This document shows positions 1-64,000 of a DNA stretch of 64,000 nucleotides, one piece after another (the first letter of the stretch is position 1; each line of letters starts with the position of its first letter). The position numbers and the translations under genes are program-made. The notes beneath the pieces are model-generated. The model saw only the letters and a list, made by a program, of their open reading frames with translations, was not told the DNA's origin and did not search any database. The DNA lies in contig CASFRS010000020.1 in assembly GCA_949297125.1 (NCBI GenBank), positions 84,817 through 148,816 of the forward strand, written 5' to 3'. The DNA comes from an uncultured Bacteroidales bacterium. Lineage in GTDB: Bacteria > Bacteroidota > Bacteroidia > Bacteroidales > G3-4614.

Positions 1-1
1 C

Positions 2-946
<945 letters not shown>

Positions 947-951
947 CCGAT

Positions 952-1941
952 ATGGATTACGGAGCCTCGCCGGAGCGTTACGGCGGCATGTTATACCGGT
1001 ATTGCGGGCAGAGCGGGTTGCTGCTGCCCGCAATATCTTTGGGACTGTGGCAGAATTTCGGGGAAGATGCCTCTTACGGGCATTCCGAGTCGCTTGTCCG
1101 TTACGCGTTCGACAACGGCATAACCCATTTCGATTTGGCCAACAACTACGGCCCGCCTCCCGGGTATGCCGAAGAGACGTTCGGCCGCATACTTAAGAAC
1201 GGGCTGATGCGGTATCGCGATGAGATTCTGATAGCTACAAAAGCGGGATACGACATGTGGGAAGGGCCCTACGGCTCGTGGGGCAGCCGCAAGCATATGA
1301 TGGCGAGCATGGATTGCAGCCTCCGTCGGCTGGGGGTAGATTACGTAGACATATTCTATTCGCACCGGCCCGATCCGGAAACGCCCATAGAAGAGACCGC
1401 ATACGCCCTTGTCGACATTGTGCGTGCAGGCAAAGCCCTTTATATAGGGCTCTCCCGGTACGGCAAGGAACAGCTTGCCGCCGCGTCGGAGATATTCCGT
1501 TCGGAACATGTGCCGTTTATCTGTTATCAGGGGAAATATTCCATGCTTGCACGTGAGCCCGAGCGCGACATTTTGCCGCAGGCATCGGCAGAAGGCATCG
1601 GTTTCATCGCATTTTCCCCGTTGGCGCAAGGGTTGCTTACATCGAGGTATTTCAACGGCATACCGTCAGGTTCAAGGGCGACGCACAGCAAATTCCTGAA
1701 ACCGTCCGATATAACCCCGCAGGCGGTCGAACGTTCGAGGCGTCTCGACGCAATAGCCTCCCGTCGCGGTCAGACGCTGGCCCAGATGGCCATATCGTGG
1801 CTCCTTAAAGACATAAGGGTAACATCCGTCATATGCGGGGCAAGCAGTACGGAGCAGATAAAGTCCAATATTGCGGCAACGGACAACATCGCGTTTACGG
1901 CCGAAGAACTTGCCGGAATAGAGGCCGTTCTCCGTACATGA
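952..1941 (+). CDS. Aldo/keto reductase (YghZ / Kv-beta-like)
   Basis: 329 aa. AKR motifs FDLANNYGPPPGYAEETFG and LDYVDIFYSHRPD. ATG lies 5 nt after the upstream stop. Confidence 0.85.
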   Translation: MDYGASPERYGGMLYRYCGQSGLLLPAISLGLWQNFGEDASYGHSESLVRYAFDNGITHFDLANNYGPPPGYAEETFGRILKNGLMRYRDEILIATKAGYDMWEGPYGSWGSRKHMMASMDCSLRRLGVDYVDIFYSHRPDPETPIEETAYALVDIVRAGKALYIGLSRYGKEQLAAASEIFRSEHVPFICYQGKYSMLAREPERDILPQASAEGIGFIAFSPLAQGLLTSRYFNGIPSGSRATHSKFLKPSDITPQAVERSRRLDAIASRRGQTLAQMAISWLLKDIRVTSVICGASSTEQIKSNIAATDNIAFTAEELAGIEAVLRT

Positions 1942-1980
1942 CACCTCCGGGAGCGTGCCGATATGCATGTGCGGTAGCCG

Positions 1981-2355
1981 TCAGTCAAGGAAAGCGAAGT
2001 AGACGGCGGCTATAAGGCAGCAGAAAGCGGCCCCGTGGTTCCAGTGAAAAGGGACCCCTTTGAAAATAAGGGTGGCCAGAACCATAAACACAACGAGATT
2101 CACCGCTTCCTGAATCACTTTCAGCTGAATCAGCGAGAACGGGCCGCCGTTTCCGTCGAAACCGAGCCGGTTGGCGGGAACCATGACGGAATATTCAAAA
2201 AAAGCGACACCCCAGCTCAACATGATAATTGCAATAAGCGGCCATCCGTCCGTAATTTTCATCTGCTGCAATTTCAGATGCCCATACCATGCAAGCGTCA
2301 TGAATATGTTTGAAATAATGAGCATCCCGATAGTATAAAACCCTTTAAGAATCAT
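1981..2355 (-). CDS. Small DMT-superfamily membrane protein (DUF486-like)
   Basis: Start trimmed to MILKGFYTIGMLIISNIFMTLAWYGHLK, typical of ~120-aa DUF486 proteins. The upstream part of the track ORF overlaps the ttcA continuation frame. Confidence 0.7.
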   Translation of the reverse strand: MILKGFYTIGMLIISNIFMTLAWYGHLKLQQMKITDGWPLIAIIMLSWGVAFFEYSVMVPANRLGFDGNGGPFSLIQLKVIQEAVNLVVFMVLATLIFKGVPFHWNHGAAFCCLIAAVYFAFLD

Positions 2356-2365
2356 AGCGGTAAAA

Positions 2366-2518
2366 TTATAAGTCAGAACCTTTTCTGTCCGGTAAATAAT
2401 CCTTCTGTATATTTTCCATGGCGCCCCAGATATTGCTTCTGGCATTGCCGTTCATCCGGGCGAGTCTCCCGATTATTTCCTGCATCTCCTTTCTGTAGCC
2501 GCTCCTTTCATAAGGTCA
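2366..2518 (-). other. In-frame TGA followed by a 49-codon same-frame continuation of the ttcA-like ORF (recoding site or pseudogene lesion)
   Basis: After the TGA the same frame reads PYERSGYRKEMQEIIGRLARMNGNARSNIWGAMENIQKDYLPDRKGSDL, then TAA at 2366-2368. This gives a ~250-aa protein of normal family length. Confidence 0.6.
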
Positions 2519-3118
2519 GCGTTTTTCCTGTATCCGGTAGCCCCTGTATTCGGCAAGGGCGTTTAAATCGCTTTCATCGATAAGGGCCAACGGGCGGATT
2601 ATGCACATGTCGAACCTGTTCATCTTCAGCAGCGGAGGCATCGTGGAAAACGACCCCTGGAAGGTCATGTTCATCAGCAGGGTAGCTATTATGTCGTCTC
2701 TGTGATGACCGAGGGCTATTTTATTGCATCCGCATTCCCTTGCAAAATCGAAAAGAGTTTTACGCCTGTACCACGAACAGAGAAAGCAGGGCGATTTGCG
2801 TTTGTCTTTTGAAAAATCTATACTGCAGGACCTTGCGTAAAAATCAATTCCCAGACCGTTGCAGAAATCTTTCAGATATTCCGTGTCGGAGTTGTAGCCT
2901 ATGCCTTCCATCTCCACATGCAGGGCGGTTATCTTGAATTTCGGGACGAAGATACGCGAGCGGCGTGCAAGCAGTTCGGCAAGCGCCAGCGAATCTTTCC
3001 CTCCCGAAACCCCGATGAGGACCGAGTCTCCGTTTCCGATAAGAGCGTACTCCATAATGCACTTCGTTACGCACCTGTCAAGTTTGGATATAAGTTGGTT
3101 TTCGGGCATATCTTGCAA
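2516..3118 (-). CDS. ttcA: PP-loop ATPase, TtcA-like tRNA 2-thiolation protein (ORF as terminated by an in-frame TGA)
   Basis: SGGKDS PP-loop, CFLC (CxxC) pair and GHHRDD motif. Only 200 aa because of the TGA at 2516-2518; see the next feature. Confidence 0.75.
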   Translation of the reverse strand: MQDMPENQLISKLDRCVTKCIMEYALIGNGDSVLIGVSGGKDSLALAELLARRSRIFVPKFKITALHVEMEGIGYNSDTEYLKDFCNGLGIDFYARSCSIDFSKDKRKSPCFLCSWYRRKTLFDFARECGCNKIALGHHRDDIIATLLMNMTFQGSFSTMPPLLKMNRFDMCIIRPLALIDESDLNALAEYRGYRIQEKR

Positions 3119-3262
3119 GTATGGAAAAGCGCGTGCAAAGTTATCATTAATCTTTCTTTAACGGTAATAAAAGACACGACTTTTTCGCACGCTTCCGCCC
3201 TTTGCATGGCGATACCCGGGCAACAGGGATTGCAGGCATTTGTAAACACTCGACCTATACCC

Positions 3263-3270
3263 TATATTTG
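3263..3270 (+). promoter_or_regulatory. Bacteroidetes-type -7 promoter box TATATTTG
   Basis: Exact match to TAnnTTTG, ~30 nt upstream of the ATG at 3301. Confidence 0.45.
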
Positions 3271-3300
3271 CACAAATTAAAGATGCATCGCAAAATAACG

Positions 3301-3789
3301 ATGAATAGCGTGGAAACCGAATTGTATGCGATACGGCCGGAAAAGTATCTGGCGGTCATGTCAAGCATGTTCGTCCGCAAATACCGCATCGGCCTGCTTG
3401 CTGCCGCCGTTGCGGCGGTGATACTGTCGGTGTGCGTAACGGATTTTATCTACGCCGCTATAGTGCTGGCGTTCGGAGCATTTCCGTTCGTCCTTTTTCA
3501 TGTCTATTTCCGGTATGCCGGCAGGTACGACAACAAATACCTGTTCATTGAAAAAAGCGTAGCCTTCAGCAATACTTCCCTTACGATATTCCCTGCAGGA
3601 GAAGAGCCTGTACATTACCCCGTAAGCCTCGTGGAATATGAAGGGTATGCAAAAAACAACCATATGTTCATCCTGGACGGCAGGTATATGCTGAATGTCC
3701 CGCTTACGTCATTTGCCGATTGCGACAGACTTTCAGAATTCCGGGACTGGCTTGATACCCGAATAATAAGGCGTAAATGCCGGGAATAA
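3301..3789 (+). CDS. Hypothetical membrane protein (two TM helices plus a C-terminal globular part, YcxB-like)
   Basis: ORF with hydrophobic stretches LLAAAVAAVILSVCV and AAIVLAFGAFPFVLF. Start chosen downstream of the -7 box; alternative ATG at 3283. Confidence 0.5.
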   Translation: MNSVETELYAIRPEKYLAVMSSMFVRKYRIGLLAAAVAAVILSVCVTDFIYAAIVLAFGAFPFVLFHVYFRYAGRYDNKYLFIEKSVAFSNTSLTIFPAGEEPVHYPVSLVEYEGYAKNNHMFILDGRYMLNVPLTSFADCDRLSEFRDWLDTRIIRRKCRE

Positions 3790-3801
3790 CGTCAAAAATG
3801 C

Positions 3802-3809
3802 TAACTTTG
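3802..3809 (+). promoter_or_regulatory. -7 promoter box TAACTTTG
   Basis: Exact TAnnTTTG, 55 nt upstream of the ATG at 3864. Confidence 0.45.
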
Positions 3810-3863
3810 TCGGTTGGCAGCATGCATTAACCCTATTGTGGAACTACAAAAGAAAACAACAAT

Positions 3864-5300
3864 ATGAAATACACCGGAAGAATCGTTATCGTTATTCTGT
3901 TGTCCCTGCCGTTTCCCCTGTTGTCCCAGACACTCGAGATGGCGAAGATACTCTATAAGAAGGGGCATTACGAGTCCGCTATCGGCACATTCCGCGAAAA
4001 TGTGAAAAGGCGCCCGAACGATGCGTCGTTGAACCAGTGGTACGGCGTGTGCCTGTATATGACGGGCAGCAAGGAAGAAGCGGTCCCGTATCTGAAAAAG
4101 GCGGCACAGAAGAAGATTCAGGAAGCCTACTATTATCTCGGGAAGATATATTACGAGAATTACAACTTCAAGGCGGCAGCCGAACAGTTTGAACTCTACC
4201 GTGAGGCGATAGAGAAGAACGGCGGGGATACCCGTGTCGCCGAGATGTGTATCGATATGGCCGACAGGGCCGCCTACATGCTTGAACGTACGGAAACTGT
4301 AACGGTAATAGATTCGATGGTAGTAGACAAGGCCGGATTCTTGCGCCATTACAAGTTGCCTCCAGAATCGTGCCGGCTTACGTATTATACCGACATATTC
4401 AAATCCGACACGCTCTCTTCCGAAGGGACGTTGTATGAAAACCAGAGACAGGACAAACTCCTCTATTCCAGAAAGGCGGAAAGCGGACGGTACATAATCG
4501 GCGAGCGTGCCCGCCTGAACGAGGACGAGTGGAGCGAAGAACAGCCGTTGCAACTCCTGACGCGCGATTCGGCCAATTATGCCTACCCGTTCCTGATGAA
4601 CGACGGGCTGACGTTGTATTACGCCTCGGACGATGATTCCTTGTCGATAGGGGGGTATGACATATTCGTAACGAGAAAGAACCTGAATACCGGCGCATAC
4701 CTTATCCCCGAGAATGTGGGGATGCCTTTCAATTCGCCGTTCAACGACTATATGATGGCCGTGGACGAGATAAACGGTGTGGGGTGGTTCGTTTCCGACC
4801 GTTACCAGCCGGAAGGCAAAGTGGCCATATACCTGTTTATACCCAACGACACGAAAGAGATATACCGCTTACCCGAATCCGAAGTGATACCGTACGCCCG
4901 GATAGTCGATATGGAAAAAACTTGGCCGCAGGATGCCGACTATACGGCCCTGCTCGAAAAAATATACAGTATAGACACCAGCAAGCCGCAAGAGCCGAAA
5001 GAAGAGTTCGTGTTTGTTGTAAAACCCGGGTTGATATACACCAACAAGGAGCAGTTCAAATCGGCCAAGGCAAAAGAACTGTTTGAGAAATCCGTAGCGG
5101 TGGAAAACGAAATAGCGGAATTGAACTATGAACTTTCACGTATGCGGATAAAATACGGCAAGGCAAAAGACAAGACGTCCGTATCTGCGTCCATACTCAA
5201 GAACGAAGAGTATCTCCTTACGCTGTATCCGCAGCCCGAAAAATACAGGAACATGAGCCGGGTGGCCGAAATAGAATATCTTAGTACACAAAAACGATAA
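3864..5300 (+). CDS. Secreted TPR plus PD40 (TolB-like beta-propeller repeat) protein with a C-terminal coiled coil
   Basis: Signal peptide MKYTGRIVIVILLSLPFPLLSQ. TPR-like N-terminus. PD40-like repeats YPFLMNDGLTLYYASDD and FNSPFNDYMMAVDEINGVGWFVSDR. Confidence 0.6.
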   Translation: MKYTGRIVIVILLSLPFPLLSQTLEMAKILYKKGHYESAIGTFRENVKRRPNDASLNQWYGVCLYMTGSKEEAVPYLKKAAQKKIQEAYYYLGKIYYENYNFKAAAEQFELYREAIEKNGGDTRVAEMCIDMADRAAYMLERTETVTVIDSMVVDKAGFLRHYKLPPESCRLTYYTDIFKSDTLSSEGTLYENQRQDKLLYSRKAESGRYIIGERARLNEDEWSEEQPLQLLTRDSANYAYPFLMNDGLTLYYASDDDSLSIGGYDIFVTRKNLNTGAYLIPENVGMPFNSPFNDYMMAVDEINGVGWFVSDRYQPEGKVAIYLFIPNDTKEIYRLPESEVIPYARIVDMEKTWPQDADYTALLEKIYSIDTSKPQEPKEEFVFVVKPGLIYTNKEQFKSAKAKELFEKSVAVENEIAELNYELSRMRIKYGKAKDKTSVSASILKNEEYLLTLYPQPEKYRNMSRVAEIEYLSTQKR

Positions 5301-5309
5301 AAAGGTAAT

Positions 5310-5777
5310 ATGGACATATTGATAATAGCAGTATTGATACTTGTAGGTTTGCTGCTGGTGATAATAGAACTTTTCCTGTTGCCCGGAGTAACCATAGCCG
5401 GCATAAGCGCACTGCTGTTTTTCGGAGGTGCGGTATATTACGCTTTCGGCATAAGCAGTGCGGCGGGAATAATATCGGCCATGATATCGGTGGCAGTCTG
5501 CATAGTGGGAGTATTGGCTTTCATGCGCTCGCGCGTCATGAATAAAATATCCCTCGACGCATCGATTAACTCGGTAGTGCCTACATCTGTTCCGCAGGAC
5601 ATCGCGCCCGGGGACAAAGGCGTTACCTTGTCGCGGCTTAACCCGATGGGGCGTGTAATGGTAAACGGGCATGAACTTGAAGGGCGCGCCCGTGAGGCGT
5701 TCCTTGACGAGAACACCGCAATAGAAGTCGAACGGGTGGAAAACACCGTTGTGATAGTGAAGAAGAGAGAAGAGTAA
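5310..5777 (+). CDS. NfeD family membrane protein
   Basis: N-terminal TM helices plus a C-terminal OB-like [27 protein letters not shown]. Sits directly upstream of floA, the usual arrangement. Confidence 0.8.
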
Positions 5778-5806
5778 AAAACAATCAAAACCAAAAAGTA
5801 AACAAT

Positions 5807-6775
5807 ATGTTGGGATTTAGTTACATGCTGTTGCTGGCAGCAATAATACTGTTGATAATATTCTTTTATTTCGTACCGTTCCTGTTGTGGATATCGGCTC
5901 GCGCATCCGGAGTGAAAATATCCGTATTGCAGTTGTTCCTTATGAGGATAAGGAAAGTCCCGCCGCAAATAATAGTAAGGGCCATGATAGAAGCCCACAA
6001 GGCCGGGTTGCAGAATATAACCCGCGATGATCTCGAAGCCCACTATCTTGCAGGAGGGCATGTCGAGCGGGTGGTACATGCTCTGGTATCGGCGGCAAAA
6101 GCCAATATCGACCTCGGTTTCAAAATGGCGACGGCAATCGACCTTGCCGGGCGCGACGTATTCGAGGCAGTGCAGATGTCGGTAAATCCCAAGGTAATCG
6201 ATACCCCTCCGGTAGTGGCGGTTGCAAAGGACGGAATACAGCTCATAGCCAAGGCCCGTGTTACGGTAAGGGCCAATATACGGCAGTTGGTAGGCGGTGC
6301 CGGCGAAGATACCGTTCTGGCAAGGGTAGGCGAGGGTATAGTTTCGTCCATCGGTTCGTCCGAATCCCACAAGACAGTTCTTGAAAACCCCGATTCAATA
6401 TCCAAGCTGGTCCTTAAGAAGGGGCTCGATTCGGGAACGGCATTTGAAATTCTCTCAATCGATATAGCCGATATTGACATAGGCAAGAACATAGGGGCCG
6501 CCCTGCAGATGGACCAGGCCGATGCCGACAAGAATATAGCCCAGGCAAAGGCCGAAGAGCGCAGGGCCATGGCAATAGCGCTGGAACAGGAGATGAAGGC
6601 CAAGGCGCAGGAGGCCCGGGCCAAGGTTATAGAGGCTGAAGCCGAAGTCCCCAAGGCCATGGCCGAGGCATTCCGTTCCGGGAATCTCGGAATAATGGAC
6701 TATTACCGTATGAAGAATATCGAGGCCGATACCAACATGCGCGACAATATTGTAAAGCCGACGTCGGCTAAATGA
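5807..6775 (+). CDS. floA: Flotillin-like protein FloA (UPF0365/YqfA)
   Basis: [28 protein letters not shown] and an alanine/glutamate-rich C-terminal coiled coil, typical of FloA. Confidence 0.9.
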
Positions 6776-6803
6776 CAGGAACTGTTTCGACGTAAGGCAT
6801 AAA

Positions 6804-6862
6804 GGAGAGAAGGCGGGTATGTGCCGGGAAAATCCCAGAGGCACATACCCGCCTTTCTCTCC
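6804..6862. terminator. Long hairpin between convergent floA and tamB (terminator-like)
   Basis: GGAGAGAAGGCGGGTATGTGCC (6804-6825) pairs with GGCACATACCCGCCTTTCTCTCC (6840-6862). This is a ~22-bp stem with one bulge and no strong T-run. Confidence 0.5.
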
Positions 6863-6880
6863 GTATCATTATACCCGTTG

Positions 6881-9800
6881 CTACTCTGCCGTGCCGGACT
6901 TTTTAGCCTTCCTCTCCCTTTTAGGGACGCTCCTTTGGAAAATCTCCCTGGCCTTTGAAAAATCCTTCTTGAACATTATGCCCACCCCTTGTGTGGTGAG
7001 GGCCGATTTTATGTAATAGTTCTTGTCGTTGTAGTGGTTGTAGGCTTTCAGCCGGAAAGTTCCCGTTTTGTTTATAAGGTATTCAAGGTCGAAATCGCCG
7101 ATAAAGCTGTTGCTGTTTACCGACCTGTCCCTGTATCCGAGGTTGCCGTTGAAAATAAGCCGGTTGTTCAGCAACTGGGAAGAAAGGATGACATCGAATT
7201 CCAGATCGGTAAAGTCGCCCTTTTCGCTTCTGAAATTAGTACCGATATTGAACTTGTCGCTAATCTGGCCCAGGATATTGTTGAGTTGCGACGACAGGGC
7301 CGATGAAGCTACCGAAGCCAGTTCGTTGCTGTGCGTTTGCCCCACGTTCATGTATTCGGGCGTATAGAACTTGTTCAGGGCAAGCAGGTAAAGGACCTGG
7401 CGGTTCATCATGTCGTCCGTACTTATTATGTTCTTCACGCGGCGGTATATATCCTGGGTGAGGGACGGGAAATTGAGGTCGAACTGGAATTCGGGACGGC
7501 GCAAATCACCGGTCAGTTGCATGGTGGTCTGAACCGGAACGGTAGTCCTGTTCAAATCACGTTCCTGCGCAAAACTTTCATCGAGGTCAAGCAGGTTGGC
7601 CTGAAGCGCATAGTATGCGCTTATATCCAGTTCGGCATTCATAGGGTCGCCCCTGAAAGTAATGGAACTTCCCGGATTAACCGTAAATTCCTTCGATATG
7701 AGGTCCTGCAGGTTAAGGTTGTATTCCCCTTTCTCCACGGTATATCTGCCGTACATCTTCATCTCCTCGTTGGTATTGTATTCGATTCTTATCGCCCCTT
7801 CGCCGTTTACCGTAATCCTGTCGTTGGTATTTGTGTCGATAACAAGCTGTACGGTGGCGGAAGGCGTTGCATCGATTTGCAGGTTCAGCCTCATCACATG
7901 CTTTATCGGGTTTAACGGAGCGAGAACCTGTACGGGTTCCTCAATCTCTACCGAAACGGAATCGGCTGCCTGTTTGTCCCTGTCCACGTACGTTATGAAC
8001 GCATATTCCCCGGCAGCGGCTTCATCCAGCAGCGCATACGTGAAATCGGAGTCCTCGTCTGTACGCATGTTTACGTCTATGTCGGTATATCGGGTATCGC
8101 CGCGTATGCTTCCTGCACCCGTAGCGTATACCTTGCCGTAATACGACGGGTTCAGTTTTTCGGTTACGTTGAAGACCAGGAAATTGTGCAGCCTCGACAT
8201 TGCAATGTCATAAGTCAGGTTTCTGAAATTCTTGTGGTTCAGTTTCATCGAAACTCTTCCCGTATGCCCTTCAGAGTCGGTAATCAGGGCGTTGTCGGCA
8301 TATATCCCGTTTTCATCGAGGAAAACGCTGTCGGTAATGGAAAAAGTCGTATTAAGGTAATCTACTCCAAAATTGAAGTCCTGTACGAATGCGCTTCCCA
8401 CGACATCCAAACTCTTGAACTTCCCCGACAATGTTATATTGCCCGTTGCATAGCCGTCTACATCCGAAAGGATGTTTTTTGTAAAAGGTCTCAGGAAAGT
8501 AAGGCTCAACCTGTTGGCGTCGAAGTCGAAGTGCAGCGACTTGCTTTGCAGGAAAATCCTTCCCAGCACTTTCGTATCCTTTATGCCGGGGTTTACCACC
8601 GTCCCGTCCAGGACAATCGCCCCGCTTTCCTTGTCCAGCCTGCTTTGCAGGGTCAGGTCGCCGAACCGGCAATAATTATAGGAAAAGTCCCTTACCTTGA
8701 AATTGTCGGTGTATATTTCCGGAATCGTCCCCTCCAAGCGGTTTACTATAATGGAGCCGGTAGCTTCGCCCCCGAAAACGATATTCTTCCTGTCCAGTAC
8801 GTCGAATATGTAGGACAAGTCTATATCCTTGAGTCTTACTTCCATAAGTTTGTCGGGATCTTTGCAGAAATCGCCGTTTATTCTCAAATACTGGTTGCTG
8901 CGCCCTATCTCCACATCATGGAACGAAATATTGTTGCCGTTTACGAAAAGAGTGGCCGGGGCAATATTCCATACGCTGTCATTGACAATGAAACTGCTCG
9001 GGTTTACGGCTATATCCAGAAGTTTCCCGTCCCTGCTGTCTATAAAATGCGTGGAAGAGCTCACCCTGCCGCTGAACAGGGTGCTGTCGGCATTGCTCCA
9101 TTCAATATCGAGCAGGGCGATATCGTCCGAAGTGGAACTGTTTACGAACCACGATGTTTCAACCCCTTTCGATGTGGTATGCGTAGAATTGACTTCCGCG
9201 TAAATGGCTTTCTGGAATTTTTCCATCCTTATATCGGTATCCTTCAGCATCAGTTTGCCCAATGTGATATCCGGTATGCCGCATATAAGGCTGAACCGTT
9301 TTGTGGAGTCGCTGTAATACCCGTCTATAACCGCGTCTTTCCTCAGGGAAAAAGGAAGTTCGAACACGTGCGATAAAAGTACAGTGTTGGGAATGTCGAA
9401 CCCGAATCGGAACACGTTTTCGTATACAGGCTTTTCCCCGTCCCCTTCCATCTGCTTTTCACCCCCTTCTTCCGATGCCAGAGCCGGGGCCGCATCGGAC
9501 AGCATAGCCATAAAACTCCTTTTAAGCGAACTGAAAAGGTATCGTCCCTCTATCTTTCCCGATATGATATTTGAGTTTAACGTTATGGTTTGCGGGTAAA
9601 CCGAATTGTGGGCCGTTATCGAGGCCGTATCACATCTGAAAACGTGCCCGTTGTTTGAAAATGCAAAACTGTTTATGTTCACCGCTCCGTCGGCATCGTC
9701 AAGCCTTTCCCCTTTGAAGTCAGCGTCTATGTCGAAATCGAGGGTAGAACCTGCGTACTTACCGGTAAGGTTGAGTGCATTTACGCGGATGTTCTCCCCT

Positions 9801-11365
9801 TTAATCCTGAGACCGAATTCTTTCTTCCTGCGCGTCAGGTCCATACTCCCTTTCAACGAGAAAACCGCGTTCGAGTCGTTAAGGGAAATCTCCCCGTCGA
9901 ACGACTTGTTGTAATAATGCCCGTCTATATTTATATCGCCGTAAACGTAATCGCGGTATTGCAGGTTGCGGAAATGGCCGCTTATTTTGCCTCTGTTGGC
10001 ATAATTGCCGCTGGAGCCGTTTAGGGCAAGATTGAACCCTACCTTGCCCAGCCTTTTGCCCGGAAGAAGTCCGGCTATGTTTATGCTGTCGCTCTTTATC
10101 TCTCCGTTATAGTTTATTCCGTTGTCGCGGGCAAGCAGCATATCGGCATTTATCTTTCCCAAACCGGTGGTCAGGTTTCCGTACATTACCAGTTTTGATA
10201 TAAATCCCGAAATTTCACCCGAGAAACTGATATTCCCTATATTGTCGACAATATCGCCGTCAACTCTTTTTATCTCCAAATCGCGAGCCAGACGCCTTAC
10301 TCCCGAAGGCGTAGCCTCCAATTTTTCAAGTTTCCCGAAAATAAAGGCCTCGGAAGGGTTGGGGAATACATAGTCGAGGTTGGCTCTCCCTTTGGCCGAA
10401 ATTATCCCGTCTCCGTAACTGAAAGAGAAATCTTCCATGTTGAGGTGGTTTATCGGCCCGTTGATGGAGCAACTCAATATTGCCGGAGTCTCAATACCTT
10501 TAAATGCCGGGACAAAAGGGGCGAAATCCGACAGGACCACTATACCGTCGCTGATGTCGAAAGCAATCTCGGTATTCTCGGCAAAATTACCCTCCTCGAC
10601 AATCTCGTCCGATGACATGACACTGTTCTTTATGTGAATCAGGCTGTTGTCGGTTTTAAGGGCAAAGTTCCTAAGACGTATATTCTCTCTGTTCCCGATA
10701 AGTTTGAATGCAAGGCTGTTGATTGCAAAACCCGATTTTTCGTTGAATCTCAAGGCTCTCAGGTTTATGTTTAAGGAATCTTTGCTGATAGCCTTGAGCG
10801 ACGCGTTGATAAGGAAATCTTCCAGTTCTATATGGTTCTTGTCGAAGCGTCCCGCTTCCTTGCGGGGCTCCAGGATATTGTCGTAACGCAATGTCCCGTT
10901 TTTGAGCAGCAGTGTGCTTATCCTCAGTTGCGGGCCTTTTCTTTTTCCGTCGGTCTTGAACTTGTCAATCAGGAAACCGATATTTATGTCCCGTTTGCCG
11001 TAGCCGTATTTTACAACGGAAACGTCGAAGGTGTTTATGGTTACGGTGTTTATGACAACCCTTTTATAGAGCAAGTCGCCGATAGAAAGCGATACGCCGG
11101 CATTTTCGGCATACATAAGCGTGTCGCCGTTCCTGTCGAGTAGGGTCAATCCTTTTATGGAAACCTTGTTCATGGGGTAGAAGCGGATTTCCTCAACCGA
11201 CACGCCCGTCCCCAGCAGAGAAGATATGTTCTTTTCTGCCGCATCGGCTATTTTCTTCTGTACGGACGGGATGCTGAAAACAATATGCGAAGCCCCGTAC
11301 AGAACGGCTATAGCAGCCAGGATGCCGATAAACAAGCCTTTTATTATACGCAACGCACGCAACAT
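6881..11365 (-). CDS. tamB: Translocation and assembly module protein TamB (DUF490/AsmA-like)
   Basis: ~1494 aa with an N-terminal TM anchor and a long beta-rich body. C-terminal DUF490-like region LSSQLLNNRLIFNGNLGYRD. First ATG at 11365; the track start at 11374 is TTG. Confidence 0.8.
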   Translation of the reverse strand: MLRALRIIKGLFIGILAAIAVLYGASHIVFSIPSVQKKIADAAEKNISSLLGTGVSVEEIRFYPMNKVSIKGLTLLDRNGDTLMYAENAGVSLSIGDLLYKRVVINTVTINTFDVSVVKYGYGKRDINIGFLIDKFKTDGKRKGPQLRISTLLLKNGTLRYDNILEPRKEAGRFDKNHIELEDFLINASLKAISKDSLNINLRALRFNEKSGFAINSLAFKLIGNRENIRLRNFALKTDNSLIHIKNSVMSSDEIVEEGNFAENTEIAFDISDGIVVLSDFAPFVPAFKGIETPAILSCSINGPINHLNMEDFSFSYGDGIISAKGRANLDYVFPNPSEAFIFGKLEKLEATPSGVRRLARDLEIKRVDGDIVDNIGNISFSGEISGFISKLVMYGNLTTGLGKINADMLLARDNGINYNGEIKSDSINIAGLLPGKRLGKVGFNLALNGSSGNYANRGKISGHFRNLQYRDYVYGDINIDGHYYNKSFDGEISLNDSNAVFSLKGSMDLTRRKKEFGLRIKGENIRVNALNLTGKYAGSTLDFDIDADFKGERLDDADGAVNINSFAFSNNGHVFRCDTASITAHNSVYPQTITLNSNIISGKIEGRYLFSSLKRSFMAMLSDAAPALASEEGGEKQMEGDGEKPVYENVFRFGFDIPNTVLLSHVFELPFSLRKDAVIDGYYSDSTKRFSLICGIPDITLGKLMLKDTDIRMEKFQKAIYAEVNSTHTTSKGVETSWFVNSSTSDDIALLDIEWSNADSTLFSGRVSSSTHFIDSRDGKLLDIAVNPSSFIVNDSVWNIAPATLFVNGNNISFHDVEIGRSNQYLRINGDFCKDPDKLMEVRLKDIDLSYIFDVLDRKNIVFGGEATGSIIVNRLEGTIPEIYTDNFKVRDFSYNYCRFGDLTLQSRLDKESGAIVLDGTVVNPGIKDTKVLGRIFLQSKSLHFDFDANRLSLTFLRPFTKNILSDVDGYATGNITLSGKFKSLDVVGSAFVQDFNFGVDYLNTTFSITDSVFLDENGIYADNALITDSEGHTGRVSMKLNHKNFRNLTYDIAMSRLHNFLVFNVTEKLNPSYYGKVYATGAGSIRGDTRYTDIDVNMRTDEDSDFTYALLDEAAAGEYAFITYVDRDKQAADSVSVEIEEPVQVLAPLNPIKHVMRLNLQIDATPSATVQLVIDTNTNDRITVNGEGAIRIEYNTNEEMKMYGRYTVEKGEYNLNLQDLISKEFTVNPGSSITFRGDPMNAELDISAYYALQANLLDLDESFAQERDLNRTTVPVQTTMQLTGDLRRPEFQFDLNFPSLTQDIYRRVKNIISTDDMMNRQVLYLLALNKFYTPEYMNVGQTHSNELASVASSALSSQLNNILGQISDKFNIGTNFRSEKGDFTDLEFDVILSSQLLNNRLIFNGNLGYRDRSVNSNSFIGDFDLEYLINKTGTFRLKAYNHYNDKNYYIKSALTTQGVGIMFKKDFSKAREIFQRSVPKRERKAKKSGTAE

Positions 11366-11396
11366 ACCAACCAAACTACAAATTTATGATATTTGC

Positions 11397-11404
11397 CAAA
11401 AATA
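11397..11404 (-). promoter_or_regulatory. -7 promoter box TATTTTTG (minus strand) for tamB
   Basis: The reverse complement of CAAAAATA matches TAnnTTTG, ~30 nt upstream of the tamB ATG. Confidence 0.4.
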
Positions 11405-11773
11405 ACATATCCGGTTATTCAAAAAATGAGAGTCCGGGTTTTGCCGTATTCCCGGCGCAGCGGGTCAAAGGCGAACCGGCGCGTATCTGAAAGTACAACC
11501 GCCGCGGCGCATATTCCATTATATCGCCACTTGCCCGCTGCAGAAAACCGGCAAAGAGGTCGCGGGCAGGGCTGCATGGTAATCCTGTCAGTCCGTAAAA
11601 CAGGCAATCGGCACTTATCCGTACAGGGGCAACGTGTCATTCCTGTTACCAGTTATATGCGGTTTCGGGAAGGATTGGAACAAGGGGCGGGGCTGTTTTT
11701 TTGCATTGTAGACAGGGTCAGGCTTTTTTTACGATAAAACAGGCCGAACTCCGGCTATTAGGAAAAATATTAA

Positions 11774-11781
11774 TACCTTTG
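11774..11781 (+). promoter_or_regulatory. -7 promoter box TACCTTTG upstream of tsaD
   Basis: Exact TAnnTTTG, 137 nt upstream of the ATG at 11918. Confidence 0.35.
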
Positions 11782-11917
11782 CCATAAAATGGCGGAGAGA
11801 ATGCAAACGAGAGCATAAAACCGCACCTTTTTGGTTTCCGTCCTCCCTGTCGGCATTCTCTTTGTCGGACGGTTAAAGAAGAAAAGTTATAAAAGCGATT
11901 TAATTCTGTAATAGAAA

Positions 11918-12946
11918 ATGAGCATCGTCATATTGGGAATAGAATCGTCGTGCGACGATACGTCCGCAGCGGTTATAAAAGACGGGGTTCTGTATTCAAA
12001 CGTAATAGCAAGCCAGGCAGTACACGAGGCGTACGGAGGGGTAGTCCCCGAGTTGGCTTCCCGAGCCCACCAGCAGAATATAGTGCCGGTAGTATCGGAG
12101 GCCATAAAGCGGGCGGGCATGACAAAATCCGACATCTCGGCCATAGCGTTTACGCGCGGACCGGGGCTTATGGGGTCGCTCCTTGTCGGTAATTCCTTTG
12201 CAAAGGGCCTGGCTCTGTCGCTGGGCGTGCCACTTATCGATGTAAACCATTTGCAGGCGCACGTAATGGCGCATTTCATAAAGAAATCGCCCGAGCAGGA
12301 TACTGCGCCCCGGTTTCCGTTCCTGTGCCTGCTTGTATCAGGTGGTAACTCCCAGATAATAAAAGTGGAGGCATACGACAAGATGCAGGTTATCGGACAG
12401 ACTATCGACGATGCTGCAGGAGAGGCATTCGACAAGTGTGCCAAAGTAATGGGTCTTGGTTATCCCGGCGGTCCGGTAATCGACCGTCTGGCGAAAGAGG
12501 GCGACGCAACGCTCTTTTCATTGAGCCGTCCGCATATCGGGGGGTATGATTACAGTTTCAGCGGATTGAAAACATCATTTCTATACCTGCTTCGCGACGA
12601 GTTGGCTGCCGACCCCGGATTCATCGAGAAAAACAAGGCTCATCTGGCTGCATCGCTCCAGACAGCCATAGTGGAAATCCTTATGGACAAGCTTAGAAAG
12701 GCGGTAAAGGAGAGCGGGATAAACCGTGTTGCCGTGGCCGGCGGGGTGTCGGCAAATTCGGCAGTCCGTCGGGCTTTTGTCGATCATGCGGAGCGATATG
12801 GCTGGGAAGTTTACATCCCCGAGTTCGCCTTTACAACCGACAATGCCGCCATGGTGGCCATAACGGGGTATTTCAAATATGAAAGCGGCGAATTTTGCGA
12901 TATAAACGCTCCGTCGTTCTCAAGGGTAGAAAACAAATTGGCATAA
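11918..12946 (+). CDS. tsaD: tRNA N6-adenosine threonylcarbamoyltransferase TsaD
   Basis: ILGIESSCDDTSAAV N-terminus. Kae1/TsaD motifs are present throughout the 342 aa. Confidence 0.95.
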   Translation: MSIVILGIESSCDDTSAAVIKDGVLYSNVIASQAVHEAYGGVVPELASRAHQQNIVPVVSEAIKRAGMTKSDISAIAFTRGPGLMGSLLVGNSFAKGLALSLGVPLIDVNHLQAHVMAHFIKKSPEQDTAPRFPFLCLLVSGGNSQIIKVEAYDKMQVIGQTIDDAAGEAFDKCAKVMGLGYPGGPVIDRLAKEGDATLFSLSRPHIGGYDYSFSGLKTSFLYLLRDELAADPGFIEKNKAHLAASLQTAIVEILMDKLRKAVKESGINRVAVAGGVSANSAVRRAFVDHAERYGWEVYIPEFAFTTDNAAMVAITGYFKYESGEFCDINAPSFSRVENKLA

Positions 12947-12957
12947 AATTTTTCAAT

Positions 12958-14199
12958 ATGTCGGGCGAAACCATCGTATTTTCCATAATTATAATATTCG
13001 TGGCAGGCGAATACCTGCTGTCGCAATGGCTTGACTGGCGCAACAGGAAAGCAGCCTCCCCGCAGCTTCCCGAGCCGCTGGCCGGCCTCTACGATTCGGA
13101 TGCATATGCACGCCAGCAGAACTACTTCAAGGTAAAGAACCGCTTTTCTTTCTATTCTGCAACATTTGAAACGGCAATCGTACTGGTTATGGTTGCGACA
13201 GGAGGGTTCGGAAAACTTTCCGATATCTGTTTCTCCCTGTTCCCGGGCGGAATAATCGCAAATCTCGTCTATTTTGCCGTACTGTTTGTGGCATATGCCA
13301 TACTTACCTTGCCGTTCGACGTATACTATACGTTCGTAATAGAAGAAAAATTCGGGTTCAACCGCACGACGCCGCGGACATTCCTCCTCGACAAACTGAA
13401 GGAACTCTTGCTTGCATTCGTATTCGGGGGGGTAATACTGTCGTTGATAATATACCTGTACACCCTTCTCGGGCAAAACTTCTGGTGGGCGGCATTTCTT
13501 GTGGTCATGGCCTTCTCCCTTATAATGACAATGTTCTATTCAAATATAATAGTCCCCCTGTTCAATAAACAGACGCCGTTGCCCGAAGGCGAGCTGCGGG
13601 CGAAGATTGAGGCCTTCTCCCGAAAAACAGGATTTCCCCTTACCGGGATATATGTAATAGACGGCTCAAGGCGCACCACAAAAGCCAACGCTTATTTCTC
13701 GGGGCTTGGTTTCAAAAAAAGGATAGTCCTTTACGATACTCTTGTAGAGGAATTTACAAGCGATGAACTCCTTGCGGTTCTGGCACACGAAATGGGACAC
13801 TACCGTAAAAAACATACGCTAGCGGGGTTTGTGCTTTCCGCCGCATTGACCCTGTTCCAGTTTTATCTGTTGTCGCTGCTACTCGGAAATGCGCAGGTAG
13901 CTGCATCGTTGGGCGCTTCATCATCCACTTTCGCAATATCGGTAATGGCGTTCGGGTTGCTCTTCACGCCGGTAAACCTTGTAACGGGCTGTCTGCTCAA
14001 TACCTTTTCCAGGCGGAACGAGTACTGCGCCGATGCTTTTGCAAAAGAAAACGGGTTGGGAGAGTATCTGATTGCAGCGTTGAAAAAACTTTCGGTCAAA
14101 TCGCTTTCAAACCTCACACCCGATACAGTGTACGTTAAGTTCTATTATTCGCACCCTACGCTGTTGCAGCGGATAGAACGGATAAAAAAGGGAAAATGA
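12958..14199 (+). CDS. M48 family metallopeptidase (Ste24/HtpX-like)
   Basis: HEMGH zinc motif (AVLAHEMGHYRKKH) and multiple TM helices. Start trimmed to the ATG at 12958, after the tsaD stop. Confidence 0.85.
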   Translation: MSGETIVFSIIIIFVAGEYLLSQWLDWRNRKAASPQLPEPLAGLYDSDAYARQQNYFKVKNRFSFYSATFETAIVLVMVATGGFGKLSDICFSLFPGGIIANLVYFAVLFVAYAILTLPFDVYYTFVIEEKFGFNRTTPRTFLLDKLKELLLAFVFGGVILSLIIYLYTLLGQNFWWAAFLVVMAFSLIMTMFYSNIIVPLFNKQTPLPEGELRAKIEAFSRKTGFPLTGIYVIDGSRRTTKANAYFSGLGFKKRIVLYDTLVEEFTSDELLAVLAHEMGHYRKKHTLAGFVLSAALTLFQFYLLSLLLGNAQVAASLGASSSTFAISVMAFGLLFTPVNLVTGCLLNTFSRRNEYCADAFAKENGLGEYLIAALKKLSVKSLSNLTPDTVYVKFYYSHPTLLQRIERIKKGK

Positions 14200-14202
14200 A
14201 AT

Positions 14203-15468
14203 ATGAACGCCGAAGTCATTGCCATAGGGGACGAACTCCTGATCGGACAGGTAACGGATACAAATTCCGATTATATAGCGAAAAGACTCAACTTACACGG
14301 AGTGGAACTGCTCCGCGTAACGCGGGTGAGGGACCGCGCCGGTGAAATAACGGCTGCTGTAAACGAGTCGTTATCCAGAGTGCCGGTGGTATTGCTTACG
14401 GGAGGGTTGGGTCCTACAAAGGACGATATAACCAAAATTACGCTTTGCGGCATATTCGGAGGCAAACTTGTGTATTCTCCCGAGACGCAGGCATCGAACG
14501 ATGCCCTTTTTGCCCGTCAGGGAAAGGAGATGAACGAACTGACGTGCCGCCAGGCCATGCTCCCCGATGTCTGTACTGTGATACCCAACCCGATAGGAAC
14601 GGCTCCCGGAATGCTGTTCCGGCGGGACGGAAAGATTCTGGTTTCCATGCCCGGAGTGCCGTTTGAAATGCGCAATATGATGGAAAACGGCGTTCTGCCG
14701 ATAATAGACAAGGCGTTTCCATGCCGTGGGTATATAATGCATGCTACAAAACTCGTATCGGGTTTTACCGAGTCGAGGCTTGCAACGTATCTGAACGACT
14801 ATGAAGCTTCCTTGCCGGAGACCGTAAAGCTGGCATACCTCCCGAATATGGGGATAATAAGGCTGCGGCTTACGGTTCGCGGTTCGGACAAAGAGGAGGT
14901 CGCATCGCTGTTGTCGCAATATTCCGGCAGCCTTACCCTGCTGTTGGCCGGGCATATAGTTTCCGAAACCGATATGACACCTGGCGAGGCATTGGGAACC
15001 CTGCTTAAAGCCCGCGGGTATACTCTTTCCACGGCAGAGAGTTGTACCGGAGGGAATGTGGCGGCCAGAATCGTGGCGGCGGCCGGTGCATCGCAATATT
15101 ATAAGGGAGGGCTAATATCTTACGACAACAGCGTAAAGACAAATGAACTCGGCGTCCCGGCAAAAGACCTTGAAGCCTTCGGCGCAGTGAGCGACACGGT
15201 AGCGCGCAGCATGGCGCGTGGAGTGGCGATGAAACTTTCCACCGACTGCGCGATAGCCACATCCGGCGTTGCCGGTCCCGACGGGGGGACGGCGGAAAAG
15301 CCCGTGGGGACAGTAGCGATATCGGTATATAGGAAAGGAGAGGAAATAACACGGACCGTTAAATTCCCGCCGGCCGACAGGGAAAAGAACATAGAGCGTT
15401 TTACATCGGCTGCGCTCACCATGATGATAGAACTTCTCATGCGCGAAGGCGGATGCCGGACGCGGTAG
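14203..15468 (+). CDS. cinA: CinA family protein (competence/damage-inducible; NMN amidohydrolase PncC domain)
   Basis: N-terminal MoCF-type domain AEVIAIGDELLIGQVTDTNS and a C-terminal CinA domain TAESCTGG. Confidence 0.9.
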   Translation: MNAEVIAIGDELLIGQVTDTNSDYIAKRLNLHGVELLRVTRVRDRAGEITAAVNESLSRVPVVLLTGGLGPTKDDITKITLCGIFGGKLVYSPETQASNDALFARQGKEMNELTCRQAMLPDVCTVIPNPIGTAPGMLFRRDGKILVSMPGVPFEMRNMMENGVLPIIDKAFPCRGYIMHATKLVSGFTESRLATYLNDYEASLPETVKLAYLPNMGIIRLRLTVRGSDKEEVASLLSQYSGSLTLLLAGHIVSETDMTPGEALGTLLKARGYTLSTAESCTGGNVAARIVAAAGASQYYKGGLISYDNSVKTNELGVPAKDLEAFGAVSDTVARSMARGVAMKLSTDCAIATSGVAGPDGGTAEKPVGTVAISVYRKGEEITRTVKFPPADREKNIERFTSAALTMMIELLMREGGCRTR

Positions 15469-15687
15469 CCTCCGCGGCCGGGGCAGTGCGAGAATCCGCA
15501 AGACAAGATGTCTGCAGCATGGGGTAAAATCCCGTAAAACATGTGCGGACCGGTGGAATGCGGATGAAAAAATGCTAACCTGTAACAATTTGGATGTAAA
15601 AAATTTTGTCAGGTCAATAAAAATAGCTTACTTTGCACTCTGTTTTGAAAAAGATACGGAAATCAATAATAAAAGAGTATATACAAA

Positions 15688-15924
15688 ATGTCTAAGATTT
15701 GTCAAATTACCGGGAAACAAGCATTGGTTGGCAATAACGTATCTCACTCTAAGAGACGTACCAAGAGAAGATTCAATGTCAATCTTTTTACAAAGAAGTT
15801 CTATTGGGTGGAACAGGATTGTTGGATAGACCTTAACATATCGGCAGCAGGTCTCCGTCTTATCAACAAAATAGGACTTGATGCAGCAATAAAGCAAGCC
15901 GCAGAAAAAGGTTATTTAAAATAA
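15688..15924 (+). CDS. rpmB: 50S ribosomal protein L28
   Basis: [29 protein letters not shown] is canonical L28. Confidence 0.95.
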
Positions 15925-15945
15925 TAAACGAGGGAGAAAAACAAG

Positions 15946-16134
15946 ATGGCAAAGAAAGCAAAAGGTAATAGAGTACAGGTTATCCTTGAATGCACAGAGC
16001 ATAAAGATAGTGGTATGCCCGGTACCTCGAGATATATTACTACAAAGAACAGAAAAAATACCACAGAGAGATTGGAACTCAAGAAGTACAATCCCATTCT
16101 TAAAAGAGTAACAGTTCACAAAGAGATAAAATAA
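15946..16134 (+). CDS. rpmG: 50S ribosomal protein L33
   Basis: [20 protein letters not shown]...[22 protein letters not shown] is canonical L33. Confidence 0.95.
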
Positions 16135-16143
16135 CATTGAACC

Positions 16144-16296
16144 ATGGCAAAGAAGACAGTCGCATCATTGCAGAAAGGTGAAGGCCGTACCTACTCCAAG
16201 GTCATCAAAATGGTGAAGTCGCCTAAAACTGGAGCATACATTTTTGAAGAAGAAATGGTCCCCAACGAGAAAGTAAACGAGAAACTTGCAAAATAG
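16144..16296 (+). CDS. DUF4295 family small protein (50 aa; below the ORF-track size cut-off)
   Basis: My own translation gives MAKKTVASLQKGEGRTYSKVIKMVKSPKTGAYIFEEEMVPNEKVNEKLAK. This family follows rpmG in Bacteroidetes. Confidence 0.75.
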   Translation: MAKKTVASLQKGEGRTYSKVIKMVKSPKTGAYIFEEEMVPNEKVNEKLAK

Positions 16297-16323
16297 TTCA
16301 AACTGCATATACATACAAACAGA

Positions 16324-16360
16324 GGCTGTCGGCACATAGACTCCGGCAGCCCCTTTTGTT
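16324..16360 (+). terminator. Rho-independent terminator of the rpmB-rpmG-DUF4295 unit
   Basis: GGCTGTCGG / CCGGCAGCC form a 9-bp stem (one G-U pair) with a 10-nt loop, followed by CCTTTTGTT. Confidence 0.7.
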
Positions 16361-16401
16361 ATATCAGGGCCTAAGCGTATAAACAGAAAAAATATTGTAA
16401 T

Positions 16402-17358
16402 ATGGGGTTTTTTGACTTTTTCTCGAAAGAAAAGAAAGCGACCCTCGACAAAGGGTTGGAAAAGACCAAAGAAGGCGTCTTTTCCAAATTGGCGCGTCTT
16501 GTGGCAGGCAGGACCACTGTCGACGACGACCTGCTCGACGAACTGGAAGAGGTTCTGATAACATCCGATGTCGGGATAGAGACCACCCTGCGGATAATAG
16601 AGCGGATACAGCAGCGTGTGGCGCGCGACAAATATCTGTCGGCAAATGAATTGCAGACAATATTACGGGAAGAGATAATATCCCTCCTGACAGAAAACAA
16701 CAATTCCGACGACAACGGGTTCACGCTGGAAGGCAACCGTCGCCCCTACGTTATAATGGTGGTCGGCGTGAACGGAGTAGGCAAAACTACTACAATAGGC
16801 AAGTTGGCCTACCAGTATAAGAAAAACGGGTACAGCGTGTATCTGGGAGCAGCCGATACGTTCAGGGCGGCAGCAGTCGAACAACTGGATATTTGGGGCG
16901 AACGGGTAGGTGTTCCCGTCATAAAACAGAAAATGGGGGCCGATCCGGCATCGGTGGCATTCGATACGCTTTCGTCCGCAAAGGCGGCAGGAGCAGATTT
17001 GGCGATAATAGATACCGCCGGACGTCTGCACAACAAGATAGGCCTAATGAATGAGCTTGCCAAAATCCGCAAGGTAATGGACAAGGTTGTTCCCGGAGCT
17101 CCCGACGAAATACTTCTTGTGCTTGACGGTTCAACCGGGCAGAACGCATTCGAGCAGGCACGTCAGTTTATGGCGGCAACCGAAATAAATGCGCTAGCCG
17201 TAACAAAACTCGACGGGACGGCAAAAGGGGGTGTGGTCATAGGTATTTCCGATCAGTTCAAGATACCGGTAAAATACATAGGGTTAGGCGAGGGGATAGA
17301 GGACTTGCAGCCGTTCAACCGGAAGGCTTTCGTCGATTCCCTGTTCGGCGACAGATAA
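16402..17358 (+). CDS. ftsY: Signal recognition particle receptor FtsY
   Basis: SRP GTPase motifs GVNGVGKTTTIGKLA, DTAGRL and TKLDGTAKGG. Confidence 0.95.
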   Translation: MGFFDFFSKEKKATLDKGLEKTKEGVFSKLARLVAGRTTVDDDLLDELEEVLITSDVGIETTLRIIERIQQRVARDKYLSANELQTILREEIISLLTENNNSDDNGFTLEGNRRPYVIMVVGVNGVGKTTTIGKLAYQYKKNGYSVYLGAADTFRAAAVEQLDIWGERVGVPVIKQKMGADPASVAFDTLSSAKAAGADLAIIDTAGRLHNKIGLMNELAKIRKVMDKVVPGAPDEILLVLDGSTGQNAFEQARQFMAATEINALAVTKLDGTAKGGVVIGISDQFKIPVKYIGLGEGIEDLQPFNRKAFVDSLFGDR

Positions 17359-17382
17359 ATGCACAGGAGAGGGGAAGAAGGG

Positions 17383-18684
17383 ATGCAGAAGAACCGCATA
17401 GACATAATAACCTTAGGGTGCTCCAAAAACCTTGTCGATTCGGAGAAACTGATGAAGCAGTTTTCGGAACTCGGCTATAAGGTATGCCACGACTCCGATG
17501 ACGTCCGCGGAGAAACCGTAATAATCAATACCTGCGGGTTTATAGGCGATGCAAAGGAAGAATCGGTAAACATGATTCTTCAGTTTGCCGAGGCGAAAGC
17601 CCTCGGCCGTATAAAAAGGCTGTATGTAATGGGCTGCCTTTCCGAGCGTTATATGAACGAGCTGAAAGGCGAAATTCCCGAAGTGGACGGTTACTTCGGC
17701 AAGTTCGACTGGCAGGCAATAATCACCTCCCTGTCAGGGAAGTACGATGAAAGCATTGCCTACAAACGGGTTCTCACCACACCGTCGCACTATGCGTACC
17801 TGAAAATTTCAGAAGGGTGCAACCGCATGTGCGCATACTGCGCCATACCGATAATCACTGGCCGGTACAAATCGCGTACAATGGAGAGTATCGTGCGGGA
17901 AGCAGAGTATCTCGTTTCCGGTGGCGTTACGGAACTTCAGTTGATAGCGCAGGATCTCACATATTACGGTACGGACATATACGGGAAACCGAAACTGGCC
18001 GAACTGATAACCCGGATTTCCGATATTGAGGGGCTGCGGTGGCTGCGGCTGCATTATGCATACCCTGCCGATTTCCCTTATGACATACTGCCGGTAATGG
18101 CATCGAGGCCGAATATCTGCAAATACCTCGACATCGCATTGCAGCATATCAGCGACGGGGTTTTATCCCGCATGCTCCGCCATGTAACAAAAACCGGGAC
18201 ATATGAACTGATTTCCCGTATCCGCAGGGAAGTCCCCGGCATACATCTAAGAACCACGCTGATGGTAGGTTTCCCCGGCGAGACCGATGCCGAGTTTGAA
18301 GAACTGATGCAGTTCGTAAAAGATGCCCGCTTCGAGCGGATGGGCGCATTCGAGTATTCCGAGGAAGAAGGGACTTTCTCCGCCCGTCATTACAAGGACG
18401 ATGTCCCGCCCGAAGTAAAGTCCGAAAGGCTTCAAAAGATTATGGCCCTGCAAGAGCAGATATCGGAAGAGGTGAACATCGCAAAGACAGGACAGGAACT
18501 GCTGGCGGTAATAGACAGGGTGGAAGGCGATTATTACGTGGCCAGAACGGAATATGATTCGCCCGAAGTCGACCCCGAGCTTCTGATAAAAAGAACATCT
18601 GCCGAACTGAAAACGGGAGAGTACTATAAGGTAAGGATAACCGGTGCAGCGCCGTACGAACTGTACGGGGAGGCAGTACTTTAA
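17383..18684 (+). CDS. rimO: Ribosomal protein S12 methylthiotransferase RimO
   Basis: The N-terminus IDIITLGCSKNLVDSE, the radical-SAM motif CNRMCAYC and a TRAM C-terminus. Alternative ATG at 17359. Confidence 0.9.
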   Translation: MQKNRIDIITLGCSKNLVDSEKLMKQFSELGYKVCHDSDDVRGETVIINTCGFIGDAKEESVNMILQFAEAKALGRIKRLYVMGCLSERYMNELKGEIPEVDGYFGKFDWQAIITSLSGKYDESIAYKRVLTTPSHYAYLKISEGCNRMCAYCAIPIITGRYKSRTMESIVREAEYLVSGGVTELQLIAQDLTYYGTDIYGKPKLAELITRISDIEGLRWLRLHYAYPADFPYDILPVMASRPNICKYLDIALQHISDGVLSRMLRHVTKTGTYELISRIRREVPGIHLRTTLMVGFPGETDAEFEELMQFVKDARFERMGAFEYSEEEGTFSARHYKDDVPPEVKSERLQKIMALQEQISEEVNIAKTGQELLAVIDRVEGDYYVARTEYDSPEVDPELLIKRTSAELKTGEYYKVRITGAAPYELYGEAVL

Positions 18685-18695
18685 AAACCGCAACA

Positions 18696-19793
18696 ATGAA
18701 ACGTGCCGGTATTGCAGTAATAAAGGAGGCCGTAAAACTCGCGATAGCGAAGCGCCTCCCCTTTTATGCATATGCTCTGCCCGAAACCGAAACCGTGAAG
18801 ATGAGCGTATCTGTCAACTCCGGAGTTTCGGAAACCGGACTCGAAAGCGGAACTGGTTTTATCTTCTTCCCGTATAAGCCCGGCGACCGCCCGGCATTGT
18901 TCATAAAGGACGACCTTGTAATACGCGGCGAGAAGGAGTTGCACGCCTTGTATGGTATTCCTCCGCGAAGAGTCGAAACAGAACCTCGCCCGAATACGGC
19001 ATTGACATACGGGGCGTACTGCGACGGGGTAGGTGTCTTGCTTGAGAAACTGAGGTCGGGTGCAATAAAGAAAGCGGTATATTCCCGCACCTGCGAATAC
19101 GGATGTCCGGCTTTGGAATACGCTCCAGATTGGTTCGGATCCGTTGTCGGCACTTATCCGTCGGCATTCCGTTTTATAATATCCGTTCCCGGAACGGCAA
19201 CATGGATGGGGGCTACTCCCGAGTTGCTGCTTGAGTACGACGGCGGCAGAATCGCAACAATGGCGCTTGCCGCAACACGCGCAAACAGCGAAAAAAGAGG
19301 GTGGAGCATAAAAGAAGAAGAAGAACAGCAAATAGTAGCCGAGTATATAAAAGGGGTATTTCTGGAGGCCGGAATAGCCCCGGAGGTCTTTCCGCGCGAA
19401 GAATTGCAGGCCGGGCCTGTAACGCACCTGTGCAACAGGATATCCGCGAAAGAGATAACATTCGGTAAAGCCAGGGAACTGCTTGCGAAACTGCATCCCA
19501 CCCCCGCAGTATGCGGAGTTCCGGTTAGTGAGGCCGCCGCTTCGATAGCGGATGCCGAAAAGAGAAGCCGACGCTATTATTCTGGATATTTAGGACCGGT
19601 AGAAAAAGGGAAAAGTTTCAGTTTATTTGTAAATTTGCGTAGCATGGAACTTTTCAGCGACAGAGTGCAGTTGTACGTAGGCGGGGGGCTGACGGCAGGC
19701 TCCGAAATAAGGTCGGAATGGGAAGAGACCGAGCACAAGGCTGCAACTCTGCTCTCCTGCATAGACCAGAAAGATGAATACTACCACCGATAA
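18696..19793 (+). CDS. menF: Isochorismate synthase
   Basis: Chorismate-binding C-terminal motifs RYYSGYLGP and GGGLTAGSE..EWEETEHK. First gene of the men cluster. Confidence 0.85.
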   Translation: MKRAGIAVIKEAVKLAIAKRLPFYAYALPETETVKMSVSVNSGVSETGLESGTGFIFFPYKPGDRPALFIKDDLVIRGEKELHALYGIPPRRVETEPRPNTALTYGAYCDGVGVLLEKLRSGAIKKAVYSRTCEYGCPALEYAPDWFGSVVGTYPSAFRFIISVPGTATWMGATPELLLEYDGGRIATMALAATRANSEKRGWSIKEEEEQQIVAEYIKGVFLEAGIAPEVFPREELQAGPVTHLCNRISAKEITFGKARELLAKLHPTPAVCGVPVSEAAASIADAEKRSRRYYSGYLGPVEKGKSFSLFVNLRSMELFSDRVQLYVGGGLTAGSEIRSEWEETEHKAATLLSCIDQKDEYYHR

Positions 19794-21453
19794 GAAGCAA
19801 GTAAGAATACTCCTTGAAATATTGTCGCGCAAAGGGGTGGAGGATATTGTCATATCCCCCGGCTCCCGCAATGCCCCCCTTATCATAGGGGCGGCAAGGA
19901 ATGAAAAATTCCGCAAACATGTGGTTGTCGACGAGAGAAGTGCCGCATTTATGGGGCTTGGCATCGCCCAGCAAACAGGCAAGCCTGTCGCGCTTGTCTG
20001 TACTTCCGGTACGGCGGTGCTGAACTATGCTCCGGCGATAGCCGAAGCGTATTACCAGCAGCAGCCCCTGATTGTACTGACGGCCGACCGCCCTCCAGAA
20101 GCCATAGACCAGGATGACAGCCAGACCTTGAGACAGGACGGGATATACGCTAATTACATAAAATATTCGGTAACCCTCCCGACGGAAATATCCGTACCTG
20201 AAGACGAATATTATGTGGTGCGGGAAGTAAACCAGGCCGTGAATGCGGCGATGCGTCCCCCGTACGGCCCGGTACATATAAACATTCCGTTGCGCGAACC
20301 GTTGTCGGGTATCTCTTCCGATACCGAATCCCCACGTATAATAGAGGGCGGGAATCCCCGGAAGATACTTCCCGAAGAGGAAATTGCAGGATTGTCGGGG
20401 ATTCTCTCTTCTGCGTCGAGGGTAATGCTGCTCGCTTCGTTCGGGCGGTATGACAAAAAACTCTCCGAGGCTCTCGAAACCTTTGCGCAGCTCCCCCAGG
20501 TAGTATTGCTTACCGAAAACATTTCAAATATACGGGCAAAAGGGGCCATAACAACAATAGACAAACTCCTCTCTTCCATTCCGGAAGGAAGGGAACAGAC
20601 GTATGCGCCCGACCTGCTGGTAACGTTCGGCGGCTCGCTCGTCTCCAAAATGATAAAGCAGTTTATAAAATCGTATCCGCCAAAAGAGCACTGGAACATA
20701 AACCAGGGTCCGTTTCTTGTGGATACGTTCCGTGCGCTTACCCGTCAGATAGATGCCACCCCCTCATACCTTTTAGGCCGCATGGCTGAGCAGGCAACGG
20801 CAAAAAACGCGGCGGAATATTCGCAGTTGTGGCATAAACTGGAAGAAGAAGCCGAAGCGGCAAAGCAGAAATATATCGACTCGATACCGTGGAGTGATTT
20901 GAAAGCCTTTTCCGTGCTCCTGCCGGAAATTCCTGCAGGAACAGCCCTGCAACTCTCCAACGGTACCCCGGTCAGGTATGCCCAGCTTTTCCGGTGCAAC
21001 CAGTTTGCGACGGTAAACTCCAACCGGGGGGTAAGCGGTATAGACGGTGCTGTCTCTACGGCAGTGGGGGCGGCCGTGGCAAATCCCGGGAGAGACACCC
21101 TGCTTATAACAGGCGACATGGGATTCCTGTACGATTCCAACGGCCTTGCAATACACGATATTCCTCCTGCATTAAAGATAGTGGTAATGAAAAACGGGGG
21201 TGGCAATATTTTCCGCTTCCTTAAGGGAACATCGCAGCTTCCCGAACTGGAACGCTACTTTGAAACCGTACAGGATGTGAACGTGGAGGCTTTGGCGCAA
21301 GCAGGCGGGTTTGAATATTTCAAGGCGGAGAATGAAACAGCTCTTCGGGAAGCGCTTCCCCTCTTTCTCGGTTCAGAAGGAAAAAGCCTGCTCGAGATCG
21401 AGACCCCGAGATGCGAGAATGACAAGATTTTGAGAAACTATTTTAAACAGTAA
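19774..21453 (+). CDS. menD: 2-succinyl-5-enolpyruvyl-6-hydroxy-3-cyclohexene-1-carboxylate synthase
   Basis: ThDP enzyme fold, with ISPGSRNAPL and NRGVSGIDG. Overlaps the end of menF by 20 nt. Confidence 0.9.
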   Translation: MNTTTDKKQVRILLEILSRKGVEDIVISPGSRNAPLIIGAARNEKFRKHVVVDERSAAFMGLGIAQQTGKPVALVCTSGTAVLNYAPAIAEAYYQQQPLIVLTADRPPEAIDQDDSQTLRQDGIYANYIKYSVTLPTEISVPEDEYYVVREVNQAVNAAMRPPYGPVHINIPLREPLSGISSDTESPRIIEGGNPRKILPEEEIAGLSGILSSASRVMLLASFGRYDKKLSEALETFAQLPQVVLLTENISNIRAKGAITTIDKLLSSIPEGREQTYAPDLLVTFGGSLVSKMIKQFIKSYPPKEHWNINQGPFLVDTFRALTRQIDATPSYLLGRMAEQATAKNAAEYSQLWHKLEEEAEAAKQKYIDSIPWSDLKAFSVLLPEIPAGTALQLSNGTPVRYAQLFRCNQFATVNSNRGVSGIDGAVSTAVGAAVANPGRDTLLITGDMGFLYDSNGLAIHDIPPALKIVVMKNGGGNIFRFLKGTSQLPELERYFETVQDVNVEALAQAGGFEYFKAENETALREALPLFLGSEGKSLLEIETPRCENDKILRNYFKQ

Positions 21454-21459
21454 GAATAT

Positions 21460-22278
21460 ATGCAACGCGAATGGACAACGATAAAGGAGTATGGCGATAT
21501 AAAGTTCGAGCAATACGGTGCGATAGCCAAGATAACAATCAACAGGCCGAGAGTATACAATGCATTCCGTCCCCAGACGAATGACGAGATGCTGGATGCC
21601 ATGAAGATATGCCGCGAAAGAAGCGATATAGGGGTGATAATCCTCACAGGAGCAGGCGATAAGGCTTTCTGCTCCGGTGGCGACCAGAACGTGAAGACTC
21701 TCGGCGGCTATATGGGAGAAGACGGGGTGCCACGCCTCAACGTGCTTGACCTCCACCGAGCCATACGCTCTATACCTAAACCCGTTATAGCTATGGTAAA
21801 CGGGTATGCGATAGGGGGCGGGCACGTACTTCATGTAGTGTGCGACCTTACTATTGCGGCCGAATCGGCGCGTTTCGGGCAGACGGGGCCCAAGGTAGGA
21901 AGTTTCGACGGAGGGTTCGGGTCGTCCTATCTGGCACGCTGTGTCGGGCAGAAAAAGGCCCGTGAAATATGGTTCCTGTGCAGGCAATATACGGCAAAAG
22001 AGGCCGAAGAAATGGGCCTGGTAAACAAGGTCGTGCCGCTCGACAGGTTGGAAGACGAAACTGTAGAGTGGTGCGAAACTATACTTAAACGCAGCCCGAT
22101 GGCTATCCGTATGATAAAGAGGGCATTGAACGCCGAACTGGACGGTCAGGCCGGGCTGATGGAGTTTGCCGGCGATGCCACGCTCATGTACTATCTTACC
22201 GAAGAAGCACAGGAGGGGAAAAATGCTTTTCTGGAAAAGCGCGACCCGGACTTCAAGAAATTCCCCAAATTCCCGTAA
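21460..22278 (+). CDS. menB: 1,4-dihydroxy-2-naphthoyl-CoA synthase
   Basis: Crotonase fold with the MenB signatures FCSGGDQ and [15 protein letters not shown]. Confidence 0.95.
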
Positions 22279-22293
22279 ACACTCTGTCGGCAG

Positions 22294-23337
22294 ATGAAAG
22301 CGACATACAGGAAATATACGCTACGGTTTAAGTTCACTGCCCGGACATCGCGGAACGCGATGACGGAGAAAGAGACTTATTTCATTAAGATATGGGATGA
22401 GCAGACTCCCGAAAAGTTCGGGATAGGGGAGGCAGCGATATTCCGGGGACTGAGTGCGGACGATACGCCCGAATACGAAAACAAGGTGAAGGATGTCTGC
22501 CGGGCGATAGAACATTCTGCCGATATGGATTTAGGCCGGTGGAGTTCAATCCGTTTAGGCGTGGAGACGGCATTGGCCGATTATGCGTGCGGAGGACGCC
22601 GCATGCTGTTCGATACGGCATTTTCGCGTGGGAACTGCGGGATAAGGATAAACGGCCTTGTCTGGATGGGAAGCAAGGATGAGATGAAACTCAGGATAGC
22701 CGAAAAACTCTCAATGGGCGTAAAGTGCATGAAACTGAAAATAGGTGGGATAGATTTCGAGTCGGAACTCTCCCTTATATCGGAAATACGCAAGAATTTC
22801 CCGCCCGATGTATTGGAGTTGCGGCTGGATGCCAACGGTGCGTTCTCGCCCGAAGAGGCCCTTGAAAAACTTGAAACTCTTTCGCGCTACGGAATCCATT
22901 CCGTAGAACAGCCCGTATCCCCGGGGCAATGGAGGCAAATGGCGCGGATATGTGCTGAATCTCCGATACCGATAGCGCTGGATGAAGAGCTGATAGGCGT
23001 AGAATCGGAAAATGCGAAAAGGGAGTTGCTCGATACCGTAAAGCCGCAGTACATAATACTGAAACCGTCGTTATGCGGCGGGTTCAGCGGCGCTGACCGG
23101 TGGATAGCCCTTGCCCGGGAGCGCGGAGCAGGGTGGTGGGCCACATCGGCGTTGGAGTCCGACATAGGACTGAATGCAATAGCCCAATGGGTAACGCAAT
23201 ATCAGCTGGATATGCCGCAAGGGCTCGGCACGGGGATGCTGTATGAAAACAATATCCCGTCGCCGTTGAGGTGCAAGGGCGATATGCTGTGGCTGGAGAA
23301 AGAGGGCAAATGGGATTTATCGGTTCTGGATATATGA
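22294..23337 (+). CDS. menC: o-succinylbenzoate synthase (enolase superfamily)
   Basis: KLKIGG, LRLDANGAF, EQP and LDEEL metal-ligand pattern. Position within the men operon. Confidence 0.8.
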   Translation: MKATYRKYTLRFKFTARTSRNAMTEKETYFIKIWDEQTPEKFGIGEAAIFRGLSADDTPEYENKVKDVCRAIEHSADMDLGRWSSIRLGVETALADYACGGRRMLFDTAFSRGNCGIRINGLVWMGSKDEMKLRIAEKLSMGVKCMKLKIGGIDFESELSLISEIRKNFPPDVLELRLDANGAFSPEEALEKLETLSRYGIHSVEQPVSPGQWRQMARICAESPIPIALDEELIGVESENAKRELLDTVKPQYIILKPSLCGGFSGADRWIALARERGAGWWATSALESDIGLNAIAQWVTQYQLDMPQGLGTGMLYENNIPSPLRCKGDMLWLEKEGKWDLSVLDI

Positions 23338-24362
23338 TAATAGATATAGACGGGAAAAAGTATCAGAATATTGAAGATGCTTATTCGGTTTTGCCGGAAG
23401 ATTTTGCCGGGTTTATAAAAGAGTGGTTCGATGATAAACCGTATGTAACAGCGCATACATCCGGTTCGACCGGCAAACCAAAAGAGATAAGGCTGTTGAA
23501 GTCCGATATGGAAGCATCGGCAGCCTTGACGAATGCCTTTTTTGAAATAAACTCCTCTTCCCGCTTGCTGTTGTGCCTTTCTCCGGCATACATAGCAGGG
23601 AAAATGATGATAGTGCGGTGGCTGCTCTCGGGCGGGGAACTGGCGGTGCGAAAACCGTCGATACTTCCGTTGCGGGAAGAAGACGGATACTTCCATTTTG
23701 CCGCCATGGTCCCGGCACAGGTGAAAGCCCTTCTCTCCGATGAAGCTACGTTAAAGCTCCTCGACAATACAGGTGCGCTGATAATAGGGGGTGCACCGTT
23801 GGACGGCGATACCGAAACCCGCCTTGCGGCAACCGGGACGTCGGCATACGCAACGTACGGGATGACGGAGACCATGTCTCATATAGCACTGCGCAAGATA
23901 GGTCGCGACGAGGATTATTTCGCTCTCGGCGATGTGTCGTTCAGTGCGGACGAAAGAGGGTGTCTTGTAATAGAACTCCCGCATTTGTCCATTGGCCGCG
24001 TTGTAACGAACGATATGGTCAGACTTGACGGAGAGCGGCGTTTCAGATGGTTGGGCAGGTACGACAATGTTATAAATTCCGGCGGAATAAAGATAATCCC
24101 CGAAGAGATAGAAGCCGTCCTGCGTCCGCATATAGGCCGCCGCTTTTACGTAACTGGCGCACCTGACGGCAAATGGGGCGAAAAACCGGTAATAGTTATA
24201 GAAGGCGTAGAATGGGGGCGCGAAGAACAGGACAACCTGCTTGCCGCCATGGAAAAGGATATAGAATCGCCGAAACGCCCCCGGGTAATACTCTTTCTGG
24301 AACGGTTCAGGGAAACAGGTTCTGGCAAGGTACTGAGGGTTTTGCCCCCATGCGATATTTGA
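23334..24362 (+). CDS. menE: o-succinylbenzoate-CoA ligase (AMP-binding)
   Basis: TSGSTGKPK and YGMTET motifs. The ATG overlaps the menC stop (ATGA at 23334-23337). Confidence 0.8.
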   Translation: MIIDIDGKKYQNIEDAYSVLPEDFAGFIKEWFDDKPYVTAHTSGSTGKPKEIRLLKSDMEASAALTNAFFEINSSSRLLLCLSPAYIAGKMMIVRWLLSGGELAVRKPSILPLREEDGYFHFAAMVPAQVKALLSDEATLKLLDNTGALIIGGAPLDGDTETRLAATGTSAYATYGMTETMSHIALRKIGRDEDYFALGDVSFSADERGCLVIELPHLSIGRVVTNDMVRLDGERRFRWLGRYDNVINSGGIKIIPEEIEAVLRPHIGRRFYVTGAPDGKWGEKPVIVIEGVEWGREEQDNLLAAMEKDIESPKRPRVILFLERFRETGSGKVLRVLPPCDI

Positions 24363-24399
24363 ACGGCTGCCAAACGGAACATGCATGCCATGGAAAGAC

Positions 24400-24443
24400 A
24401 AAAGAACAGGATGAAACCGATATCGGTTTCATCCTGTTCTTTT
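24400..24443. terminator. Bidirectional rho-independent terminator between convergent menE and secG
   Basis: Perfect 36-nt palindrome GAACAGGATGAAACCGATATCGGTTTCATCCTGTTC, flanked by AAAA on one side and TTTT on the other. Confidence 0.85.
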
Positions 24444-24471
24444 GTTCGCTGTCGGATATGCAGTCTCCTTA

Positions 24472-24813
24472 TCAGTTGGCTTCGTCTGTTGCTGCGGGCA
24501 GAACGGGTACATTCTGGTTCTGCTGCATGTCGGGCATTGCCGGAATCTCTTTCTTAATCATATCCTGTATCTCCGACTTGTTGCCTGCATTGCGGGTTAT
24601 AAATGCTGCGGAAACGATGCTTAAAACAACTATCGTCCCTGCGAGACTCCATGTGGCTTTCTCAAGGAAATCGGTGGTTTTGCGTACACCCATTATCTGG
24701 TTCGACGAAGAGAAGCCGGCGGCCAAGCCTCCGCCTTTGGAATTTTGTACTAAAACTATAAGAATCAAAAAGATTGCGGCCAGTACAATTAAAATGGTGA
24801 TGAATAACGACAT
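24472..24813 (-). CDS. secG: Preprotein translocase subunit SecG
   Basis: MSLFITILIVLAAIFLILIVLVQNSKGGGLAAGF is canonical SecG. Confidence 0.9.
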   Translation of the reverse strand: MSLFITILIVLAAIFLILIVLVQNSKGGGLAAGFSSSNQIMGVRKTTDFLEKATWSLAGTIVVLSIVSAAFITRNAGNKSEIQDMIKKEIPAMPDMQQNQNVPVLPAATDEAN

Positions 24814-24814
24814 A

Positions 24815-25534
24815 TTACTCTGTTTTTATATTATCTGTTAATTTTTTCAAGAATCTGATTTGGTCTGCAAAGTAAATATTTTTTTCCGGATAAATCAAAC
24901 TTAATTTGTTTATAATTTCCAGAGCCCTGTCGTAACGTCGCTGCTTTATATATATTTTGGCAAGGCTTTCGGTGTAAAACTCCTCTTCGATAACACATCT
25001 TTCATCGTCATCCATGCCGGATTCACCGCAATCGGCAATCTCCTCTTCTTCGATTGCTGCGTAGCATGCATTTTTCAGATCGCCGCTTTTTACCGCTTCC
25101 AGAAAAGAATCTATCGAACTTATTTGAGAAGAGCCACCGTCGCTGCACTCCGTGGCGGTAAAGTCGCTTTCGGCGAAGTAGTCGCCAGCCGGTGCGCCCG
25201 AACGGATTATATCGTCGATGCTCAGGTCCTGACTGTCTCCCGCTGCCGAAATAAAATCGTCAATTCTCGAAAAGTCCGACTTGTCTTGCCCGTTTTCGTG
25301 TGTGTCTGCGGTAACAGCATGTGTTTCAGACTGCGGTCCGGCACAGCCGCCCTCCGCCTTGCCTGTCTCCTTTACATTGCGCATAAGCATGGAGAGTTTA
25401 CGCAGTTCCTTTGATATGGCCGACCTGTTCCCTTTTCCGTGCATCTCCAGAGCCGACAAAATACCCCCATTTCCCCCCGGTTTCCCGACAGGTTTCTTTT
25501 TATTGGCGTCCGTTTCTCTTTCAGTTACCCCCAT
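24815..25534 (-). CDS. Hypothetical acidic protein with a TPR-like C-terminal motif
   Basis: 239-aa ORF packed tightly between lptE and secG. C-terminus FYTESLAKIYIKQRRYDRALEIINKLSLIYPEKNIYF. No enzymatic motif seen. Confidence 0.5.
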   Translation of the reverse strand: MGVTERETDANKKKPVGKPGGNGGILSALEMHGKGNRSAISKELRKLSMLMRNVKETGKAEGGCAGPQSETHAVTADTHENGQDKSDFSRIDDFISAAGDSQDLSIDDIIRSGAPAGDYFAESDFTATECSDGGSSQISSIDSFLEAVKSGDLKNACYAAIEEEEIADCGESGMDDDERCVIEEEFYTESLAKIYIKQRRYDRALEIINKLSLIYPEKNIYFADQIRFLKKLTDNIKTE

Positions 25535-25539
25535 AAAGG

Positions 25540-26055
25540 TTACCAGTTCGCTACTGTGGCATTGAATATCAATTCGGCCAGTTCGGCACTTATCTCCGAA
25601 ATCAACTCATCCTGTACCTGGTTTAGCATAAGGGAACTGTCGAAATCCCTGTATGCGCTGAAAGTCTGGTCTATATTGAATTTCGGGTTTTTGGTATCGG
25701 TATATTTTACCCTTACGGTAATGGTCAGCCGCGTTTGGGAGGCATATGCATCCGCCTTGACCGCCTGCGGCGACAGCGAATATCCCGTTATTTCCCCTTC
25801 AACCTGCAAATCGCCGTTGCGCGGAACGATGCTGAGACGAGTCTGTCTTGTATAAATATCCTGCAACGCATTGTTGAATACGGCAGCCAGCGGAGGATAT
25901 ACAAGCGAGGCCCTGATGGGGAAGTTGGCTATCGAAATGGTTTTAGTAACGTTGTAGTCGATAGAAGCCCCGTTGAACTTGTACGATATGGTACAAGACA
26001 ATATTATGACCGACAGTACCGATGTCAGGAGTATAATACCCGTTTTCCGTATCAT
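25540..26055 (-). CDS. lptE: LptE-like LPS-assembly lipoprotein
   Basis: Lipobox VIILSC, ~170 aa, beta-rich. Sits in the conserved position between the sigma-54 activator and secG. Confidence 0.6.
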   Translation of the reverse strand: MIRKTGIILLTSVLSVIILSCTISYKFNGASIDYNVTKTISIANFPIRASLVYPPLAAVFNNALQDIYTRQTRLSIVPRNGDLQVEGEITGYSLSPQAVKADAYASQTRLTITVRVKYTDTKNPKFNIDQTFSAYRDFDSSLMLNQVQDELISEISAELAELIFNATVANW

Positions 26056-27251
26056 TATTCCAAGTTGTATTCCTTTATTTTCCTGTATAATGTGCGTTCC
26101 GAGATTTTAAGTTCCTCGGCGCATTTTTTCCGTTTGCCGTTATTGCGTTCCAGGGCCTTGCGAATCATGTCCTTCTCGGCCTCTTCAAGCGATACGGCAT
26201 TCGGCTCGATGCTTTCGGCATGAACCGTTTCTATATTGTCGAACTGTTCCGTAGGTTTGCGGACTACGGTAGGGAGCGTGTGCTGTCTGGAATCCTGCTC
26301 GATGATTTGCGGGATATGCTCCTTGCGTCCCGATTCCCGAATCGAACTCTTAAGTTCGTCAAGTTCCTTACGCATGTCCAGTATTATTTTATAGAGCATT
26401 TCCTTTTCCGACTGCAACATGATATTGTCCCTGTTCAACGCAGGAAGATTGGGTTCGTCAATTCTCGGCAGATATGAACGCAAGATGTCGGCCGTAACTT
26501 CCCTCGATGTCTCGAATATGGAAATCTGTTCCGTAACGTTTCTCAACTGCCTGATATTCCCCGGCCAACTGTAGGACGTCATCAGTTCTTTTGCATCTTC
26601 GGAGAGCTGAATGGCCGGCATGCGGTATTTTTCGGCGAAGTCCGACGAGAATTTCCTGAAAAGAAGCAGAATATCGTTTTTTCTTTCTCTCAATGGGGGG
26701 AGTTCTATCCTTACGGTGTTCAACCTGTAAAAGAGGTCTTCCCTGAATTTCCCTTCGGCAACGGCCTTCTCCATGTCCAGGTTTGTAGCGGCAACTATCC
26801 TGACATCGGTTTTCTGAACCTTCGACGAACCTACCTTTATGAATTCCCCGTTTTCCAGAACCCTTAGCAGCCTTGCCTGCGTGGTCATGGGAAGTTCCCC
26901 GACTTCGTCGAGGAAAATAGTCCCTCCGTTTCCCTCCTCGAAATACCCTTTACGGTCGGCAAGAGCGCCGGTAAAAGCACCCTTTTCATGGCCGAAAAGT
27001 TCCGAGTCGATAGTCCCTTCCGGAATGGCGCCGCAGTTTACTGCAATATATTTGTTGTGTTTCCTGAGGCTGTTTGCGTGTATTATCTGCGGGAAAAACT
27101 CCTTGCCCGTCCCGCTCTCTCCGGTAATAAGGACCGAAATATCGAACGGGGCTATCTGCATGGCGCGGGTTATGGCTCTCGTCAACGACGGGGTATTCCC
27201 TATTATGCCGAACCTTTGCTTCGTGTTTATAATATCAGTATCCGTTATCAT
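26055..27251 (-). CDS. Sigma-54-dependent transcriptional activator (AAA+ plus Fis-type HTH, no N-terminal sensory domain)
   Basis: Walker A GESGTGKE starts ~aa 44. GAFTGA loop (EKGAFTGA). C-terminal HTH ELKISERTLYRKIKEY. The stop overlaps the lptE ATG (TAATG). Confidence 0.9.
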   Translation of the reverse strand: MITDTDIINTKQRFGIIGNTPSLTRAITRAMQIAPFDISVLITGESGTGKEFFPQIIHANSLRKHNKYIAVNCGAIPEGTIDSELFGHEKGAFTGALADRKGYFEEGNGGTIFLDEVGELPMTTQARLLRVLENGEFIKVGSSKVQKTDVRIVAATNLDMEKAVAEGKFREDLFYRLNTVRIELPPLRERKNDILLLFRKFSSDFAEKYRMPAIQLSEDAKELMTSYSWPGNIRQLRNVTEQISIFETSREVTADILRSYLPRIDEPNLPALNRDNIMLQSEKEMLYKIILDMRKELDELKSSIRESGRKEHIPQIIEQDSRQHTLPTVVRKPTEQFDNIETVHAESIEPNAVSLEEAEKDMIRKALERNNGKRKKCAEELKISERTLYRKIKEYNLE

Positions 27252-27740
27252 GTGTCATGTATAAGACTTGAACATGCAAAAGGTGTAAAATACATGCATC
27301 CCTTGCAGCACATGCTTTTGCCCGCCTTTAACCTGCAGGGCGCGATTCCCTTCCCGGGCAAAAATAACGCAAACGAGGGCAGAAACAAACCGCGAGGTTT
27401 TGTTATGCCGAGTGCCGCTTGTTTTCGCCGTTTTACGGCAAAGATACCCCCCCGGCCGGGAGATAGCGGAAGGAATCATGTATTTGAACACAAAGTTAGA
27501 AAAAAAAATGCAATCCCGACAGTTGCCGTATATTAAAAGATCCAACTGTAAAAGGCGGCGGTTTCCGGCGGGCAATATATCTTCATAACGTTATGGGGAA
27601 AGCAAGTTTGCCGAGTGCGGGCGACAAGCCGAAATATTTATGAATCAGCCTCCGGCAGAAGAATCGACGCCTTGCGGGGGATTAGGCGTATAAATAAAAA
27701 TGTTTTGTAAAAAAATTATATGCCATTGAAAAAAAATATG

Positions 27741-27748
27741 TAATTTTG
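27741..27748 (+). promoter_or_regulatory. -7 promoter box TAATTTTG upstream of the DUF3575 locus
   Basis: Exact TAnnTTTG in an AT-rich stretch ~100 nt upstream of the ATG at 27850. Confidence 0.45.
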
Positions 27749-27849
27749 CGCTCGAATGTGTATTCTCTCTTGGAAAGTTTATGGACTTGATTTAAAAGAG
27801 GAAAAAGGATACGGTACATTCACGAGGCCTTAACAAATTAATTGAAGTG

Positions 27850-28428
27850 ATGAATCAAAGCATTAAAATCCCGATAAATACTGCAGCGATAAAAAAATAT
27901 CGGGTTTTGTTAATGATATTGTTCTGTTGTATCTCTTATTCATCTTATTCGCAAAAGATAGCGTTGAAGACGAATGCCGTGTTGTGGGCAACCGTATCGC
28001 CCAACCTGTCGGCCGAGTTTGTCGTTTCGCCGAACATGTCGGTCGATTTGTCGGCATCGTTCAATGTCTGGTCTCCGTATTCAGGCATCAAAACCGATCA
28101 CGTCTCGGTTTCTCCCGAGTTCCGTTATTGGTTCGGGCGTCCGATGGCGCAACATTTCCTCGGTGTTACTCTGTTGTACATGAATTACGATATGGGGTAT
28201 AAGGGGACGTTGTACGACGGTCAGGCCTTGGGCGGAGGTATAACCTACGGTTACGATTTCGTACTTGGAAAACATTGGAATCTGGAACTTACGGCCGGGG
28301 TCGGTGCGATGTTCCATTGGCAGTACCGCTATAAGGAAGAAGCACCCCGTCCGGCAGACTACAACAGTTTCGGGTGGAATGCGGTACCTGTAAAACTGGG
28401 TGTGAACATATCATATGTAATCTTCTAA
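27850..28428 (+). CDS. DUF3575 family outer-membrane beta-barrel protein
   Basis: Signal peptide followed by ALKTNAVLWATVSPNLSAEFVVSPNMSVDLSASFNVWSP, which matches the DUF3575 N-terminal signature. C-terminal ...NISYVIF. Confidence 0.8.
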   Translation: MNQSIKIPINTAAIKKYRVLLMILFCCISYSSYSQKIALKTNAVLWATVSPNLSAEFVVSPNMSVDLSASFNVWSPYSGIKTDHVSVSPEFRYWFGRPMAQHFLGVTLLYMNYDMGYKGTLYDGQALGGGITYGYDFVLGKHWNLELTAGVGAMFHWQYRYKEEAPRPADYNSFGWNAVPVKLGVNISYVIF

Positions 28429-28441
28429 AAAAGCGTTGTAA

Positions 28442-30445
28442 ATGAAACTTTCAATAAAGATATTGATGTCGCTTGCATTTGCATTGGCAATGCTGCCGGC
28501 AATATCGAATGCCCAAAACATACGTGTAACCGGAGTTGTGCGTGGGAACAACGGCGAGCGGATTCCCGGAGCAACGATAAAGGATTTGGGAAACCAGAGA
28601 GTTGTAGGGACTACCGACGATGACGGAAGATACTCCTTGATAATATCGCCGAATGCGACGGTTGAGTTCTCGTGTATGGGATACTCGTCCGAGAAGGAAA
28701 AGATAAAAGGACGCCTGACTATAGACGTGGAGTTGCAGACTACCGCCAATGAAATGGAGGAGATAGTCGTAACGGCCAACCTTGTGGGGACCATAATATT
28801 CGAACCGTCGGAAATAGAGGTAGTGGGAAACTATTTCCATCTGCGTACCAGATTCAAGGTCCCGTCGGCCATCATGTCGAGCGACAAGAGACTTGTTGTC
28901 CAACCTACCATATACAACGTTACCCGCAGGAAAACATTCTTCCTCCGTCCGGTAGTGTCAGACGGCCGCGAATATTTATTGACGCAAGACAGGATGTACG
29001 GTTTCGATTTGAGCCGCGATACCCTCTCCCCCTATATCCAGAAGAGCCAGATGTCCCGTCAGGGAGAGATAATAGCGTATCACGATTCGGCGTATATTGA
29101 AAACAACCGCGACGATTACCGTGCAGATGTTTTCATGTCGATAGAGGACTACAAAAAGATTATAAACGTAGATACCATATCTATAGCTCACGGAACCGTG
29201 AACCCGTTGCGGTTTTTCGATTACAACCTCGGGGCCCGCGACTTGACCGATTCGGCATATATCCCCAAACCGGAATTGCAGCTGAGGAACGATAAGGGGG
29301 AAGTAAACCTTACGTACCTGCCCGGTAAAGCCCAAATAGACGAGAGCGACCCTGAGAACGTAAGACAGCTTGAGATGCTCGGCAAAAGAATAACCTCGCT
29401 CGAGTCGAACCCCGATGCACGCCTCGAATCGGTTGCCATCAGCGGAGTTTCGTCCCCTGACGGGCGTTATGCGAGCAACGTGGTGCTGGCCAAGGAGCGT
29501 ATGGCGACAGCACGCGACAGGATACTTTCCTATGTAAGTCCCGAGCGCAGGGAGTTTCTTTCGGTAGTGTCCGATTCAAAAGTGGAAAACTGGGAACCCG
29601 TATACGAGATGATGGTAAGGGACTCGCTTACCGATAAAGCCGCCGAGGTGCGGGCCATAATAAACCGTTACCCCGACAGCCCCGACAGGCAGTTCTTGGC
29701 TATCAGCCGCCTGCCGTATTACAGAAGCCTCATAGTACCGAAGTATCTGCCGGAACTCAGGCGCGTCGAATACAACTTCGGGTACTCCATATACAGGGTC
29801 CTGACAGATGATGAGATTGAAGAACTGTACAAAAAGGACTATTCGTCGTTCTCCCGTTACGAGTTTTACCGCATGTTCATGCGGGCAAAGGACGACGTTG
29901 AGCGTGAAACCCTTTACAAGCAGGCTTTGGAAATGTACCCGAGGTTTATGCTTGCGGCCAACAACCTTGCGGCCTTGTATATAAGGCAAGGGCGTTCCGA
30001 CGAGAATCTTCTCAAGCCGTTCATAAACGAAAATGCTCCCGAAGAGGTCCTCTCCAATCAGATAGTGGCATACCTCGACCGCTGGAAATACGACAGCGCC
30101 GATTCGGTGGCGATGCTCATGAAAGAGACGGAGACGTCGGAATACATAAGGTCGGTAACGGATGCCTTGAACGGAAACTATGAAGAGGCACTGCAGACTT
30201 TCGGGGCGCAGGGCGGCATAAACGAGATTGTGCTGCTTTTGGCAATGAAGCGCAATGACGAAGCATGGGAGAAGGCCGAAGAGCTCCCCGACGAATCGGC
30301 AAGGGTAATGTACGTGAAAGCAATAATCGCAAACAGGCTCGACAAGGTCGTAGAGGCCATAAACTATATAGAAACGGCATTGGAAATGGATCCGTCATTG
30401 CGTGAAATAGCTGAAATAGATGCCGATGTAAAAGATTTGTTATAG
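28442..30445 (+). CDS. Secreted multidomain protein: CarboxypepD_reg-like N-domain, DUF3868-like core with an OmpA-like remnant motif, and C-terminal TPR repeats
   Basis: Signal peptide ...LPAISNAQN. IRVTGVVRGNNGERIPGATIKD...GRYSLIISPNATVEFSCMGY is a SusC-type N-extension. RLVVQPTIYNVTRRKTFFLRPVVSDGREY and ISGVSSPDGRYASNVVLAKERMATARDRI are DUF3868/OmpA-like. The tail is TPR-like. Confidence 0.6.
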   Translation: MKLSIKILMSLAFALAMLPAISNAQNIRVTGVVRGNNGERIPGATIKDLGNQRVVGTTDDDGRYSLIISPNATVEFSCMGYSSEKEKIKGRLTIDVELQTTANEMEEIVVTANLVGTIIFEPSEIEVVGNYFHLRTRFKVPSAIMSSDKRLVVQPTIYNVTRRKTFFLRPVVSDGREYLLTQDRMYGFDLSRDTLSPYIQKSQMSRQGEIIAYHDSAYIENNRDDYRADVFMSIEDYKKIINVDTISIAHGTVNPLRFFDYNLGARDLTDSAYIPKPELQLRNDKGEVNLTYLPGKAQIDESDPENVRQLEMLGKRITSLESNPDARLESVAISGVSSPDGRYASNVVLAKERMATARDRILSYVSPERREFLSVVSDSKVENWEPVYEMMVRDSLTDKAAEVRAIINRYPDSPDRQFLAISRLPYYRSLIVPKYLPELRRVEYNFGYSIYRVLTDDEIEELYKKDYSSFSRYEFYRMFMRAKDDVERETLYKQALEMYPRFMLAANNLAALYIRQGRSDENLLKPFINENAPEEVLSNQIVAYLDRWKYDSADSVAMLMKETETSEYIRSVTDALNGNYEEALQTFGAQGGINEIVLLLAMKRNDEAWEKAEELPDESARVMYVKAIIANRLDKVVEAINYIETALEMDPSLREIAEIDADVKDLL

Positions 30446-30449
30446 AGAG

Positions 30450-33329
30450 ATGAAGAATAGATATAAAAAAACCGGAATGATAAACACAAAACGGATATCG
30501 GCATATATCCTGTTCGTATGTTTTGCCGTATCCGGAGCAACCGCCCAGTTCAATGCTCTCGACTATCGTTTGCAGAAACGTCCGAGATTGGAAAAATTCG
30601 ACTCGGATAATTTCTTCGACAATACTTTCGTAAGCGGATCATTCGGTGTGCAGTTCAATACATCGGGCAACAAGGCGGCAAGAGATGCCGGGCCGGTAGC
30701 GCGTTACTACTTCGGCAAATGGTTTACCCCTGTCATAGGTGCCCGTTTCGGTTTGGACATGTCGATATTGAGTAACGAAGGGTACAGCACCCATGCACTG
30801 TTCGGTTTCAATCTCGATTATCTGGCAAACATAAGTGCGTTTGTTGCCGGATATGACCCAGACAGGCTCTTTGACCTGTACGGTTTCGTAGGCGCAACCT
30901 ACAAGCGTTCTTTCCGGTACGGATACGGGACCAATCTGTTTGGCGGCTCTTTCGGACTGCAGGGTAATTTCAATATCAACAGGCTGATAAGCGTATATCT
31001 GGAACCGCGTGTTACAATAGCAAATGACGGCTACAACGAACGCTACGTAGAGCGCAAGTTCGATGTACTGCCCGAAGTCTCCGTCGGCCTTGCCTACAAG
31101 ATGCAGCCCCTGCCGCGCACGTACGTAACCAAAGCGGAGAAGACGACCTTTAAGGAGAACATCTTTTTCTCGTTTGGAGCAGGTATACAGCGTCCCCTTT
31201 CAAATATGGCGCCCATATATGCAAATGAAATAAAACTCGGCCCGGCAGGAATGATTGCATTCGGAGGCTGGTTCAAGCACGTGCATGGTGTCAGACTTTC
31301 CGCATACGCAGGTTATGCCGATTATTCCGGCGAAAATCTGGTGAGCGACAACAAACTGGGTTCAGCCATATTGCGTGCCGACTATATGATAAATTACAGC
31401 AATGTGTTCGGCGGATATGACGAGGGCCGGCTCTTCGACCTGATAGGGACGTTCGGTCCCGAACTGGCTTTCTCCGGACAGACCGGAACGAAATGGAAAA
31501 TGTCGGCAGGTTTGGGTATCGGGTTGCAGGGCAACTTCAGGATAACCCCGGCGCTGGATATATTCTTAGAGCCGCGTATCTCTTTCTATACCACCAACTA
31601 CACCAACGGGAACATAAACCGTTACGACTCGAACGCATCCTTGCTTATGGGTCTGACCTATCACAGTGTGGCAAAGGAGTACAGGAAAGACAATGACGAA
31701 TTTGAGAAGAAATCGGTTGCGGACCGGATGTTCGTCTCCATATCGGCCGGTGCAGGAGCCAGATTCTCCCGTATAAAAGAAAACCTCAACGGAGGGAACA
31801 ACCTTGCCGGGAAAGTAACCATCGGGCTCGGCACCTGGTTTACTCCGGTATCCGGTATCCAGATTACGGGGGGGACGCTGCTGTACGGGACCAATTACGA
31901 CTATGGTGCGTATTACCGGGCGAGAAACCTGTTGCTGGGAGTGGATTACCTCTTCAACATGACAAATGCCGTACGCGGATACAAGGATGACCGCTTCTTT
32001 GAGTTGATAGCTGCCGGAGGAATAGGCGTAATGTATAATCACAGCATATTCCGCCCCGTGCTGCAAACTTCGATGAAAGCGAACTTCAACCTGAAAAAGA
32101 ACTGGAGCGTATTCGTAGAGCCTCAGGCATTGTGGGCAATGCAGCGGGGTATCCTGACGGGTTCGGTATCGACACGAAAGTCGGTCATGTTGACGGGAAG
32201 TATAGGAACATCGTACAGTATGCGCGGATACGACCCTGTTTCGCTCTACGCATATAAGGAAGGGGAAGGCTCCAACATGTTTTTCTCCATTGCCGGAGGA
32301 TTCGGCGGGATAATCGATAACGGGATGTTCAGCAATCTGAAGGAGAAGATTTCCCCTGCCGGACGCCTGTCGTTAGGAAACTGGGTTACGCCCCTTGCCG
32401 GTTGGCGTTTGAGTTTCATGAGCGAACGGATAAAGCAGACCCGTACGGAAAACTACATAACGCATGGAGGAATAGGCGGGGAGTTTATGCTCAACCTCAC
32501 CAATGCGGCAATAGGTTATAACCCCGACAGGTTCTTCAACATGTATGCAATGGCCGGTGTGCATGCCGGGTTCTCCATTGTAGACCACAGCATGCGTTTC
32601 ATCCCCGGTTTTACCGGAGGTGTGCAGGCTTCATTCAAGGTAGCTCCCAGTTTCAGCCTTTTCCTCGAACCCCAGCTTGCGATATATCTGAATAAGTTCG
32701 ACGGGGAGAACCGGCAGAAATCGGTAGGGATGATATATGCCGGTCTGACCTACTCCATAAACAAGCGGGACAGGTATGCAAAAGAGATAGATGCACGCCT
32801 CGATAAGCCCAATTTCATCTCTGTCGGTGGCGGGATAGGGTTGTGGGGAAACACCCTTATGTCGTCGTTCGGAGGTTTCAAGGACAAACTTGTCTATTCG
32901 GCCGATATGGCATACGGACGCTGGATAACGCCGGTGCACGGTTTCAGGTTGAATGCCGAATATACCAGAATATACAAGCCGTACCAGTATGTAGGGGAAA
33001 AGATAGATATGATATCGGGTCGGGCCGACTACATGTTGAACCTTACCAATATGTTTGCCGGCAACAACGACAGCCGTCTGTTCGAGGCAATAGCATTCGT
33101 CGGGGCAGGTGCCGTTGCGCCAGTAAAGAAGAGCGACGATTACCGCGACCTCAAGGTTACGTATACGGCGGCGTTCGGCCTTCAGGCAAAATTCAACCTG
33201 TCCGACAGGTTCGATATATTCATCGAGCCTAAGGGAACATTCTACGGAGATGCCGTGGACGGGTATTCCTCAAGGGCGAAATTCGATGCTACGGCATCGG
33301 TCCTTGCAGGTTTCAACTGCAAGTTCTGA
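30450..33329 (+). CDS. Secreted 959-aa protein composed of five tandem 8-strand beta-barrel-like (OMP_b-brl-type) modules
   Basis: Signal peptide KRISAYILFVCFAVSGATAQ. Five colinear repeats share the W.TP..G.R, DY..N.(S/T)N...GY...R.F and GLQ..F......(I/V/L)(F/Y)(L/V/I)EP motifs. The protein ends ...GFNCKF, a C-terminal Phe. Confidence 0.6.
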   Translation: MKNRYKKTGMINTKRISAYILFVCFAVSGATAQFNALDYRLQKRPRLEKFDSDNFFDNTFVSGSFGVQFNTSGNKAARDAGPVARYYFGKWFTPVIGARFGLDMSILSNEGYSTHALFGFNLDYLANISAFVAGYDPDRLFDLYGFVGATYKRSFRYGYGTNLFGGSFGLQGNFNINRLISVYLEPRVTIANDGYNERYVERKFDVLPEVSVGLAYKMQPLPRTYVTKAEKTTFKENIFFSFGAGIQRPLSNMAPIYANEIKLGPAGMIAFGGWFKHVHGVRLSAYAGYADYSGENLVSDNKLGSAILRADYMINYSNVFGGYDEGRLFDLIGTFGPELAFSGQTGTKWKMSAGLGIGLQGNFRITPALDIFLEPRISFYTTNYTNGNINRYDSNASLLMGLTYHSVAKEYRKDNDEFEKKSVADRMFVSISAGAGARFSRIKENLNGGNNLAGKVTIGLGTWFTPVSGIQITGGTLLYGTNYDYGAYYRARNLLLGVDYLFNMTNAVRGYKDDRFFELIAAGGIGVMYNHSIFRPVLQTSMKANFNLKKNWSVFVEPQALWAMQRGILTGSVSTRKSVMLTGSIGTSYSMRGYDPVSLYAYKEGEGSNMFFSIAGGFGGIIDNGMFSNLKEKISPAGRLSLGNWVTPLAGWRLSFMSERIKQTRTENYITHGGIGGEFMLNLTNAAIGYNPDRFFNMYAMAGVHAGFSIVDHSMRFIPGFTGGVQASFKVAPSFSLFLEPQLAIYLNKFDGENRQKSVGMIYAGLTYSINKRDRYAKEIDARLDKPNFISVGGGIGLWGNTLMSSFGGFKDKLVYSADMAYGRWITPVHGFRLNAEYTRIYKPYQYVGEKIDMISGRADYMLNLTNMFAGNNDSRLFEAIAFVGAGAVAPVKKSDDYRDLKVTYTAAFGLQAKFNLSDRFDIFIEPKGTFYGDAVDGYSSRAKFDATASVLAGFNCKF
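30621..33326 (+). repeat. Five tandem protein-level repeats (~500-550 nt period) inside the 959-aa ORF
   Basis: Repeat units at about 30621-31100, 31158-31664, 31725-32219, 32274-32759 and 32811-33326, each carrying the same ordered motif set. Confidence 0.8.
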
Positions 33330-33389
33330 CAACATAAACAATCGCCTGCATTCCCGGAAATCAGGAAGAGGGTGCGTGTTATATAAGAA

Positions 33390-33435
33390 GCGTTGCCCGC
33401 ATGTGAAAATTTCTCGCATGCGGGCAACGCTTTTT
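33390..33435 (+). terminator. Rho-independent terminator of the DUF3575 three-gene locus
   Basis: GCGTTGCCCGCATG (33390-33403) pairs perfectly with CATGCGGGCAACGC (33417-33430), followed by TTTTT. Confidence 0.85.
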
Positions 33436-33538
33436 CCGCGTATCCTGTCAGTTTTCCTTTTGCAAACAATCTTCCCTTAAGGTTGTTGTTTTATATGCAG
33501 GAATGTACAAGAATACTGTTTTAATACACGGCAGATAA

Positions 33539-33754
33539 ATGAAACGGATATTGGCCCCGGTATTCGATTTTTATATCGAAGGGTTCAGAAGCATGACGAC
33601 AGGTAAAATATTATGGACTATAATCCTTGTGAAACTGGCTATAATGTTTTTTATAATCTGGCCTGTCTGTAATGCCGGTGTACCTCCCGGACGGCGGACG
33701 GCAGAGGGAAATTCCGTGCAGATATATGAAGAACTGGTAGAAAGATGCAGATAA
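33539..33754 (+). CDS. DUF4492 small membrane protein (precedes cydA in Bacteroidetes)
   Basis: MKRILAPVFDFYIEGFRSMTTGKILWTIILVKLAIMFFII. Ends 5 nt upstream of cydA. Confidence 0.75.
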   Translation: MKRILAPVFDFYIEGFRSMTTGKILWTIILVKLAIMFFIIWPVCNAGVPPGRRTAEGNSVQIYEELVERCR

Positions 33755-33758
33755 GATT

Positions 33759-35333
33759 ATGAGCGATTTATTCCCGTTAGTAGATATGTCGCGGGCGCAG
33801 TTTGCACTAACTGCATTGTACCACTGGCTGTTTGTCCCGCTGACATTGGGCCTCTCCCTTATAATAGCCATAATGGAGACCATATATTACCGTACAGGCA
33901 ACGAAGAGTGGAAGAGAACAGAGAAGTTCTGGATGACGCTGTTCGGTATAAATTTTGCAATCGGCGTCGCTACCGGGATAATCCTTGAATTCCAGTTCGG
34001 TACGAACTGGTCCAATTACAGCTGGTTCGTGGGCGACATATTCGGTGCCCCGCTTGCCATAGAGGGCATAATGGCCTTCTTTATGGAATCCACTTTTATA
34101 GCCATAATGTTTTTCGGCTGGGACAAGGTAGGCAGGAGGACGCATCTTGCGGCAACGTGGCTTACCTGCATAGGCGCATCCCTCTCCGCATTGTGGATAC
34201 TCGTGGCAAACGCATGGATGCAGTATCCTGCCGGGATGTATTTCAACCCCGATACTGTAAGGAATGAAATGTACAGCTTTGCCGATGTAGTGTTTTCCCC
34301 GGTTGCAATCAACAAGTTCTTCCACTCGGTAACGTCCGGCTGGGTATTGGCTTCCATATTCGTATTGTCCGTATCGGCGTGGTACCTTATAAAAAAGCGG
34401 GAAACGGAACTGGCCCTGCGCAGTTCCAGGCTTGCCGCCCTTGTAGGGCTTGCCGGAATATGTATAGTCTTTTATACCGGCGACGGGTCGGCAAAACAGG
34501 TAGCGCAGAAACAACCCATGAAACTTGCGGCAATGGAAGGAATATACGACGGTAAAAGAGGGCAGGGGCTTATCGCATTCGGCATATTGAATCCTGACAA
34601 GACCTTCTTGAACGATTCTCTGCCGACATTCCTTTTCAAGATAGAAATACCCCGGTTGCTGTCATACCTTGCCACCGGTTCGTCCGGCGGGTTTGTCCCT
34701 GGAATCAACAATATAATAGAAGGCGGATATAAGGCTCGCAATCCGTTTACGGGCGATACTGTAACGGCCCTTTCGGCGGCCGAACGGATAAAAACGGGCA
34801 AAATTGCCGTCCGGGCCTTGCGGGAATACAAAAAGGCCGTGTCGGAAAACGATACTGCGGCCGCGGCCGCAGCAGCTGACAGGCTGCAACGCAACTATAA
34901 CAGTTTCGGATATGCCTACATAACCGATACAGCACAGCTTGTACCCTCCGTGCCGCTTGTATTTTATTCGTTCCATATAATGTTCACATTGGGAATATAC
35001 CTGTTCATCATATTCCTTTCCGTACTCCTTTTCATATACAGGCGCAATTATGTACGCTTAAAACCGCTGCTCTACATTGTTCTCTTTTCGTTGCCGTTAG
35101 GTTATGTTTGTCTTGAAACGGGGTGGATAGTGGCGGAAGTTGGCCGTCAGCCGTGGGTAATACAAGATATCATGCCCACGTATGCGGCAATATCCGATAT
35201 AAACGTAAAAAGCGTAACAGCCACATTCTGGATATTTGCGATATTCTTTACCGTACTGCTGGCGGCCGAAGCAGGAATAATGCTGAACCAGATAAAAAAG
35301 GGCCCTGCCCGAAAAACCGGAAACCATGATTGA
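33759..35333 (+). CDS. cydA: Cytochrome bd ubiquinol oxidase subunit I
   Basis: LSRAQFALTALYHWLFVPLTLG and EFQFGTNW. 524 aa with multiple TM helices. Confidence 0.95.
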   Translation: MSDLFPLVDMSRAQFALTALYHWLFVPLTLGLSLIIAIMETIYYRTGNEEWKRTEKFWMTLFGINFAIGVATGIILEFQFGTNWSNYSWFVGDIFGAPLAIEGIMAFFMESTFIAIMFFGWDKVGRRTHLAATWLTCIGASLSALWILVANAWMQYPAGMYFNPDTVRNEMYSFADVVFSPVAINKFFHSVTSGWVLASIFVLSVSAWYLIKKRETELALRSSRLAALVGLAGICIVFYTGDGSAKQVAQKQPMKLAAMEGIYDGKRGQGLIAFGILNPDKTFLNDSLPTFLFKIEIPRLLSYLATGSSGGFVPGINNIIEGGYKARNPFTGDTVTALSAAERIKTGKIAVRALREYKKAVSENDTAAAAAAADRLQRNYNSFGYAYITDTAQLVPSVPLVFYSFHIMFTLGIYLFIIFLSVLLFIYRRNYVRLKPLLYIVLFSLPLGYVCLETGWIVAEVGRQPWVIQDIMPTYAAISDINVKSVTATFWIFAIFFTVLLAAEAGIMLNQIKKGPARKTGNHD

Positions 35334-36477
35334 CTCCATTTCCTTCTACCAGCATTACTGGTGGTTTATAATTTCGTTGCTGGCTTCGCTGCTGGTATTT
35401 CTGCTGTTCGTACAAGGAGGGCAGACGCTTGTAAGAGAGTTGGGGCGTACCGATACGGAGCGTTCCATGATAATAAGCTCTCTGGGACGTAAATGGGAAC
35501 TGACATTTACCACCCTTGTCGTATTCGGCGGTGCATTCTTTGCCTCCTTCCCGCTTTTCTATTCCACCAGTTTCGGCGGTGCATACTGGCTGTGGATGAC
35601 AATGCTTTTCAGTTTCATATTGCAGGCCGTATCGTACGAGTTCCGTTCCCGCAAGGGGAACCTGCTGGGTACGGGGGTATACGACATGTTCCTGTATGTA
35701 AACGGGTTTGTCGGTACTTTCCTGCTCGGGGTTGCCGTAGCCTCATTTTTTACAGGAAACGACTTCTGTATAAACCGCAACAATATCATGCAGCAGAATG
35801 CTCCGGTAATATCGGTGTGGCAGAATCCGCTGCACGGGCTGGAGTCCATAATATCCCCGCTTAACGCCATTGCGGGTTTTACGGTTTTTTTCCTTTCCCG
35901 GATAGAGGCATCGCTCTACTTTGCGGCCAACATCGGTTCACCCGCTATCCGTTCGCGTATAAACACGCAATTGTATCGCGACGGTCTGCCGTTTCTTTTG
36001 TTTTTCATAATGTTCGTTGTTGCGGTGTTTACAAAAGATGGTTGCAGAACCGATCCGTACAGCGGAGTACAGACATTGGAAAAATTCAGGTATCTGAAAA
36101 ACATGCTGGAAATGCCGTGGAATCTGTGCCTGTTTTCATTCGGGACGGTATCGGTAATATTGTCCGTAATACTGACCCTGTCAGTCCCTCGCTTCAAACG
36201 GGGAATCTGGCTGTGCGGTGCCGGGACGCTGGCAGTGGTTTTGTCGCTGATGTTTGCGGCGGGGTATAACAACACCCCATATTACCCCTCCTCTGCCGAT
36301 ATACAGTCATCGCTGACCATTTATAACAGTTCTTCCAGCCTTTTTACGCTGAAAGTAATGAGTGCGGTATCATTACTGATACCGGTAGTGGCGGCATATA
36401 TATTTGCCGCGTGGAAAGCCATGGATAAGAGCCCTATTACCGAACAGGAGATAAAACAGGGAGAAGACGGATACTGA
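35326..36477 (+). CDS. cydB: Cytochrome bd ubiquinol oxidase subunit II
   Basis: Overlaps the cydA stop. 383-aa polytopic membrane protein with a CydB-like N-terminus YQHYWWFIISLL. Confidence 0.9.
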   Translation: MIDSISFYQHYWWFIISLLASLLVFLLFVQGGQTLVRELGRTDTERSMIISSLGRKWELTFTTLVVFGGAFFASFPLFYSTSFGGAYWLWMTMLFSFILQAVSYEFRSRKGNLLGTGVYDMFLYVNGFVGTFLLGVAVASFFTGNDFCINRNNIMQQNAPVISVWQNPLHGLESIISPLNAIAGFTVFFLSRIEASLYFAANIGSPAIRSRINTQLYRDGLPFLLFFIMFVVAVFTKDGCRTDPYSGVQTLEKFRYLKNMLEMPWNLCLFSFGTVSVILSVILTLSVPRFKRGIWLCGAGTLAVVLSLMFAAGYNNTPYYPSSADIQSSLTIYNSSSSLFTLKVMSAVSLLIPVVAAYIFAAWKAMDKSPITEQEIKQGEDGY

Positions 36478-36519
36478 TCCGTCCTCTCCCTTGGAATTTT
36501 CATGCGTTTTCCGGTATAA

Positions 36520-37143
36520 TCAGAATTTTACTCTGACGCCGGCAATAGCACTTCCGGCATTGCCTATTCCGGCTTCCATGAAGAATGCAGTTTTCTTGCC
36601 GACTTCAATGCCTATCGGCGAGAACTGGTATGCAAGCATGAAATCGGTATTGCATTTCCTTTCCGTAAGACCTGGGGTGCTGCCGGTATGTACGGCGTTG
36701 TAAAAATCGATACAAAGGCCTACCCCTACGGTGGTGTACAGCGTAAACTTTTCTTTCTCAATCCAGTTGAGTTTTACTTTGGGCATTATGCTCAAAAAGT
36801 TGTTGCATTCATTTTCTACAAAAGTATTGTTGTAGTTGAATGTAACATCCTTTTTGGAATAGGCATATATCACGCCTACGCCCAAACCTATCCTTTTGTT
36901 GAGCCTGAAGTTGTAATCGAGGTTTACTGCGCCGTAATGCGAACTGTTGGAGCGGTTGAGCGATTTGAAGTCGTCAGGATAATCAACTGCGTTGGTAAAT
37001 GCTCCGGCCCACTCCGAAACAGGCATTACGCCGTATCCTATCGAAAACTCATGGCGGTCAATATTCTTGTCCCGCGTTTTTGCGGCAGCACCCTGGCATA
37101 ACAGCAGTGCGACAACCGCCGATAACAGGAAATATCTGTTCAT
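36520..37143 (-). CDS. Small outer-membrane beta-barrel protein (porin-family / OmpW-like)
   Basis: Signal peptide MNRYFLLSAVVALLLCQGAAA, alternating beta-strand pattern, C-terminal ...GVRVKF. Confidence 0.7.
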   Translation of the reverse strand: MNRYFLLSAVVALLLCQGAAAKTRDKNIDRHEFSIGYGVMPVSEWAGAFTNAVDYPDDFKSLNRSNSSHYGAVNLDYNFRLNKRIGLGVGVIYAYSKKDVTFNYNNTFVENECNNFLSIMPKVKLNWIEKEKFTLYTTVGVGLCIDFYNAVHTGSTPGLTERKCNTDFMLAYQFSPIGIEVGKKTAFFMEAGIGNAGSAIAGVRVKF

Positions 37144-37509
37144 TTTACAATACGAATATCAAGTTAGTAAATATCTGTCTGCATACAACAAGGCATACGG
37201 GCGTCAGCCTTGCAGCCGGCAGCCCGATACACTACAAATATATGTATTTTACCACTCCCGTACAAAATAAAAAAACAAAGAAGCAGATACTTTAAACATA
37301 TGAAAGAATAATTTACTATCTTCGCAGTAACGCGTGGGAAAAGTCCGTGAAGAAAGGCGTCAGTACGGCGAAATCATGAAAAAAGTCCAGCGGGCGGGAG
37401 GTGCGTCCGATGCGGCAACAGATGCGGAACACCGGTGCACTATCGTGTACAGGCCCCGAAAAAGGGATGGCGTTCATGCCCCGTTCATATATAAGTTACG
37501 AAAGGAACA

Positions 37510-37920
37510 ATGCTCGATAAAGTAAAGCTCATATCTCTTCCCAAAGTAGAAGATTCCCGCGGGAACCTCTCCGTAATAGAAGAGAACATAAACGTGCCGT
37601 TTGCCATAAAAAGGGCATACTGGATATACGACGTACCCGGCGGGCAGAAGCGTTTCGGGCATGCCTTCAAGAAACAGCACGAGTTTATAGTAGCCCTTTC
37701 CGGCAGTTTCGACGTGATACTCAACGACGGGACGGAAGAAAAGGTGTATCCTCTCAACCGTTCCTATTACGGTATATACATACCCAACCTTATATGGCGC
37801 CGCATAGAGAATTTTTCCACAAACTCTGTGGCCATGGTGTTGTCATCGTCAAGATACGATGAAAGCGATTATATGGAAGATTACGGCGAATATGTAGAAT
37901 ACCTTAAAAATCAAGAATGA
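37510..37920 (+). CDS. WxcM/FdtA-like cupin (sugar 3,4-ketoisomerase family), divergent copy
   Basis: DSRGNLSVIE...PFAIKRAYWIYDVPGGQKRFGHAFKKQ...GSFDV fits the FdtA pattern, but GHAF replaces GHAH. Confidence 0.8.
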   Translation: MLDKVKLISLPKVEDSRGNLSVIEENINVPFAIKRAYWIYDVPGGQKRFGHAFKKQHEFIVALSGSFDVILNDGTEEKVYPLNRSYYGIYIPNLIWRRIENFSTNSVAMVLSSSRYDESDYMEDYGEYVEYLKNQE

Positions 37921-38357
37921 AAACCTGTACACCCATATACGGAGTAGATGACTGTCGGCTGATAACGCTCGACAAGCATCACCACCCTAACGGCAATCTC
38001 TCGGTAGTGGAGGGGAACGCCGATGTCCCGTTCGATATCAGACGAGTGTATTACATCTATGACGTACCCGGCGGGGAAGACCGCGGAGGGCATGCGCACA
38101 AGAACCTGTCGCAACTGATAGTCTCCGTCAGCGGCAGTTTCGATGTAACGCTCGACGACGGTAAGGAGCGCAGGAAAATAGTACTGAACCGTCCCTATAT
38201 GGGGCTTCTTGTCCGTCCCGGGATATGGCGCGAGTTGAATAACTTTTCATCCGGAGCGGTAACGCTTGTACTTGCATCGGAACTTTTCGACGAGGAAGAT
38301 TATATCCGCAACTATGCCGATTTCAAGGACTTCCGTAAAAAGGGAGGCGGAGGGTAG
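37917..38357 (+). CDS. WxcM/FdtA-like cupin (sugar 3,4-ketoisomerase family), canonical His pair
   Basis: NGNLSVVE...PFDIRRVYYIYDVPGGEDRGGHAHKNLSQL...GSFDVTLDDG. The ATG overlaps the upstream stop (ATGA). Confidence 0.85.
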   Translation: MKTCTPIYGVDDCRLITLDKHHHPNGNLSVVEGNADVPFDIRRVYYIYDVPGGEDRGGHAHKNLSQLIVSVSGSFDVTLDDGKERRKIVLNRPYMGLLVRPGIWRELNNFSSGAVTLVLASELFDEEDYIRNYADFKDFRKKGGGG

Positions 38358-38596
38358 GCCAACCGTACTCTCACCGCGGGGCATGCGGGAAAGCCGGGAC
38401 GCTTATTCCCCCAACGGTATAGCGCAAGCATATGGCGCGGGTAAGAAGGCAATCTGTACGGTTGCCGTCCAGGAAAACGGAATACAAGCATGAAGAGGGG
38501 GCGGGTCTTTTCCCAGAAGCGTCCCCCGTGCCTTGCGGGGTAAAATGGATTACGGGCAAACCCGTGCTCCAGCCCCGTACTGTCAGGAGGGAAGAG

Positions 38597-38962
38597 CTAT
38601 TTCTTCAGGTCGGCCTGTTTTGTAACAATCCTCGAGGCAACGGGTCTGTTGCCGGCCGAATCGGCTGAAGCTTCGAAAAAGTAGTAAACTACGGCCGAGT
38701 CCCCTATAATAATACCGCTTCCCTCAACAACGGCATCCCCTTTGCCTATTCTCATCGTATCCCCCTCAGGGGTAGCGATAGATATGACGTTCATGGATGT
38801 TTCATCCGTAATTACCCCTGAAGCTGTATTGGCTATCGTTTTCTGAGGATCGGAAAGCGGGTCCGTACCGTCCGGTACATATCCTGCAGGCTTTCCCTTG
38901 TTGCAGGAAAGCAGCCCCGTTGCGAGTGCGATACAGAAACTGAAAGAAACAAGAGTTTTCAT
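38597..38962 (-). CDS. Hypothetical lipoprotein
   Basis: MKTLVSFSFCIALATGLLSCNKG carries a lipobox. Start trimmed to the ATG at 38962; the track start is TTG. Confidence 0.5.
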   Translation of the reverse strand: MKTLVSFSFCIALATGLLSCNKGKPAGYVPDGTDPLSDPQKTIANTASGVITDETSMNVISIATPEGDTMRIGKGDAVVEGSGIIIGDSAVVYYFFEASADSAGNRPVASRIVTKQADLKK

Positions 38963-39129
38963 AGGTTGTAAAATATTGGTTTGGTTCAAGAACTGCGATA
39001 CCCGGCAAGTCTGGCGGCAAATGCGGCATAAAGAACGGCATTACCGGTATGTTGCGCTACGGCGCGGTTGCATGGCGATACCTGCCGTCAGGCCGGCCGT
39101 ACGGGAGGTCGCGCCCGTAGACATATAAC

Positions 39130-39963
39130 CTATCTTAAACCGTATTTGTTCAGAAGACGTCTGAAATTCCGGGTGCTTTTAACCCGTTCCATCCACGTGT
39201 CGAGGCTGTCGAGCAGTACGGGCGATTCTTTCCTTACGCCCCATGACTGTTGCATCTCAAAACTGACAGGCAGGGTTATATCTATCTGTTTAAGATATCT
39301 GGCCATTTTCCTTGCTGTGGAATAATCGCACACCGCATAATCGATAACCCCTTCAGCCACCATTGTTGCAATCTGTTCATTGCTGCAATCTTTCTCGGGA
39401 ACTATATATATCGAGTCGCCTGTTTCCACCGCCAGGTTCTCCAGAATCATCCTTACCGTCTCATCATCCTGTATATGCACCTCCTTGCCGGCCAGTTCAA
39501 CAACCGATTTTATTACCGGCTTCCCGCCATTGTAACGGCTTTTCCTCTGTACTAAAACCTGTTTGTCCGTATTGAGGCCGTCCGAGAGCAACAGCCTCTC
39601 CTTGCTCAGGTCCGAAACGATAATAGGCCTTGCAACTATATCGAAGTCCCTCTTCTCAAGCCCCTCCAGGCTTTTGGCAAGGCTGTTCTCCACAATTACT
39701 GCAAACTTCAGTCCGCTTTCTTTCCCGACAAGTTCGGCCAGTTCATAGTGGAATCCGCTTGCCTTGCCGCTCCCTCCACTATTCCGGGCCTGATGCAAAT
39801 CGGTAACAATCCTCAAAGTATCGTTTGCAATAACTTCGTAGTCGCGTTCCGGTTCGGTTTCCGTATCCTGGAAAAACAGTTCCGCAAATATTATCGATAC
39901 GGCAGAAATCAGTATTATAATGCCGTAGACAAGCAATGCTCCGCCCCTTTTTAATTTTCCCAT
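39130..39963 (-). CDS. Periplasmic substrate-binding-domain protein (SBP_bac_3 / MltF N-domain-like) with an N-terminal TM anchor
   Basis: N-terminal hydrophobic anchor, then LRIVTD...GFHYELAELV...DIVARPI, typical of type-3 solute-binding folds. Confidence 0.65.
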   Translation of the reverse strand: MGKLKRGGALLVYGIIILISAVSIIFAELFFQDTETEPERDYEVIANDTLRIVTDLHQARNSGGSGKASGFHYELAELVGKESGLKFAVIVENSLAKSLEGLEKRDFDIVARPIIVSDLSKERLLLSDGLNTDKQVLVQRKSRYNGGKPVIKSVVELAGKEVHIQDDETVRMILENLAVETGDSIYIVPEKDCSNEQIATMVAEGVIDYAVCDYSTARKMARYLKQIDITLPVSFEMQQSWGVRKESPVLLDSLDTWMERVKSTRNFRRLLNKYGLR

Positions 39964-39992
39964 AGTTAAAATACCGTGTTAAAAAGAGATGA

Positions 39993-41978
39993 TCAGTTTG
40001 TAAAGTCCACGCACACGCCAAACTGGAACGAACCCGGGTTAAGCGGGTAATGCGGCATGGAAAAGTATCTGTTCCCGCCGAACAGCCCTTTGTTGAAATG
40101 CGAGTACATTACATAAAACCTGACCATTTTCAGTTTCATGTTGGCGTAAACGTTCATATAGGGGTAGTTCCCTACCTTGTATTCATCCTGTACGTGGAAA
40201 GAGAGCGTGGCCGGATTATATACCTCGCCGTAATATGCGGTATTGTACCGGCAGTCTACGCCTATCTGCGTATGCAGGACCTTTGCTATTTTGAACAGCA
40301 GATAAAAATTCCCGTAAGCCGAAAGTGCGGGTAGCGGTATAACCGACTGGTTGCTCGAAGCCTGGTATATAGCCTCCAGATCGAGATGGACTATGCTCAC
40401 TTTCAGTCTCTGTTTCAAGGTTGCGGAAAATATCTGTATATTCCCGCTTTCCTGTTGCGGCAGGGACTGCTTGTTGAAATAAACATGGTTCTGGACATTC
40501 TCGAAACCGACATTCAGATACGTTCCCCACGAAGGAATTTCAACCTCTCCGCCCACTCTGAACTTGCGTATCTTGCCGAAATCGTTATTCCATGTGTAAT
40601 GGTTGGAGACATACCGGCGATAATAAAATGCAGGTTCGAGATTCTTGAAAAAGCCGTATGCGCCGATACGCATGGAATCTTTCATGAAAGCGAATTTCGT
40701 CTGCATCCGTCCGTCTATGTCGAACGAACCGAGTTCCGGCCCGGTAAGACCTATTTTCCCGTTTACGTCATAAGTAATCAGCGCACCCTGACGTTTCGAT
40801 ATGTTACCGCCTACCCAGACGACGTTTTCGGTAAACACCTGCGGGTTCCTTACGGAACTGTATCCGTAGCTCTGGTTCGGCAGCAGGGGTATGGCAGGTT
40901 GTTTCAGAATATCGTTCGACACCGGCGAGGCCATTATGTTGAACCTCCTTATTTCATACGTGGCAAAGGCCGAGATACCCATTTTCGCGCGTTTGTTGAA
41001 CCCCTCGTGGAGCGACACCCCGACGGTATTGCTCAACGACCAGTACGATGTCGTATCGTTGGTCGAAGTCTTGTTTATGTATGCGTTCTGGAAATTCCTC
41101 ACATTCTCGGCCGAATCGGTATCAATGAATCTGCGGAAGTTCCTGTTATACTCGACCGTATGGATAAAGCTCATGACCGGAACGTATTCTTCAACCTCAA
41201 CGGTATCGTTTATGACCTTTGTCCGGTAGTGCCCCCATTTGTAGCGGTGCGAGGCATAATAGGTCGCGCCTTTGACACGGTTGAACGCATTGTTGAAATT
41301 GACAGGGATTGACTTTGAATCCACCCCTCCCGTACCGTTGTATACGTCGTCGGGAGTAAGGATAAAGGCATCGTCCGATATGCCGCCGTTTTCCTGGCAT
41401 GCAATATTGTAGGTGTTGAGCATTACATTAAGTTCGTACTTGTCCCCCTTGTAGTTGCTCGATAGCTGCCAGTTCAGGTTTTTTGAAACCTGGTGGTCGT
41501 AATATCCTCTGGAATACAGGTATTCAATGTTCGCCCCGAACCCCAGTTTCCTGTTCACGTTCCCCGAGAAGGCCGCTTTCAGGTCGTCGTTCCTGTTTTC
41601 GCTGCTTGCCCCCGACATGTATGAAAGCAGAGTCATGGGGATACGGGTATTGTAGTACGTATAAGACGACGGAGTAACTATATAGTGGGCGAACGGCTGT
41701 TTGAATATAAACTGGGGGGCGTCCTCGCGCATGAAAAATATCCTGGAATAACCCGCCCCTCCAAGGTTTCCGGTAAAGGCGTAATGCTCGTCGAAACTTA
41801 TCGGCTGGCCAGTCTGGTAGAAATTGAGGTGCAAAGTATCAATCGGCACCCTGTACCGGGTACCGAGAGGTTGAGAAAGCCGCCACGCATAAGGTTCGCC
41901 TACCTGCGTACGTTTCTTTGCGGAGATGAAAGGCACGTTAAGCGCCGTCAAAAAAAGGAGAATCCACCACCTCTTCAT
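39993..41978 (-). CDS. Putative porin (large Bacteroidetes outer-membrane beta-barrel family)
   Basis: Signal peptide MKRWWILLFLTALNVPFISA. 661 aa, aromatic- and glycine-rich beta pattern, ending ...FGVCVDFTN. Confidence 0.6.
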   Translation of the reverse strand: MKRWWILLFLTALNVPFISAKKRTQVGEPYAWRLSQPLGTRYRVPIDTLHLNFYQTGQPISFDEHYAFTGNLGGAGYSRIFFMREDAPQFIFKQPFAHYIVTPSSYTYYNTRIPMTLLSYMSGASSENRNDDLKAAFSGNVNRKLGFGANIEYLYSRGYYDHQVSKNLNWQLSSNYKGDKYELNVMLNTYNIACQENGGISDDAFILTPDDVYNGTGGVDSKSIPVNFNNAFNRVKGATYYASHRYKWGHYRTKVINDTVEVEEYVPVMSFIHTVEYNRNFRRFIDTDSAENVRNFQNAYINKTSTNDTTSYWSLSNTVGVSLHEGFNKRAKMGISAFATYEIRRFNIMASPVSNDILKQPAIPLLPNQSYGYSSVRNPQVFTENVVWVGGNISKRQGALITYDVNGKIGLTGPELGSFDIDGRMQTKFAFMKDSMRIGAYGFFKNLEPAFYYRRYVSNHYTWNNDFGKIRKFRVGGEVEIPSWGTYLNVGFENVQNHVYFNKQSLPQQESGNIQIFSATLKQRLKVSIVHLDLEAIYQASSNQSVIPLPALSAYGNFYLLFKIAKVLHTQIGVDCRYNTAYYGEVYNPATLSFHVQDEYKVGNYPYMNVYANMKLKMVRFYVMYSHFNKGLFGGNRYFSMPHYPLNPGSFQFGVCVDFTN

Positions 41979-42246
41979 GGTGCAGCAAAGATAGTGTAAA
42001 CGCCAAAAAGAGACAAATTTATTTTATCCGCAACCGCTGTGCCGCATATGGCAACGGCATGTGCCGCAACGGCTGCGGATAAATGCGGCCTGGCCTGGAA
42101 CGGTCAGGCGCGCATCGTGCACGAGACAGCACAAGGCCCGGGCAACGGAACGATGCAGAATAAATTAACATATATTATATGCAGCCGGAAATCCAAAACA
42201 ACTCAAGGCGTGTTATTATCATCAGAAAAACGAAAAACTGTTTGAT

Positions 42247-42822
42247 ATGGAACTGGGCATATTTAACTTTTGGGGAAAGACCCGTTACTGGTGGAGCATA
42301 ATGATACTGGGAATATTGCTGATACCTGCGGGGATATGGATGCTGTTCATGCCGGTATCGGGCTATATGGTCATATCCATGCTGCTGGGGTGGGGCCTGT
42401 TGCTTTACGGGGTAATCCAGCTTGCAATATCGGGCGACGTGGAACGGCGCGGGCATGGCTGGGGCTGGTGGCTCGCCGGCGGCATATTCGATATTTTCAT
42501 CGGTTTCCTGCTTGTAAGCAATCTCGTACTCAGCGAGCTCACTTTGCCGTACTTCTTTGCTTTCATCCTGCTGTTCAGGGCAATAAGCAATATAATATCA
42601 TCGGCGGGCATGCCCCGGGGCTACAAGTACAGATGGCTGTATATGGTAAACGGCATACTCCTGTTGCTCGTATCCGCGCTCTTCTTTTACGCCCCATATA
42701 TGAGTACGTACGTGATAGTCTTCATCTGCGCATTCGCATTCGTGTACTGGGGCATATACCTTATACTCTTTTCCCGCGATCTGAAACCGGAAAAGGACGT
42801 GCAGCCGCCGGTTTCGGCATAA
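42247..42822 (+). CDS. HdeD/DUF308 family membrane protein
   Basis: Repeated DUF308 TM pattern (WWSIMILGILLIPAGIWMLFMP; LLGWGLLLYGVIQLAIS). Confidence 0.8.
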   Translation: MELGIFNFWGKTRYWWSIMILGILLIPAGIWMLFMPVSGYMVISMLLGWGLLLYGVIQLAISGDVERRGHGWGWWLAGGIFDIFIGFLLVSNLVLSELTLPYFFAFILLFRAISNIISSAGMPRGYKYRWLYMVNGILLLLVSALFFYAPYMSTYVIVFICAFAFVYWGIYLILFSRDLKPEKDVQPPVSA

Positions 42823-43003
42823 TCCGGGCCCACCGGCACGGCCTGCACACAAAAAAGAGCCAATTGTGTTTTATATATTTCCTATTTTCTTTATCAATAA
42901 GGCGGAAGTTGCGTGAGCAAGATCCGCCTTTAATCATATAACCCTCTCTCCTCCGGAAAAATGGCGTCGGCCCCGTCTGTCCCATGCAAAATATGGTGTT
43001 GCG

Positions 43004-43939
43004 CTATCCCTCCTTCAGCAGTTTCTCCTCCATTTCCTTTCTGGTAGGGCTTGCCGAAACCAGATAAACCCCTGCGGCTATAAGCAGAACCGAAGCAAGT
43101 TTAGGGAAATTAAGCGTGTCCATGCCCATGAAAACGGCCACCGAACACGATATTACAGGTTGCACGTAGTTGTACATGGCACCTACCGTAGGCCTTAAGT
43201 TGCGTTGGCCCACAATAACGAGCAGGTAGCTGATAAAAGTCCCGCCAACCACAACAACGGCCAGCGAGGCTATAACCTCCGGCGCCATCTCCAGCCATTC
43301 CGTTCCCATAAGTTCATTATAAGAAAACGGCAGGGCACACAAAAAGGAGTATGTAAACATCCACTTCATTATGGTAATAATGGAATATTTGCTTACAAAA
43401 CCCTTGAACAGGACAAAATAGAGAGCGTAGCTGCATTGTGCCAGCAGAACAAGCACATCGCCCAGAATCGGGTTGCCGTTACCCGAAGGCGCGCTGCCCT
43501 GGTAGCTGCTTCCTGCAATAAGCAGCAAAGCCCCTGTTGCCCCAAGGGCTATCCCCGTAACCTTTTTGCCCGAAACAGGTTCCTTCAGGAAAAAGGCCGA
43601 TAATACCATGGCTATAAGGGGCATGCTGGTCGCTATAATCGAGGCATCTACGGGCGATGTCAGTTTCACCCCGAAAATGAAGCACCCCTGGTTGAGCACA
43701 ATGGCCAGCATGGCAGCGCCGAAAAGCCTCATCATATCCTTCGGCTCGACAGGCTCTTTCTTGCAGAACAGGGAAATAAGCCAGAAAAGGACCATCGCTC
43801 CGAAAAACCGCAGGTCGGTAACCACAATAGGGGCTATCCCGCCACTGACCATAGCTATTTTTGCAGCAGGGGGCATCGCTCCCCAGAATACATTTGCCCC
43901 GGCCATTGCAATATGGCCCTTGAAATTCTCTTCTTTCAT
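43004..43939 (-). CDS. DMT family transporter (EamA, two repeats)
   Basis: 311 aa with ~10 TM helices and EamA-like repeats. Confidence 0.85.
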   Translation of the reverse strand: MKEENFKGHIAMAGANVFWGAMPPAAKIAMVSGGIAPIVVTDLRFFGAMVLFWLISLFCKKEPVEPKDMMRLFGAAMLAIVLNQGCFIFGVKLTSPVDASIIATSMPLIAMVLSAFFLKEPVSGKKVTGIALGATGALLLIAGSSYQGSAPSGNGNPILGDVLVLLAQCSYALYFVLFKGFVSKYSIITIMKWMFTYSFLCALPFSYNELMGTEWLEMAPEVIASLAVVVVGGTFISYLLVIVGQRNLRPTVGAMYNYVQPVISCSVAVFMGMDTLNFPKLASVLLIAAGVYLVSASPTRKEMEEKLLKEG

Positions 43940-43965
43940 AATCGTACAACGCGAAAAACAGCCTG

Positions 43966-43973
43966 CAAAAGTA
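43966..43973 (-). promoter_or_regulatory. -7 promoter box TACTTTTG (minus strand) for the EamA gene
   Basis: The reverse complement of CAAAAGTA matches TAnnTTTG, ~30 nt upstream of the ATG at 43939. Confidence 0.4.
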
Positions 43974-44131
43974 TCGATAAATAAATTCCGTTGTACACCT
44001 CACCGTATGAAAAAATTTTCGAGGTGCATGAATGTATGCCTATGCTGTTATAACGGGAAGGTTTTGCCGGAGACCGGAGCGTCAAGTAGCCCCTACAAAA
44101 AAGTAGGGCAGAGGGCAGTACATGACAAGAA

Positions 44132-44160
44132 GGCGGGGCGAAGAATCTCTTCGCCCCGCC
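44132..44160 (-). terminator. Terminator hairpin downstream of mutB
   Basis: Perfect 13-bp GC-rich stem GGCGGGGCGAAGA / TCTTCGCCCCGCC with a 3-nt loop, 27 nt after the mutB stop. Followed on the minus strand by TTCTTGT. Confidence 0.6.
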
Positions 44161-44186
44161 TGCAAGAAGTATTTGGATAAACTCCG

Positions 44187-46328
44187 TCAAGCCTCTTCGC
44201 CGAGAAGAATCTCGAGAACCTGGACTGCCGATTTTGCGACCGGAGTACCCGGGCCGAAGATGGCAGCCACGCCGGCCTTGTAAAGGAAATCGTAGTCTTG
44301 CGGCGGAATAACCCCTCCGGCAGTAACTATAATATCCTCGCGGCCGAGTTTCCTGAGTTCCTCTATAACCTGCGGAATCAGCGTCTTGTGTCCGGCTGCA
44401 AGCGATGAAACGCCCAAAGCGTGAACATCATTCTCGACAGCCTGGCGCGCAGCCTCGGCAGGGGTTTGGAACAGCGGGCCCATATCTACGTCAAATCCGC
44501 AGTCGGCATAACCCGTGGCAACAACCTTTGCGCCGCGGTCGTGTCCGTCCTGGCCCATTTTAGCAATCATTATACGCGGCTGGCGTCCCTCTTTCCGAGC
44601 GAACTTTTCAGCCAGTTCAGTGGCGCGGATGAAATCGGCGTCCTGTTTGGTTTCTGATGAATACACTCCCGATATAGTTCTTATTACAGCTTTATAACGA
44701 CCGACAACAACTTCGCAGGCGTTTGAAATCTCTCCCAGTGTAGCGCGTACCTTGGCAGCCTTTACAGCCAGGTCGAGCAGATTGCCCTTCTTCGTCTTCA
44801 CGCATTCCGTTATCGCATCCAAAGCGGCTTTTACAGCTTCGTTGTCGCGGTTGGCCTTCAATGCGTTGAGACGTTCAATCTGCTGTTTGCGCACCTGGGT
44901 ATTGTCCACTTCGAGAATATCGATCGGGGCTTCCTTATCGAGGCGGTATTTGTTTATACCCACTATAATCTGCTTGCCCGAGTCTATTCTGGCCTGAGTA
45001 CGTGCGGCGGCCTCTTCAATTCTCAGTTTGGGCAGCCCCGTTTCAATGGCCTTGGCCATTCCGCCCAGTTTCTCAATCTCCTGGATATGTTCCCATGCCT
45101 TGTGGGCCAGTTCGTTGGTAAGAGTCTCCACATAATACGAACCTGCCCACGGGTCAACCTCCTTCGTTACGTAGGTCTCTTCCTGTATGTATATCTGGGT
45201 GTTGCGGGCAATACGGGCCGAGAAGTCGGTAGGCAGGGCAATGGCCTCGTCCAGGGCGTTTGTATGCAGCGACTGGGTGTGGCCCAAGGCTGCGCCCATG
45301 GCTTCAATGCAGGTACGTCCCACGTTGTTGAACGGGTCCTGTTCGGTAAGCGACCAGCCCGATGTCTGGCAGTGCGTACGCAATGCAAGCGATTTGGGGT
45401 TTTTCGGGTTGAACTGTTTTACAATCTTGGCCCACAGCATTCGTGCGGCGCGCATTTTCGCAATCTCCATGAAGTAGTTCATGCCGATAGCCCAGAAGAA
45501 CGACAGGCGCGGGGCGAACGCATCTATATCCATGCCTGCGTTGATACCTGCGCGCAGGTACTCCAGCCCGTCTGCAAGCGTATAAGCAAGTTCAATATCG
45601 GCAGTTGCGCCGGCCTCCTGCATGTGGTAGCCCGAAATGGATATGGAGTTGAACTTGGGCATGTTCTTTGAAGTATATTCAAAAATATCGGCAATAATCC
45701 TCATGGAGAATTCCGGCGGATAGATATACGTGTTCCGCACCATGAACTCTTTCAGAATATCGTTCTGTATGGTCCCGGCCATCTCTTCCAGTTTTGCGCC
45801 CTGCTCAAGGCCGGCGTTTATGTAAAACGCCATGATAGGGAGCACTGCGCCGTTCATGGTCATGGAAACAGACATTTTGTTCAGGGGGATACCGTCGAAG
45901 AGCACCTTCATATCCTCAAGGCTGCAAATAGAAACGCCGGCTTTTCCCACATCGCCGACAACCCTTTCATGGTCGGCGTCGTAACCTCTGTGCGTAGGAA
46001 GGTCGAAGGCCACAGAAAGCCCTTTCTGCCCTGCGGCCAGGTTGCGGCGGTAGAAAGCGTTCGACTCTTCAGCCGTAGAGAAACCGGCATACTGCCGTAT
46101 CGTCCACGGGCGCATAACGTACATTGTGCTGTACGGGCCTCTCAGGTACGGTTCAATACCGGCAACATAATTCAGGTGTTCCATCCCTTCGAGGTCCTCT
46201 TTGGTGTAAACCGATTTTACGGGAATCAGTTCCGGGGTCATCCAGTCGGCCTCGGGGTTGCACGACGCATTCGACGGGTTACCCGTAAACGCATCAGTTA
46301 TGTTTATGTTTTTGAAATCAGGTCTCAT
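44187..46328 (-). CDS. mutB: Methylmalonyl-CoA mutase large (catalytic, B12-binding) subunit
   Basis: 713 aa with a TIM-barrel substrate domain and a C-terminal B12 domain ([15 protein letters not shown], the DxHxxG motif). Confidence 0.95.
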
Positions 46329-46339
46329 AACAAAAGCGG

Positions 46340-48199
46340 TTATTTAATGGAGAGTTTTTCATTAAACGCCTGCAATGTCTCCAATACGTTGCTGCGCACG
46401 TTAATAAACAAATCTATACCCTGAGCCTTCAGCTCTTCTGCGCATTCGGGAGCGCCGGCCACTACGAATATGGCCCGTCCGTCCAGAGCCTTGAAGGCAG
46501 CCGGGGCAAGAGTGGCATACTCTTCATCGCTCGAGCAGAGCACTACAATATCGGCGCCGGCCTTTACAGCAGCTTCAACGCCCTCTTCAACGGTGTCGAA
46601 CCCGAGGTTGTCTATAATCTTGTATCCGGCGCAACCGAAGAAGTTGCCCGAGAATTGCGACCTTGCGAGACGCATGGCGAGGTTGCCGATAGTAAGCATG
46701 AAGACCTTGGGCTGTTTGCCGGCATTTTCCGTAGCCAGGCGCAACGATTCAAATGCAGTTGCGCCGCGTTTGAAGTCCAGAGTGGCGAATTCGGCCTCGC
46801 ATTTGCTTCCGCAACCGCAACCGCACCCCCCTTTGGCTTCGATCTTGTCGGCGGCCTTTTCGTTGATGTTGGGATACTGGTTCGTTCCGAGCAGTATTTC
46901 GCGGCGGCGGGCAATAGCCGTGCGGCGGGCATCGCCCGAGGCATTTATCTTGTTTTGGACGTCCCCGCTTTTTATCGAAGCGTAGAATCCTCCGTTGTCT
47001 TCGGTTTCGTTGAAGATTTTCCATGCCTGTTCGGCAATGGACATCGTAAGGTTCTCCACATAGTACGAACCGGCCGAGGCATCCACAATCTTGTCGAAAT
47101 GCGACTCTTCTTTCAGCAGCAGCTGCTGGTTGCGGGCTATTCTCTCCGAGAAATCGTCGCTCTCCTTGTAAGGAGTGTCGAACGGCAGCACGCAAATCGA
47201 GTCTACTCCGGCAAGGGCTGCCGACATGGTCTCGGTCTGCGAGCGGAGCAGGTTTACATAAGCGTCGAAAACCGTCATGTTGAACTGCGACGTTTCCGCA
47301 TGCGAGGCAATCTTCGCGGCATCTGCCGAGGCAGGCTTGTACGCCGTTACAATTTCGGCCCACAGCATTCGTGCGGCGCGGAATTTGGCTATTTCCATGA
47401 AGAAGTTCGATGAAATGCCGAAGTTGAACTTAATCTTGCCGGCAGCCGTGTCGGCATCGATTCCCTTGTCCGTGAGCATGCTCATGTACTCATTGCCCCA
47501 TGCCAGCGCGAATCCCAGTTCCTGGGTTATGTACGAGCCGGCATTGCAAAGCATCGAGGCGTCCACGCTCAGTACCCTGAACCGGGGCAGTTCCGATGCC
47601 GCATTTACAATATCGGCGCACATGCCGGCCACATCGGCCATGTCGCGGCCTTTCTTCAGCATGCGTTTGAACGGGTCGAAGTTTACCGAACCCTTTACTT
47701 TCGATAAATCCGCACCTTTGCCTTTCAGGTAAGCCGCAAACGTCTCAACCAGGCTTTTGGCCGATTTTACGCAGCAGCAGAAATTGATTTCCACATTTTC
47801 AACATCTATGCCGTCCAGCAGTTTGGCAACCGCATCGGCATTGATATCCTCCTTTTTCAGTTTCAGGCCCAACGAGGATACCCCTTTCCCGAGAATCTCT
47901 TTGGCCTTGGCGTTCGCAGCGGCAGTATCATCCACTGCAATGTCCTGGCGGATAAACCATTTGTTGTCGCATTTAGTACCGCGGATGTAAGGATACTCTC
48001 CCGGAACGGAATCGGTCGATTTCATCCCTTCGGTATTTTCAGCACGATACATGGGTTGAACGTTGAACCCCTCGTTTGTACGCCAAACGAGCTTCTTTTC
48101 AAAGTCGGCGCCTTTAAGGTCGGCTTTTACTTTCTCAATCCACGCCTCGGTAGAGACGGGCGGGAATTGTCCGAATAGTTTTTCTTTACTGTTTGCCAT
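46340..48199 (-). CDS. mutA: Methylmalonyl-CoA mutase small subunit
   Basis: 619 aa, homologous to MutB but lacking the DxHxxG motif. Lies immediately upstream of mutB. Confidence 0.9.
46808..46825 (-). repeat. Hexanucleotide repeat (TGCGGT) x3 encoding CGCGCG in the MutA interdomain linker
   Basis: The plus strand reads TCCGCAACCGCAACCGCA. The coding strand reads GGG TGC GGT TGC GGT TGC GGA AGC AAA TGC, giving [10 protein letters not shown]. Confidence 0.9.
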
Positions 48200-48321
48200 T
48201 GTCCTTCCAGACCTTTATTGTTATAAAATCAATATCTCTTTTTTACGGATAAACCGCTGTATCCGGGCAATATATGCGGCTCTGCGGCGGGGGTGTCCGC
48301 CGCTGTCCGCATATAACCATA

Positions 48322-48329
48322 CAAAGGTA
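48322..48329 (-). promoter_or_regulatory. -7 promoter box TACCTTTG (minus strand) for mutAB
   Basis: The reverse complement of CAAAGGTA matches TAnnTTTG, ~125 nt upstream of the mutA ATG. Confidence 0.4.
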
Positions 48330-48463
48330 TAAAGATTTGCTCAAAAGAAAAGCATTATGCGTCAAAAACATTCAAAATCCGTACATGCGGCAGGCAAAAC
48401 CGCCCTGTGCACACTCCTGTAACCCATAACCGGAAATACCGGGGGGCAGGAGAGGGGAGGGCA

Positions 48464-50290
48464 TTACTTGAAACGCTTCGCGATTTCGTCCATGGAAAGG
48501 GTTATAAGGGTGGGACGCCCGTCGGGCGTGAAGTTGGCATGAGGCGAAGCAAACAGGTTTTCCGTAATCAGTTCCATTTCGCTGTCCGTCAGTTTCTGTC
48601 CGTACGGAATAGCCGTCTTTGCGGCGAGCGCAGAGGCAATCCTTTCATGGACAATGCTTTCGTCGGCCTTTCCGCAGTCGGCGGCCGATTCTATTATATT
48701 CAGCAGCAGCGATTCATAATCGTCTACCTTGATTCCCTCAGGGACGCCGGTAACCGAATATGCCCCGCCCCCCATGTCCGATATTTCAAACCCCATGCCG
48801 GCGAGGCTCTCTTCAATGCCCGACAGGATTCCGGCCTGCGACTGCGATAAGTTTACAATCTGCGGGAACAGTATTTTCTGTATGGTCCCGCCGCAGCCGT
48901 TGATCTGCTCCATGTATTTGTCGAACAGGATACGGGTGTGCGCCCTGTGCTGATCCACTACTACCATCCCCGATTTTATGCTTGTAACGATATACCTGTC
49001 CTTTACCTGCAGGTAGTTGCTGCACGTTTGCGGCGCGGATGCGAACAGCTGTTCACTGTTCTGCAGCGGGCTTCCGGTATCGTCGGCGTCGGGCAAAACG
49101 GCCAGGTCCGTCAGAGCGGAATCTTTCCTTTCAAAATTGTCATAGAGTTTATGCCAGTCGTCATTGACGGCGTTATACTTGAACTTGAACGGATTATAGT
49201 TGGGGTCATAGCTTATCTGCGGTTTCGGCGGCGTCGGCGTGCCGGCCTTGAATATCGGAATCTCCGGAGCGTCCTCCGTGTCGAAGTCTATTGACGGTAC
49301 GGCATTGAACTTGCCGAGCGATTCCTTCACTGCCGCCGCGATGATAGGCCAGATTGTCTGTTCGTTTTCAAACTTTATTTCAGTCTTCGTAGGGTGGATA
49401 TTGACATCGATTTCCTCCGGGTTTACCGTAAGGTTAATGAAGTAGTTGGGCATTTCTCCGGGAGGGATCAGGTTGTCGTAGCACGATGTTACCGCCTTGT
49501 TGAAATACGGATGTTTCATGTACCGGCCGTTTACGAAAAAATATTGCAGGGCCCCCCGTTTCCTGGCGGCCTCGGGTTTGCCGACGAACCCCGATATTTT
49601 TACCACTACCGTATCGACGTTTACAGGCAGGAGCTGCTGGTTCATCGATTTGCCGAATATCGATATTATCCGTTGCAGCATCGATGACGGCAGCAGGTTG
49701 TATACATCCGTGCCGTTGTGCGTAAGCGAAAAGGCAATTCCCGGGTTTGCAATGGCAACGCGTTCAAATTCGGTGGCTATATTGCTGAACTCCACATTGT
49801 TCGATTTCAGGAACTTTCTTCTGGCAGGCACGTTGAAGAAAATATCCCTTACGGCGAAATTGGCGCCCACGGGAGTACTTGCGGCCTCCTGCGATTCCAC
49901 TTTCGATGCCGCAATGTTCAGTACCGTGCCTACCTCGTCCTCCTCCCTGCGTGTCCGCAGTTCCACGTGGGCAATGGCAGCAATCGAGGCAAGGGCCTCG
50001 CCCCTGAACCCCATGCTTTTCAGTGCGAACAAATCGGAAGCGTTCCTTATTTTTGACGTGGCATGCCGTTCAAAGCAGAGGCGCGCATCGGTCCCCGACA
50101 TCCCCTTGCCGTTGTCGATTACCTGAATCAGCGTCCTCCCGGCATCCTTGATTATTATGTTTATTTTGGTAGCGCCCGCATCAATCGAGTTCTCCACAAG
50201 TTCCTTTACAACCGAAGCCGGACGCTGGATAACCTCGCCGGCAGCAATCTGGTTCGCTACTGAATCGGGCAATAGATGAATTATATCCAT
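48464..50290 (-). CDS. mutL: DNA mismatch repair protein MutL
   Basis: Start trimmed to MDIIHLLPDSVANQIAAGEVIQRPASVVKELVENSIDAG, the GHKL ATPase N-terminus. ~608 aa. Confidence 0.95.
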   Translation of the reverse strand: MDIIHLLPDSVANQIAAGEVIQRPASVVKELVENSIDAGATKINIIIKDAGRTLIQVIDNGKGMSGTDARLCFERHATSKIRNASDLFALKSMGFRGEALASIAAIAHVELRTRREEDEVGTVLNIAASKVESQEAASTPVGANFAVRDIFFNVPARRKFLKSNNVEFSNIATEFERVAIANPGIAFSLTHNGTDVYNLLPSSMLQRIISIFGKSMNQQLLPVNVDTVVVKISGFVGKPEAARKRGALQYFFVNGRYMKHPYFNKAVTSCYDNLIPPGEMPNYFINLTVNPEEIDVNIHPTKTEIKFENEQTIWPIIAAAVKESLGKFNAVPSIDFDTEDAPEIPIFKAGTPTPPKPQISYDPNYNPFKFKYNAVNDDWHKLYDNFERKDSALTDLAVLPDADDTGSPLQNSEQLFASAPQTCSNYLQVKDRYIVTSIKSGMVVVDQHRAHTRILFDKYMEQINGCGGTIQKILFPQIVNLSQSQAGILSGIEESLAGMGFEISDMGGGAYSVTGVPEGIKVDDYESLLLNIIESAADCGKADESIVHERIASALAAKTAIPYGQKLTDSEMELITENLFASPHANFTPDGRPTLITLSMDEIAKRFK

Positions 50291-50373
50291 TTCTCTGTAA
50301 CCTCTCTTTCTAAAAAACGGCAGTAATGCGCAGAAACGGAAAACCCGCATCTCCATGCAATGCCTTGCCGGCC

Positions 50374-52071
50374 TCAGGGAACGGGCATGGGTTCAACCGT
50401 ATTGGAGAAAATCCTCCGTTTCTTCGTATTCTCGTCCGAATCGTTGAACGTCCTCCTGAAAATATCTTCAGGGTTCTTGGGCCTGATATCCTGGAACCAT
50501 TTGAAATCCGGCAGGTGCAGGTCCTTGGGCTTTATCATCGGGATAGGCGTCAAGGTTCCTTCAACCTCCGGCCACATGGTCAGTTTGTCCATTTTTCCCG
50601 TCTCGCGGTTTATCGTCATCGACAGGAAACCGCTTACGGCGTTGTTAAGCCCCGTAAAAGTGGAATCCTCCTCCTGCGGGTAGAAAATAGTCCTCACGTT
50701 CCCGCTCACGTCTACCCTGTCCAGGTTCCCGCCGACAAAGAACCCTTTCATGTCCTTGCCCGAAATCTGGTCGAAAAAGGCCGTATCCTTCTGCTGTACT
50801 GCAAAAGCGAACGTGGGAATATGCATCCAGTCTATCGTGGAGTCGTTCATGTAGATGCGGATAGTATCGCCGAAGAGCTGGTATGCGGTATTCCATATTA
50901 CCGGGTTGCGGAACATGTATATTGCCGTATCCTTCGAATCGAATACCATCGAGTCGCACACCCCCTGCAGGTCGCGCCGGTAGAACCTCGTATTGAAATA
51001 GGCCTTCATCAGGCGCGTCGAATCGGCAAGCGTTATCGTGCGCAGGGTATCGGCATGCAGGTAAAGGGTGTCCGCCTGCGAGCAGTCCACCATTACGGCC
51101 GAGTCGGTGGCCATGGCGCTGTCGTTCCGTTCAAAATAATAACCGTATTTTCCCTGCATTATCACCTTTCTCAAGGTGTCCTCGAGGAACATGTCCCCGA
51201 ACACCTCGCCGTACCCCCTGTCCCTGTCGTAGAAAATCGTATCGCCGGTCAGGAAATACGTCTTGTTTACCACAATGGAGCGTTTGTACAGCGTCGACTG
51301 GTTGTTGTTGGTGTCGTACCAGCCGCTGCGCGAATATATCGCGCCCGAATCGGACTGTATTACCGTAGGGCTGCAAATATCCGCAATGTGCGTCGATGTA
51401 TTGTAGTGGAGCGTATCGGAATAGAGCGTGGCGTTGTTCCCTTTCAGTTCCACGTCGAAGTAGAATATCGCGTCTTTCGTATCGGGCGAATACTCGCCGT
51501 ATATCGAGGTCAGTTCGTTCTGCGAGTCTATGATTTTCCCGCCCGTGTAGTAGTACCCTATGTTGGGAACAAGGTCGTAGTTGAGACTGTCGGTATAAAG
51601 GGTAACGTCCCTGTTCTGCAGCCTCACGTTGTAGCGTAGCCGGGCAATCTCGCCTACGCCGTCGTAGTACATCACGTCGCTGAACACGAACAGGGTGTCC
51701 CCCTGTTCCATCCTCACATTCCCGAAAGCGTCCATCGAGTTGGAACTCTCATAAAAATACGCGCTGTCGCAGAACATCTTCATGCCGGCGCGGTGGAACT
51801 GCACGTTCCCTTTCAGAATCTGGAAGTCGGGGTTGGTATTCTGGTCGAAAACCAGTTCGTCGGCATAATCCAGAACAACCTTCTGTGTATCCTTAGCCGC
51901 TTCCTGCAACGGCGTCTTTTCAACCGCTATCGGCGTTTTGGGCTTGTCGCCGGCCGTTTCGGCATCATTGCCGACGGCCTTGCCCCAAACGCAAACAGAG
52001 AAAAGACACAGAACAAGAGTAATTATTCCATGTCTGTTCCTTGAATCCGTATTCCTTCCGGGATATTTCAT
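50374..52071 (-). CDS. OstA/LptD-N-terminal-like domain protein (periplasmic, beta-jellyroll repeats)
   Basis: Signal peptide, then repeated L.AD.(L/M).(Y/F)-type OstA-like segments. Conserved position between mutL and surA in Bacteroidales, recalled from memory. Confidence 0.6.
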   Translation of the reverse strand: MKYPGRNTDSRNRHGIITLVLCLFSVCVWGKAVGNDAETAGDKPKTPIAVEKTPLQEAAKDTQKVVLDYADELVFDQNTNPDFQILKGNVQFHRAGMKMFCDSAYFYESSNSMDAFGNVRMEQGDTLFVFSDVMYYDGVGEIARLRYNVRLQNRDVTLYTDSLNYDLVPNIGYYYTGGKIIDSQNELTSIYGEYSPDTKDAIFYFDVELKGNNATLYSDTLHYNTSTHIADICSPTVIQSDSGAIYSRSGWYDTNNNQSTLYKRSIVVNKTYFLTGDTIFYDRDRGYGEVFGDMFLEDTLRKVIMQGKYGYYFERNDSAMATDSAVMVDCSQADTLYLHADTLRTITLADSTRLMKAYFNTRFYRRDLQGVCDSMVFDSKDTAIYMFRNPVIWNTAYQLFGDTIRIYMNDSTIDWMHIPTFAFAVQQKDTAFFDQISGKDMKGFFVGGNLDRVDVSGNVRTIFYPQEEDSTFTGLNNAVSGFLSMTINRETGKMDKLTMWPEVEGTLTPIPMIKPKDLHLPDFKWFQDIRPKNPEDIFRRTFNDSDENTKKRRIFSNTVEPMPVP

Positions 52072-52083
52072 GATAAAACCGTA

Positions 52084-53448
52084 TTACTGCTGTTTTATGT
52101 TCCACCCGTCGTATTTGAAGTCGCAGTTCTGCCACCCGTCCTTTATCCTGACAAAAGTATCCTTCTGTTTGGTCCTTATCCAGTTCTCTATAAAATCGCT
52201 CTTTTTCCTGTTCTCTACAATCGATTTTATCATCTGGTAGTCGTCCGATATGTTGGCCTTGTGGCCGGGCACTCTCGTTTTCAGTTTTACGATAACAGCC
52301 ACGTCCCGTCCCATTTTCGGGTCTATCATTATGAACGGCGAGGAAACCTCCCCCGGTTGCAGGTTTGCAATGGCCTTTGCAATCTCCTGCGGAAGGTCGG
52401 CCATTTCAAACTTCGATATGCCGGTTCTCGGGTTTACCATAAGCCCGTGGTTGTTTCTCGTGTCCTTGTCCTGCGACAATGCCACAACGGCCTCCTCAAA
52501 CGTAAATTCCCCGTTTGCCATGTCGTTCCTGATAGAGTCGAGTTTTGCAATGCTCTTCTCCTTCTCGGCCTCCGATGCCTTCGGTTTCAGCAGGATGTGC
52601 CTTACGTTTATCCTGTCGCCGCGTCTCTCCACCAGCTGTATGATATGGTATCCGAACTCCGTTTCCACTATTTTCGATACCTTTTTGGGGTCGTTCAGGG
52701 AAAAGGCCGCATCGGCGAACTCCGGCACCCATTCTGCCCTTCCGGTAAAGCCTGTCTCTCCGCCTTGCCGGGCCGAGCCCGGATCTTCCGAATAAAGTAT
52801 GGCCAGCGTGGAGAACTCCGTCTCCCCGTTAATCACGCGGTCGGTATATTCGCGAAGCCGTGCCTTTATGTTGTCTATGTCGCTTTGCGGGATAAACGGA
52901 TGCAGTTCCAGCAACTGCACTTCAACCTGGGTGGGGACAAAAGGGACGCTGTCTTTAGGCATAACGTCGTAATACCGCCTTACATCCGAAGGCGTAACCT
53001 TTATGTCCTTGACAAGTTCGCGCTGCATCTCCTGGACAATGCTCTGCTCCCGTACCATCTCCGAAAGGAGTTCCCTCAGTTCCGGCATCGGTTTGCCGAA
53101 ATACTCTTCCACCTTTTCCTTCGAGCCTATATTGTCTATGAAGAAGTTTATGCGCCTTTCAACATCCTGCATTACCTGCGAGTCGCTTACCGTAATGCTG
53201 TCCAGGCTCGCCTGGTGCAGGAAAAGCTTGTTTACGGCCATCTGCTCCGGAATAAAGCAATACGGGTCCCCTTCAATCTTCTGCTTTTCGTACTGCATGT
53301 TCTTGTACTGCTCTTCAACCTGCGACCGCAATATAATCTCGTCCCCCACAACCCATACAATCTCGTCTATCGCATTGTCCTGCGCTCCTGCCGACAGGAA
53401 CGGCGCCGTCAAGGCCAGAACAAGAGATAAAAGCTTCAGTTTATACAT
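52084..53448 (-). CDS. surA: SurA-like peptidylprolyl isomerase (parvulin domain)
   Basis: Signal peptide, a SurA N-domain-like region and the parvulin motif FGYHIIQLVERR. Confidence 0.8.
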   Translation of the reverse strand: MYKLKLLSLVLALTAPFLSAGAQDNAIDEIVWVVGDEIILRSQVEEQYKNMQYEKQKIEGDPYCFIPEQMAVNKLFLHQASLDSITVSDSQVMQDVERRINFFIDNIGSKEKVEEYFGKPMPELRELLSEMVREQSIVQEMQRELVKDIKVTPSDVRRYYDVMPKDSVPFVPTQVEVQLLELHPFIPQSDIDNIKARLREYTDRVINGETEFSTLAILYSEDPGSARQGGETGFTGRAEWVPEFADAAFSLNDPKKVSKIVETEFGYHIIQLVERRGDRINVRHILLKPKASEAEKEKSIAKLDSIRNDMANGEFTFEEAVVALSQDKDTRNNHGLMVNPRTGISKFEMADLPQEIAKAIANLQPGEVSSPFIMIDPKMGRDVAVIVKLKTRVPGHKANISDDYQMIKSIVENRKKSDFIENWIRTKQKDTFVRIKDGWQNCDFKYDGWNIKQQ

Positions 53449-53452
53449 ATGG

Positions 53453-55411
53453 CTATTGCTCCTTTATCGTTTCAACAACATTGTCGTATATGACAACGTC
53501 GTACTTTTTGTTCAAATCCTTCACCCATTCTTTCTCCAGTTCGTCCTGGTAGTCCGATATTACGCGGCCTCTTACATCGGTGTAGCATTCCGGGCCTTTT
53601 TTCAGCAGCTTGCCCCTGGTAAATACAACGGGCAGCGTCTTGTCCGCCGGCTTGTCGCCGATGCCGAAAACGCAGCAGTCAACAATCCCGTTATCGCCGC
53701 AGGCAAACAGGCCTTTCTTTATATTTACCCGTTTCACCCCGTTACCGTTGAATTCCCTGTAAATCTCATACACGGCAGAATCGCCCGAAAGTTCGTCCAG
53801 CCTTTTCCCGACAAGCCCTGCAATACTGTCGTCCATACACTCTACGGCGTACCCCTTGAACCGTGGCGATTCCCAAGCGTAGTCCCTTTTGTGTCTCCTG
53901 AAATATTTCTTCAGTCCTTTTACGTCCTTTGAAGCCTTGTCCCACACCATGCGGGTGCTTATGTCAAAAAGCAGTATGCCGTCGTGGTATTCGTTCACGA
54001 GGTTTTTGAAGTCGGGATATTTCTCTTCCAGCCGGGAGTCTTCATACGTCAGAATCGAGTAGTCGATAAAAGCCTCCATCCGTTCCATCAGCATTTCAAT
54101 GTTGCTGCCCGTGGCCTGCGAGGCCCTGTGTCCCGACAGGAACCCGGCAAAATCGGCCGCCGTGAAATCTTTTCCGGCAAAAGAAAAGATAACATCGTCG
54201 CTGTCGGCAATCCGGTCCGCAAAACGGGTGTCGTCCGGACGGTACGAAACCGCAACGCTCTCTAATTTTTCCATGTTCGGGCCGTTGAAACTGTAACCGT
54301 ACTCACCTTTCAGTTTCTCTACAAGGGCTTTCCTTGCCGCACCGGCACGCTCGTCCCTTGAAATGCGCCTTATAATATCCCGTTTCAAGTCGGCCAGAGG
54401 CTTTACTCCCCGTTTTTCGACGAGTTTTATAATGTGCCACCCGTACGGCGACAGGAACGGTTCCGAAACATCACCCGCTTCTTTCAGGGCAAAGGCAACA
54501 TCTTCATACTCTTTTACAATCCTTCCCGACGAGAGCCACGGCATAAGCCCGCCGCGTTTGCTGCTCTCGCTGTCTTCCGAATACTTTTCCGCCATTTCGG
54601 CAAAATCCGCTCCGGCGACAATCCTTTCATATATGCCGAATATGGAATCCCTCTTCAACTGCCTTATATTCTCGGGCGCTCCGGCGGGGAGTTTCAGCAT
54701 TATGTGTGCCGTCCTTATTTCCCCGGGGTTGGGGCGGCGGCTGATAACCTTTACTATATGGTAGCCGTACCGGCTCAGTGCAGGTTCCGAAACTTCGCCG
54801 GTCTTTGTGGCGTATGCGGCATCCTCAAACGGAAGCACCGTCATAAAGCCGCGTATGAAACCTATGTACCCGCCGTTGTCGGCGGTCGAACGGTCGTCCG
54901 AGAATTTTGCGGCAAGTTCCTCGAAACTCTTTCCGCCCCTTATCTCCGTTACAATGCTTTTCGCCTTTTTATAAACCTCGTCTTCCCCTTTTCCGGGCAA
55001 TTTGCCGTCTACTGTAAGCAGTATGTGGGCAACCTCAACATCCGTCTTGAGCCTGTCGTAAGCCTCTGCCACGAGGCTGTCTTCAACTGCGGAATCCTTC
55101 AGGTACGGTTCGGCAAGCTGGTTGCGGTATCCGGTAAACTCTTTTATGAACGCTTCGGTAGTATCTATGCCGCAGGCTTCCGCCTCCATAACCTTCAGCT
55201 TGTAATCCCTGAACATATCCACATATTCGTCCAGGCTTCTTTTTTCTATCTGTTGCCGGATATTTTTGTTGTATATATATTCAAACTCCGACTTTTTGAA
55301 CTCTTTTCCGTCGACGGACATTATGACAGGGTCGTCGGTTACCCCGGCAAATCCCGGAACAAATATCGCAGAAAGCGTCAGTGTCAGCAACAAGTTCTTT
55401 CCGTACATCAT
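53453..55411 (-). CDS. Peptidylprolyl isomerase with two parvulin domains (PpiD/SurA-like)
   Basis: Start trimmed to MMYGKNLLLTLTLSAIFVPGFAG. Parvulin motifs YGYHIVKVISRR and YGWHIIKLVEKR. Confidence 0.8.
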   Translation of the reverse strand: MMYGKNLLLTLTLSAIFVPGFAGVTDDPVIMSVDGKEFKKSEFEYIYNKNIRQQIEKRSLDEYVDMFRDYKLKVMEAEACGIDTTEAFIKEFTGYRNQLAEPYLKDSAVEDSLVAEAYDRLKTDVEVAHILLTVDGKLPGKGEDEVYKKAKSIVTEIRGGKSFEELAAKFSDDRSTADNGGYIGFIRGFMTVLPFEDAAYATKTGEVSEPALSRYGYHIVKVISRRPNPGEIRTAHIMLKLPAGAPENIRQLKRDSIFGIYERIVAGADFAEMAEKYSEDSESSKRGGLMPWLSSGRIVKEYEDVAFALKEAGDVSEPFLSPYGWHIIKLVEKRGVKPLADLKRDIIRRISRDERAGAARKALVEKLKGEYGYSFNGPNMEKLESVAVSYRPDDTRFADRIADSDDVIFSFAGKDFTAADFAGFLSGHRASQATGSNIEMLMERMEAFIDYSILTYEDSRLEEKYPDFKNLVNEYHDGILLFDISTRMVWDKASKDVKGLKKYFRRHKRDYAWESPRFKGYAVECMDDSIAGLVGKRLDELSGDSAVYEIYREFNGNGVKRVNIKKGLFACGDNGIVDCCVFGIGDKPADKTLPVVFTRGKLLKKGPECYTDVRGRVISDYQDELEKEWVKDLNKKYDVVIYDNVVETIKEQ

Positions 55412-55644
55412 AATAAAGTTATAGAATGGATAAAACAACAGTTGAATCTGTAAAATAACGCATTTTCCCTGTAAAAATTGTACCGGAAAATTTGCAGCCG
55501 CGAAAAATGCGGGACAGGGCCTCTTGCATTTACCTCTGGCGGCATCCCTGAAAGGGCAGGGGCAGGCCTCCCGCAAACCCACAGGGCGTCATGCCGCGGA
55601 AGGCGGCCGGCAGGCAAAAACGGCAGGGGCGTCCCTCCTCTCTG

Positions 55645-55712
55645 AAAAAAACGTTTACCCGCGGCACGGAAGAGCGCGTTGGCAGTATGCGGCGCTCTTC
55701 TCCCCGGGTAAA
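55645..55712 (-). terminator. Rho-independent terminator of guaB
   Basis: Two-tier hairpin: TTTACCCG/CGGGTAAA outer stem and GAAGAGCGC/GCGCTCTTC inner stem. Followed on the minus strand by CGTTTTTTT. Confidence 0.75.
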
Positions 55713-55757
55713 ACATCTCTTTCCTTTCCGCTTATCTGACGTACAGTCGGGAAAGCA

Positions 55758-57233
55758 TTACTCCCCGCGGCTGTAGTTGGGCGATTCGCTGGTAATCGTT
55801 ACGTCGTGGGGGTGGCTTTCCGCAACTCCGGCATTGGTTATGCGGGTGAATTTGGCGTCGTGCAGCTTCTCTATGTTCTTTGCGCCGCAATACCCCATAC
55901 CCGAACGGAGTCCGCCAACCATTTGGTAAACCACTTCGTAGAGAGAACCTTTATACGGTACGCGTGCCGAAATTCCTTCCGGAACGAGTTTTTTCGTGTC
56001 CGTTTCCTGAGCCTGGAAGTAGCGGTCTTTCGACCCTTTCTCCATGGCTTCGAGCGAGCCCATTCCCCTGTACGACTTGAATTTCCTGCCGTTGTATATT
56101 ATGGTTTCGCCCGGCGACTCCTCGACACCGGCAAGCAGTCCGCCCAGCATTACCGAGTGGGCCCCGGCCGCAAGCGCCTTTACAATATCCCCCGAGTATC
56201 GTATGCCGCCGTCGGCAATCAACGGAATATCAGTGCCTTTAAGCGCCTTTGCGACATCGTAGACCGCACTCAGCTGCGGTACCCCTATACCTGCAATTAT
56301 ACGCGTCGTACAGATAGAACCCGGGCCAATACCCACCTTTACGCAGTCTGCGCCGGCATCGGCCAGGAACCTTGCCGCATCGCCGGTGGCAATGTTGCCC
56401 ACAACCACGTCTATGTTTGAGAAGCGGCCCTTTATCTTTCCGAGCAGTTCGGTAACGTTCTTCGAGTGTCCGTGGGCGGTATCTATGACAAGGGCGTCCA
56501 CTCCGGCATTGACAAGTTCCGCGGCACGCTCCAGTGCATCGCCCGTTATCCCTATTCCGGCGGCCACCCGCAGGCGGCCCAGTTTGTCTTTGCAGGCGTA
56601 CGGCTTGTCTTTGGCTTTGGTAATATCCTTGTAGGTTACCAGACCCACAAGCTTGCCGTTTTTGTCCACAACGGGCAGTTTCTCTATCTTGTGTTCCTGA
56701 AGTATGTCGGCAGCCTGCTGGAGGTCGGTCGACTGCGTTGTGGTTACGAGGTTCTCTGTAGTCATAACCTCGTCTATCTTGCGGTTCAGGTTCCTTTCAA
56801 AACGCAGGTCCCTGTTGGTAACTATACCCACCAGGTTGCGTTCGTCGTCCACAACGGGAATACCGCCTATGTGGTATTCGTTCATTATGGCGAGGGCATC
56901 CGATACCGTCGAGCCCCTCTTTATGGTAACCGGGTCGTATATCATTCCGTTTTCGGCGCGTTTTACGGCGTGTACCTGTTTGGCCTGGGCCTCTATGGTC
57001 ATGCTTTTGTGTATAACGCCTATTCCGCCCTCTCTGGCAATGGCAATGGCCAGCTGCGCTTCCGTTACTGTATCCATTGCTGCGGATACTACAGGTATGT
57101 TAAGTTGTATGTTACGGGAAAATTTCGTTCTGAGATCGACATCCTTCGGAAGAACCTCCGAATAAGCCGGTATTAAGAGAACATCATCGAACGTAAGGCC
57201 GTCCATCTGGATCTTTTCTGCAATAAATGACAT
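55758..57233 (-). CDS. guaB: IMP dehydrogenase
   Basis: Catalytic loop [11 protein letters not shown], a CBS pair and a total length of 491 aa. Confidence 0.97.
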
Positions 57234-57262
57234 AATGTATATGCTTTAAAATTTATTGCACG

Positions 57263-57270
57263 CAAAGATA
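57263..57270 (-). promoter_or_regulatory. -7 promoter box TATCTTTG (minus strand) for guaB
   Basis: The reverse complement of CAAAGATA matches TAnnTTTG, ~30 nt upstream of the guaB ATG. Confidence 0.45.
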
Positions 57271-57621
57271 CTAATAAACCCGTGCATGCAAAAATTTTCA
57301 GGACGCTTTTTTTAAAATTGCGCCGTTATAAAAAACCGGCCGGGTTACGGGGGAGGGTAAAACCGCGTCGGCCGGCAAATATGCTGTAGTAACAGAATCA
57401 GACGGTTAGGTCAAGTGTTAATAATTCTTTCTGTCAAAAGTTTTGCAAATGCGGGCTTTTTATTAATTTTACTGCGCAATTCAAAGAAAGGGTATCAGCC
57501 TTTGCCGTACCGGCCGCAGGTGGGTAGGCAGGGCGTTTACAGGCAGGCCGTGTAAAGGCCTGTTCAAAAAAGAGGATAACATAAATATCGGGCATTTCCG
57601 GTATTTGAGAACACATACCAT

Positions 57622-58269
57622 ATGAATAATTCATTTTTCAGCAGGTTTACTCCCAAAGAACCTAAATTCTTTCCATTGTTAAAAAATCTGTCATTAGTAG
57701 TCCTGTCCGCTGCCGAACTGTTGGAAGAGACCCTTAAGCACGACTCTCCCGAAGAACGCATGGCATATTACAAAAAGATAAAGGAAAAAGAACGCGAGGG
57801 GGACACCCTTACCCACACCATACAGGACGAGTTGAGTTCCACGTTCATTACTCCGTTCGACAGGGAAGACATCCATGCGCTGGCATCGCACATGGACGAT
57901 GTGATAGACGGGATAAACAGCTGCGTAAAGCGCATATCCATATATAACCCCAAGCCCATAGGCGCCAGCGGCAAAGAGTTGGCGAAACTCATACACGAGG
58001 AGGCCGAGTGTATCTGCAAGTCTATGGACGAACTCGAGACGTTCCGTAAAAATCCGGCGAAGCTGCGCGAATACTGCACCCGTCTGCACGACATAGAAAA
58101 CGCGGCCGACGATTTGTACGAATACTTCATAACGAAACTCTTCCAGGAAGAAAAGGACTGTATAGAAATAATAAAGATAAAGGAAATAATGCACGGCCTT
58201 GAGCGTACAACCGACTCGGCCGAACACGTAGGCAAGATATTGCGCACATATATAGTCAAATACACATAA
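57622..58269 (+). CDS. DUF47 family protein (PhoU-like partner of Pit transporters)
   Basis: FSRFTPKEPKFFPLL... and the FITPFDREDIHALA motif. Directly upstream of pitA. Confidence 0.85.
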   Translation: MNNSFFSRFTPKEPKFFPLLKNLSLVVLSAAELLEETLKHDSPEERMAYYKKIKEKEREGDTLTHTIQDELSSTFITPFDREDIHALASHMDDVIDGINSCVKRISIYNPKPIGASGKELAKLIHEEAECICKSMDELETFRKNPAKLREYCTRLHDIENAADDLYEYFITKLFQEEKDCIEIIKIKEIMHGLERTTDSAEHVGKILRTYIVKYT

Positions 58270-58285
58270 TATTCCCCCGACGCAA

Positions 58286-59305
58286 ATGGAACTGTTGATA
58301 ATAATAATAGTGCTTGCGTTGGTATTCGACTATATCAACGGCTTTCACGATTCGGCCAATTCCATTGCCACGATAGTCTCCACAAAAGTACTCACGCCGT
58401 TTCAGGCCGTATTGTGGGCTGCATTTTTCAATTTCGTGGCATACTTCATAGCAAAGCACATAATAGGAGGGTTCGGTATAGCCAATACCGTATCCAAGAC
58501 CGTAATAGAAGAGTATATAACGCTTCCCATAATATTGTCGGGCATAATAGCCGCAATACTGTGGAACCTGATAACGTGGAAAAAGGGAATCCCGTCGTCA
58601 TCCTCGCACACCCTCATAGGGGGGTTCGCCGGGGCGGCGATAATGGCCTGCGGGTTCAAGGCCATACATGCCGGTATAATACTCAAGATAGCGGCATTCA
58701 TATTCCTTGCCCCCCTTATAGGCATGGTAATAGCCCTGGGCTTTACGCTGGCTGTGCTTTACGCATGCCGCAAAGCGCACCCGCACCGTGCCGAAGTCTG
58801 GTTCAAGCACCTGCAGTTGGTATCGTCCGCCCTTTTCAGCATAGGGCACGGCTTGAACGACTCGCAGAAAGTAATGGGTATAATAGCGGCAGCCATGATA
58901 TCGGCACACGGAATGGGCCTTGACATAGGCATAACCAGCATCAACGACATGCCCGGATGGATACCCCTGTCGTGCTTTACGGCAATATCGCTCGGGACAA
59001 TGTCAGGCGGGTGGAAGATAGTGAAGACCATGGGGACGAAGATAACCAAGGTAACCCCCCTTGAAGGAGTGGTGGCCGAAACGGCGGGAGCTTTCACCCT
59101 GTACATAACCGAAATACTGAAAATACCCGTAAGTACTACCCATACCATAACCGGGGCGATAATAGGCGTAGGGGCGACAAAACGCCTTTCGGCGGTGCGG
59201 TGGGGAATAACCCGCAGCCTTATGGTGGCGTGGATACTTACAATTCCGGTCAGCGGGCTTTTGGCCGCGTTGATATATCTGGTGCTCTCACCGGTGCTTG
59301 TATAG
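58286..59305 (+). CDS. pitA: Inorganic phosphate transporter, PiT family
   Basis: FDYINGFHDSANSIAT and GLNDSQK PiT signatures. 339-aa polytopic protein. Confidence 0.9.
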   Translation: MELLIIIIVLALVFDYINGFHDSANSIATIVSTKVLTPFQAVLWAAFFNFVAYFIAKHIIGGFGIANTVSKTVIEEYITLPIILSGIIAAILWNLITWKKGIPSSSSHTLIGGFAGAAIMACGFKAIHAGIILKIAAFIFLAPLIGMVIALGFTLAVLYACRKAHPHRAEVWFKHLQLVSSALFSIGHGLNDSQKVMGIIAAAMISAHGMGLDIGITSINDMPGWIPLSCFTAISLGTMSGGWKIVKTMGTKITKVTPLEGVVAETAGAFTLYITEILKIPVSTTHTITGAIIGVGATKRLSAVRWGITRSLMVAWILTIPVSGLLAALIYLVLSPVLV

Positions 59306-59381
59306 CGGGTCTGTATCGGGGGTGCGGCGGGGCGTTGCGGTGTACCGCACCCGTACCCGGTATGCAGGCAGTCGGCCGGTA

Positions 59382-59582
59382 GTTGCAATCCCGGCCCGTC
59401 AGGCATAACGATTTCCGAATCCGCTAAAAGCGTATCCTGAACTTTGAAACGGCTGTGTGCCGGTTGTTTCGGATTGCAACCTTTAACTGTCGGGCGGCAA
59501 GCCCGGCTGTCTTTACCCGAACAGGAACCGGGCGTTTCGGGTTGCAAATCCTGATACCCGATGCAATCGGATTGCAACTCCC
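59382..59582. promoter_or_regulatory. Cluster of four to five palindromic GGATTGCAATCC-like sites (candidate operator array)
   Basis: AGTTGCAATCC (59381-59391), GGATTGCAACC (59471-59481), GGGTTGCAAATCC (59539-59551), GATGCAATC (59560-59568) and GGATTGCAACTCC (59570-59582). Confidence 0.35.
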
Positions 59583-59673
59583 CTTGGGCAAAGTTTGCCC
59601 GGAACAGGCGGTAATGCCCTCCCGTGCGCCAAATTCCGGGAAACAGCATACAGGTACAATAAAACATACGGTT

Positions 59674-60813
59674 ATGAAAAGGACCATTACGGTAATATCG
59701 GCCATACTGCTTCTGGCGGCAGTAACATATCTAAGCCTGCCGCAGTATGCAAGAAAAGCGTTGATACACCTCTATCCCGATATCGACGACCTCTCGCTGT
59801 TCAGCCATACCACGGTAAGCGCCCCCGATACATGCTGGGACTGGAAAATCTCGGGGCGGTACGGGTCGGTCATGCCCGATTCGGCCGATGAAGCCTACCT
59901 CCGCCAAATGCAGACGGTGGCCTACCTTGTGATACAGGACGACAGCATAATCTACGAAGGGTACTGGGACGGTTGGACACCGGCCCATACCTCCAACATC
60001 TATTCAGCCACCAAAAGCATCGTATCGCTGCTTGTAGGCATTGCGCTCGACGAAGGGAAGATAGCCTCGCTCGACGACCCTGTCTGCAAATACATACCCG
60101 CATATAATAAGGGGTTGCAAAGCAAAGTAACGATACGCAACCTGCTGACAATGAGCGGCGGCATGGACTGGGACGAATCGTACGCCTCGCTCTTCTCCGC
60201 AACCACGCACGGATATTACGGCGACGACCTGTACCGCTTTGTAACCTCGCTCAAGGTAACCGCCCCACCCGGAGTACAATATACGTACCGCAGCGGCGAA
60301 ACGCAGCTGCTCGCATTCGTGCTCGAGGCCGCAACAGGCGAGACAATCAGCAGTTATGCCGGACGCAAGCTGTGGAAACCCCTTATGCCGTGCAGCGACG
60401 CATATTGGCTGCTCGACAAGGAAGGCGGCGATGAAAAGGCTTTCTGCTGTTTCCATACCACGGCACGCGATGCGGCGCGTTTTGCACGCCTCATGCTGCA
60501 CAAGGGCGAGTGGAACGGCCGCCGTATAATATCCCGCGAATATATGGCCGAAGCAATGTCGCCGGCATCGTACCTGAAGGACCAGTGGGGAAAGGCCCCG
60601 TTGGACTATTACGGATTCCTTGTCTGGATAATGGACTATAACGGGGCAAGGCTGCCGCTTTTCAAGGGGATGTTGGGTCAGTACATAATAGCCATACCCG
60701 ATAAAAACGCCATTGTTGTCCGTCTTGGGCACAAACGTTCCGAAAAGTACATACGCGAAACGACCGAAGACAATTACCGGTATGTAGATATCGCCATGAA
60801 AATGTTGAGGTAA
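59674..60813 (+). CDS. Serine hydrolase (beta-lactamase / PBP4-like family)
   Basis: Start trimmed to MKRTITVISAILLLAAV (signal/anchor). SxxK motif in IYSATKSIVSLL. Confidence 0.85.
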   Translation: MKRTITVISAILLLAAVTYLSLPQYARKALIHLYPDIDDLSLFSHTTVSAPDTCWDWKISGRYGSVMPDSADEAYLRQMQTVAYLVIQDDSIIYEGYWDGWTPAHTSNIYSATKSIVSLLVGIALDEGKIASLDDPVCKYIPAYNKGLQSKVTIRNLLTMSGGMDWDESYASLFSATTHGYYGDDLYRFVTSLKVTAPPGVQYTYRSGETQLLAFVLEAATGETISSYAGRKLWKPLMPCSDAYWLLDKEGGDEKAFCCFHTTARDAARFARLMLHKGEWNGRRIISREYMAEAMSPASYLKDQWGKAPLDYYGFLVWIMDYNGARLPLFKGMLGQYIIAIPDKNAIVVRLGHKRSEKYIRETTEDNYRYVDIAMKMLR

Positions 60814-60983
60814 CCCCTACCGTATACGAGGCCGCACCATTCCCGCCCTTTCAGTATTTAATATGCGGCGCGCCGTACATTGGCGTCCGGCAGGTATCAG
60901 AAATGCCGGACGAAGATGTTGTAAAACATGAATACATGTGAAAAATTTTACAATAAAAGGTTGTTTTATGAATTTTTATTGAT

Positions 60984-60991
60984 TATTTTTG
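60984..60991 (+). promoter_or_regulatory. -7 promoter box TATTTTTG upstream of the large surface-protein gene
   Basis: Exact TAnnTTTG in an AT-rich stretch ~170 nt upstream of the ATG at 61159. Confidence 0.35.
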
Positions 60992-61158
60992 CCCCCAGCA
61001 TGCTGGAAAACAGACCTTAGAATAATGGCCGGGAATTTTGCCGGTTGTATCTATCGATATGCGTAGGCAGCTTCGCTACGGATACGTATTGCAATGTCGT
61101 GAAAAATCTTGACAAATTAAATACAAACTACTCTATAAGAATAAAAGAATCTAAAAGT

Positions 61159-64000
61159 ATGAAAAAATTATTACTGACAACGCTGCTGTTTACAATGGCG
61201 GCAGCGGGAGTATCGGCTCAGGACGAAGTGTCGTATTGCGAGCCGAGCCTGACGACGACAAGGACGGACAGGTACGCAAATAACGTACAGATTGCAGGAG
61301 AGTCCCAAACGTTTACGTTTTCCGACCTCCCGTCCGCCACGACAAGGGGCATATATGAAAAACACCTCGATTTTGTAATTACATGCAGGCCGGGCGAGGT
61401 TTTGACCCCCCAAATCAATTATACCGGCAGTTGGTTGCATAAGTTCGTTTATGTAGACTGGGACAAGAACGGGACATTCAACGTAGCAGCCGGAACAGCC
61501 GGGCAAACTACCGACTGGGGCGAGCTTGTTTCGGCCAACTACATGAATGTATACAGCATGGATAATGACGGTATGGAGCAGGAGCAGACTGCCAATTCAT
61601 CGGGCTGGACATCGGCAGGTGTCGTGGCGTCCCGCGACGGGACGGCCGCGCTTCCCTCTTTTACCGTTCCTGCAGATGCTTCGGGCGACTACCGCATCCG
61701 GTTCAAACTGGACTGGTACAGTACCGACCCTTGCGGATATACGGTTGAAGGCAAGAATCATATAACGACTAACGGCGGTCAGATAATAGACCTTACGCTG
61801 AGGGTAGAGAACAAAACTGCAGCACCTGTGTTCTCACCCGCAAGTTGCGAATTCCCGGCAGGTACAACACAGGAAATAACCATAACATCGTCAACGGAAG
61901 GTGCTACCATATATTATACACTGGACGGGACAGAACCTACAGACGCATCGCAGACGATAGAGAACGGCGGAACGGTATCCGTACCTGTCGACGACTGGCG
62001 TGTAATCACTACGGTAAAGGCGTTTGCATCGGCGGCCGGAAAAGACCCCAGCAATGTAACGTCGGCAGTGTATACGGTCGAGTCGCCGTATTGCGACCTT
62101 GACGGCCTTACCGAGACGAGGACCGACAGGCCGCAAAATGAAGGCAATGACAACCGTCATGTCGATGCAATTTCGGTTACGGGAAGCAGCGTAGAGGATT
62201 TCAGCGGAAGCGGCTACGGCGATGCTGCTCACCGTCCCATATATGAAAAGCACCTCGATCAGGTAATAGTTTGCTGCCCGGGCGATGTACTGCAGCCCTC
62301 CGTAACTTATGACGGCGAATGGATGCATAAATATGTTTATGTCGATTGGGGCAAAGACGGGGTGTTCGATGTTGAGACCGGAATCGCCGGCGAAGCAACC
62401 GGTTGGGGCGACCTTGTCTCGTACAATTACATCGGGGATAAGACCTCGGCAGGCGAGGAGACCACAAATCAAGGATTGAAAAAGTTAGGCAGTTTTACTG
62501 TTCCGGCCGATGCTTCCGGCGATTATGTAATCCGCTTCAAGATTGACTGGGACGACACCGACCCCTGCGTAGGTTCCGACCGGTATACCTCTATCGCAAA
62601 TAACGGCGGTGCGGTGATAGACCTTACGTTAAGGGTGAAGGATGCGACAGCCGTACCCCAGATAGGTTTGGCAAGCGGCTCCAATATACCTAAAGGAGTA
62701 ACCGAGATATCCGTAACGAGTAGTGAAGACGGTGCTGTCATCTATTATACCACTGACGGTACGGATCCTGACGAGAACTCGGCGAAAGTGGAGAACGGCG
62801 TCATTGCATTGGACGCAACGTCTGCAGCATGGGGCGATATAATAACGGTAAAAGCTGTGGCCAAAGTAGCCGATAAGGATTTGAGCGGTGTAGCAACAGC
62901 CGAATATCGCGTATATCCATATTGCTATCTCCCCGGAAACAAGAGTACAGAGAACTGGGCTTATGTAACGACCCTTTCTACATCGAAAGGCAATTACGAT
63001 TTGAATTATACTAATGCAAATACTACTACAAATATTTCGTATTTGCAGATTATAGATGCCGCAACCTCCGGTCTCAGGGTGAAAAAAGGCGAAACTTTTG
63101 ATTTGAACTACGGATGGACAAACGCATGGTGGTCGGGATTCTCCCTCTTTATGGATAAAGGTGCGGGCAGTCTGGAAGAAATATTCTTCGGCGGATGTAT
63201 TAATACCACCGGCGATTTGTATGATGCCAACGCTACTCTGCCGGCAGAATTCAACGGTACAGGTAAAGTGTCGGTATCGGTAGCAGCAGAAGCATCATAC
63301 GGCGAATACCTGCTGCGTGCAGTTGTAGCAAATACACACGATGCATGTGCAACCGATAAAGCTCAAAAGATAATAGATGTATTCTATACGGTATGCCCGG
63401 CAATAACGGTAAATGCGGCTGAGGCAGCCCAGGGAAAAGTCAAGGTTTCGGCCGACGGCAGCGAAACCGAACTCTCCGATGCAAAAGAACTCCTTATCCC
63501 TGCCGGCAGCAAAATAATCCTTACCGCAGAGCCGGCTGAAGGGTATATTTTCAGCAAATGGGTCAATGCGGACGGAGGAGAACTCTCTACCGAAGCCACC
63601 TTTGAATATGTGTCATCGGAAGATGTAACCATAAGCGCAGAATTTGCTTCGGAAGCTCCCGTTCCCACCGAGGATAAGGAGGTTGCCGCCGATACTGAAG
63701 AGACTGGCAATGCGGCATACGTAAATGTAACGGTAAAAACCACGGTGTCAACAACTGAAGTAACGTGGACAGTAGGGGAGAACTCCGTATCGGCCCAGTC
63801 TCTCGACATAGAGATAGCAGCCGATGCCGCAACGCCTGAGATAGCCCTCAGCGGCAGCGGAACGATAACAGCCGGAACCATAAGCGTAAACCGTGCGGTC
63901 AAGGCCGGTGAATGGGCCTTTATGGCGTTGCCGTTTGCAATAAATATAGCCGATGTATTGGTCGACGGACAACCTGCCGCAGTAAATACCAATATCAAGT
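61159..64000 (+). CDS. Large secreted/surface protein (3' partial): GEVED-like and chitobiase-C-like modules duplicated in tandem, a third divergent GEVED-like domain, and an InlB-B-repeat-like domain
   Basis: My own translation shows an open frame from the ATG at 61159 to the window end (947 codons, no stop). Signal peptide MKKLLLTTLLFTMAAAGVSAQ. Absent from the ORF track, presumably because it has no stop. Confidence 0.85.
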   Translation, partial: MKKLLLTTLLFTMAAAGVSAQDEVSYCEPSLTTTRTDRYANNVQIAGESQTFTFSDLPSATTRGIYEKHLDFVITCRPGEVLTPQINYTGSWLHKFVYVDWDKNGTFNVAAGTAGQTTDWGELVSANYMNVYSMDNDGMEQEQTANSSGWTSAGVVASRDGTAALPSFTVPADASGDYRIRFKLDWYSTDPCGYTVEGKNHITTNGGQIIDLTLRVENKTAAPVFSPASCEFPAGTTQEITITSSTEGATIYYTLDGTEPTDASQTIENGGTVSVPVDDWRVITTVKAFASAAGKDPSNVTSAVYTVESPYCDLDGLTETRTDRPQNEGNDNRHVDAISVTGSSVEDFSGSGYGDAAHRPIYEKHLDQVIVCCPGDVLQPSVTYDGEWMHKYVYVDWGKDGVFDVETGIAGEATGWGDLVSYNYIGDKTSAGEETTNQGLKKLGSFTVPADASGDYVIRFKIDWDDTDPCVGSDRYTSIANNGGAVIDLTLRVKDATAVPQIGLASGSNIPKGVTEISVTSSEDGAVIYYTTDGTDPDENSAKVENGVIALDATSAAWGDIITVKAVAKVADKDLSGVATAEYRVYPYCYLPGNKSTENWAYVTTLSTSKGNYDLNYTNANTTTNISYLQIIDAATSGLRVKKGETFDLNYGWTNAWWSGFSLFMDKGAGSLEEIFFGGCINTTGDLYDANATLPAEFNGTGKVSVSVAAEASYGEYLLRAVVANTHDACATDKAQKIIDVFYTVCPAITVNAAEAAQGKVKVSADGSETELSDAKELLIPAGSKIILTAEPAEGYIFSKWVNADGGELSTEATFEYVSSEDVTISAEFASEAPVPTEDKEVAADTEETGNAAYVNVTVKTTVSTTEVTWTVGENSVSAQSLDIEIAADAATPEIALSGSGTITAGTISVNRAVKAGEWAFMALPFAINIADVLVDGQPAAVNTNIK
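61234..62916 (+). repeat. Tandem duplication (~855-nt unit x2) encoding the GEVED-like plus CHB_HEX_C-like module pair
   Basis: Unit 1 is aa 26-310 and unit 2 is aa 311-586. Shared strings: IYEKHLD, YVDW.K(N/D)G.F, FTVPADASGDY.IRFK.DW, DPC, NGG..IDLTLRV and IYYT.DGT(E/D)P. Confidence 0.8.

Follow-up and report, generated by a model that had tools for sequence, protein, structure and literature searches.

The window (the whole 64,000-nucleotide stretch of DNA analysed here) carries a genuine three-gene operon, strongly conserved among gut Bacteroidales, which encodes a DUF3575 outer-membrane beta-barrel protein (P1), a multi-domain adaptor read as periplasmic (P2) and a protein of five outer-membrane barrels in one chain (P3). 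Our leading explanation, held tentatively, is that the operon may build an envelope complex joining the outer membrane to peptidoglycan, in which OmpA has been split into separate, multiplied parts. An earlier note on this DNA had proposed a similar set of a barrel, a peptidoglycan-tethering scaffold and a poly-barrel, and this is still the best reading from which to infer a function. Our literature search found no study or description of the operon or of the P2 family. The operon provides a first genomic handle on the purpose of proteins with many barrels in one chain.

The genes and signals of the operon are as follows:

27741..27748, + strand: Bacteroidetes-type -7 promoter box, TAATTTTG, called by sequence, 102 nt 5' of the P1 ATG
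27850..28428, + strand: P1, 192-aa DUF3575 outer-membrane beta-barrel protein, with a signal peptide (...SYS/QK) and a C-terminal Phe
28442..30445, + strand: P2, 667-aa periplasmic multi-domain adaptor, with a type I signal peptide (...SNA/QN)
30450..33329, + strand: P3, 959-aa poly-8 multibarrel outer-membrane protein, with a signal peptide (...ATA/QF) and a C-terminal Phe
33385..33435, + strand: intrinsic terminator hairpin, with a core 14-bp G+C-rich stem from 33390 and a 3' T-run

The intergenic gaps of 13 nt (P1-P2) and 4 nt (P2-P3), together with a conserved -7 box and a strong terminator, confirm that P1-P2-P3 behaves as a single self-contained operon. The ORF coordinates and spacing in the earlier note were correct, and the signal peptides that it reported on all three products are visible by inspection, each with Gln at +1; an alternative GTG start for P1 lies at 27847. 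The -7 box is also present as claimed. The motif TAnnTTTG is not significant by itself (49 occurrences in the window versus 38 expected), and support for the box comes instead from an alignment of orthologous upstream regions, in 7 of 8 of which it stands out as a conserved block against a background of low conservation. No sigma-54 promoter was found in the intergenic region. The terminator noted previously is real, with a hairpin of -38.7 kcal/mol (z -9.62) that was equalled in stability by none of 200 shuffled sequences; it was overlooked by our consensus scan, which has a loop limit of 8 nt, only because the loop of the stem is longer than that. The operon is flanked 5' by a divergent sigma-54 activator/LptE/SecG cluster and 3' by DUF4492-cydAB, with no pilin genes in either flank.

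The gene order P1-P2-P3 is retained in approximately 100 loci from roughly nine lineages, including Caccoplasma, Coprobacter, Muribaculaceae and Bacteroides stercoris. The three genes lie on one strand in 19 of 22 genome loci found by seeding with P3. Seeding with P2 gave 80 metagenome loci, each of which shows the same arrangement when its contig is long enough. They recur in distant representatives (L106-L113), and the genes flanking them are unrelated between lineages. Hence, the co-occurrence of the trio across Bacteroidales goes far beyond shared synteny.

P3 has no Pfam match. Its signal peptide is followed by a conserved leader peptide and five barrel modules, with module limits taken from HMM envelopes:

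30552..30581, + strand: conserved leader peptide NALDYRLQKR, residues 35-44, a candidate docking motif
30600..31130, + strand: barrel module 1, residues 51-227 (8 strands, 59-217)
31137..31694, + strand: barrel module 2, residues 230-415 (8 strands, 238-405)
31704..32243, + strand: barrel module 3, residues 419-598 (8 strands, 427-590)
32253..32786, + strand: barrel module 4, residues 602-779 (8 strands, 609-770)
32790..33326, + strand: barrel module 5, residues 781-959 (8 strands, 788-958)

The five-module architecture claimed in the earlier note is borne out both by pairwise BLAST between modules (E 4e-9 to 8e-18, 22-33% identity) and by the AlphaFold2 model, which has five sets of eight strands. 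By module HMM (E 5e-26 and 2e-28), they share homology with the barrel at the N-terminus of canonical OmpA proteins, and those OmpA proteins do carry Pfam OmpA. P3 has no OmpA_C or other peptidoglycan-binding domain of its own, its chain ending at the last strand. The leader peptide, which the earlier note had overlooked, follows the signal peptide and precedes barrel module 1, in a stretch of low model confidence (residues 31-45, pLDDT < 50), and its columns are invariant in P3 alignments. A relaxed form of the motif occurs in 47 of 49 P3 family clusters. Among the third-gene products examined from distant loci, 7 of 9 have it; none of three canonical OmpA or stand-alone barrels tested does.

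P2 lacks both a lipobox Cys and a C-terminal beta-signal, and is therefore read as periplasmic. Its family comprises 205 clusters at 50% identity (E < 1e-30), and its AlphaFold2 model (mean pLDDT 87.3) resolves into several parts:

28520..28735, + strand: SusC-type NTE (CarboxypepD_reg-like Ig fold), residues 27-98, called by Pfam, NCBIfam, Foldseek and family profile
28754..28777, + strand: TonB-box-like motif MEEIVVTA in a flexible linker, residues 105-112
28802..29311, + strand: beta-sandwich region, residues 121-290 (strands 125-288 in the model)
29312..29596, + strand: divergent OmpA_C-like alpha/beta domain, residues 291-385
29894..30421, + strand: TPR array, residues 485-660 (helices 485-659 in the model), preceded by a helical region (residues 386-484)

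Both terminal domains had been recognised earlier as a SusC-style N-domain and a C-terminal TPR array, and both assignments hold. Pfam places CarbopepD_reg_2 (E 6e-11) and several TPR models on P2. The NTE matches positions 2-85 of the NCBIfam SusC/RagA model (E 1.7e-15) and superimposes by Foldseek on the SusC NTE structure 9hfj (TM 0.88, rmsd 1.2 A, 32% identity), and the P2 family profile finds SusC chains with an E of 4.6e-19. In the TPR array, TPR_17 scores 27.2 bits (cut-off 24.4) alongside other TPR models, and Foldseek matches consensus TPR proteins and one Parabacteroides TPR protein. The TonB-box-like motif that follows the NTE had been overlooked. It aligns position for position with VDEVVVTG and LDEVVVV of solved SusC homologues, and the Ton box of Bt1763 is DEVVVTG (PMC7782687). 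In the P2 model the motif has no secondary structure (pLDDT 58-73).

Between these ends, the beta-sandwich corresponds to what had been called a DUF3868-like core, an identification that was unsupported in any HMMER-level test run. DUF3868 gave no match in the window P2, 27 full-length relatives, 10 isolated core regions or precomputed annotations; its sole faint match was to the P2 family consensus (E 0.12, 12.9 bits, cut-off 27). A profile of the beta-sandwich retrieved all P2-like proteins in the fetched loci and nothing else. The OmpA-like remnant proposed for P2 fared better. Pfam OmpA is matched by 7 of 27 family members and by the family consensus (E 0.0045), and the family profile covers nearly the whole of solved OmpA C-terminal domains (E 0.006-0.009). 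Foldseek pairs P2 with the OmpA_C chain 4rha (E 1.8e-4, TM 0.66), with further fold matches of this domain to 5nhx, 4erh and PorE (6top). The invariant columns in the family are S338-P339-x-G341 ... N346 .. L349 ... R353. An alignment with a canonical Bacteroidales OmpA shows the N, L and R retained, with Ser in place of the canonical Asp. This Asp contacts peptidoglycan in OmpA/Pal structures, and its replacement by an invariant Ser means that peptidoglycan binding may be altered or lost in the P2 family.

P1 matches Pfam DUF3575 over residues 21-191 (E 1.3e-50), with sub-threshold matches to the Autotransporter and OMP_b-brl barrel models. No solved structure related to it by sequence was found, and profile-profile comparison shows it to be unrelated to the P3 modules. 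DUF3575 proteins have been detected in outer-membrane vesicles of P. gingivalis (PMC12937337).

How might these parts work together? Canonical Bacteroidota OmpA, exemplified by the 409-aa protein of locus L021 and by Fjoh_0697, consists of an N-terminal 8-stranded barrel and a C-terminal OmpA_C domain, and has been described as an 8-strand protein anchoring the outer membrane to the cell wall (PMC12611786). The trio resembles it in the barrels of P3, in the OmpA_C-like fold of P2 and in the role that we propose. It differs in that the barrel and the putative wall-binding domain are on separate chains, the barrel is five-fold, the P2 domain is the divergent SPxG variant, and NTE, beta-sandwich and TPR parts are added together with a second, unrelated barrel. 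In the tether that we favour, P3 would insert its chain of five small OmpA-type barrels in the outer membrane, and P2 would provide in trans, from the periplasm, the peptidoglycan binding that P3 lacks. The TPR array and beta-sandwich of P2 would serve as protein-binding scaffolds, for which the disordered leader NALDYxLQKR at the periplasmic N-terminus of P3 is one candidate ligand. The NTE and TonB-box-like strand could provide a further contact, with TonB or, through strand pairing, with a different protein, and P1 may be a second membrane anchor. DUF3575 is fused to the same SPxG OmpA-like variant in type V pilus loci, and P1 and P2 thus look like a split form of this fusion. The three proteins would accordingly bind one another, P2 would bind peptidoglycan, and the complex would have a role in structural tethering or outer-membrane organisation. 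Against such a tether are the score of the window P2 on Pfam OmpA, only 13.3 bits for a cut-off of 27.2, the invariant Ser in place of the Asp that contacts peptidoglycan, and the position of the trio beside type V pilin genes in two lineages.

These pilin genes raise a somewhat unlikely alternative, namely that type V (Fim/Mfa) pili use the trio as an accessory or platform module. It would then be a counterpart of the genes at the head of pilin loci, fimX-pgmA in P. gingivalis, and would serve pilins encoded elsewhere in the genome. The earlier note's statement that the locus has no pilin genes is correct for the window and for 7 of the approximately nine lineages, but fails in two distant ones, where the trio directly adjoins fimbrillin-like/DUF5119 genes. 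In L020, three Mfa_like_1 genes lie immediately 5' of the trio on the same strand, and in L110 a single-barrel trio is followed directly, on the same strand, by a pilin module of DUF3575, then DUF5119 and a 375-aa gene. The evolution of the trio is thus bound up with that of type V pilus loci, and the two are not cleanly distinct. The pilin locus of L021 is likewise headed by DUF3575, in an [OmpA-like + DUF3575] fusion followed by DUF5119 and Mfa_like_1, and the P2 OmpA-like profile specifically matches the N-terminal domain of this fusion (40.6 bits). In B. thetaiotaomicron, DUF3868 and DUF3575 genes are listed side by side near an Mfa1-like gene (PMC10434189). Nevertheless, the window and most lineages have no pilin, anchor or tip gene nearby, the trio is bounded by a promoter box and a terminator of its own, P2 has no DUF3868 match, and a pilus module leaves the added array of OmpA-type barrels in the third gene unexplained. 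From UniProt accession order, FimX is putatively a DUF3575 protein and PgmA a DUF3868 protein. In P. gingivalis, both fimX and pgmA are dispensable for FimA polymerisation (PMC3436787).

A static tether fits the TonB-box-like motif of P2 less well than an energised or dynamic process does. P2 could be an energy-coupled adaptor, with TonB-ExbBD engaging the NTE and TonB box and passing inner-membrane force to a raft of small barrels, which might serve outer-membrane remodelling, vesicle release or partner gating. P2 aligns with solved SusC N-termini over residues 18-112, a span that takes in the signal peptide, Gln +1, the NTE and the Ton-box region. The NTE fold match is very close, and 122 P2-family representatives, down to ~26% identity, conserve the motif (L-[DE]-E-V-x-V-[TV]-[AG]) although the linker that holds it is disordered. 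The NTE of SusC itself is important for function and has been suggested to play a part in TonB specificity (PMC7782687). Unlike SusC/RagA, however, P2 has no plug or 22-stranded barrel, having the beta-sandwich, OmpA_C-like domain and TPR array instead, and is not a transporter; the 8-stranded barrels of the trio likewise lack a plug or transport lumen. The locus has no tonB, exbB or exbD, and the link between the NTE and TonB is putative. Since the motif falls within the Pfam CarbopepD_reg_2 model, it may be a structural inheritance from that domain, or may pair with some other protein. We consider energy coupling quite unlikely.

Very unlikely is a P2 that acts outside the final structure as a dedicated barrel assembly factor, be it a periplasmic chaperone or a BAM-docking protein: P2 and the barrel gene strictly co-occur, BAM accessory proteins include TPR arrays and CarboxypepD_reg-like domains, a BamP loop after the first domain enters the BamA seam (PMC12611786), multibarrel insertion has been named an open question (PMC8346858) and P2 weakly matches the BamP model (E 0.048) and the F. 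johnsoniae BAM chain 9n2d_E (E 1.5e-3), but the BamP score of 13 bits lies far below the cut-off of 230, P2 is present even with a single-barrel third gene, canonical OmpA has the same barrel type without such a partner, and P1 and the OmpA_C-like domain are left unexplained.

In its domain types, P2 also resembles PorE (PG1058) of the type IX secretion system, which combines carboxypeptidase-regulatory-like, OmpA_C-like and TPR domains and whose C-terminal domain is the 6top match above. PorE is a lipoprotein, contains a beta-propeller and arranges its domains in another order. P2 has neither lipobox nor propeller, and no T9SS genes lie near the locus.

P3, the poly-barrel of our preferred tether, is a kind of protein already described computationally, the poly-8 multibarrels of Bacteroidetes (Solan, Pereira, Lupas, Kolodny, Ben-Tal, PNAS 2021; PMC8346858). 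In both cases a single chain holds tandem 8-stranded outer-membrane barrels of variable copy number (2-11 in that study, 1-7 across our loci), restricted to Bacteroidetes and derived from an OmpA-like single barrel. That study reports 28 families and proposes adhesion by avidity. Its text contains neither DUF3575 nor "genomic context", and its sole operon discussion concerns another family; in this comparison with the paper's text only, what sets our P3 family apart is that all members detected belong to a fixed three-gene operon, together with the DUF3575 barrel and the periplasmic adaptor. Across these operons, P2 is 660 aa long beside one barrel, 745 aa beside three, 667 aa beside five and 666 aa beside seven. 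Its length thus does not track barrel number, which argues against a simple scaffold with one TPR per barrel.

The three genes P1, P2 and P3 lie on one strand with spacers of only 13 nt (P1-P2) and 4 nt (P2-P3), downstream of a divergent gene cluster.

24472-24813, minus strand: SecG, in the divergent upstream cluster
24815-25534, minus strand: acidic 239-aa protein without a Pfam match, in the same cluster
25540-26055, minus strand: LptE, in the same cluster
26055-27251, minus strand: sigma-54 activator without a receiver domain, divergent from the trio
27741-27748, plus strand: -7 box TAATTTTG, a sequence match to TAnnTTTG
27850-28428, plus strand: P1, 192 aa
28442-30445, plus strand: P2, 667 aa
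30450-33329, plus strand: P3, 959 aa
33385-33435, plus strand: terminator hairpin with a T-run at its end (-38.7 kcal/mol, z -9.6, 0 of 200 shuffles as stable)

With 49 TAnnTTTG matches in the window against 38 expected, a single match proves little. We read TAATTTTG as a promoter element because it aligns in seven of eight orthologous upstream regions, amid DNA that is otherwise poorly conserved. Together with the short gaps and the very stable hairpin, this makes the earlier note's call of a single operon a sound one. We rejected the idea that the divergent activator drives the trio through a sigma-54 promoter, since no TGGCAC-N5-TTGC-like site was found in the intergenic region (27252-27849); the window as a whole holds fewer matches than expected by chance. 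The activator/LptE/239-aa/SecG cluster adjoins the trio in Caccoplasma and Coprobacter loci and is missing beside it in distant lineages.

Across Bacteroidales, the co-occurrence on which the idea of a dedicated locus depended holds, as the trio is kept together and in order in distant lineages. A P3-seeded search, with one genome per species, yielded 22 loci, 19 of them in the order P1-P2-P3; the other three were a short contig and single-barrel relatives outside a trio, one being a canonical OmpA. In a P2-seeded metagenome search, P1 was upstream and P3 downstream in all 80 loci wherever the contig reaches, these loci being mostly redundant human-gut contigs in about three identity groups (60%, 45% and 46% to P2) that add depth and little breadth. 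The same arrangement surrounds distant P2 representatives of 26-31% identity. Taxa with the trio include Candidatus Caccoplasma (Candidatus Caccoplasma merdipullorum being the closest named genome to the window, at 86-89% protein identity), Coprobacter, Muribaculaceae, Mediterranea, Phocaeicola and Bacteroides; in Bacteroides stercoris, which has the same trio, the P2 homologue occurs on more than 1000 contigs. Flanking genes differ wholly between lineages, which marks this as functional linkage rather than inherited synteny. Among the nearer lineages (Caccoplasma, Coprobacter, Muribaculaceae), conservation is highest for P2 and lowest for P3, with identities for P2, P1 and P3 of, for example, 75, 61 and 53% or 56, 51 and 33%. 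This pattern fits surface exposure of P3.

P3 gave no Pfam match, and a whole-chain fold search brought up nothing but generic large barrels at poor TM scores, pointing to nothing more specific than an outer-membrane barrel. Internally, the chain divides into five modules, each roughly 180 residues long, that match one another with E values of 4e-9 to 8e-18. The AlphaFold2 model (pLDDT 74) has exactly eight strands in every module, the fold matches are generic outer-membrane barrels, and the C-terminal residue is Phe. With five predicted 8-stranded barrels in one chain, where two or more complete ones are the hallmark of the poly-8 multibarrels, P3 is the same kind of protein as those predicted in 2021 with 2-11 barrels and in Bacteroidetes only (Solan et al., PMC8346858). 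A module HMM found three, four, five, six or seven modules in 49 P3 relatives. Counted by locus, the third gene encodes one barrel in L110 and two in L020 (two distant lineages), three in L017, L018, L108 and L112, and four to seven elsewhere; the length of P2 does not track this number. The locus of a close relative (L025 10001-13939) has a 7-barrel P3 of 1312 aa (P0134) in otherwise identical synteny, suggesting a recent gain of two modules. Within the 90%-identity cluster of P3, the gene on one 357,919-bp contig is called as two separate products, P0454 and P0458 (361 and 600 aa; sum 961); either this copy is frameshifted or disrupted, or the assembly is wrong there.

Ordinary OmpA proteins of Bacteroidales are hit by the module HMM in their N-terminal barrel (E 5e-26 and 2e-28), and one of them was confirmed to carry the Pfam OmpA C-terminal domain. 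P3 therefore shares barrel homology with canonical OmpA but lacks the Pfam OmpA domain, its chain stopping at the last strand. The best-conserved stretch of the P3 family is NALDYRLQKR, which directly follows the signal peptide and is predicted to be disordered. A relaxed form of this motif was found in 47 of the 49 relatives and is missing from canonical OmpA and from stand-alone barrels.

P1 is a full-length DUF3575 protein (PF12099; E 1.3e-50, 171.6 bits with the cut-off at 21.1, matched over model positions 2-177 of 177), with the signal peptide and C-terminal Phe expected of an outer-membrane barrel. A single barrel family comprising P1 and the P3 modules was rejected, the module HMM giving an E value of 0.3 on P1 and hhalign a probability of 0.7%.

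P2, whose model has a pLDDT of 87, is divided as follows.

Residues 1-24: type I signal peptide (inspection)
Residues 27-98: SusC-type N-terminal extension, NTE (Foldseek to 9hfj, TM 0.88; family profile against SusC, E 5e-19)
Residues 100-120: flexible linker (pLDDT 58-73)
Residues 121-290: beta-sandwich (structure model)
Residues 291-385: OmpA_C-like alpha/beta domain (Pfam matches of relatives, family profile, fold)
Residues 386-484: helical region (structure model)
Residues 485-660: TPR array (Pfam, structure model, Foldseek)

The core had been labelled DUF3868-like (PF12984), a label rejected at the HMMER level. No match above the gathering threshold (27 bits) was found, and DUF3868 was absent from the window P2, 27 relatives, 10 isolated core regions (searched at E <= 10) and the precomputed annotations of 240 listed relatives; only the family consensus gave a faint match (12.9 bits, E 0.12). 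No Pfam model reaches its curated threshold in the P2 core. An identity with BamP (NF053692) was rejected at 13.1 bits for a cut-off of 230. Database names for P2 are 'carboxypeptidase-like regulatory domain-containing protein', 'hypothetical protein' and one UniRef name beginning 'OmpA f...'.

For the domain at residues 291-385, the window P2 itself scores 13.3 bits against Pfam OmpA (PF00691), below the cut-off of 27.2. Three lines, each weak but independent of the others, lead to the OmpA_C assignment: Pfam OmpA matches in 7 of 27 relatives, with E values down to 9e-5; a match of the family profile to solved OmpA_C chains over about 100 residues, nearly the full domain length (E 0.006-0.009); and the fold, which Foldseek matched to 4rha (E 1.8e-4, TM 0.66), 4erh, 5nhx and PorE (6top) from a model with pLDDT 82-87 across the domain. 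In canonical OmpA_C domains, a conserved Asp and a conserved Arg contact the peptidoglycan stem peptide. In the P2 family N346, L349 and R353 are invariant, and the position of the canonical Asp is taken by an invariant Ser followed by Pro, making this domain a distinct SPxG variant. Its peptidoglycan binding is putative.

Our combined findings lead us to favour, tentatively, a reading in which the trio is a split, multivalent OmpA-like tether, an OmpA-type link of the outer membrane to the cell wall that would be rebuilt from separate and multiplied parts. P3 and P1 would serve as membrane anchors, with P2 as the periplasmic adaptor contributing a cell-wall-binding-like domain and protein-binding scaffolds. 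The analysis shows the operon structure, the co-conservation, the domain identities and the homology of the barrels to OmpA; on the tether reading, the three products would in addition form a complex, P2 would bind peptidoglycan and the role would be structural.

An unlikely alternative is that the trio forms a pilus-associated platform. The earlier note's placing of DUF3575 at the head of type V pilus loci was borne out by L021, a comparison locus (11380-14863) in which an N-terminal OmpA-like (SPDG) domain is fused to a C-terminal DUF3575 barrel and is followed by DUF5119 and fimbrillin-like (Mfa_like_1 lipoprotein) genes; a canonical OmpA gene lies just upstream of the fusion gene. The OmpA-like profile of P2 matches the N-terminal domain of the fusion protein at 40.6 bits, with the common signature SPDG...N..LA..R, so P1 and P2 look like a split form of the fusion. 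The earlier note's description of the trio as free of pilin genes is correct for this window and for seven lineages in all, but not for L020, where three fimbrillin-like genes lie directly upstream, or for L110, where a DUF3575-DUF5119 module follows. A type V pilus operon is marked by lipoprotein pilin genes (Mfa_like or FimA families) that share a transcript with an Mfa2/FimB-type anchor gene, and only these two distant loci qualify. In the window, the transcript comprises P1-P3 alone, and the flanks hold the sigma-54 activator, LptE, SecG, DUF4492 and CydAB without pilin genes. In P. gingivalis, fimbrial polymerisation does not require fimX or pgmA, two genes upstream of fimA, and PgmA is located in the outer membrane (PMC3436787). 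Judging by accession order, these two may be the DUF3575 and DUF3868 genes.

Compatible with the tether reading, though less probable again, is a TonB-coupled device. The linker that follows the NTE of P2 contains MEEIVVTA, which lines up residue by residue with the Ton-box region in solved SusC proteins (VDEVVVTG); the Ton box of Bt1763 is DEVVVTG (PMC7782687). The pattern L-[DE]-E-V-x-V-[TV]-[AG] is conserved in 122 representatives of the P2 family despite its disordered location. Unlike a SusC/RagA transporter, P2 has the NTE and Ton box without the plug and without the 22-stranded barrel; it scores 56.5 bits against TIGR04056 (cut-off 368) and covers model positions 2-85 of 981 only. An assignment as a SusC/RagA TonB-dependent transporter was accordingly rejected. 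Both this motif and the P3 leader had gone unremarked in the earlier note; MEEIVVTA and NALDYRLQKR look like short docking motifs. There is a modest probability that the TonB-box feature makes the trio something more unusual. A specific form, which we regard as improbable, has P2 as a periplasmic non-transporter whose SusC-type NTE and TonB box are functional and let the inner-membrane TonB-ExbBD motor pull on a peptidoglycan-referenced raft of small outer-membrane barrels. If true, the trio would transduce force across the envelope as a machine of a different kind from TonB-dependent transporters, and poly-8 multibarrels would gain a mechanical role, be it in remodelling of the outer membrane, in vesicle formation or in the anchoring of surface appendages.

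Poly-8 multibarrels have been assigned neither function nor partner, and their insertion is posed explicitly as an open question (PMC8346858). That P2 is a dedicated barrel-assembly factor is highly doubtful.

The text of Solan et al. covers neither DUF3575 nor genomic context, its sole operon discussion concerning a different family (PMC8346858), and searches of open-access text turned up no work on the operon, on what DUF3575 does or on the P2 family. One multibarrel family is now seen always to be encoded with a DUF3575 barrel and a periplasmic adaptor of about 700 residues, whose domains point to attachment to the cell wall and possibly to TonB. The trio also offers a first structural idea for DUF3575 and the partner domain that head the type V pilus loci of Bacteroidales from gut and mouth. 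Because the locus names three proteins, two short conserved peptides and culturable hosts (Coprobacter fastidiosus, Coprobacter secundus and Bacteroides stercoris), the role of a multibarrel becomes testable.

Several loci show further variation. In L108 and L109 (8001-12449), the P2 homologue is 1482 aa long, its beta-sandwich interrupted by some 730 inserted residues without a Pfam match (the profile matches residues 133-249 and 980-1049). Downstream come a 3-barrel gene and, after it, a MoxR/Bat operon (BatA, VWA, TPR). L112, a contig of Bacteroides stercoris type, carries at 5047-14463 a longer cluster of same-strand genes, which follows a glycosyltransferase/EpsG block and encodes a 475-aa coiled-coil protein, a 424-aa canonical OmpA, a 204-aa protein without a Pfam match (a single OmpA-type barrel in its L018 counterpart), two DUF3575 proteins, a P2-like protein (745 aa), a 3-barrel protein (588 aa) and a 140-aa unknown. 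L017, L018 and L106 likewise carry a second DUF3575 gene. In the Bacteroidaceae relatives L017, L018 and L112, the trio lies just downstream of sugar-nucleotide or glycosyltransferase genes. Large UvrD-like helicase/PD-(D/E)XK nuclease (AddAB-like) genes adjoin it in several Bacteroidaceae-type loci (L017 11839-18240, L018 13009-19208, L111 2-2980), which is probably synteny only.

In the window, a DUF4492 gene (71-aa membrane peptide) begins about 100 nt past the trio terminator, directly 5' of cydA and cydB (cytochrome bd; 33539-36477, plus strand). Two tandem FdtA/WxcM-like ORFs (37510-38357, plus strand; the first by Pfam scan, the second by sequence similarity) may start a glycan-biosynthesis cluster. 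Envelope-biogenesis genes are abundant on the minus strand (6881-11374, 36520-37143, 39993-41978, 50374-52071 and 53453-55582), encoding a 1497-aa TamB-like protein, a 207-aa small outer-membrane barrel, a Porin_10 protein (E 2e-194), an OstA_2/LptD_N-like protein and a SurA-like double PPIase.

Follow-up and report, generated by a model that had tools for sequence, protein, structure and literature searches.

A predicted five-barrel poly-8 outer-membrane protein and its three-gene cassette in an uncultured Bacteroidales bacterium

The cassette and its products

The window analysed here is a stretch of 64,000 nucleotides from an uncultured Bacteroidales bacterium (GenBank assembly GCA_949297125.1, contig CASFRS010000020.1, positions 84,817 to 148,816). 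It carries a cassette of three genes (Table 1), coding in order for a small DUF3575 barrel, a protein that we call MID and, last, a multibarrel protein of the poly-8 class, with 13 nt between the first two genes and 4 nt between the second and third. Upstream lie genes for a sigma-54 activator, LptE and SecG, and downstream those for cytochrome bd; unrelated housekeeping genes also flank most of the other loci. The cassette is kept amid different flanks in five compared loci (L001–L005) and in about 50 genome loci. In about 50 loci a DUF3575 homologue adjoins the poly-8 gene, and in nearly all loci MID is kept upstream of it. Divergent branches depart from this pattern, some lacking MID (L055) and some lying beside fimbrillin or polysaccharide genes, and these neighbourhoods hint at other roles. 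The database names are all 'hypothetical', 'TPR' or 'carboxypeptidase regulatory-like'.

Table 1. Features of the cassette, in nucleotide positions of the window or, for parts of MID, in residues.
Feature	Position	Strand	Basis or detail
Gene 1, DUF3575 protein, 193 aa, ends ...YVIF	27847..28428	+	Pfam PF12099, E 1.4e-50
Gene 2, MID, 667 aa	28442..30445	+	Pfam CarbopepD_reg_2, E 6e-11; TPR
TonB-box-like motif EMEEIVVTA	MID aa 104-112	+	Alignment to SusC homologues
Conserved region without family match	MID aa ~117-290		
Degenerate OmpA_C-like domain	MID aa ~288-378		hhalign 47%, E 2e-4
Gene 3, poly-8 multibarrel outer-membrane protein	30450..33329	+	959 aa
Signal peptide, aa 1-33, ...SGATAQ followed by F	30450..30548	+	Sequence; modelled as N-terminal helix
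N-terminal periplasmic segment with sub-family motif NALDYxLQKR	30549..30620	+	23-homologue alignment
Barrel 1, aa 58-217, 8 strands	30621..31100	+	Self-BLAST, HMM, AlphaFold, Foldseek
Barrel 2, aa 237-405, 8 strands	31158..31664	+	Self-BLAST, HMM, AlphaFold
Barrel 3, aa 426-590, 8 strands	31725..32219	+	Self-BLAST, HMM, AlphaFold
Barrel 4, aa 609-770, 8 strands	32274..32759	+	Self-BLAST, HMM, AlphaFold
Barrel 5, aa 788-959, 8 strands, ends in beta-signal ...AGFNCKF	32811..33326	+	Self-BLAST, HMM, AlphaFold, beta-signal analysis
Intrinsic terminator hairpin, 22-bp stem and U-run	33385..33434	+	RNA fold, -38.7 kcal/mol

The hairpin, which lies about 55 nt past the poly-8 stop codon, ends the three-gene unit; it has a z of -9.6 and none of 200 shuffles is as stable. 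A consensus terminator scan did not pick it up. At the other end of the unit, gene 1 more probably begins with the ATG at 27850. An invertible (phase-variable) promoter was sought upstream and only two weak inverted repeats, outside the promoter region, were found. A sigma-70 scan gave background level, using a model ill-suited to Bacteroidetes promoters. In addition to PF12099, the first gene product shows weak OMP_b-brl and autotransporter-barrel matches and is predicted to be a small outer-membrane beta-barrel.

MID consists of a signal peptide, a SusC-type NTE (CarboxypepD_reg-like), a TonB-box-like motif, a conserved region, an OmpA_C-like domain and a TPR/helical C-terminus. The profile of its first three elements matches SusC homologues with E 1e-19 and aligns 'evvvtak' with 'EVVVVGY' in 8aa4_A and 5t3r_D. 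In this alignment the signal peptide and NTE of MID are followed by an 'L-x-E-V-V-V-x-[AG]' segment. In the SusC-type transporter Bt1763 this segment is the functional TonB box, where DEVVVTG, directly after the NTE, has been validated experimentally (PMC7782687), whereas in MID the placement of such a box after an NTE is a likeness at the level of sequence. Neither Plug nor TonB_dep_Rec is matched in MID, and its profile match in the PDB extends no further than residue 117. Since MID lacks the plug and the 22-strand barrel of SusC-type proteins, it is not a transporter. In its OmpA_C-like domain Asn346 and Arg353 are invariant and the position of the peptidoglycan-binding Asp is taken by an invariant Ser338; PF00691 matches weakly in seven of 21 MID homologues. 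Cell-wall binding by MID is doubtful because the hhalign match is weak and the canonical Asp position is an invariant serine.

The third gene opens with ATG and its product ends ...NCKF*. Judged from its sequence, the protein has a Sec/SPase I type signal peptide (...FVCFAVSGATAQ) and no lipobox; some database copies begin instead at M10 and have 950 residues. Searches of the whole 959-residue ORF against Pfam and NCBIfam returned nothing at threshold, and PDB sequence and profile searches with its modules gave no significant match. The segment that follows the signal peptide holds the motif NALDYxLQKR, the top conserved pattern picked by the motif tool. In an alignment of 23 five-barrel homologues L37, L41 and Q42 are invariant and K43 and R44 are conserved in at least 90%. 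As a strict regular expression for LQKR matches only 57 of 191 family members, we regard the motif as a feature of the sub-family rather than of the whole family. NALDYxLQKR was not found in the single-barrel OmpA relatives.

Five modules and their fold

The original prediction divided the protein into five back-to-back modules, and this division stands. The copies are homologous and of about 165 residues: self-BLAST with each segment as the query recovers the other four at 24–32% identity and 41–68 bits, and in Smith–Waterman comparisons all ten module pairs score 11–28 standard deviations above shuffles, with no shuffle out of 200 reaching the observed value. The HMM envelopes (58–217, 237–405, 426–590, 609–769 and 788–958) agree closely with the boundaries first proposed, and the motifs read from the five copies recur throughout the family as F3, G9, GKWFTPxxGxR, DYxxNxT...GYxPDRxF, GLQxxF...EP and GxxY. 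The estimate of about eight strands per module is matched by both the full-length and the single-module AlphaFold models. Among 822 linkers between barrels the median length is 19 residues (5th–95th percentile 15–32).

A single module is modelled as a closed eight-stranded barrel (pLDDT 93.6, pTM 0.86). Foldseek places this model closest to OmpA (TM 0.79) and NspA (0.70), followed by OmpX, OmpW and Ail, and the TM values against OmpA, NspA, OmpX and OmpW span 0.6–0.79. The full-length model is of moderate quality (pLDDT 74.6, pTM 0.45) and does not give the mutual arrangement of the barrels. Mean-field DCA of 1,013 modules recovered all seven hairpins and, within the module, the contacts S1–S8 (5–161), S1–S7 (7–129), S2–S8 and, across the lumen, S3–S7 (44–131, rank 7). 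When S8 was taken from the preceding module as a swap control, the S8 contacts above the top-L threshold fell from 23 to seven, and the 5–161 contact and the S7–S8 ladder were lost. Three contacts of column 159 remained, and part of the S8 signal is therefore not structural.

The architecture is well supported and very probably comprises five separate OmpA-type eight-stranded barrels on one chain, with linkers of about 19 residues between them in the periplasm. The original prediction had left two structural readings side by side; the model, DCA and homology all favour its five barrels of OmpX/OmpW size and speak against its single very large barrel. Such a giant barrel, of about 40 strands drawn from all five modules, would exceed SprA and LptD. 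It has precedents of a kind: tandem OmpX with a two-residue linker can make a single larger barrel, as Arnold et al. are cited in PMC8346858, and for other families 38- and 40-strand single barrels have been predicted (Solan et al., 2021; PMC8346858). The full-length model also matches large barrels by Foldseek E-value, but with TM values of 0.07–0.12 and an r.m.s.d. above 30 Å those matches reflect meander topology only. A lone module closes on itself (pTM 0.86), the cross-lumen contacts S3–S7, S1–S7 and S2–S8 are impossible in a wide barrel, and DCA of the modules gave no S8(i)–S1(i+1) hairpin signal. The linkers of 15–32 residues, a copy number that ranges from two to 15 and the homology of the modules to genuine single barrels tell the same way, and on these grounds we reject the giant barrel as highly improbable. 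That the ORF is mis-called or encodes a soluble, non-membrane beta-repeat protein might be read from the lack of any Pfam family at threshold, but is scarcely credible given the signal peptide and C-terminal beta-signal, the dyad hydrophobic pattern with its aromatic girdle, best structural matches that are all integral outer-membrane barrels, homologues that are OmpA-family barrels and a frame that is intact across thousands of conserved homologues.

The module alignment combines this dyad pattern with a girdle of aromatic residues on the periplasmic side and conserved charges in the lumen. The latter form a conserved, coevolving network of R44, D69, Q117 and E131 (module-profile numbering). 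Because the lumens carry this network, we regard the barrels as plugged anchors rather than pores. Conservation is highest at the periplasmic rim, where the aromatic girdle is also concentrated, and the periplasmic side also carries the helix motif DYxxNxT..GYxPDRxF and the N-terminal LQKR motif; the extracellular ends vary and are short, with loops of about 10, 3, 2 and 11 residues in the single-module model.

The C-terminal phenylalanine was originally taken for a beta-signal, and the terminal modules of the family agree (G 100%, Y/F 91%, F 85%). The last barrel has the canonical ending G-x-x-[YF]-x-F, which is ...AGFNCKF in the window protein, and each internal barrel closes with a beta-signal-like motif of its own, G-phi-x-Y-x-phi. 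With its signal peptide and a C-terminal beta-signal ending in Phe, the window protein has the sequence features of a BAM substrate. BAM might insert the barrels one after another, and the separate beta-signal-like endings bear on the question, raised by Solan et al., of whether insertion proceeds barrel by barrel.

Single-barrel relatives and the poly-8 class

The poly-8 barrels have their origin in the OmpA barrel of Bacteroidales. The module HMM matches, end to end, proteins of about 390 residues with a C-terminal PF00691 OmpA domain (E 1e-20 to 1e-34), and hhalign aligns the module profile with the N-terminal barrel of the Bacteroidales OmpA family over 164 columns (99.9%, E 3.4e-36). In these proteins (for example at L057, L081 and L054) the barrel is homologous to the modules over its full length and shares with them the motifs GKWFTPxxGxR, D..xNLxxLxxGYNPDRxF and GL..F...D..E.R. 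Their extracellular loops carry insertions of 9–22 residues and are longer than those of the window modules. They also join one barrel to a peptidoglycan-binding domain on the same chain, a domain that the window protein with its five barrels lacks; PF00691 does not match the 959-residue protein and its chain ends with barrel 5. The degenerate OmpA_C-like domain is found on the neighbouring MID instead.

The E. coli OmpA transmembrane domain, NspA, OmpX, Ail and OmpW have the same fold (TM 0.79 to an OmpA model, TMt 0.77 to 1qjp) at only 11–18% sequence identity to the module. These solved structures likewise have a charged lumen and not an open pore. All are single barrels, and in the window modules, unlike in these, the S4–S5 turn on the periplasmic side contains a short conserved helix. 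The Pfam family OMP_b-brl (PF13505) gives module 1 a score of 15.6 bits against a gathering threshold of 28.7, and finds any match in just 12 of the 74 family modules (best E 5.7e-4). A relationship of the modules to DUF3575 (PF12099), which had been suggested, is not detectable, hhalign giving a probability of 0.6–1.2% against the neighbouring DUF3575 protein. It was rejected after two tests found no similarity.

No natural concatenation of five barrels was known to the original prediction, which supposed that the architecture might be undescribed. Multibarrel outer-membrane proteins had in fact been described by Solan, Pereira, Lupas, Kolodny and Ben-Tal (PNAS, 2021; PMC8346858), who list 28 MB-families and describe a Bacteroidetes-only poly-8 superfamily of 289 proteins with 2–11 barrels. 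Their description of it is computational only, and the literature searched contained neither a solved structure nor an experimental function for poly-8 proteins, nor any study following up the superfamily.

The window protein resembles this superfamily, known from Bacteroides and Prevotella, in several respects. Five full-length, non-overlapping matches to the eight-stranded barrel lie on one chain; the linkers have a median of 19 residues, against about 20 in the superfamily; the contacts close each module and do not join neighbours, apart from the non-specific column-159 pairs, as in the published contact maps favouring separate barrels; and every multi-module locus is in a Bacteroidales genome or MAG. 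Whole barrels are amplified or deleted in both, copy number in the window family changing by entire modules (for example 1-2-3-4-3-4-5). About 3,100 cluster representatives with 2–15 barrels compare with the published 289 proteins with 2–11; the window protein is assigned to poly-8 by these features rather than from the published family lists. Solan et al. give no gene context, parent single-barrel family or beta-signal analysis for poly-8. The three-gene cassette, the beta-signal-like ending of each barrel and the conserved lumen charge network are new beyond their work.

Other multibarrels of the GfcD/YjbH type also carry more than one outer-membrane barrel per chain and belong to a dedicated operon with periplasmic partners (PMC8346858). 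Unlike the window protein, they combine two dissimilar 12-strand barrels separated by a globular domain, serve capsule export and occur in Proteobacteria.

A possible role in envelope tethering

We see an even chance that the best overall reading, a Sec-exported five-barrel poly-8 outer-membrane protein acting with MID and the DUF3575 protein in an envelope-tethering complex, is correct. For the poly-8 protein itself we infer, tentatively and with more doubt than conviction, that it could be the membrane-embedded anchor of that complex. The poly-8 barrels in their row and the DUF3575 barrel would jointly offer MID, in the periplasm, a docking platform embedded in the membrane. MID in turn would tie the outer membrane to the cell wall and might also connect it with an inner-membrane TonB-family protein. 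The arrangement would amount to a 'split', amplified OmpA with its barrel part and its periplasmic part on separate polypeptides, and the cassette would serve envelope tethering or organisation and not transport.

In support of such a pairing, we note a precedent in Bacteroidota. PorE–PorP of the P. gingivalis type IX secretion system pairs a barrel with a periplasmic TPR/CRD/OmpA_C protein (PMC12773672). MID differs from PorE in domain order, in lacking a WD40 domain and a lipobox, and in that the peptidoglycan-binding Asp of PorE is not conserved in it. The barrels of the cassette are OmpA-type and DUF3575 rather than the PorP/SprF partner of PorE, and no T9SS genes lie nearby.

An improbable extension would make the cassette a hitherto unrecognised envelope machine. 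The linear plugged-barrel array of poly-8 and DUF3575 would be an outer-membrane rail for MID, whose TonB box would be genuine and which would have a cell-wall-binding-like domain. The whole assembly, a split and amplified OmpA, would be linked mechanically, through a TonB-family protein, to the proton-motive force of the inner membrane, with barrel number setting its size or valency. Its logic would be analogous to that of Tol–Pal, with different parts.

Two other functions have to be weighed. Firstly, Solan et al. proposed for the Bacteroides and Prevotella poly-8 proteins that they are multivalent adhesins (PMC8346858), in which many copies of similar surface loops would bind repetitive ligands, for instance gut polysaccharides or host surfaces, with avidity. 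The nearest folds include the adhesins and invasins OmpX, Ail, NspA and OpcA, and within the module it is the extracellular strand ends that vary, as would be anticipated if exposed surfaces are under selection. However, the modelled loops are short, falling below those of the single-barrel OmpA relatives with their insertions, the helix motif, the girdle and LQKR, which are the strongly conserved features, all lie on the periplasmic side, and a large periplasmic protein is among the obligate partners. We consider an adhesin unlikely.

Secondly, the DUF3575 barrel, MID and the poly-8 protein might anchor or help to assemble a surface polymer, either type V pili or capsular or exo-polysaccharide. 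DUF3575 genes accompany Mfa1/DUF3868 fimbrial loci, as in BT4227–BT4236 of B. thetaiotaomicron (PMC10434189); at L004, L055 and L069 Mfa_like_1 fimbrillin genes immediately precede the cassette on its own strand; a polysaccharide-synthesis gene lies directly upstream on the same strand at L045, L047, L017 and L054; and the GfcD/YjbH multibarrels occur in capsule operons (PMC8346858). The housekeeping flanks of the window and of most loci weigh against this idea, as does the restriction of fimbrial neighbours to a divergent branch. Adjacency may moreover be due to chance in Bacteroidales genomes, which are crowded with polysaccharide loci, and plugged eight-stranded barrels cannot themselves export a polymer. 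Such a platform seems to us a poor prospect.

Multibarrel outer-membrane proteins have so far been a purely computational class, to which the window adds a clean and well supported five-barrel member. The parentage in the OmpA barrel, the likely partners in the conserved cassette and the beta-signal-like ending of each barrel provide three experimental handles. The family is abundant in gut Bacteroidales, so that what it does for envelope stability, vesiculation or surface interactions could be of consequence to the biology of the microbiome. Database and literature searches revealed no link between BT3061, a DUF3575 gene, and the cassette. A homologous cassette is present in B. thetaiotaomicron (L039), a genetically tractable host in which its role can be tested.

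Structure of the poly-8 protein

The poly-8 protein, of ~105 kDa, carries a Sec-type signal peptide followed by five homologous modules. In BLAST searches each segment retrieves the remaining four (24-32% identity, 41-68 bits). Local-alignment scores for all ten module pairs lie 11-28 standard deviations above those of composition-preserving shuffles, and none of 200 shuffles scored as high as any real pair. The original prediction of five tandem, periodic modules is borne out by these statistics, its boundaries are reproduced by the HMM envelopes (see table) and the ordered motifs that it listed are conserved columns in an alignment of 74 family modules. The five-module feature is real and well supported, and the chance of an artefact is next to nil.

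Features of the cassette, its products and its neighbourhoods. Positions are those of the window unless a locus (L number) or amino acids (aa) are indicated.
Feature	Position	Strand	Remarks
DUF3575 gene	27847-28428	+	PF12099, E 1e-50; product ends ...YVIF
MID gene	28442-30445	+	667 aa; directly upstream of poly-8
poly-8 ORF	30450-33329	+	Intact, 959 aa; C-terminus ...AGFNCKF
poly-8 module envelopes (HMM)	58-217, 237-405, 426-590, 609-769, 788-958 aa		
Terminator hairpin	33385-33434	+	22-bp stem and U-run, about 55 nt past poly-8 stop
MID TonB-box-like segment EEIVVTA	aa 104-112		After SusC-type NTE domain
MID conserved region	aa ~117-290		No family match
MID OmpA_C-like domain, weak	aa ~288-378		hhalign 47%, E 2e-4 against OmpA domains of single-barrel relatives
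MID TPR repeats			After OmpA_C-like domain
Polysaccharide-synthesis genes	L045 92-1144; L047 21-1139; L017 297-1340; L054 166-813	Same as cassette	Directly upstream
Mfa_like_1 (type V pilin-like) genes	L004 1-5036; L055 587-3023; L069 45-1046	Same as cassette	Directly before cassette; divergent branch

No Pfam or NCBIfam model matches the protein at threshold, and the suggested search against PF13505 was unproductive, with 12 of the 74 family modules touching that model, all below threshold. Modelling a single module from the 74-module alignment gave a confident structure (pLDDT 93.6, pTM 0.86) of eight strands with a short helix after strand 4. Every solved structure that ranks among its top matches is a small integral barrel, the list comprising OmpA (TM 0.79; 1qjp, TMt 0.77), NspA (0.70/0.72) and further OmpX, OmpW, Ail and OprF-N. 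Eight strands per module, about the number originally counted, are also present in the full-length AlphaFold model (23-sequence alignment; pLDDT 74.6, pTM 0.45).

A scan of one genome per species found one-module proteins of ~390 aa. Their N-terminal ~170 residues are matched end to end by the module HMM (E 1e-20 to 1e-34), and a bona fide PF00691 OmpA domain forms the C-terminus of each. In profile-profile comparison the module alignment matches these OmpA-family proteins with 99.9% probability (E 3.4e-36, 164 columns). These homologies show that the poly-8 modules arose by amplification of the OmpA barrel of Bacteroidales.

The module profile displays the dyad pattern classical for a transmembrane barrel, with an aromatic girdle on one rim (F3, W36/F37, Y70, F87, F120 and Y162, numbered by profile column). 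Conserved charges face the lumen (R44, 89%; D69, 76%; Q117, 67%; E131, 88%) and these positions coevolve (pairs 44-131, 44-69, 69-113 and 44-115). The lumens are therefore plugged and are not channels, a property common to OmpA and the poly-8 modules. The conserved features, comprising the aromatic rim, an N-terminal NALDYxLQKR motif and the helix in the S4-S5 turn (DYxxNxT..GYxPDRxF), lie on the periplasmic side, where the helix coevolves with the other turns. The extracellular loops are short and variable, shorter than in the single-barrel OmpA parents. Each internal barrel ends in G-phi-x-[YF]-x-[LFMIV] and the last in G-x-x-[YF]-x-F.

The original prediction allowed for five small barrels or one very large one. 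Since a whole-chain Foldseek search with the poly-8 model returned large barrels that share meander topology only (TM about 0.1), coevolution was used to examine barrel closure. All seven hairpin ladders were recovered by mean-field DCA of 1,013 modules (effective number 888), drawn from 191 family proteins, together with S1-S8 (5-161, 9-159), S1-S7 (7-129) and S2-S8 (35-161, 34-159) contacts. Pairs across the lumen were recovered too, among them the S3-S7 pair 44-131, the seventh strongest overall; strands four apart can be in contact only in a narrow closed barrel. When strand 8 was taken from the preceding module as a control, 7 S8 contacts exceeded the top-L threshold, compared with 23 before the swap; the 5-161 contact was lost together with the S7-S8 ladder, and a ladder of the S8(i-1)-S1(i) kind did not emerge. 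Column 159, an invariant Gly, took part in three pairs that survived the swap and are for that reason not considered structural. The linkers between modules comprise 15-32 residues (median 19), and separate barrels fit this length, the variation in copy number by whole modules and the homology to genuine single barrels. The five small barrels stand, and the architecture is very probably that of five OmpA-type barrels, each plugged, in one chain. A single giant barrel is opposed by the closure and cross-lumen contacts, linkers, copy number and single-barrel homology; it was rejected as highly improbable.

The poly-8 family

Word-indexed searching yielded 49 homologues, none of them named, that have 3-7 modules each, and an exhaustive profile search extended this to 3,097 cluster representatives, of which 431 score E <= 1e-30. 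In a set made up of the 150 best representatives and the first homologues the copy number is 3-15, most commonly 4, 5 or 7; with a two-module form at locus L069, homologues of differing copy number span 2-15 modules. The longest array, in protein P0052, places 15 barrels in 2,889 aa. Window modules 1-5 match homologue modules 1-5 one-to-one in proteins as little as about 40% identical. Numbered after the window protein, seven-barrel forms (P0014; L017 4010-7909) have the order 1-2-3-4-3-4-5, in which barrels 3 and 4 have been duplicated in tandem as a pair. The multi-module loci are all in Bacteroidales. The nearest relative of the window is Candidatus Caccoplasma merdipullorum (86%), and cultured carriers include Coprobacter, Bacteroides thetaiotaomicron, B. 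luti, B. reticulotermitis and Phocaeicola plebeius.

The premise that natural multi-barrel concatenations were undescribed was wrong, since Solan et al. (2021; PMC8346858) had published multibarrel OMPs, including a Bacteroidetes-only poly-8 superfamily of 289 proteins with 2-11 barrels, chiefly from Bacteroides and Prevotella, that evolves by barrel amplification and deletion. Poly-8 thus belongs to a class known computationally. Those authors left the handling of multibarrel chains by BAM as a question, and their sole functional suggestion was a speculation on avidity or adhesion (PMC8346858). The literature searched yielded no later experimental or structural work on the superfamily. What remains of interest is the conserved cassette, together with the partner that bears a TonB box and the beta-signals of the individual barrels; through these, multibarrel OMPs become directly open to tests of function and biogenesis in B. 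thetaiotaomicron, which carries a cassette (L039).

In a P. plebeius locus (L054 5567-6751) a single-barrel OmpA-family gene (barrel and PF00691) is located directly downstream of a three-barrel poly-8 gene, so that parent and amplified forms adjoin. Single-barrel OmpA homologues also occur on contigs binned as the Gram-positive Oscillospiraceae, Christensenellaceae and Clostridiaceae (L073, L078, L079), which are probably mis-binned Bacteroidales contigs.

The three-gene cassette and its possible role

The DUF3575, MID and poly-8 genes are separated by gaps of 13 and 4 nt. The unit is ended by a hairpin (-38.7 kcal/mol, z -9.6) that a consensus terminator scan missed. The triad recurs with unrelated flanks in loci L001-L005; it is also present at essentially all multi-module loci for which sufficient upstream sequence is available, about 50 in total. 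DUF3575 follows poly-8 in three loci (L021 6865-7425, L022 and L033; order MID, poly-8, DUF3575), is present as tandem genes in L051 and L053, and L055, which encodes a 1,566-aa, 7-barrel protein, has no recognisable MID gene. DUF3575 and MID neighbours are absent from single-barrel OmpA genes. In the complete genome of Bacteroides finegoldii JCM 13345 (L048) the MID and poly-8 genes are split into several ORFs with no N runs, reflecting either pseudogenization or sequencing frameshifts.

Conservation is higher in MID than in poly-8; in L007, for example, the identities are 75% and 53%, respectively. A profile built from 21 MID members aligns with SusC homologues over the signal peptide, NTE domain and TonB box (E 1e-19), pairing 'eLeevvvtak' with 'vLDEVVVVGY'; the TonB box of Bt1763, DEVVVTG, is experimentally required (PMC7782687). 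Unlike SusC homologues, MID has neither plug nor barrel after this segment. [quoted passage not shown] Databases label these proteins as hypothetical, TPR or carboxypeptidase-regulatory-like. For a periplasmic protein that is not a transporter, a TonB box, as the alignment suggests, would be unusual and could provide inner-membrane coupling.

We tentatively suggest that the barrel row and DUF3575 form a membrane anchor where MID docks, tethering the outer membrane. BAM would recognize the barrels and insert them one after another, and through MID the wall and/or a TonB-family protein would be joined to the outer membrane. The cassette would in effect be an OmpA with a multiplied barrel and its periplasmic half on a separate, elaborated polypeptide. 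Within the phylum, the closest characterized parallel in logic is PorE-PorP, which combines a TPR/CRD/OmpA_C protein with a barrel and for which peptidoglycan binding is essential (PMC12773672).

A multivalent adhesin, the idea favoured by Solan et al. (PMC8346858), would suit the variable outer rim, but the extracellular loops are short and conservation sits on the periplasmic side; we consider this unlikely. Slightly more doubtful is a platform for pili or polysaccharide. Mfa_like_1 genes precede the cassette in a divergent branch, DUF3575 keeps fimbrial company in B. thetaiotaomicron and polysaccharide genes (Polysacc_synt_2, NTP_transferase, Bac_transf) lie upstream in four loci, an adjacency that may be chance in CPS-rich genomes. 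However, most loci, the window included, show neither association.

Two further ORFs lie near the cytochrome bd genes of the window. A 207-aa ORF downstream of cydB (36520-37143, minus strand), the L001 counterpart of which carries PF13505/PF13568 OMP_b-brl, is not matched by the module HMM at E < 1e-2 and is therefore an unrelated small barrel. Just upstream of cydA, a small ORF (33594-33755; MTTGKILWTIILVKLAIMFF...) occupies the same position as a 74-aa DUF4492 gene in L001 and so probably encodes a small cytochrome-bd-associated membrane protein.
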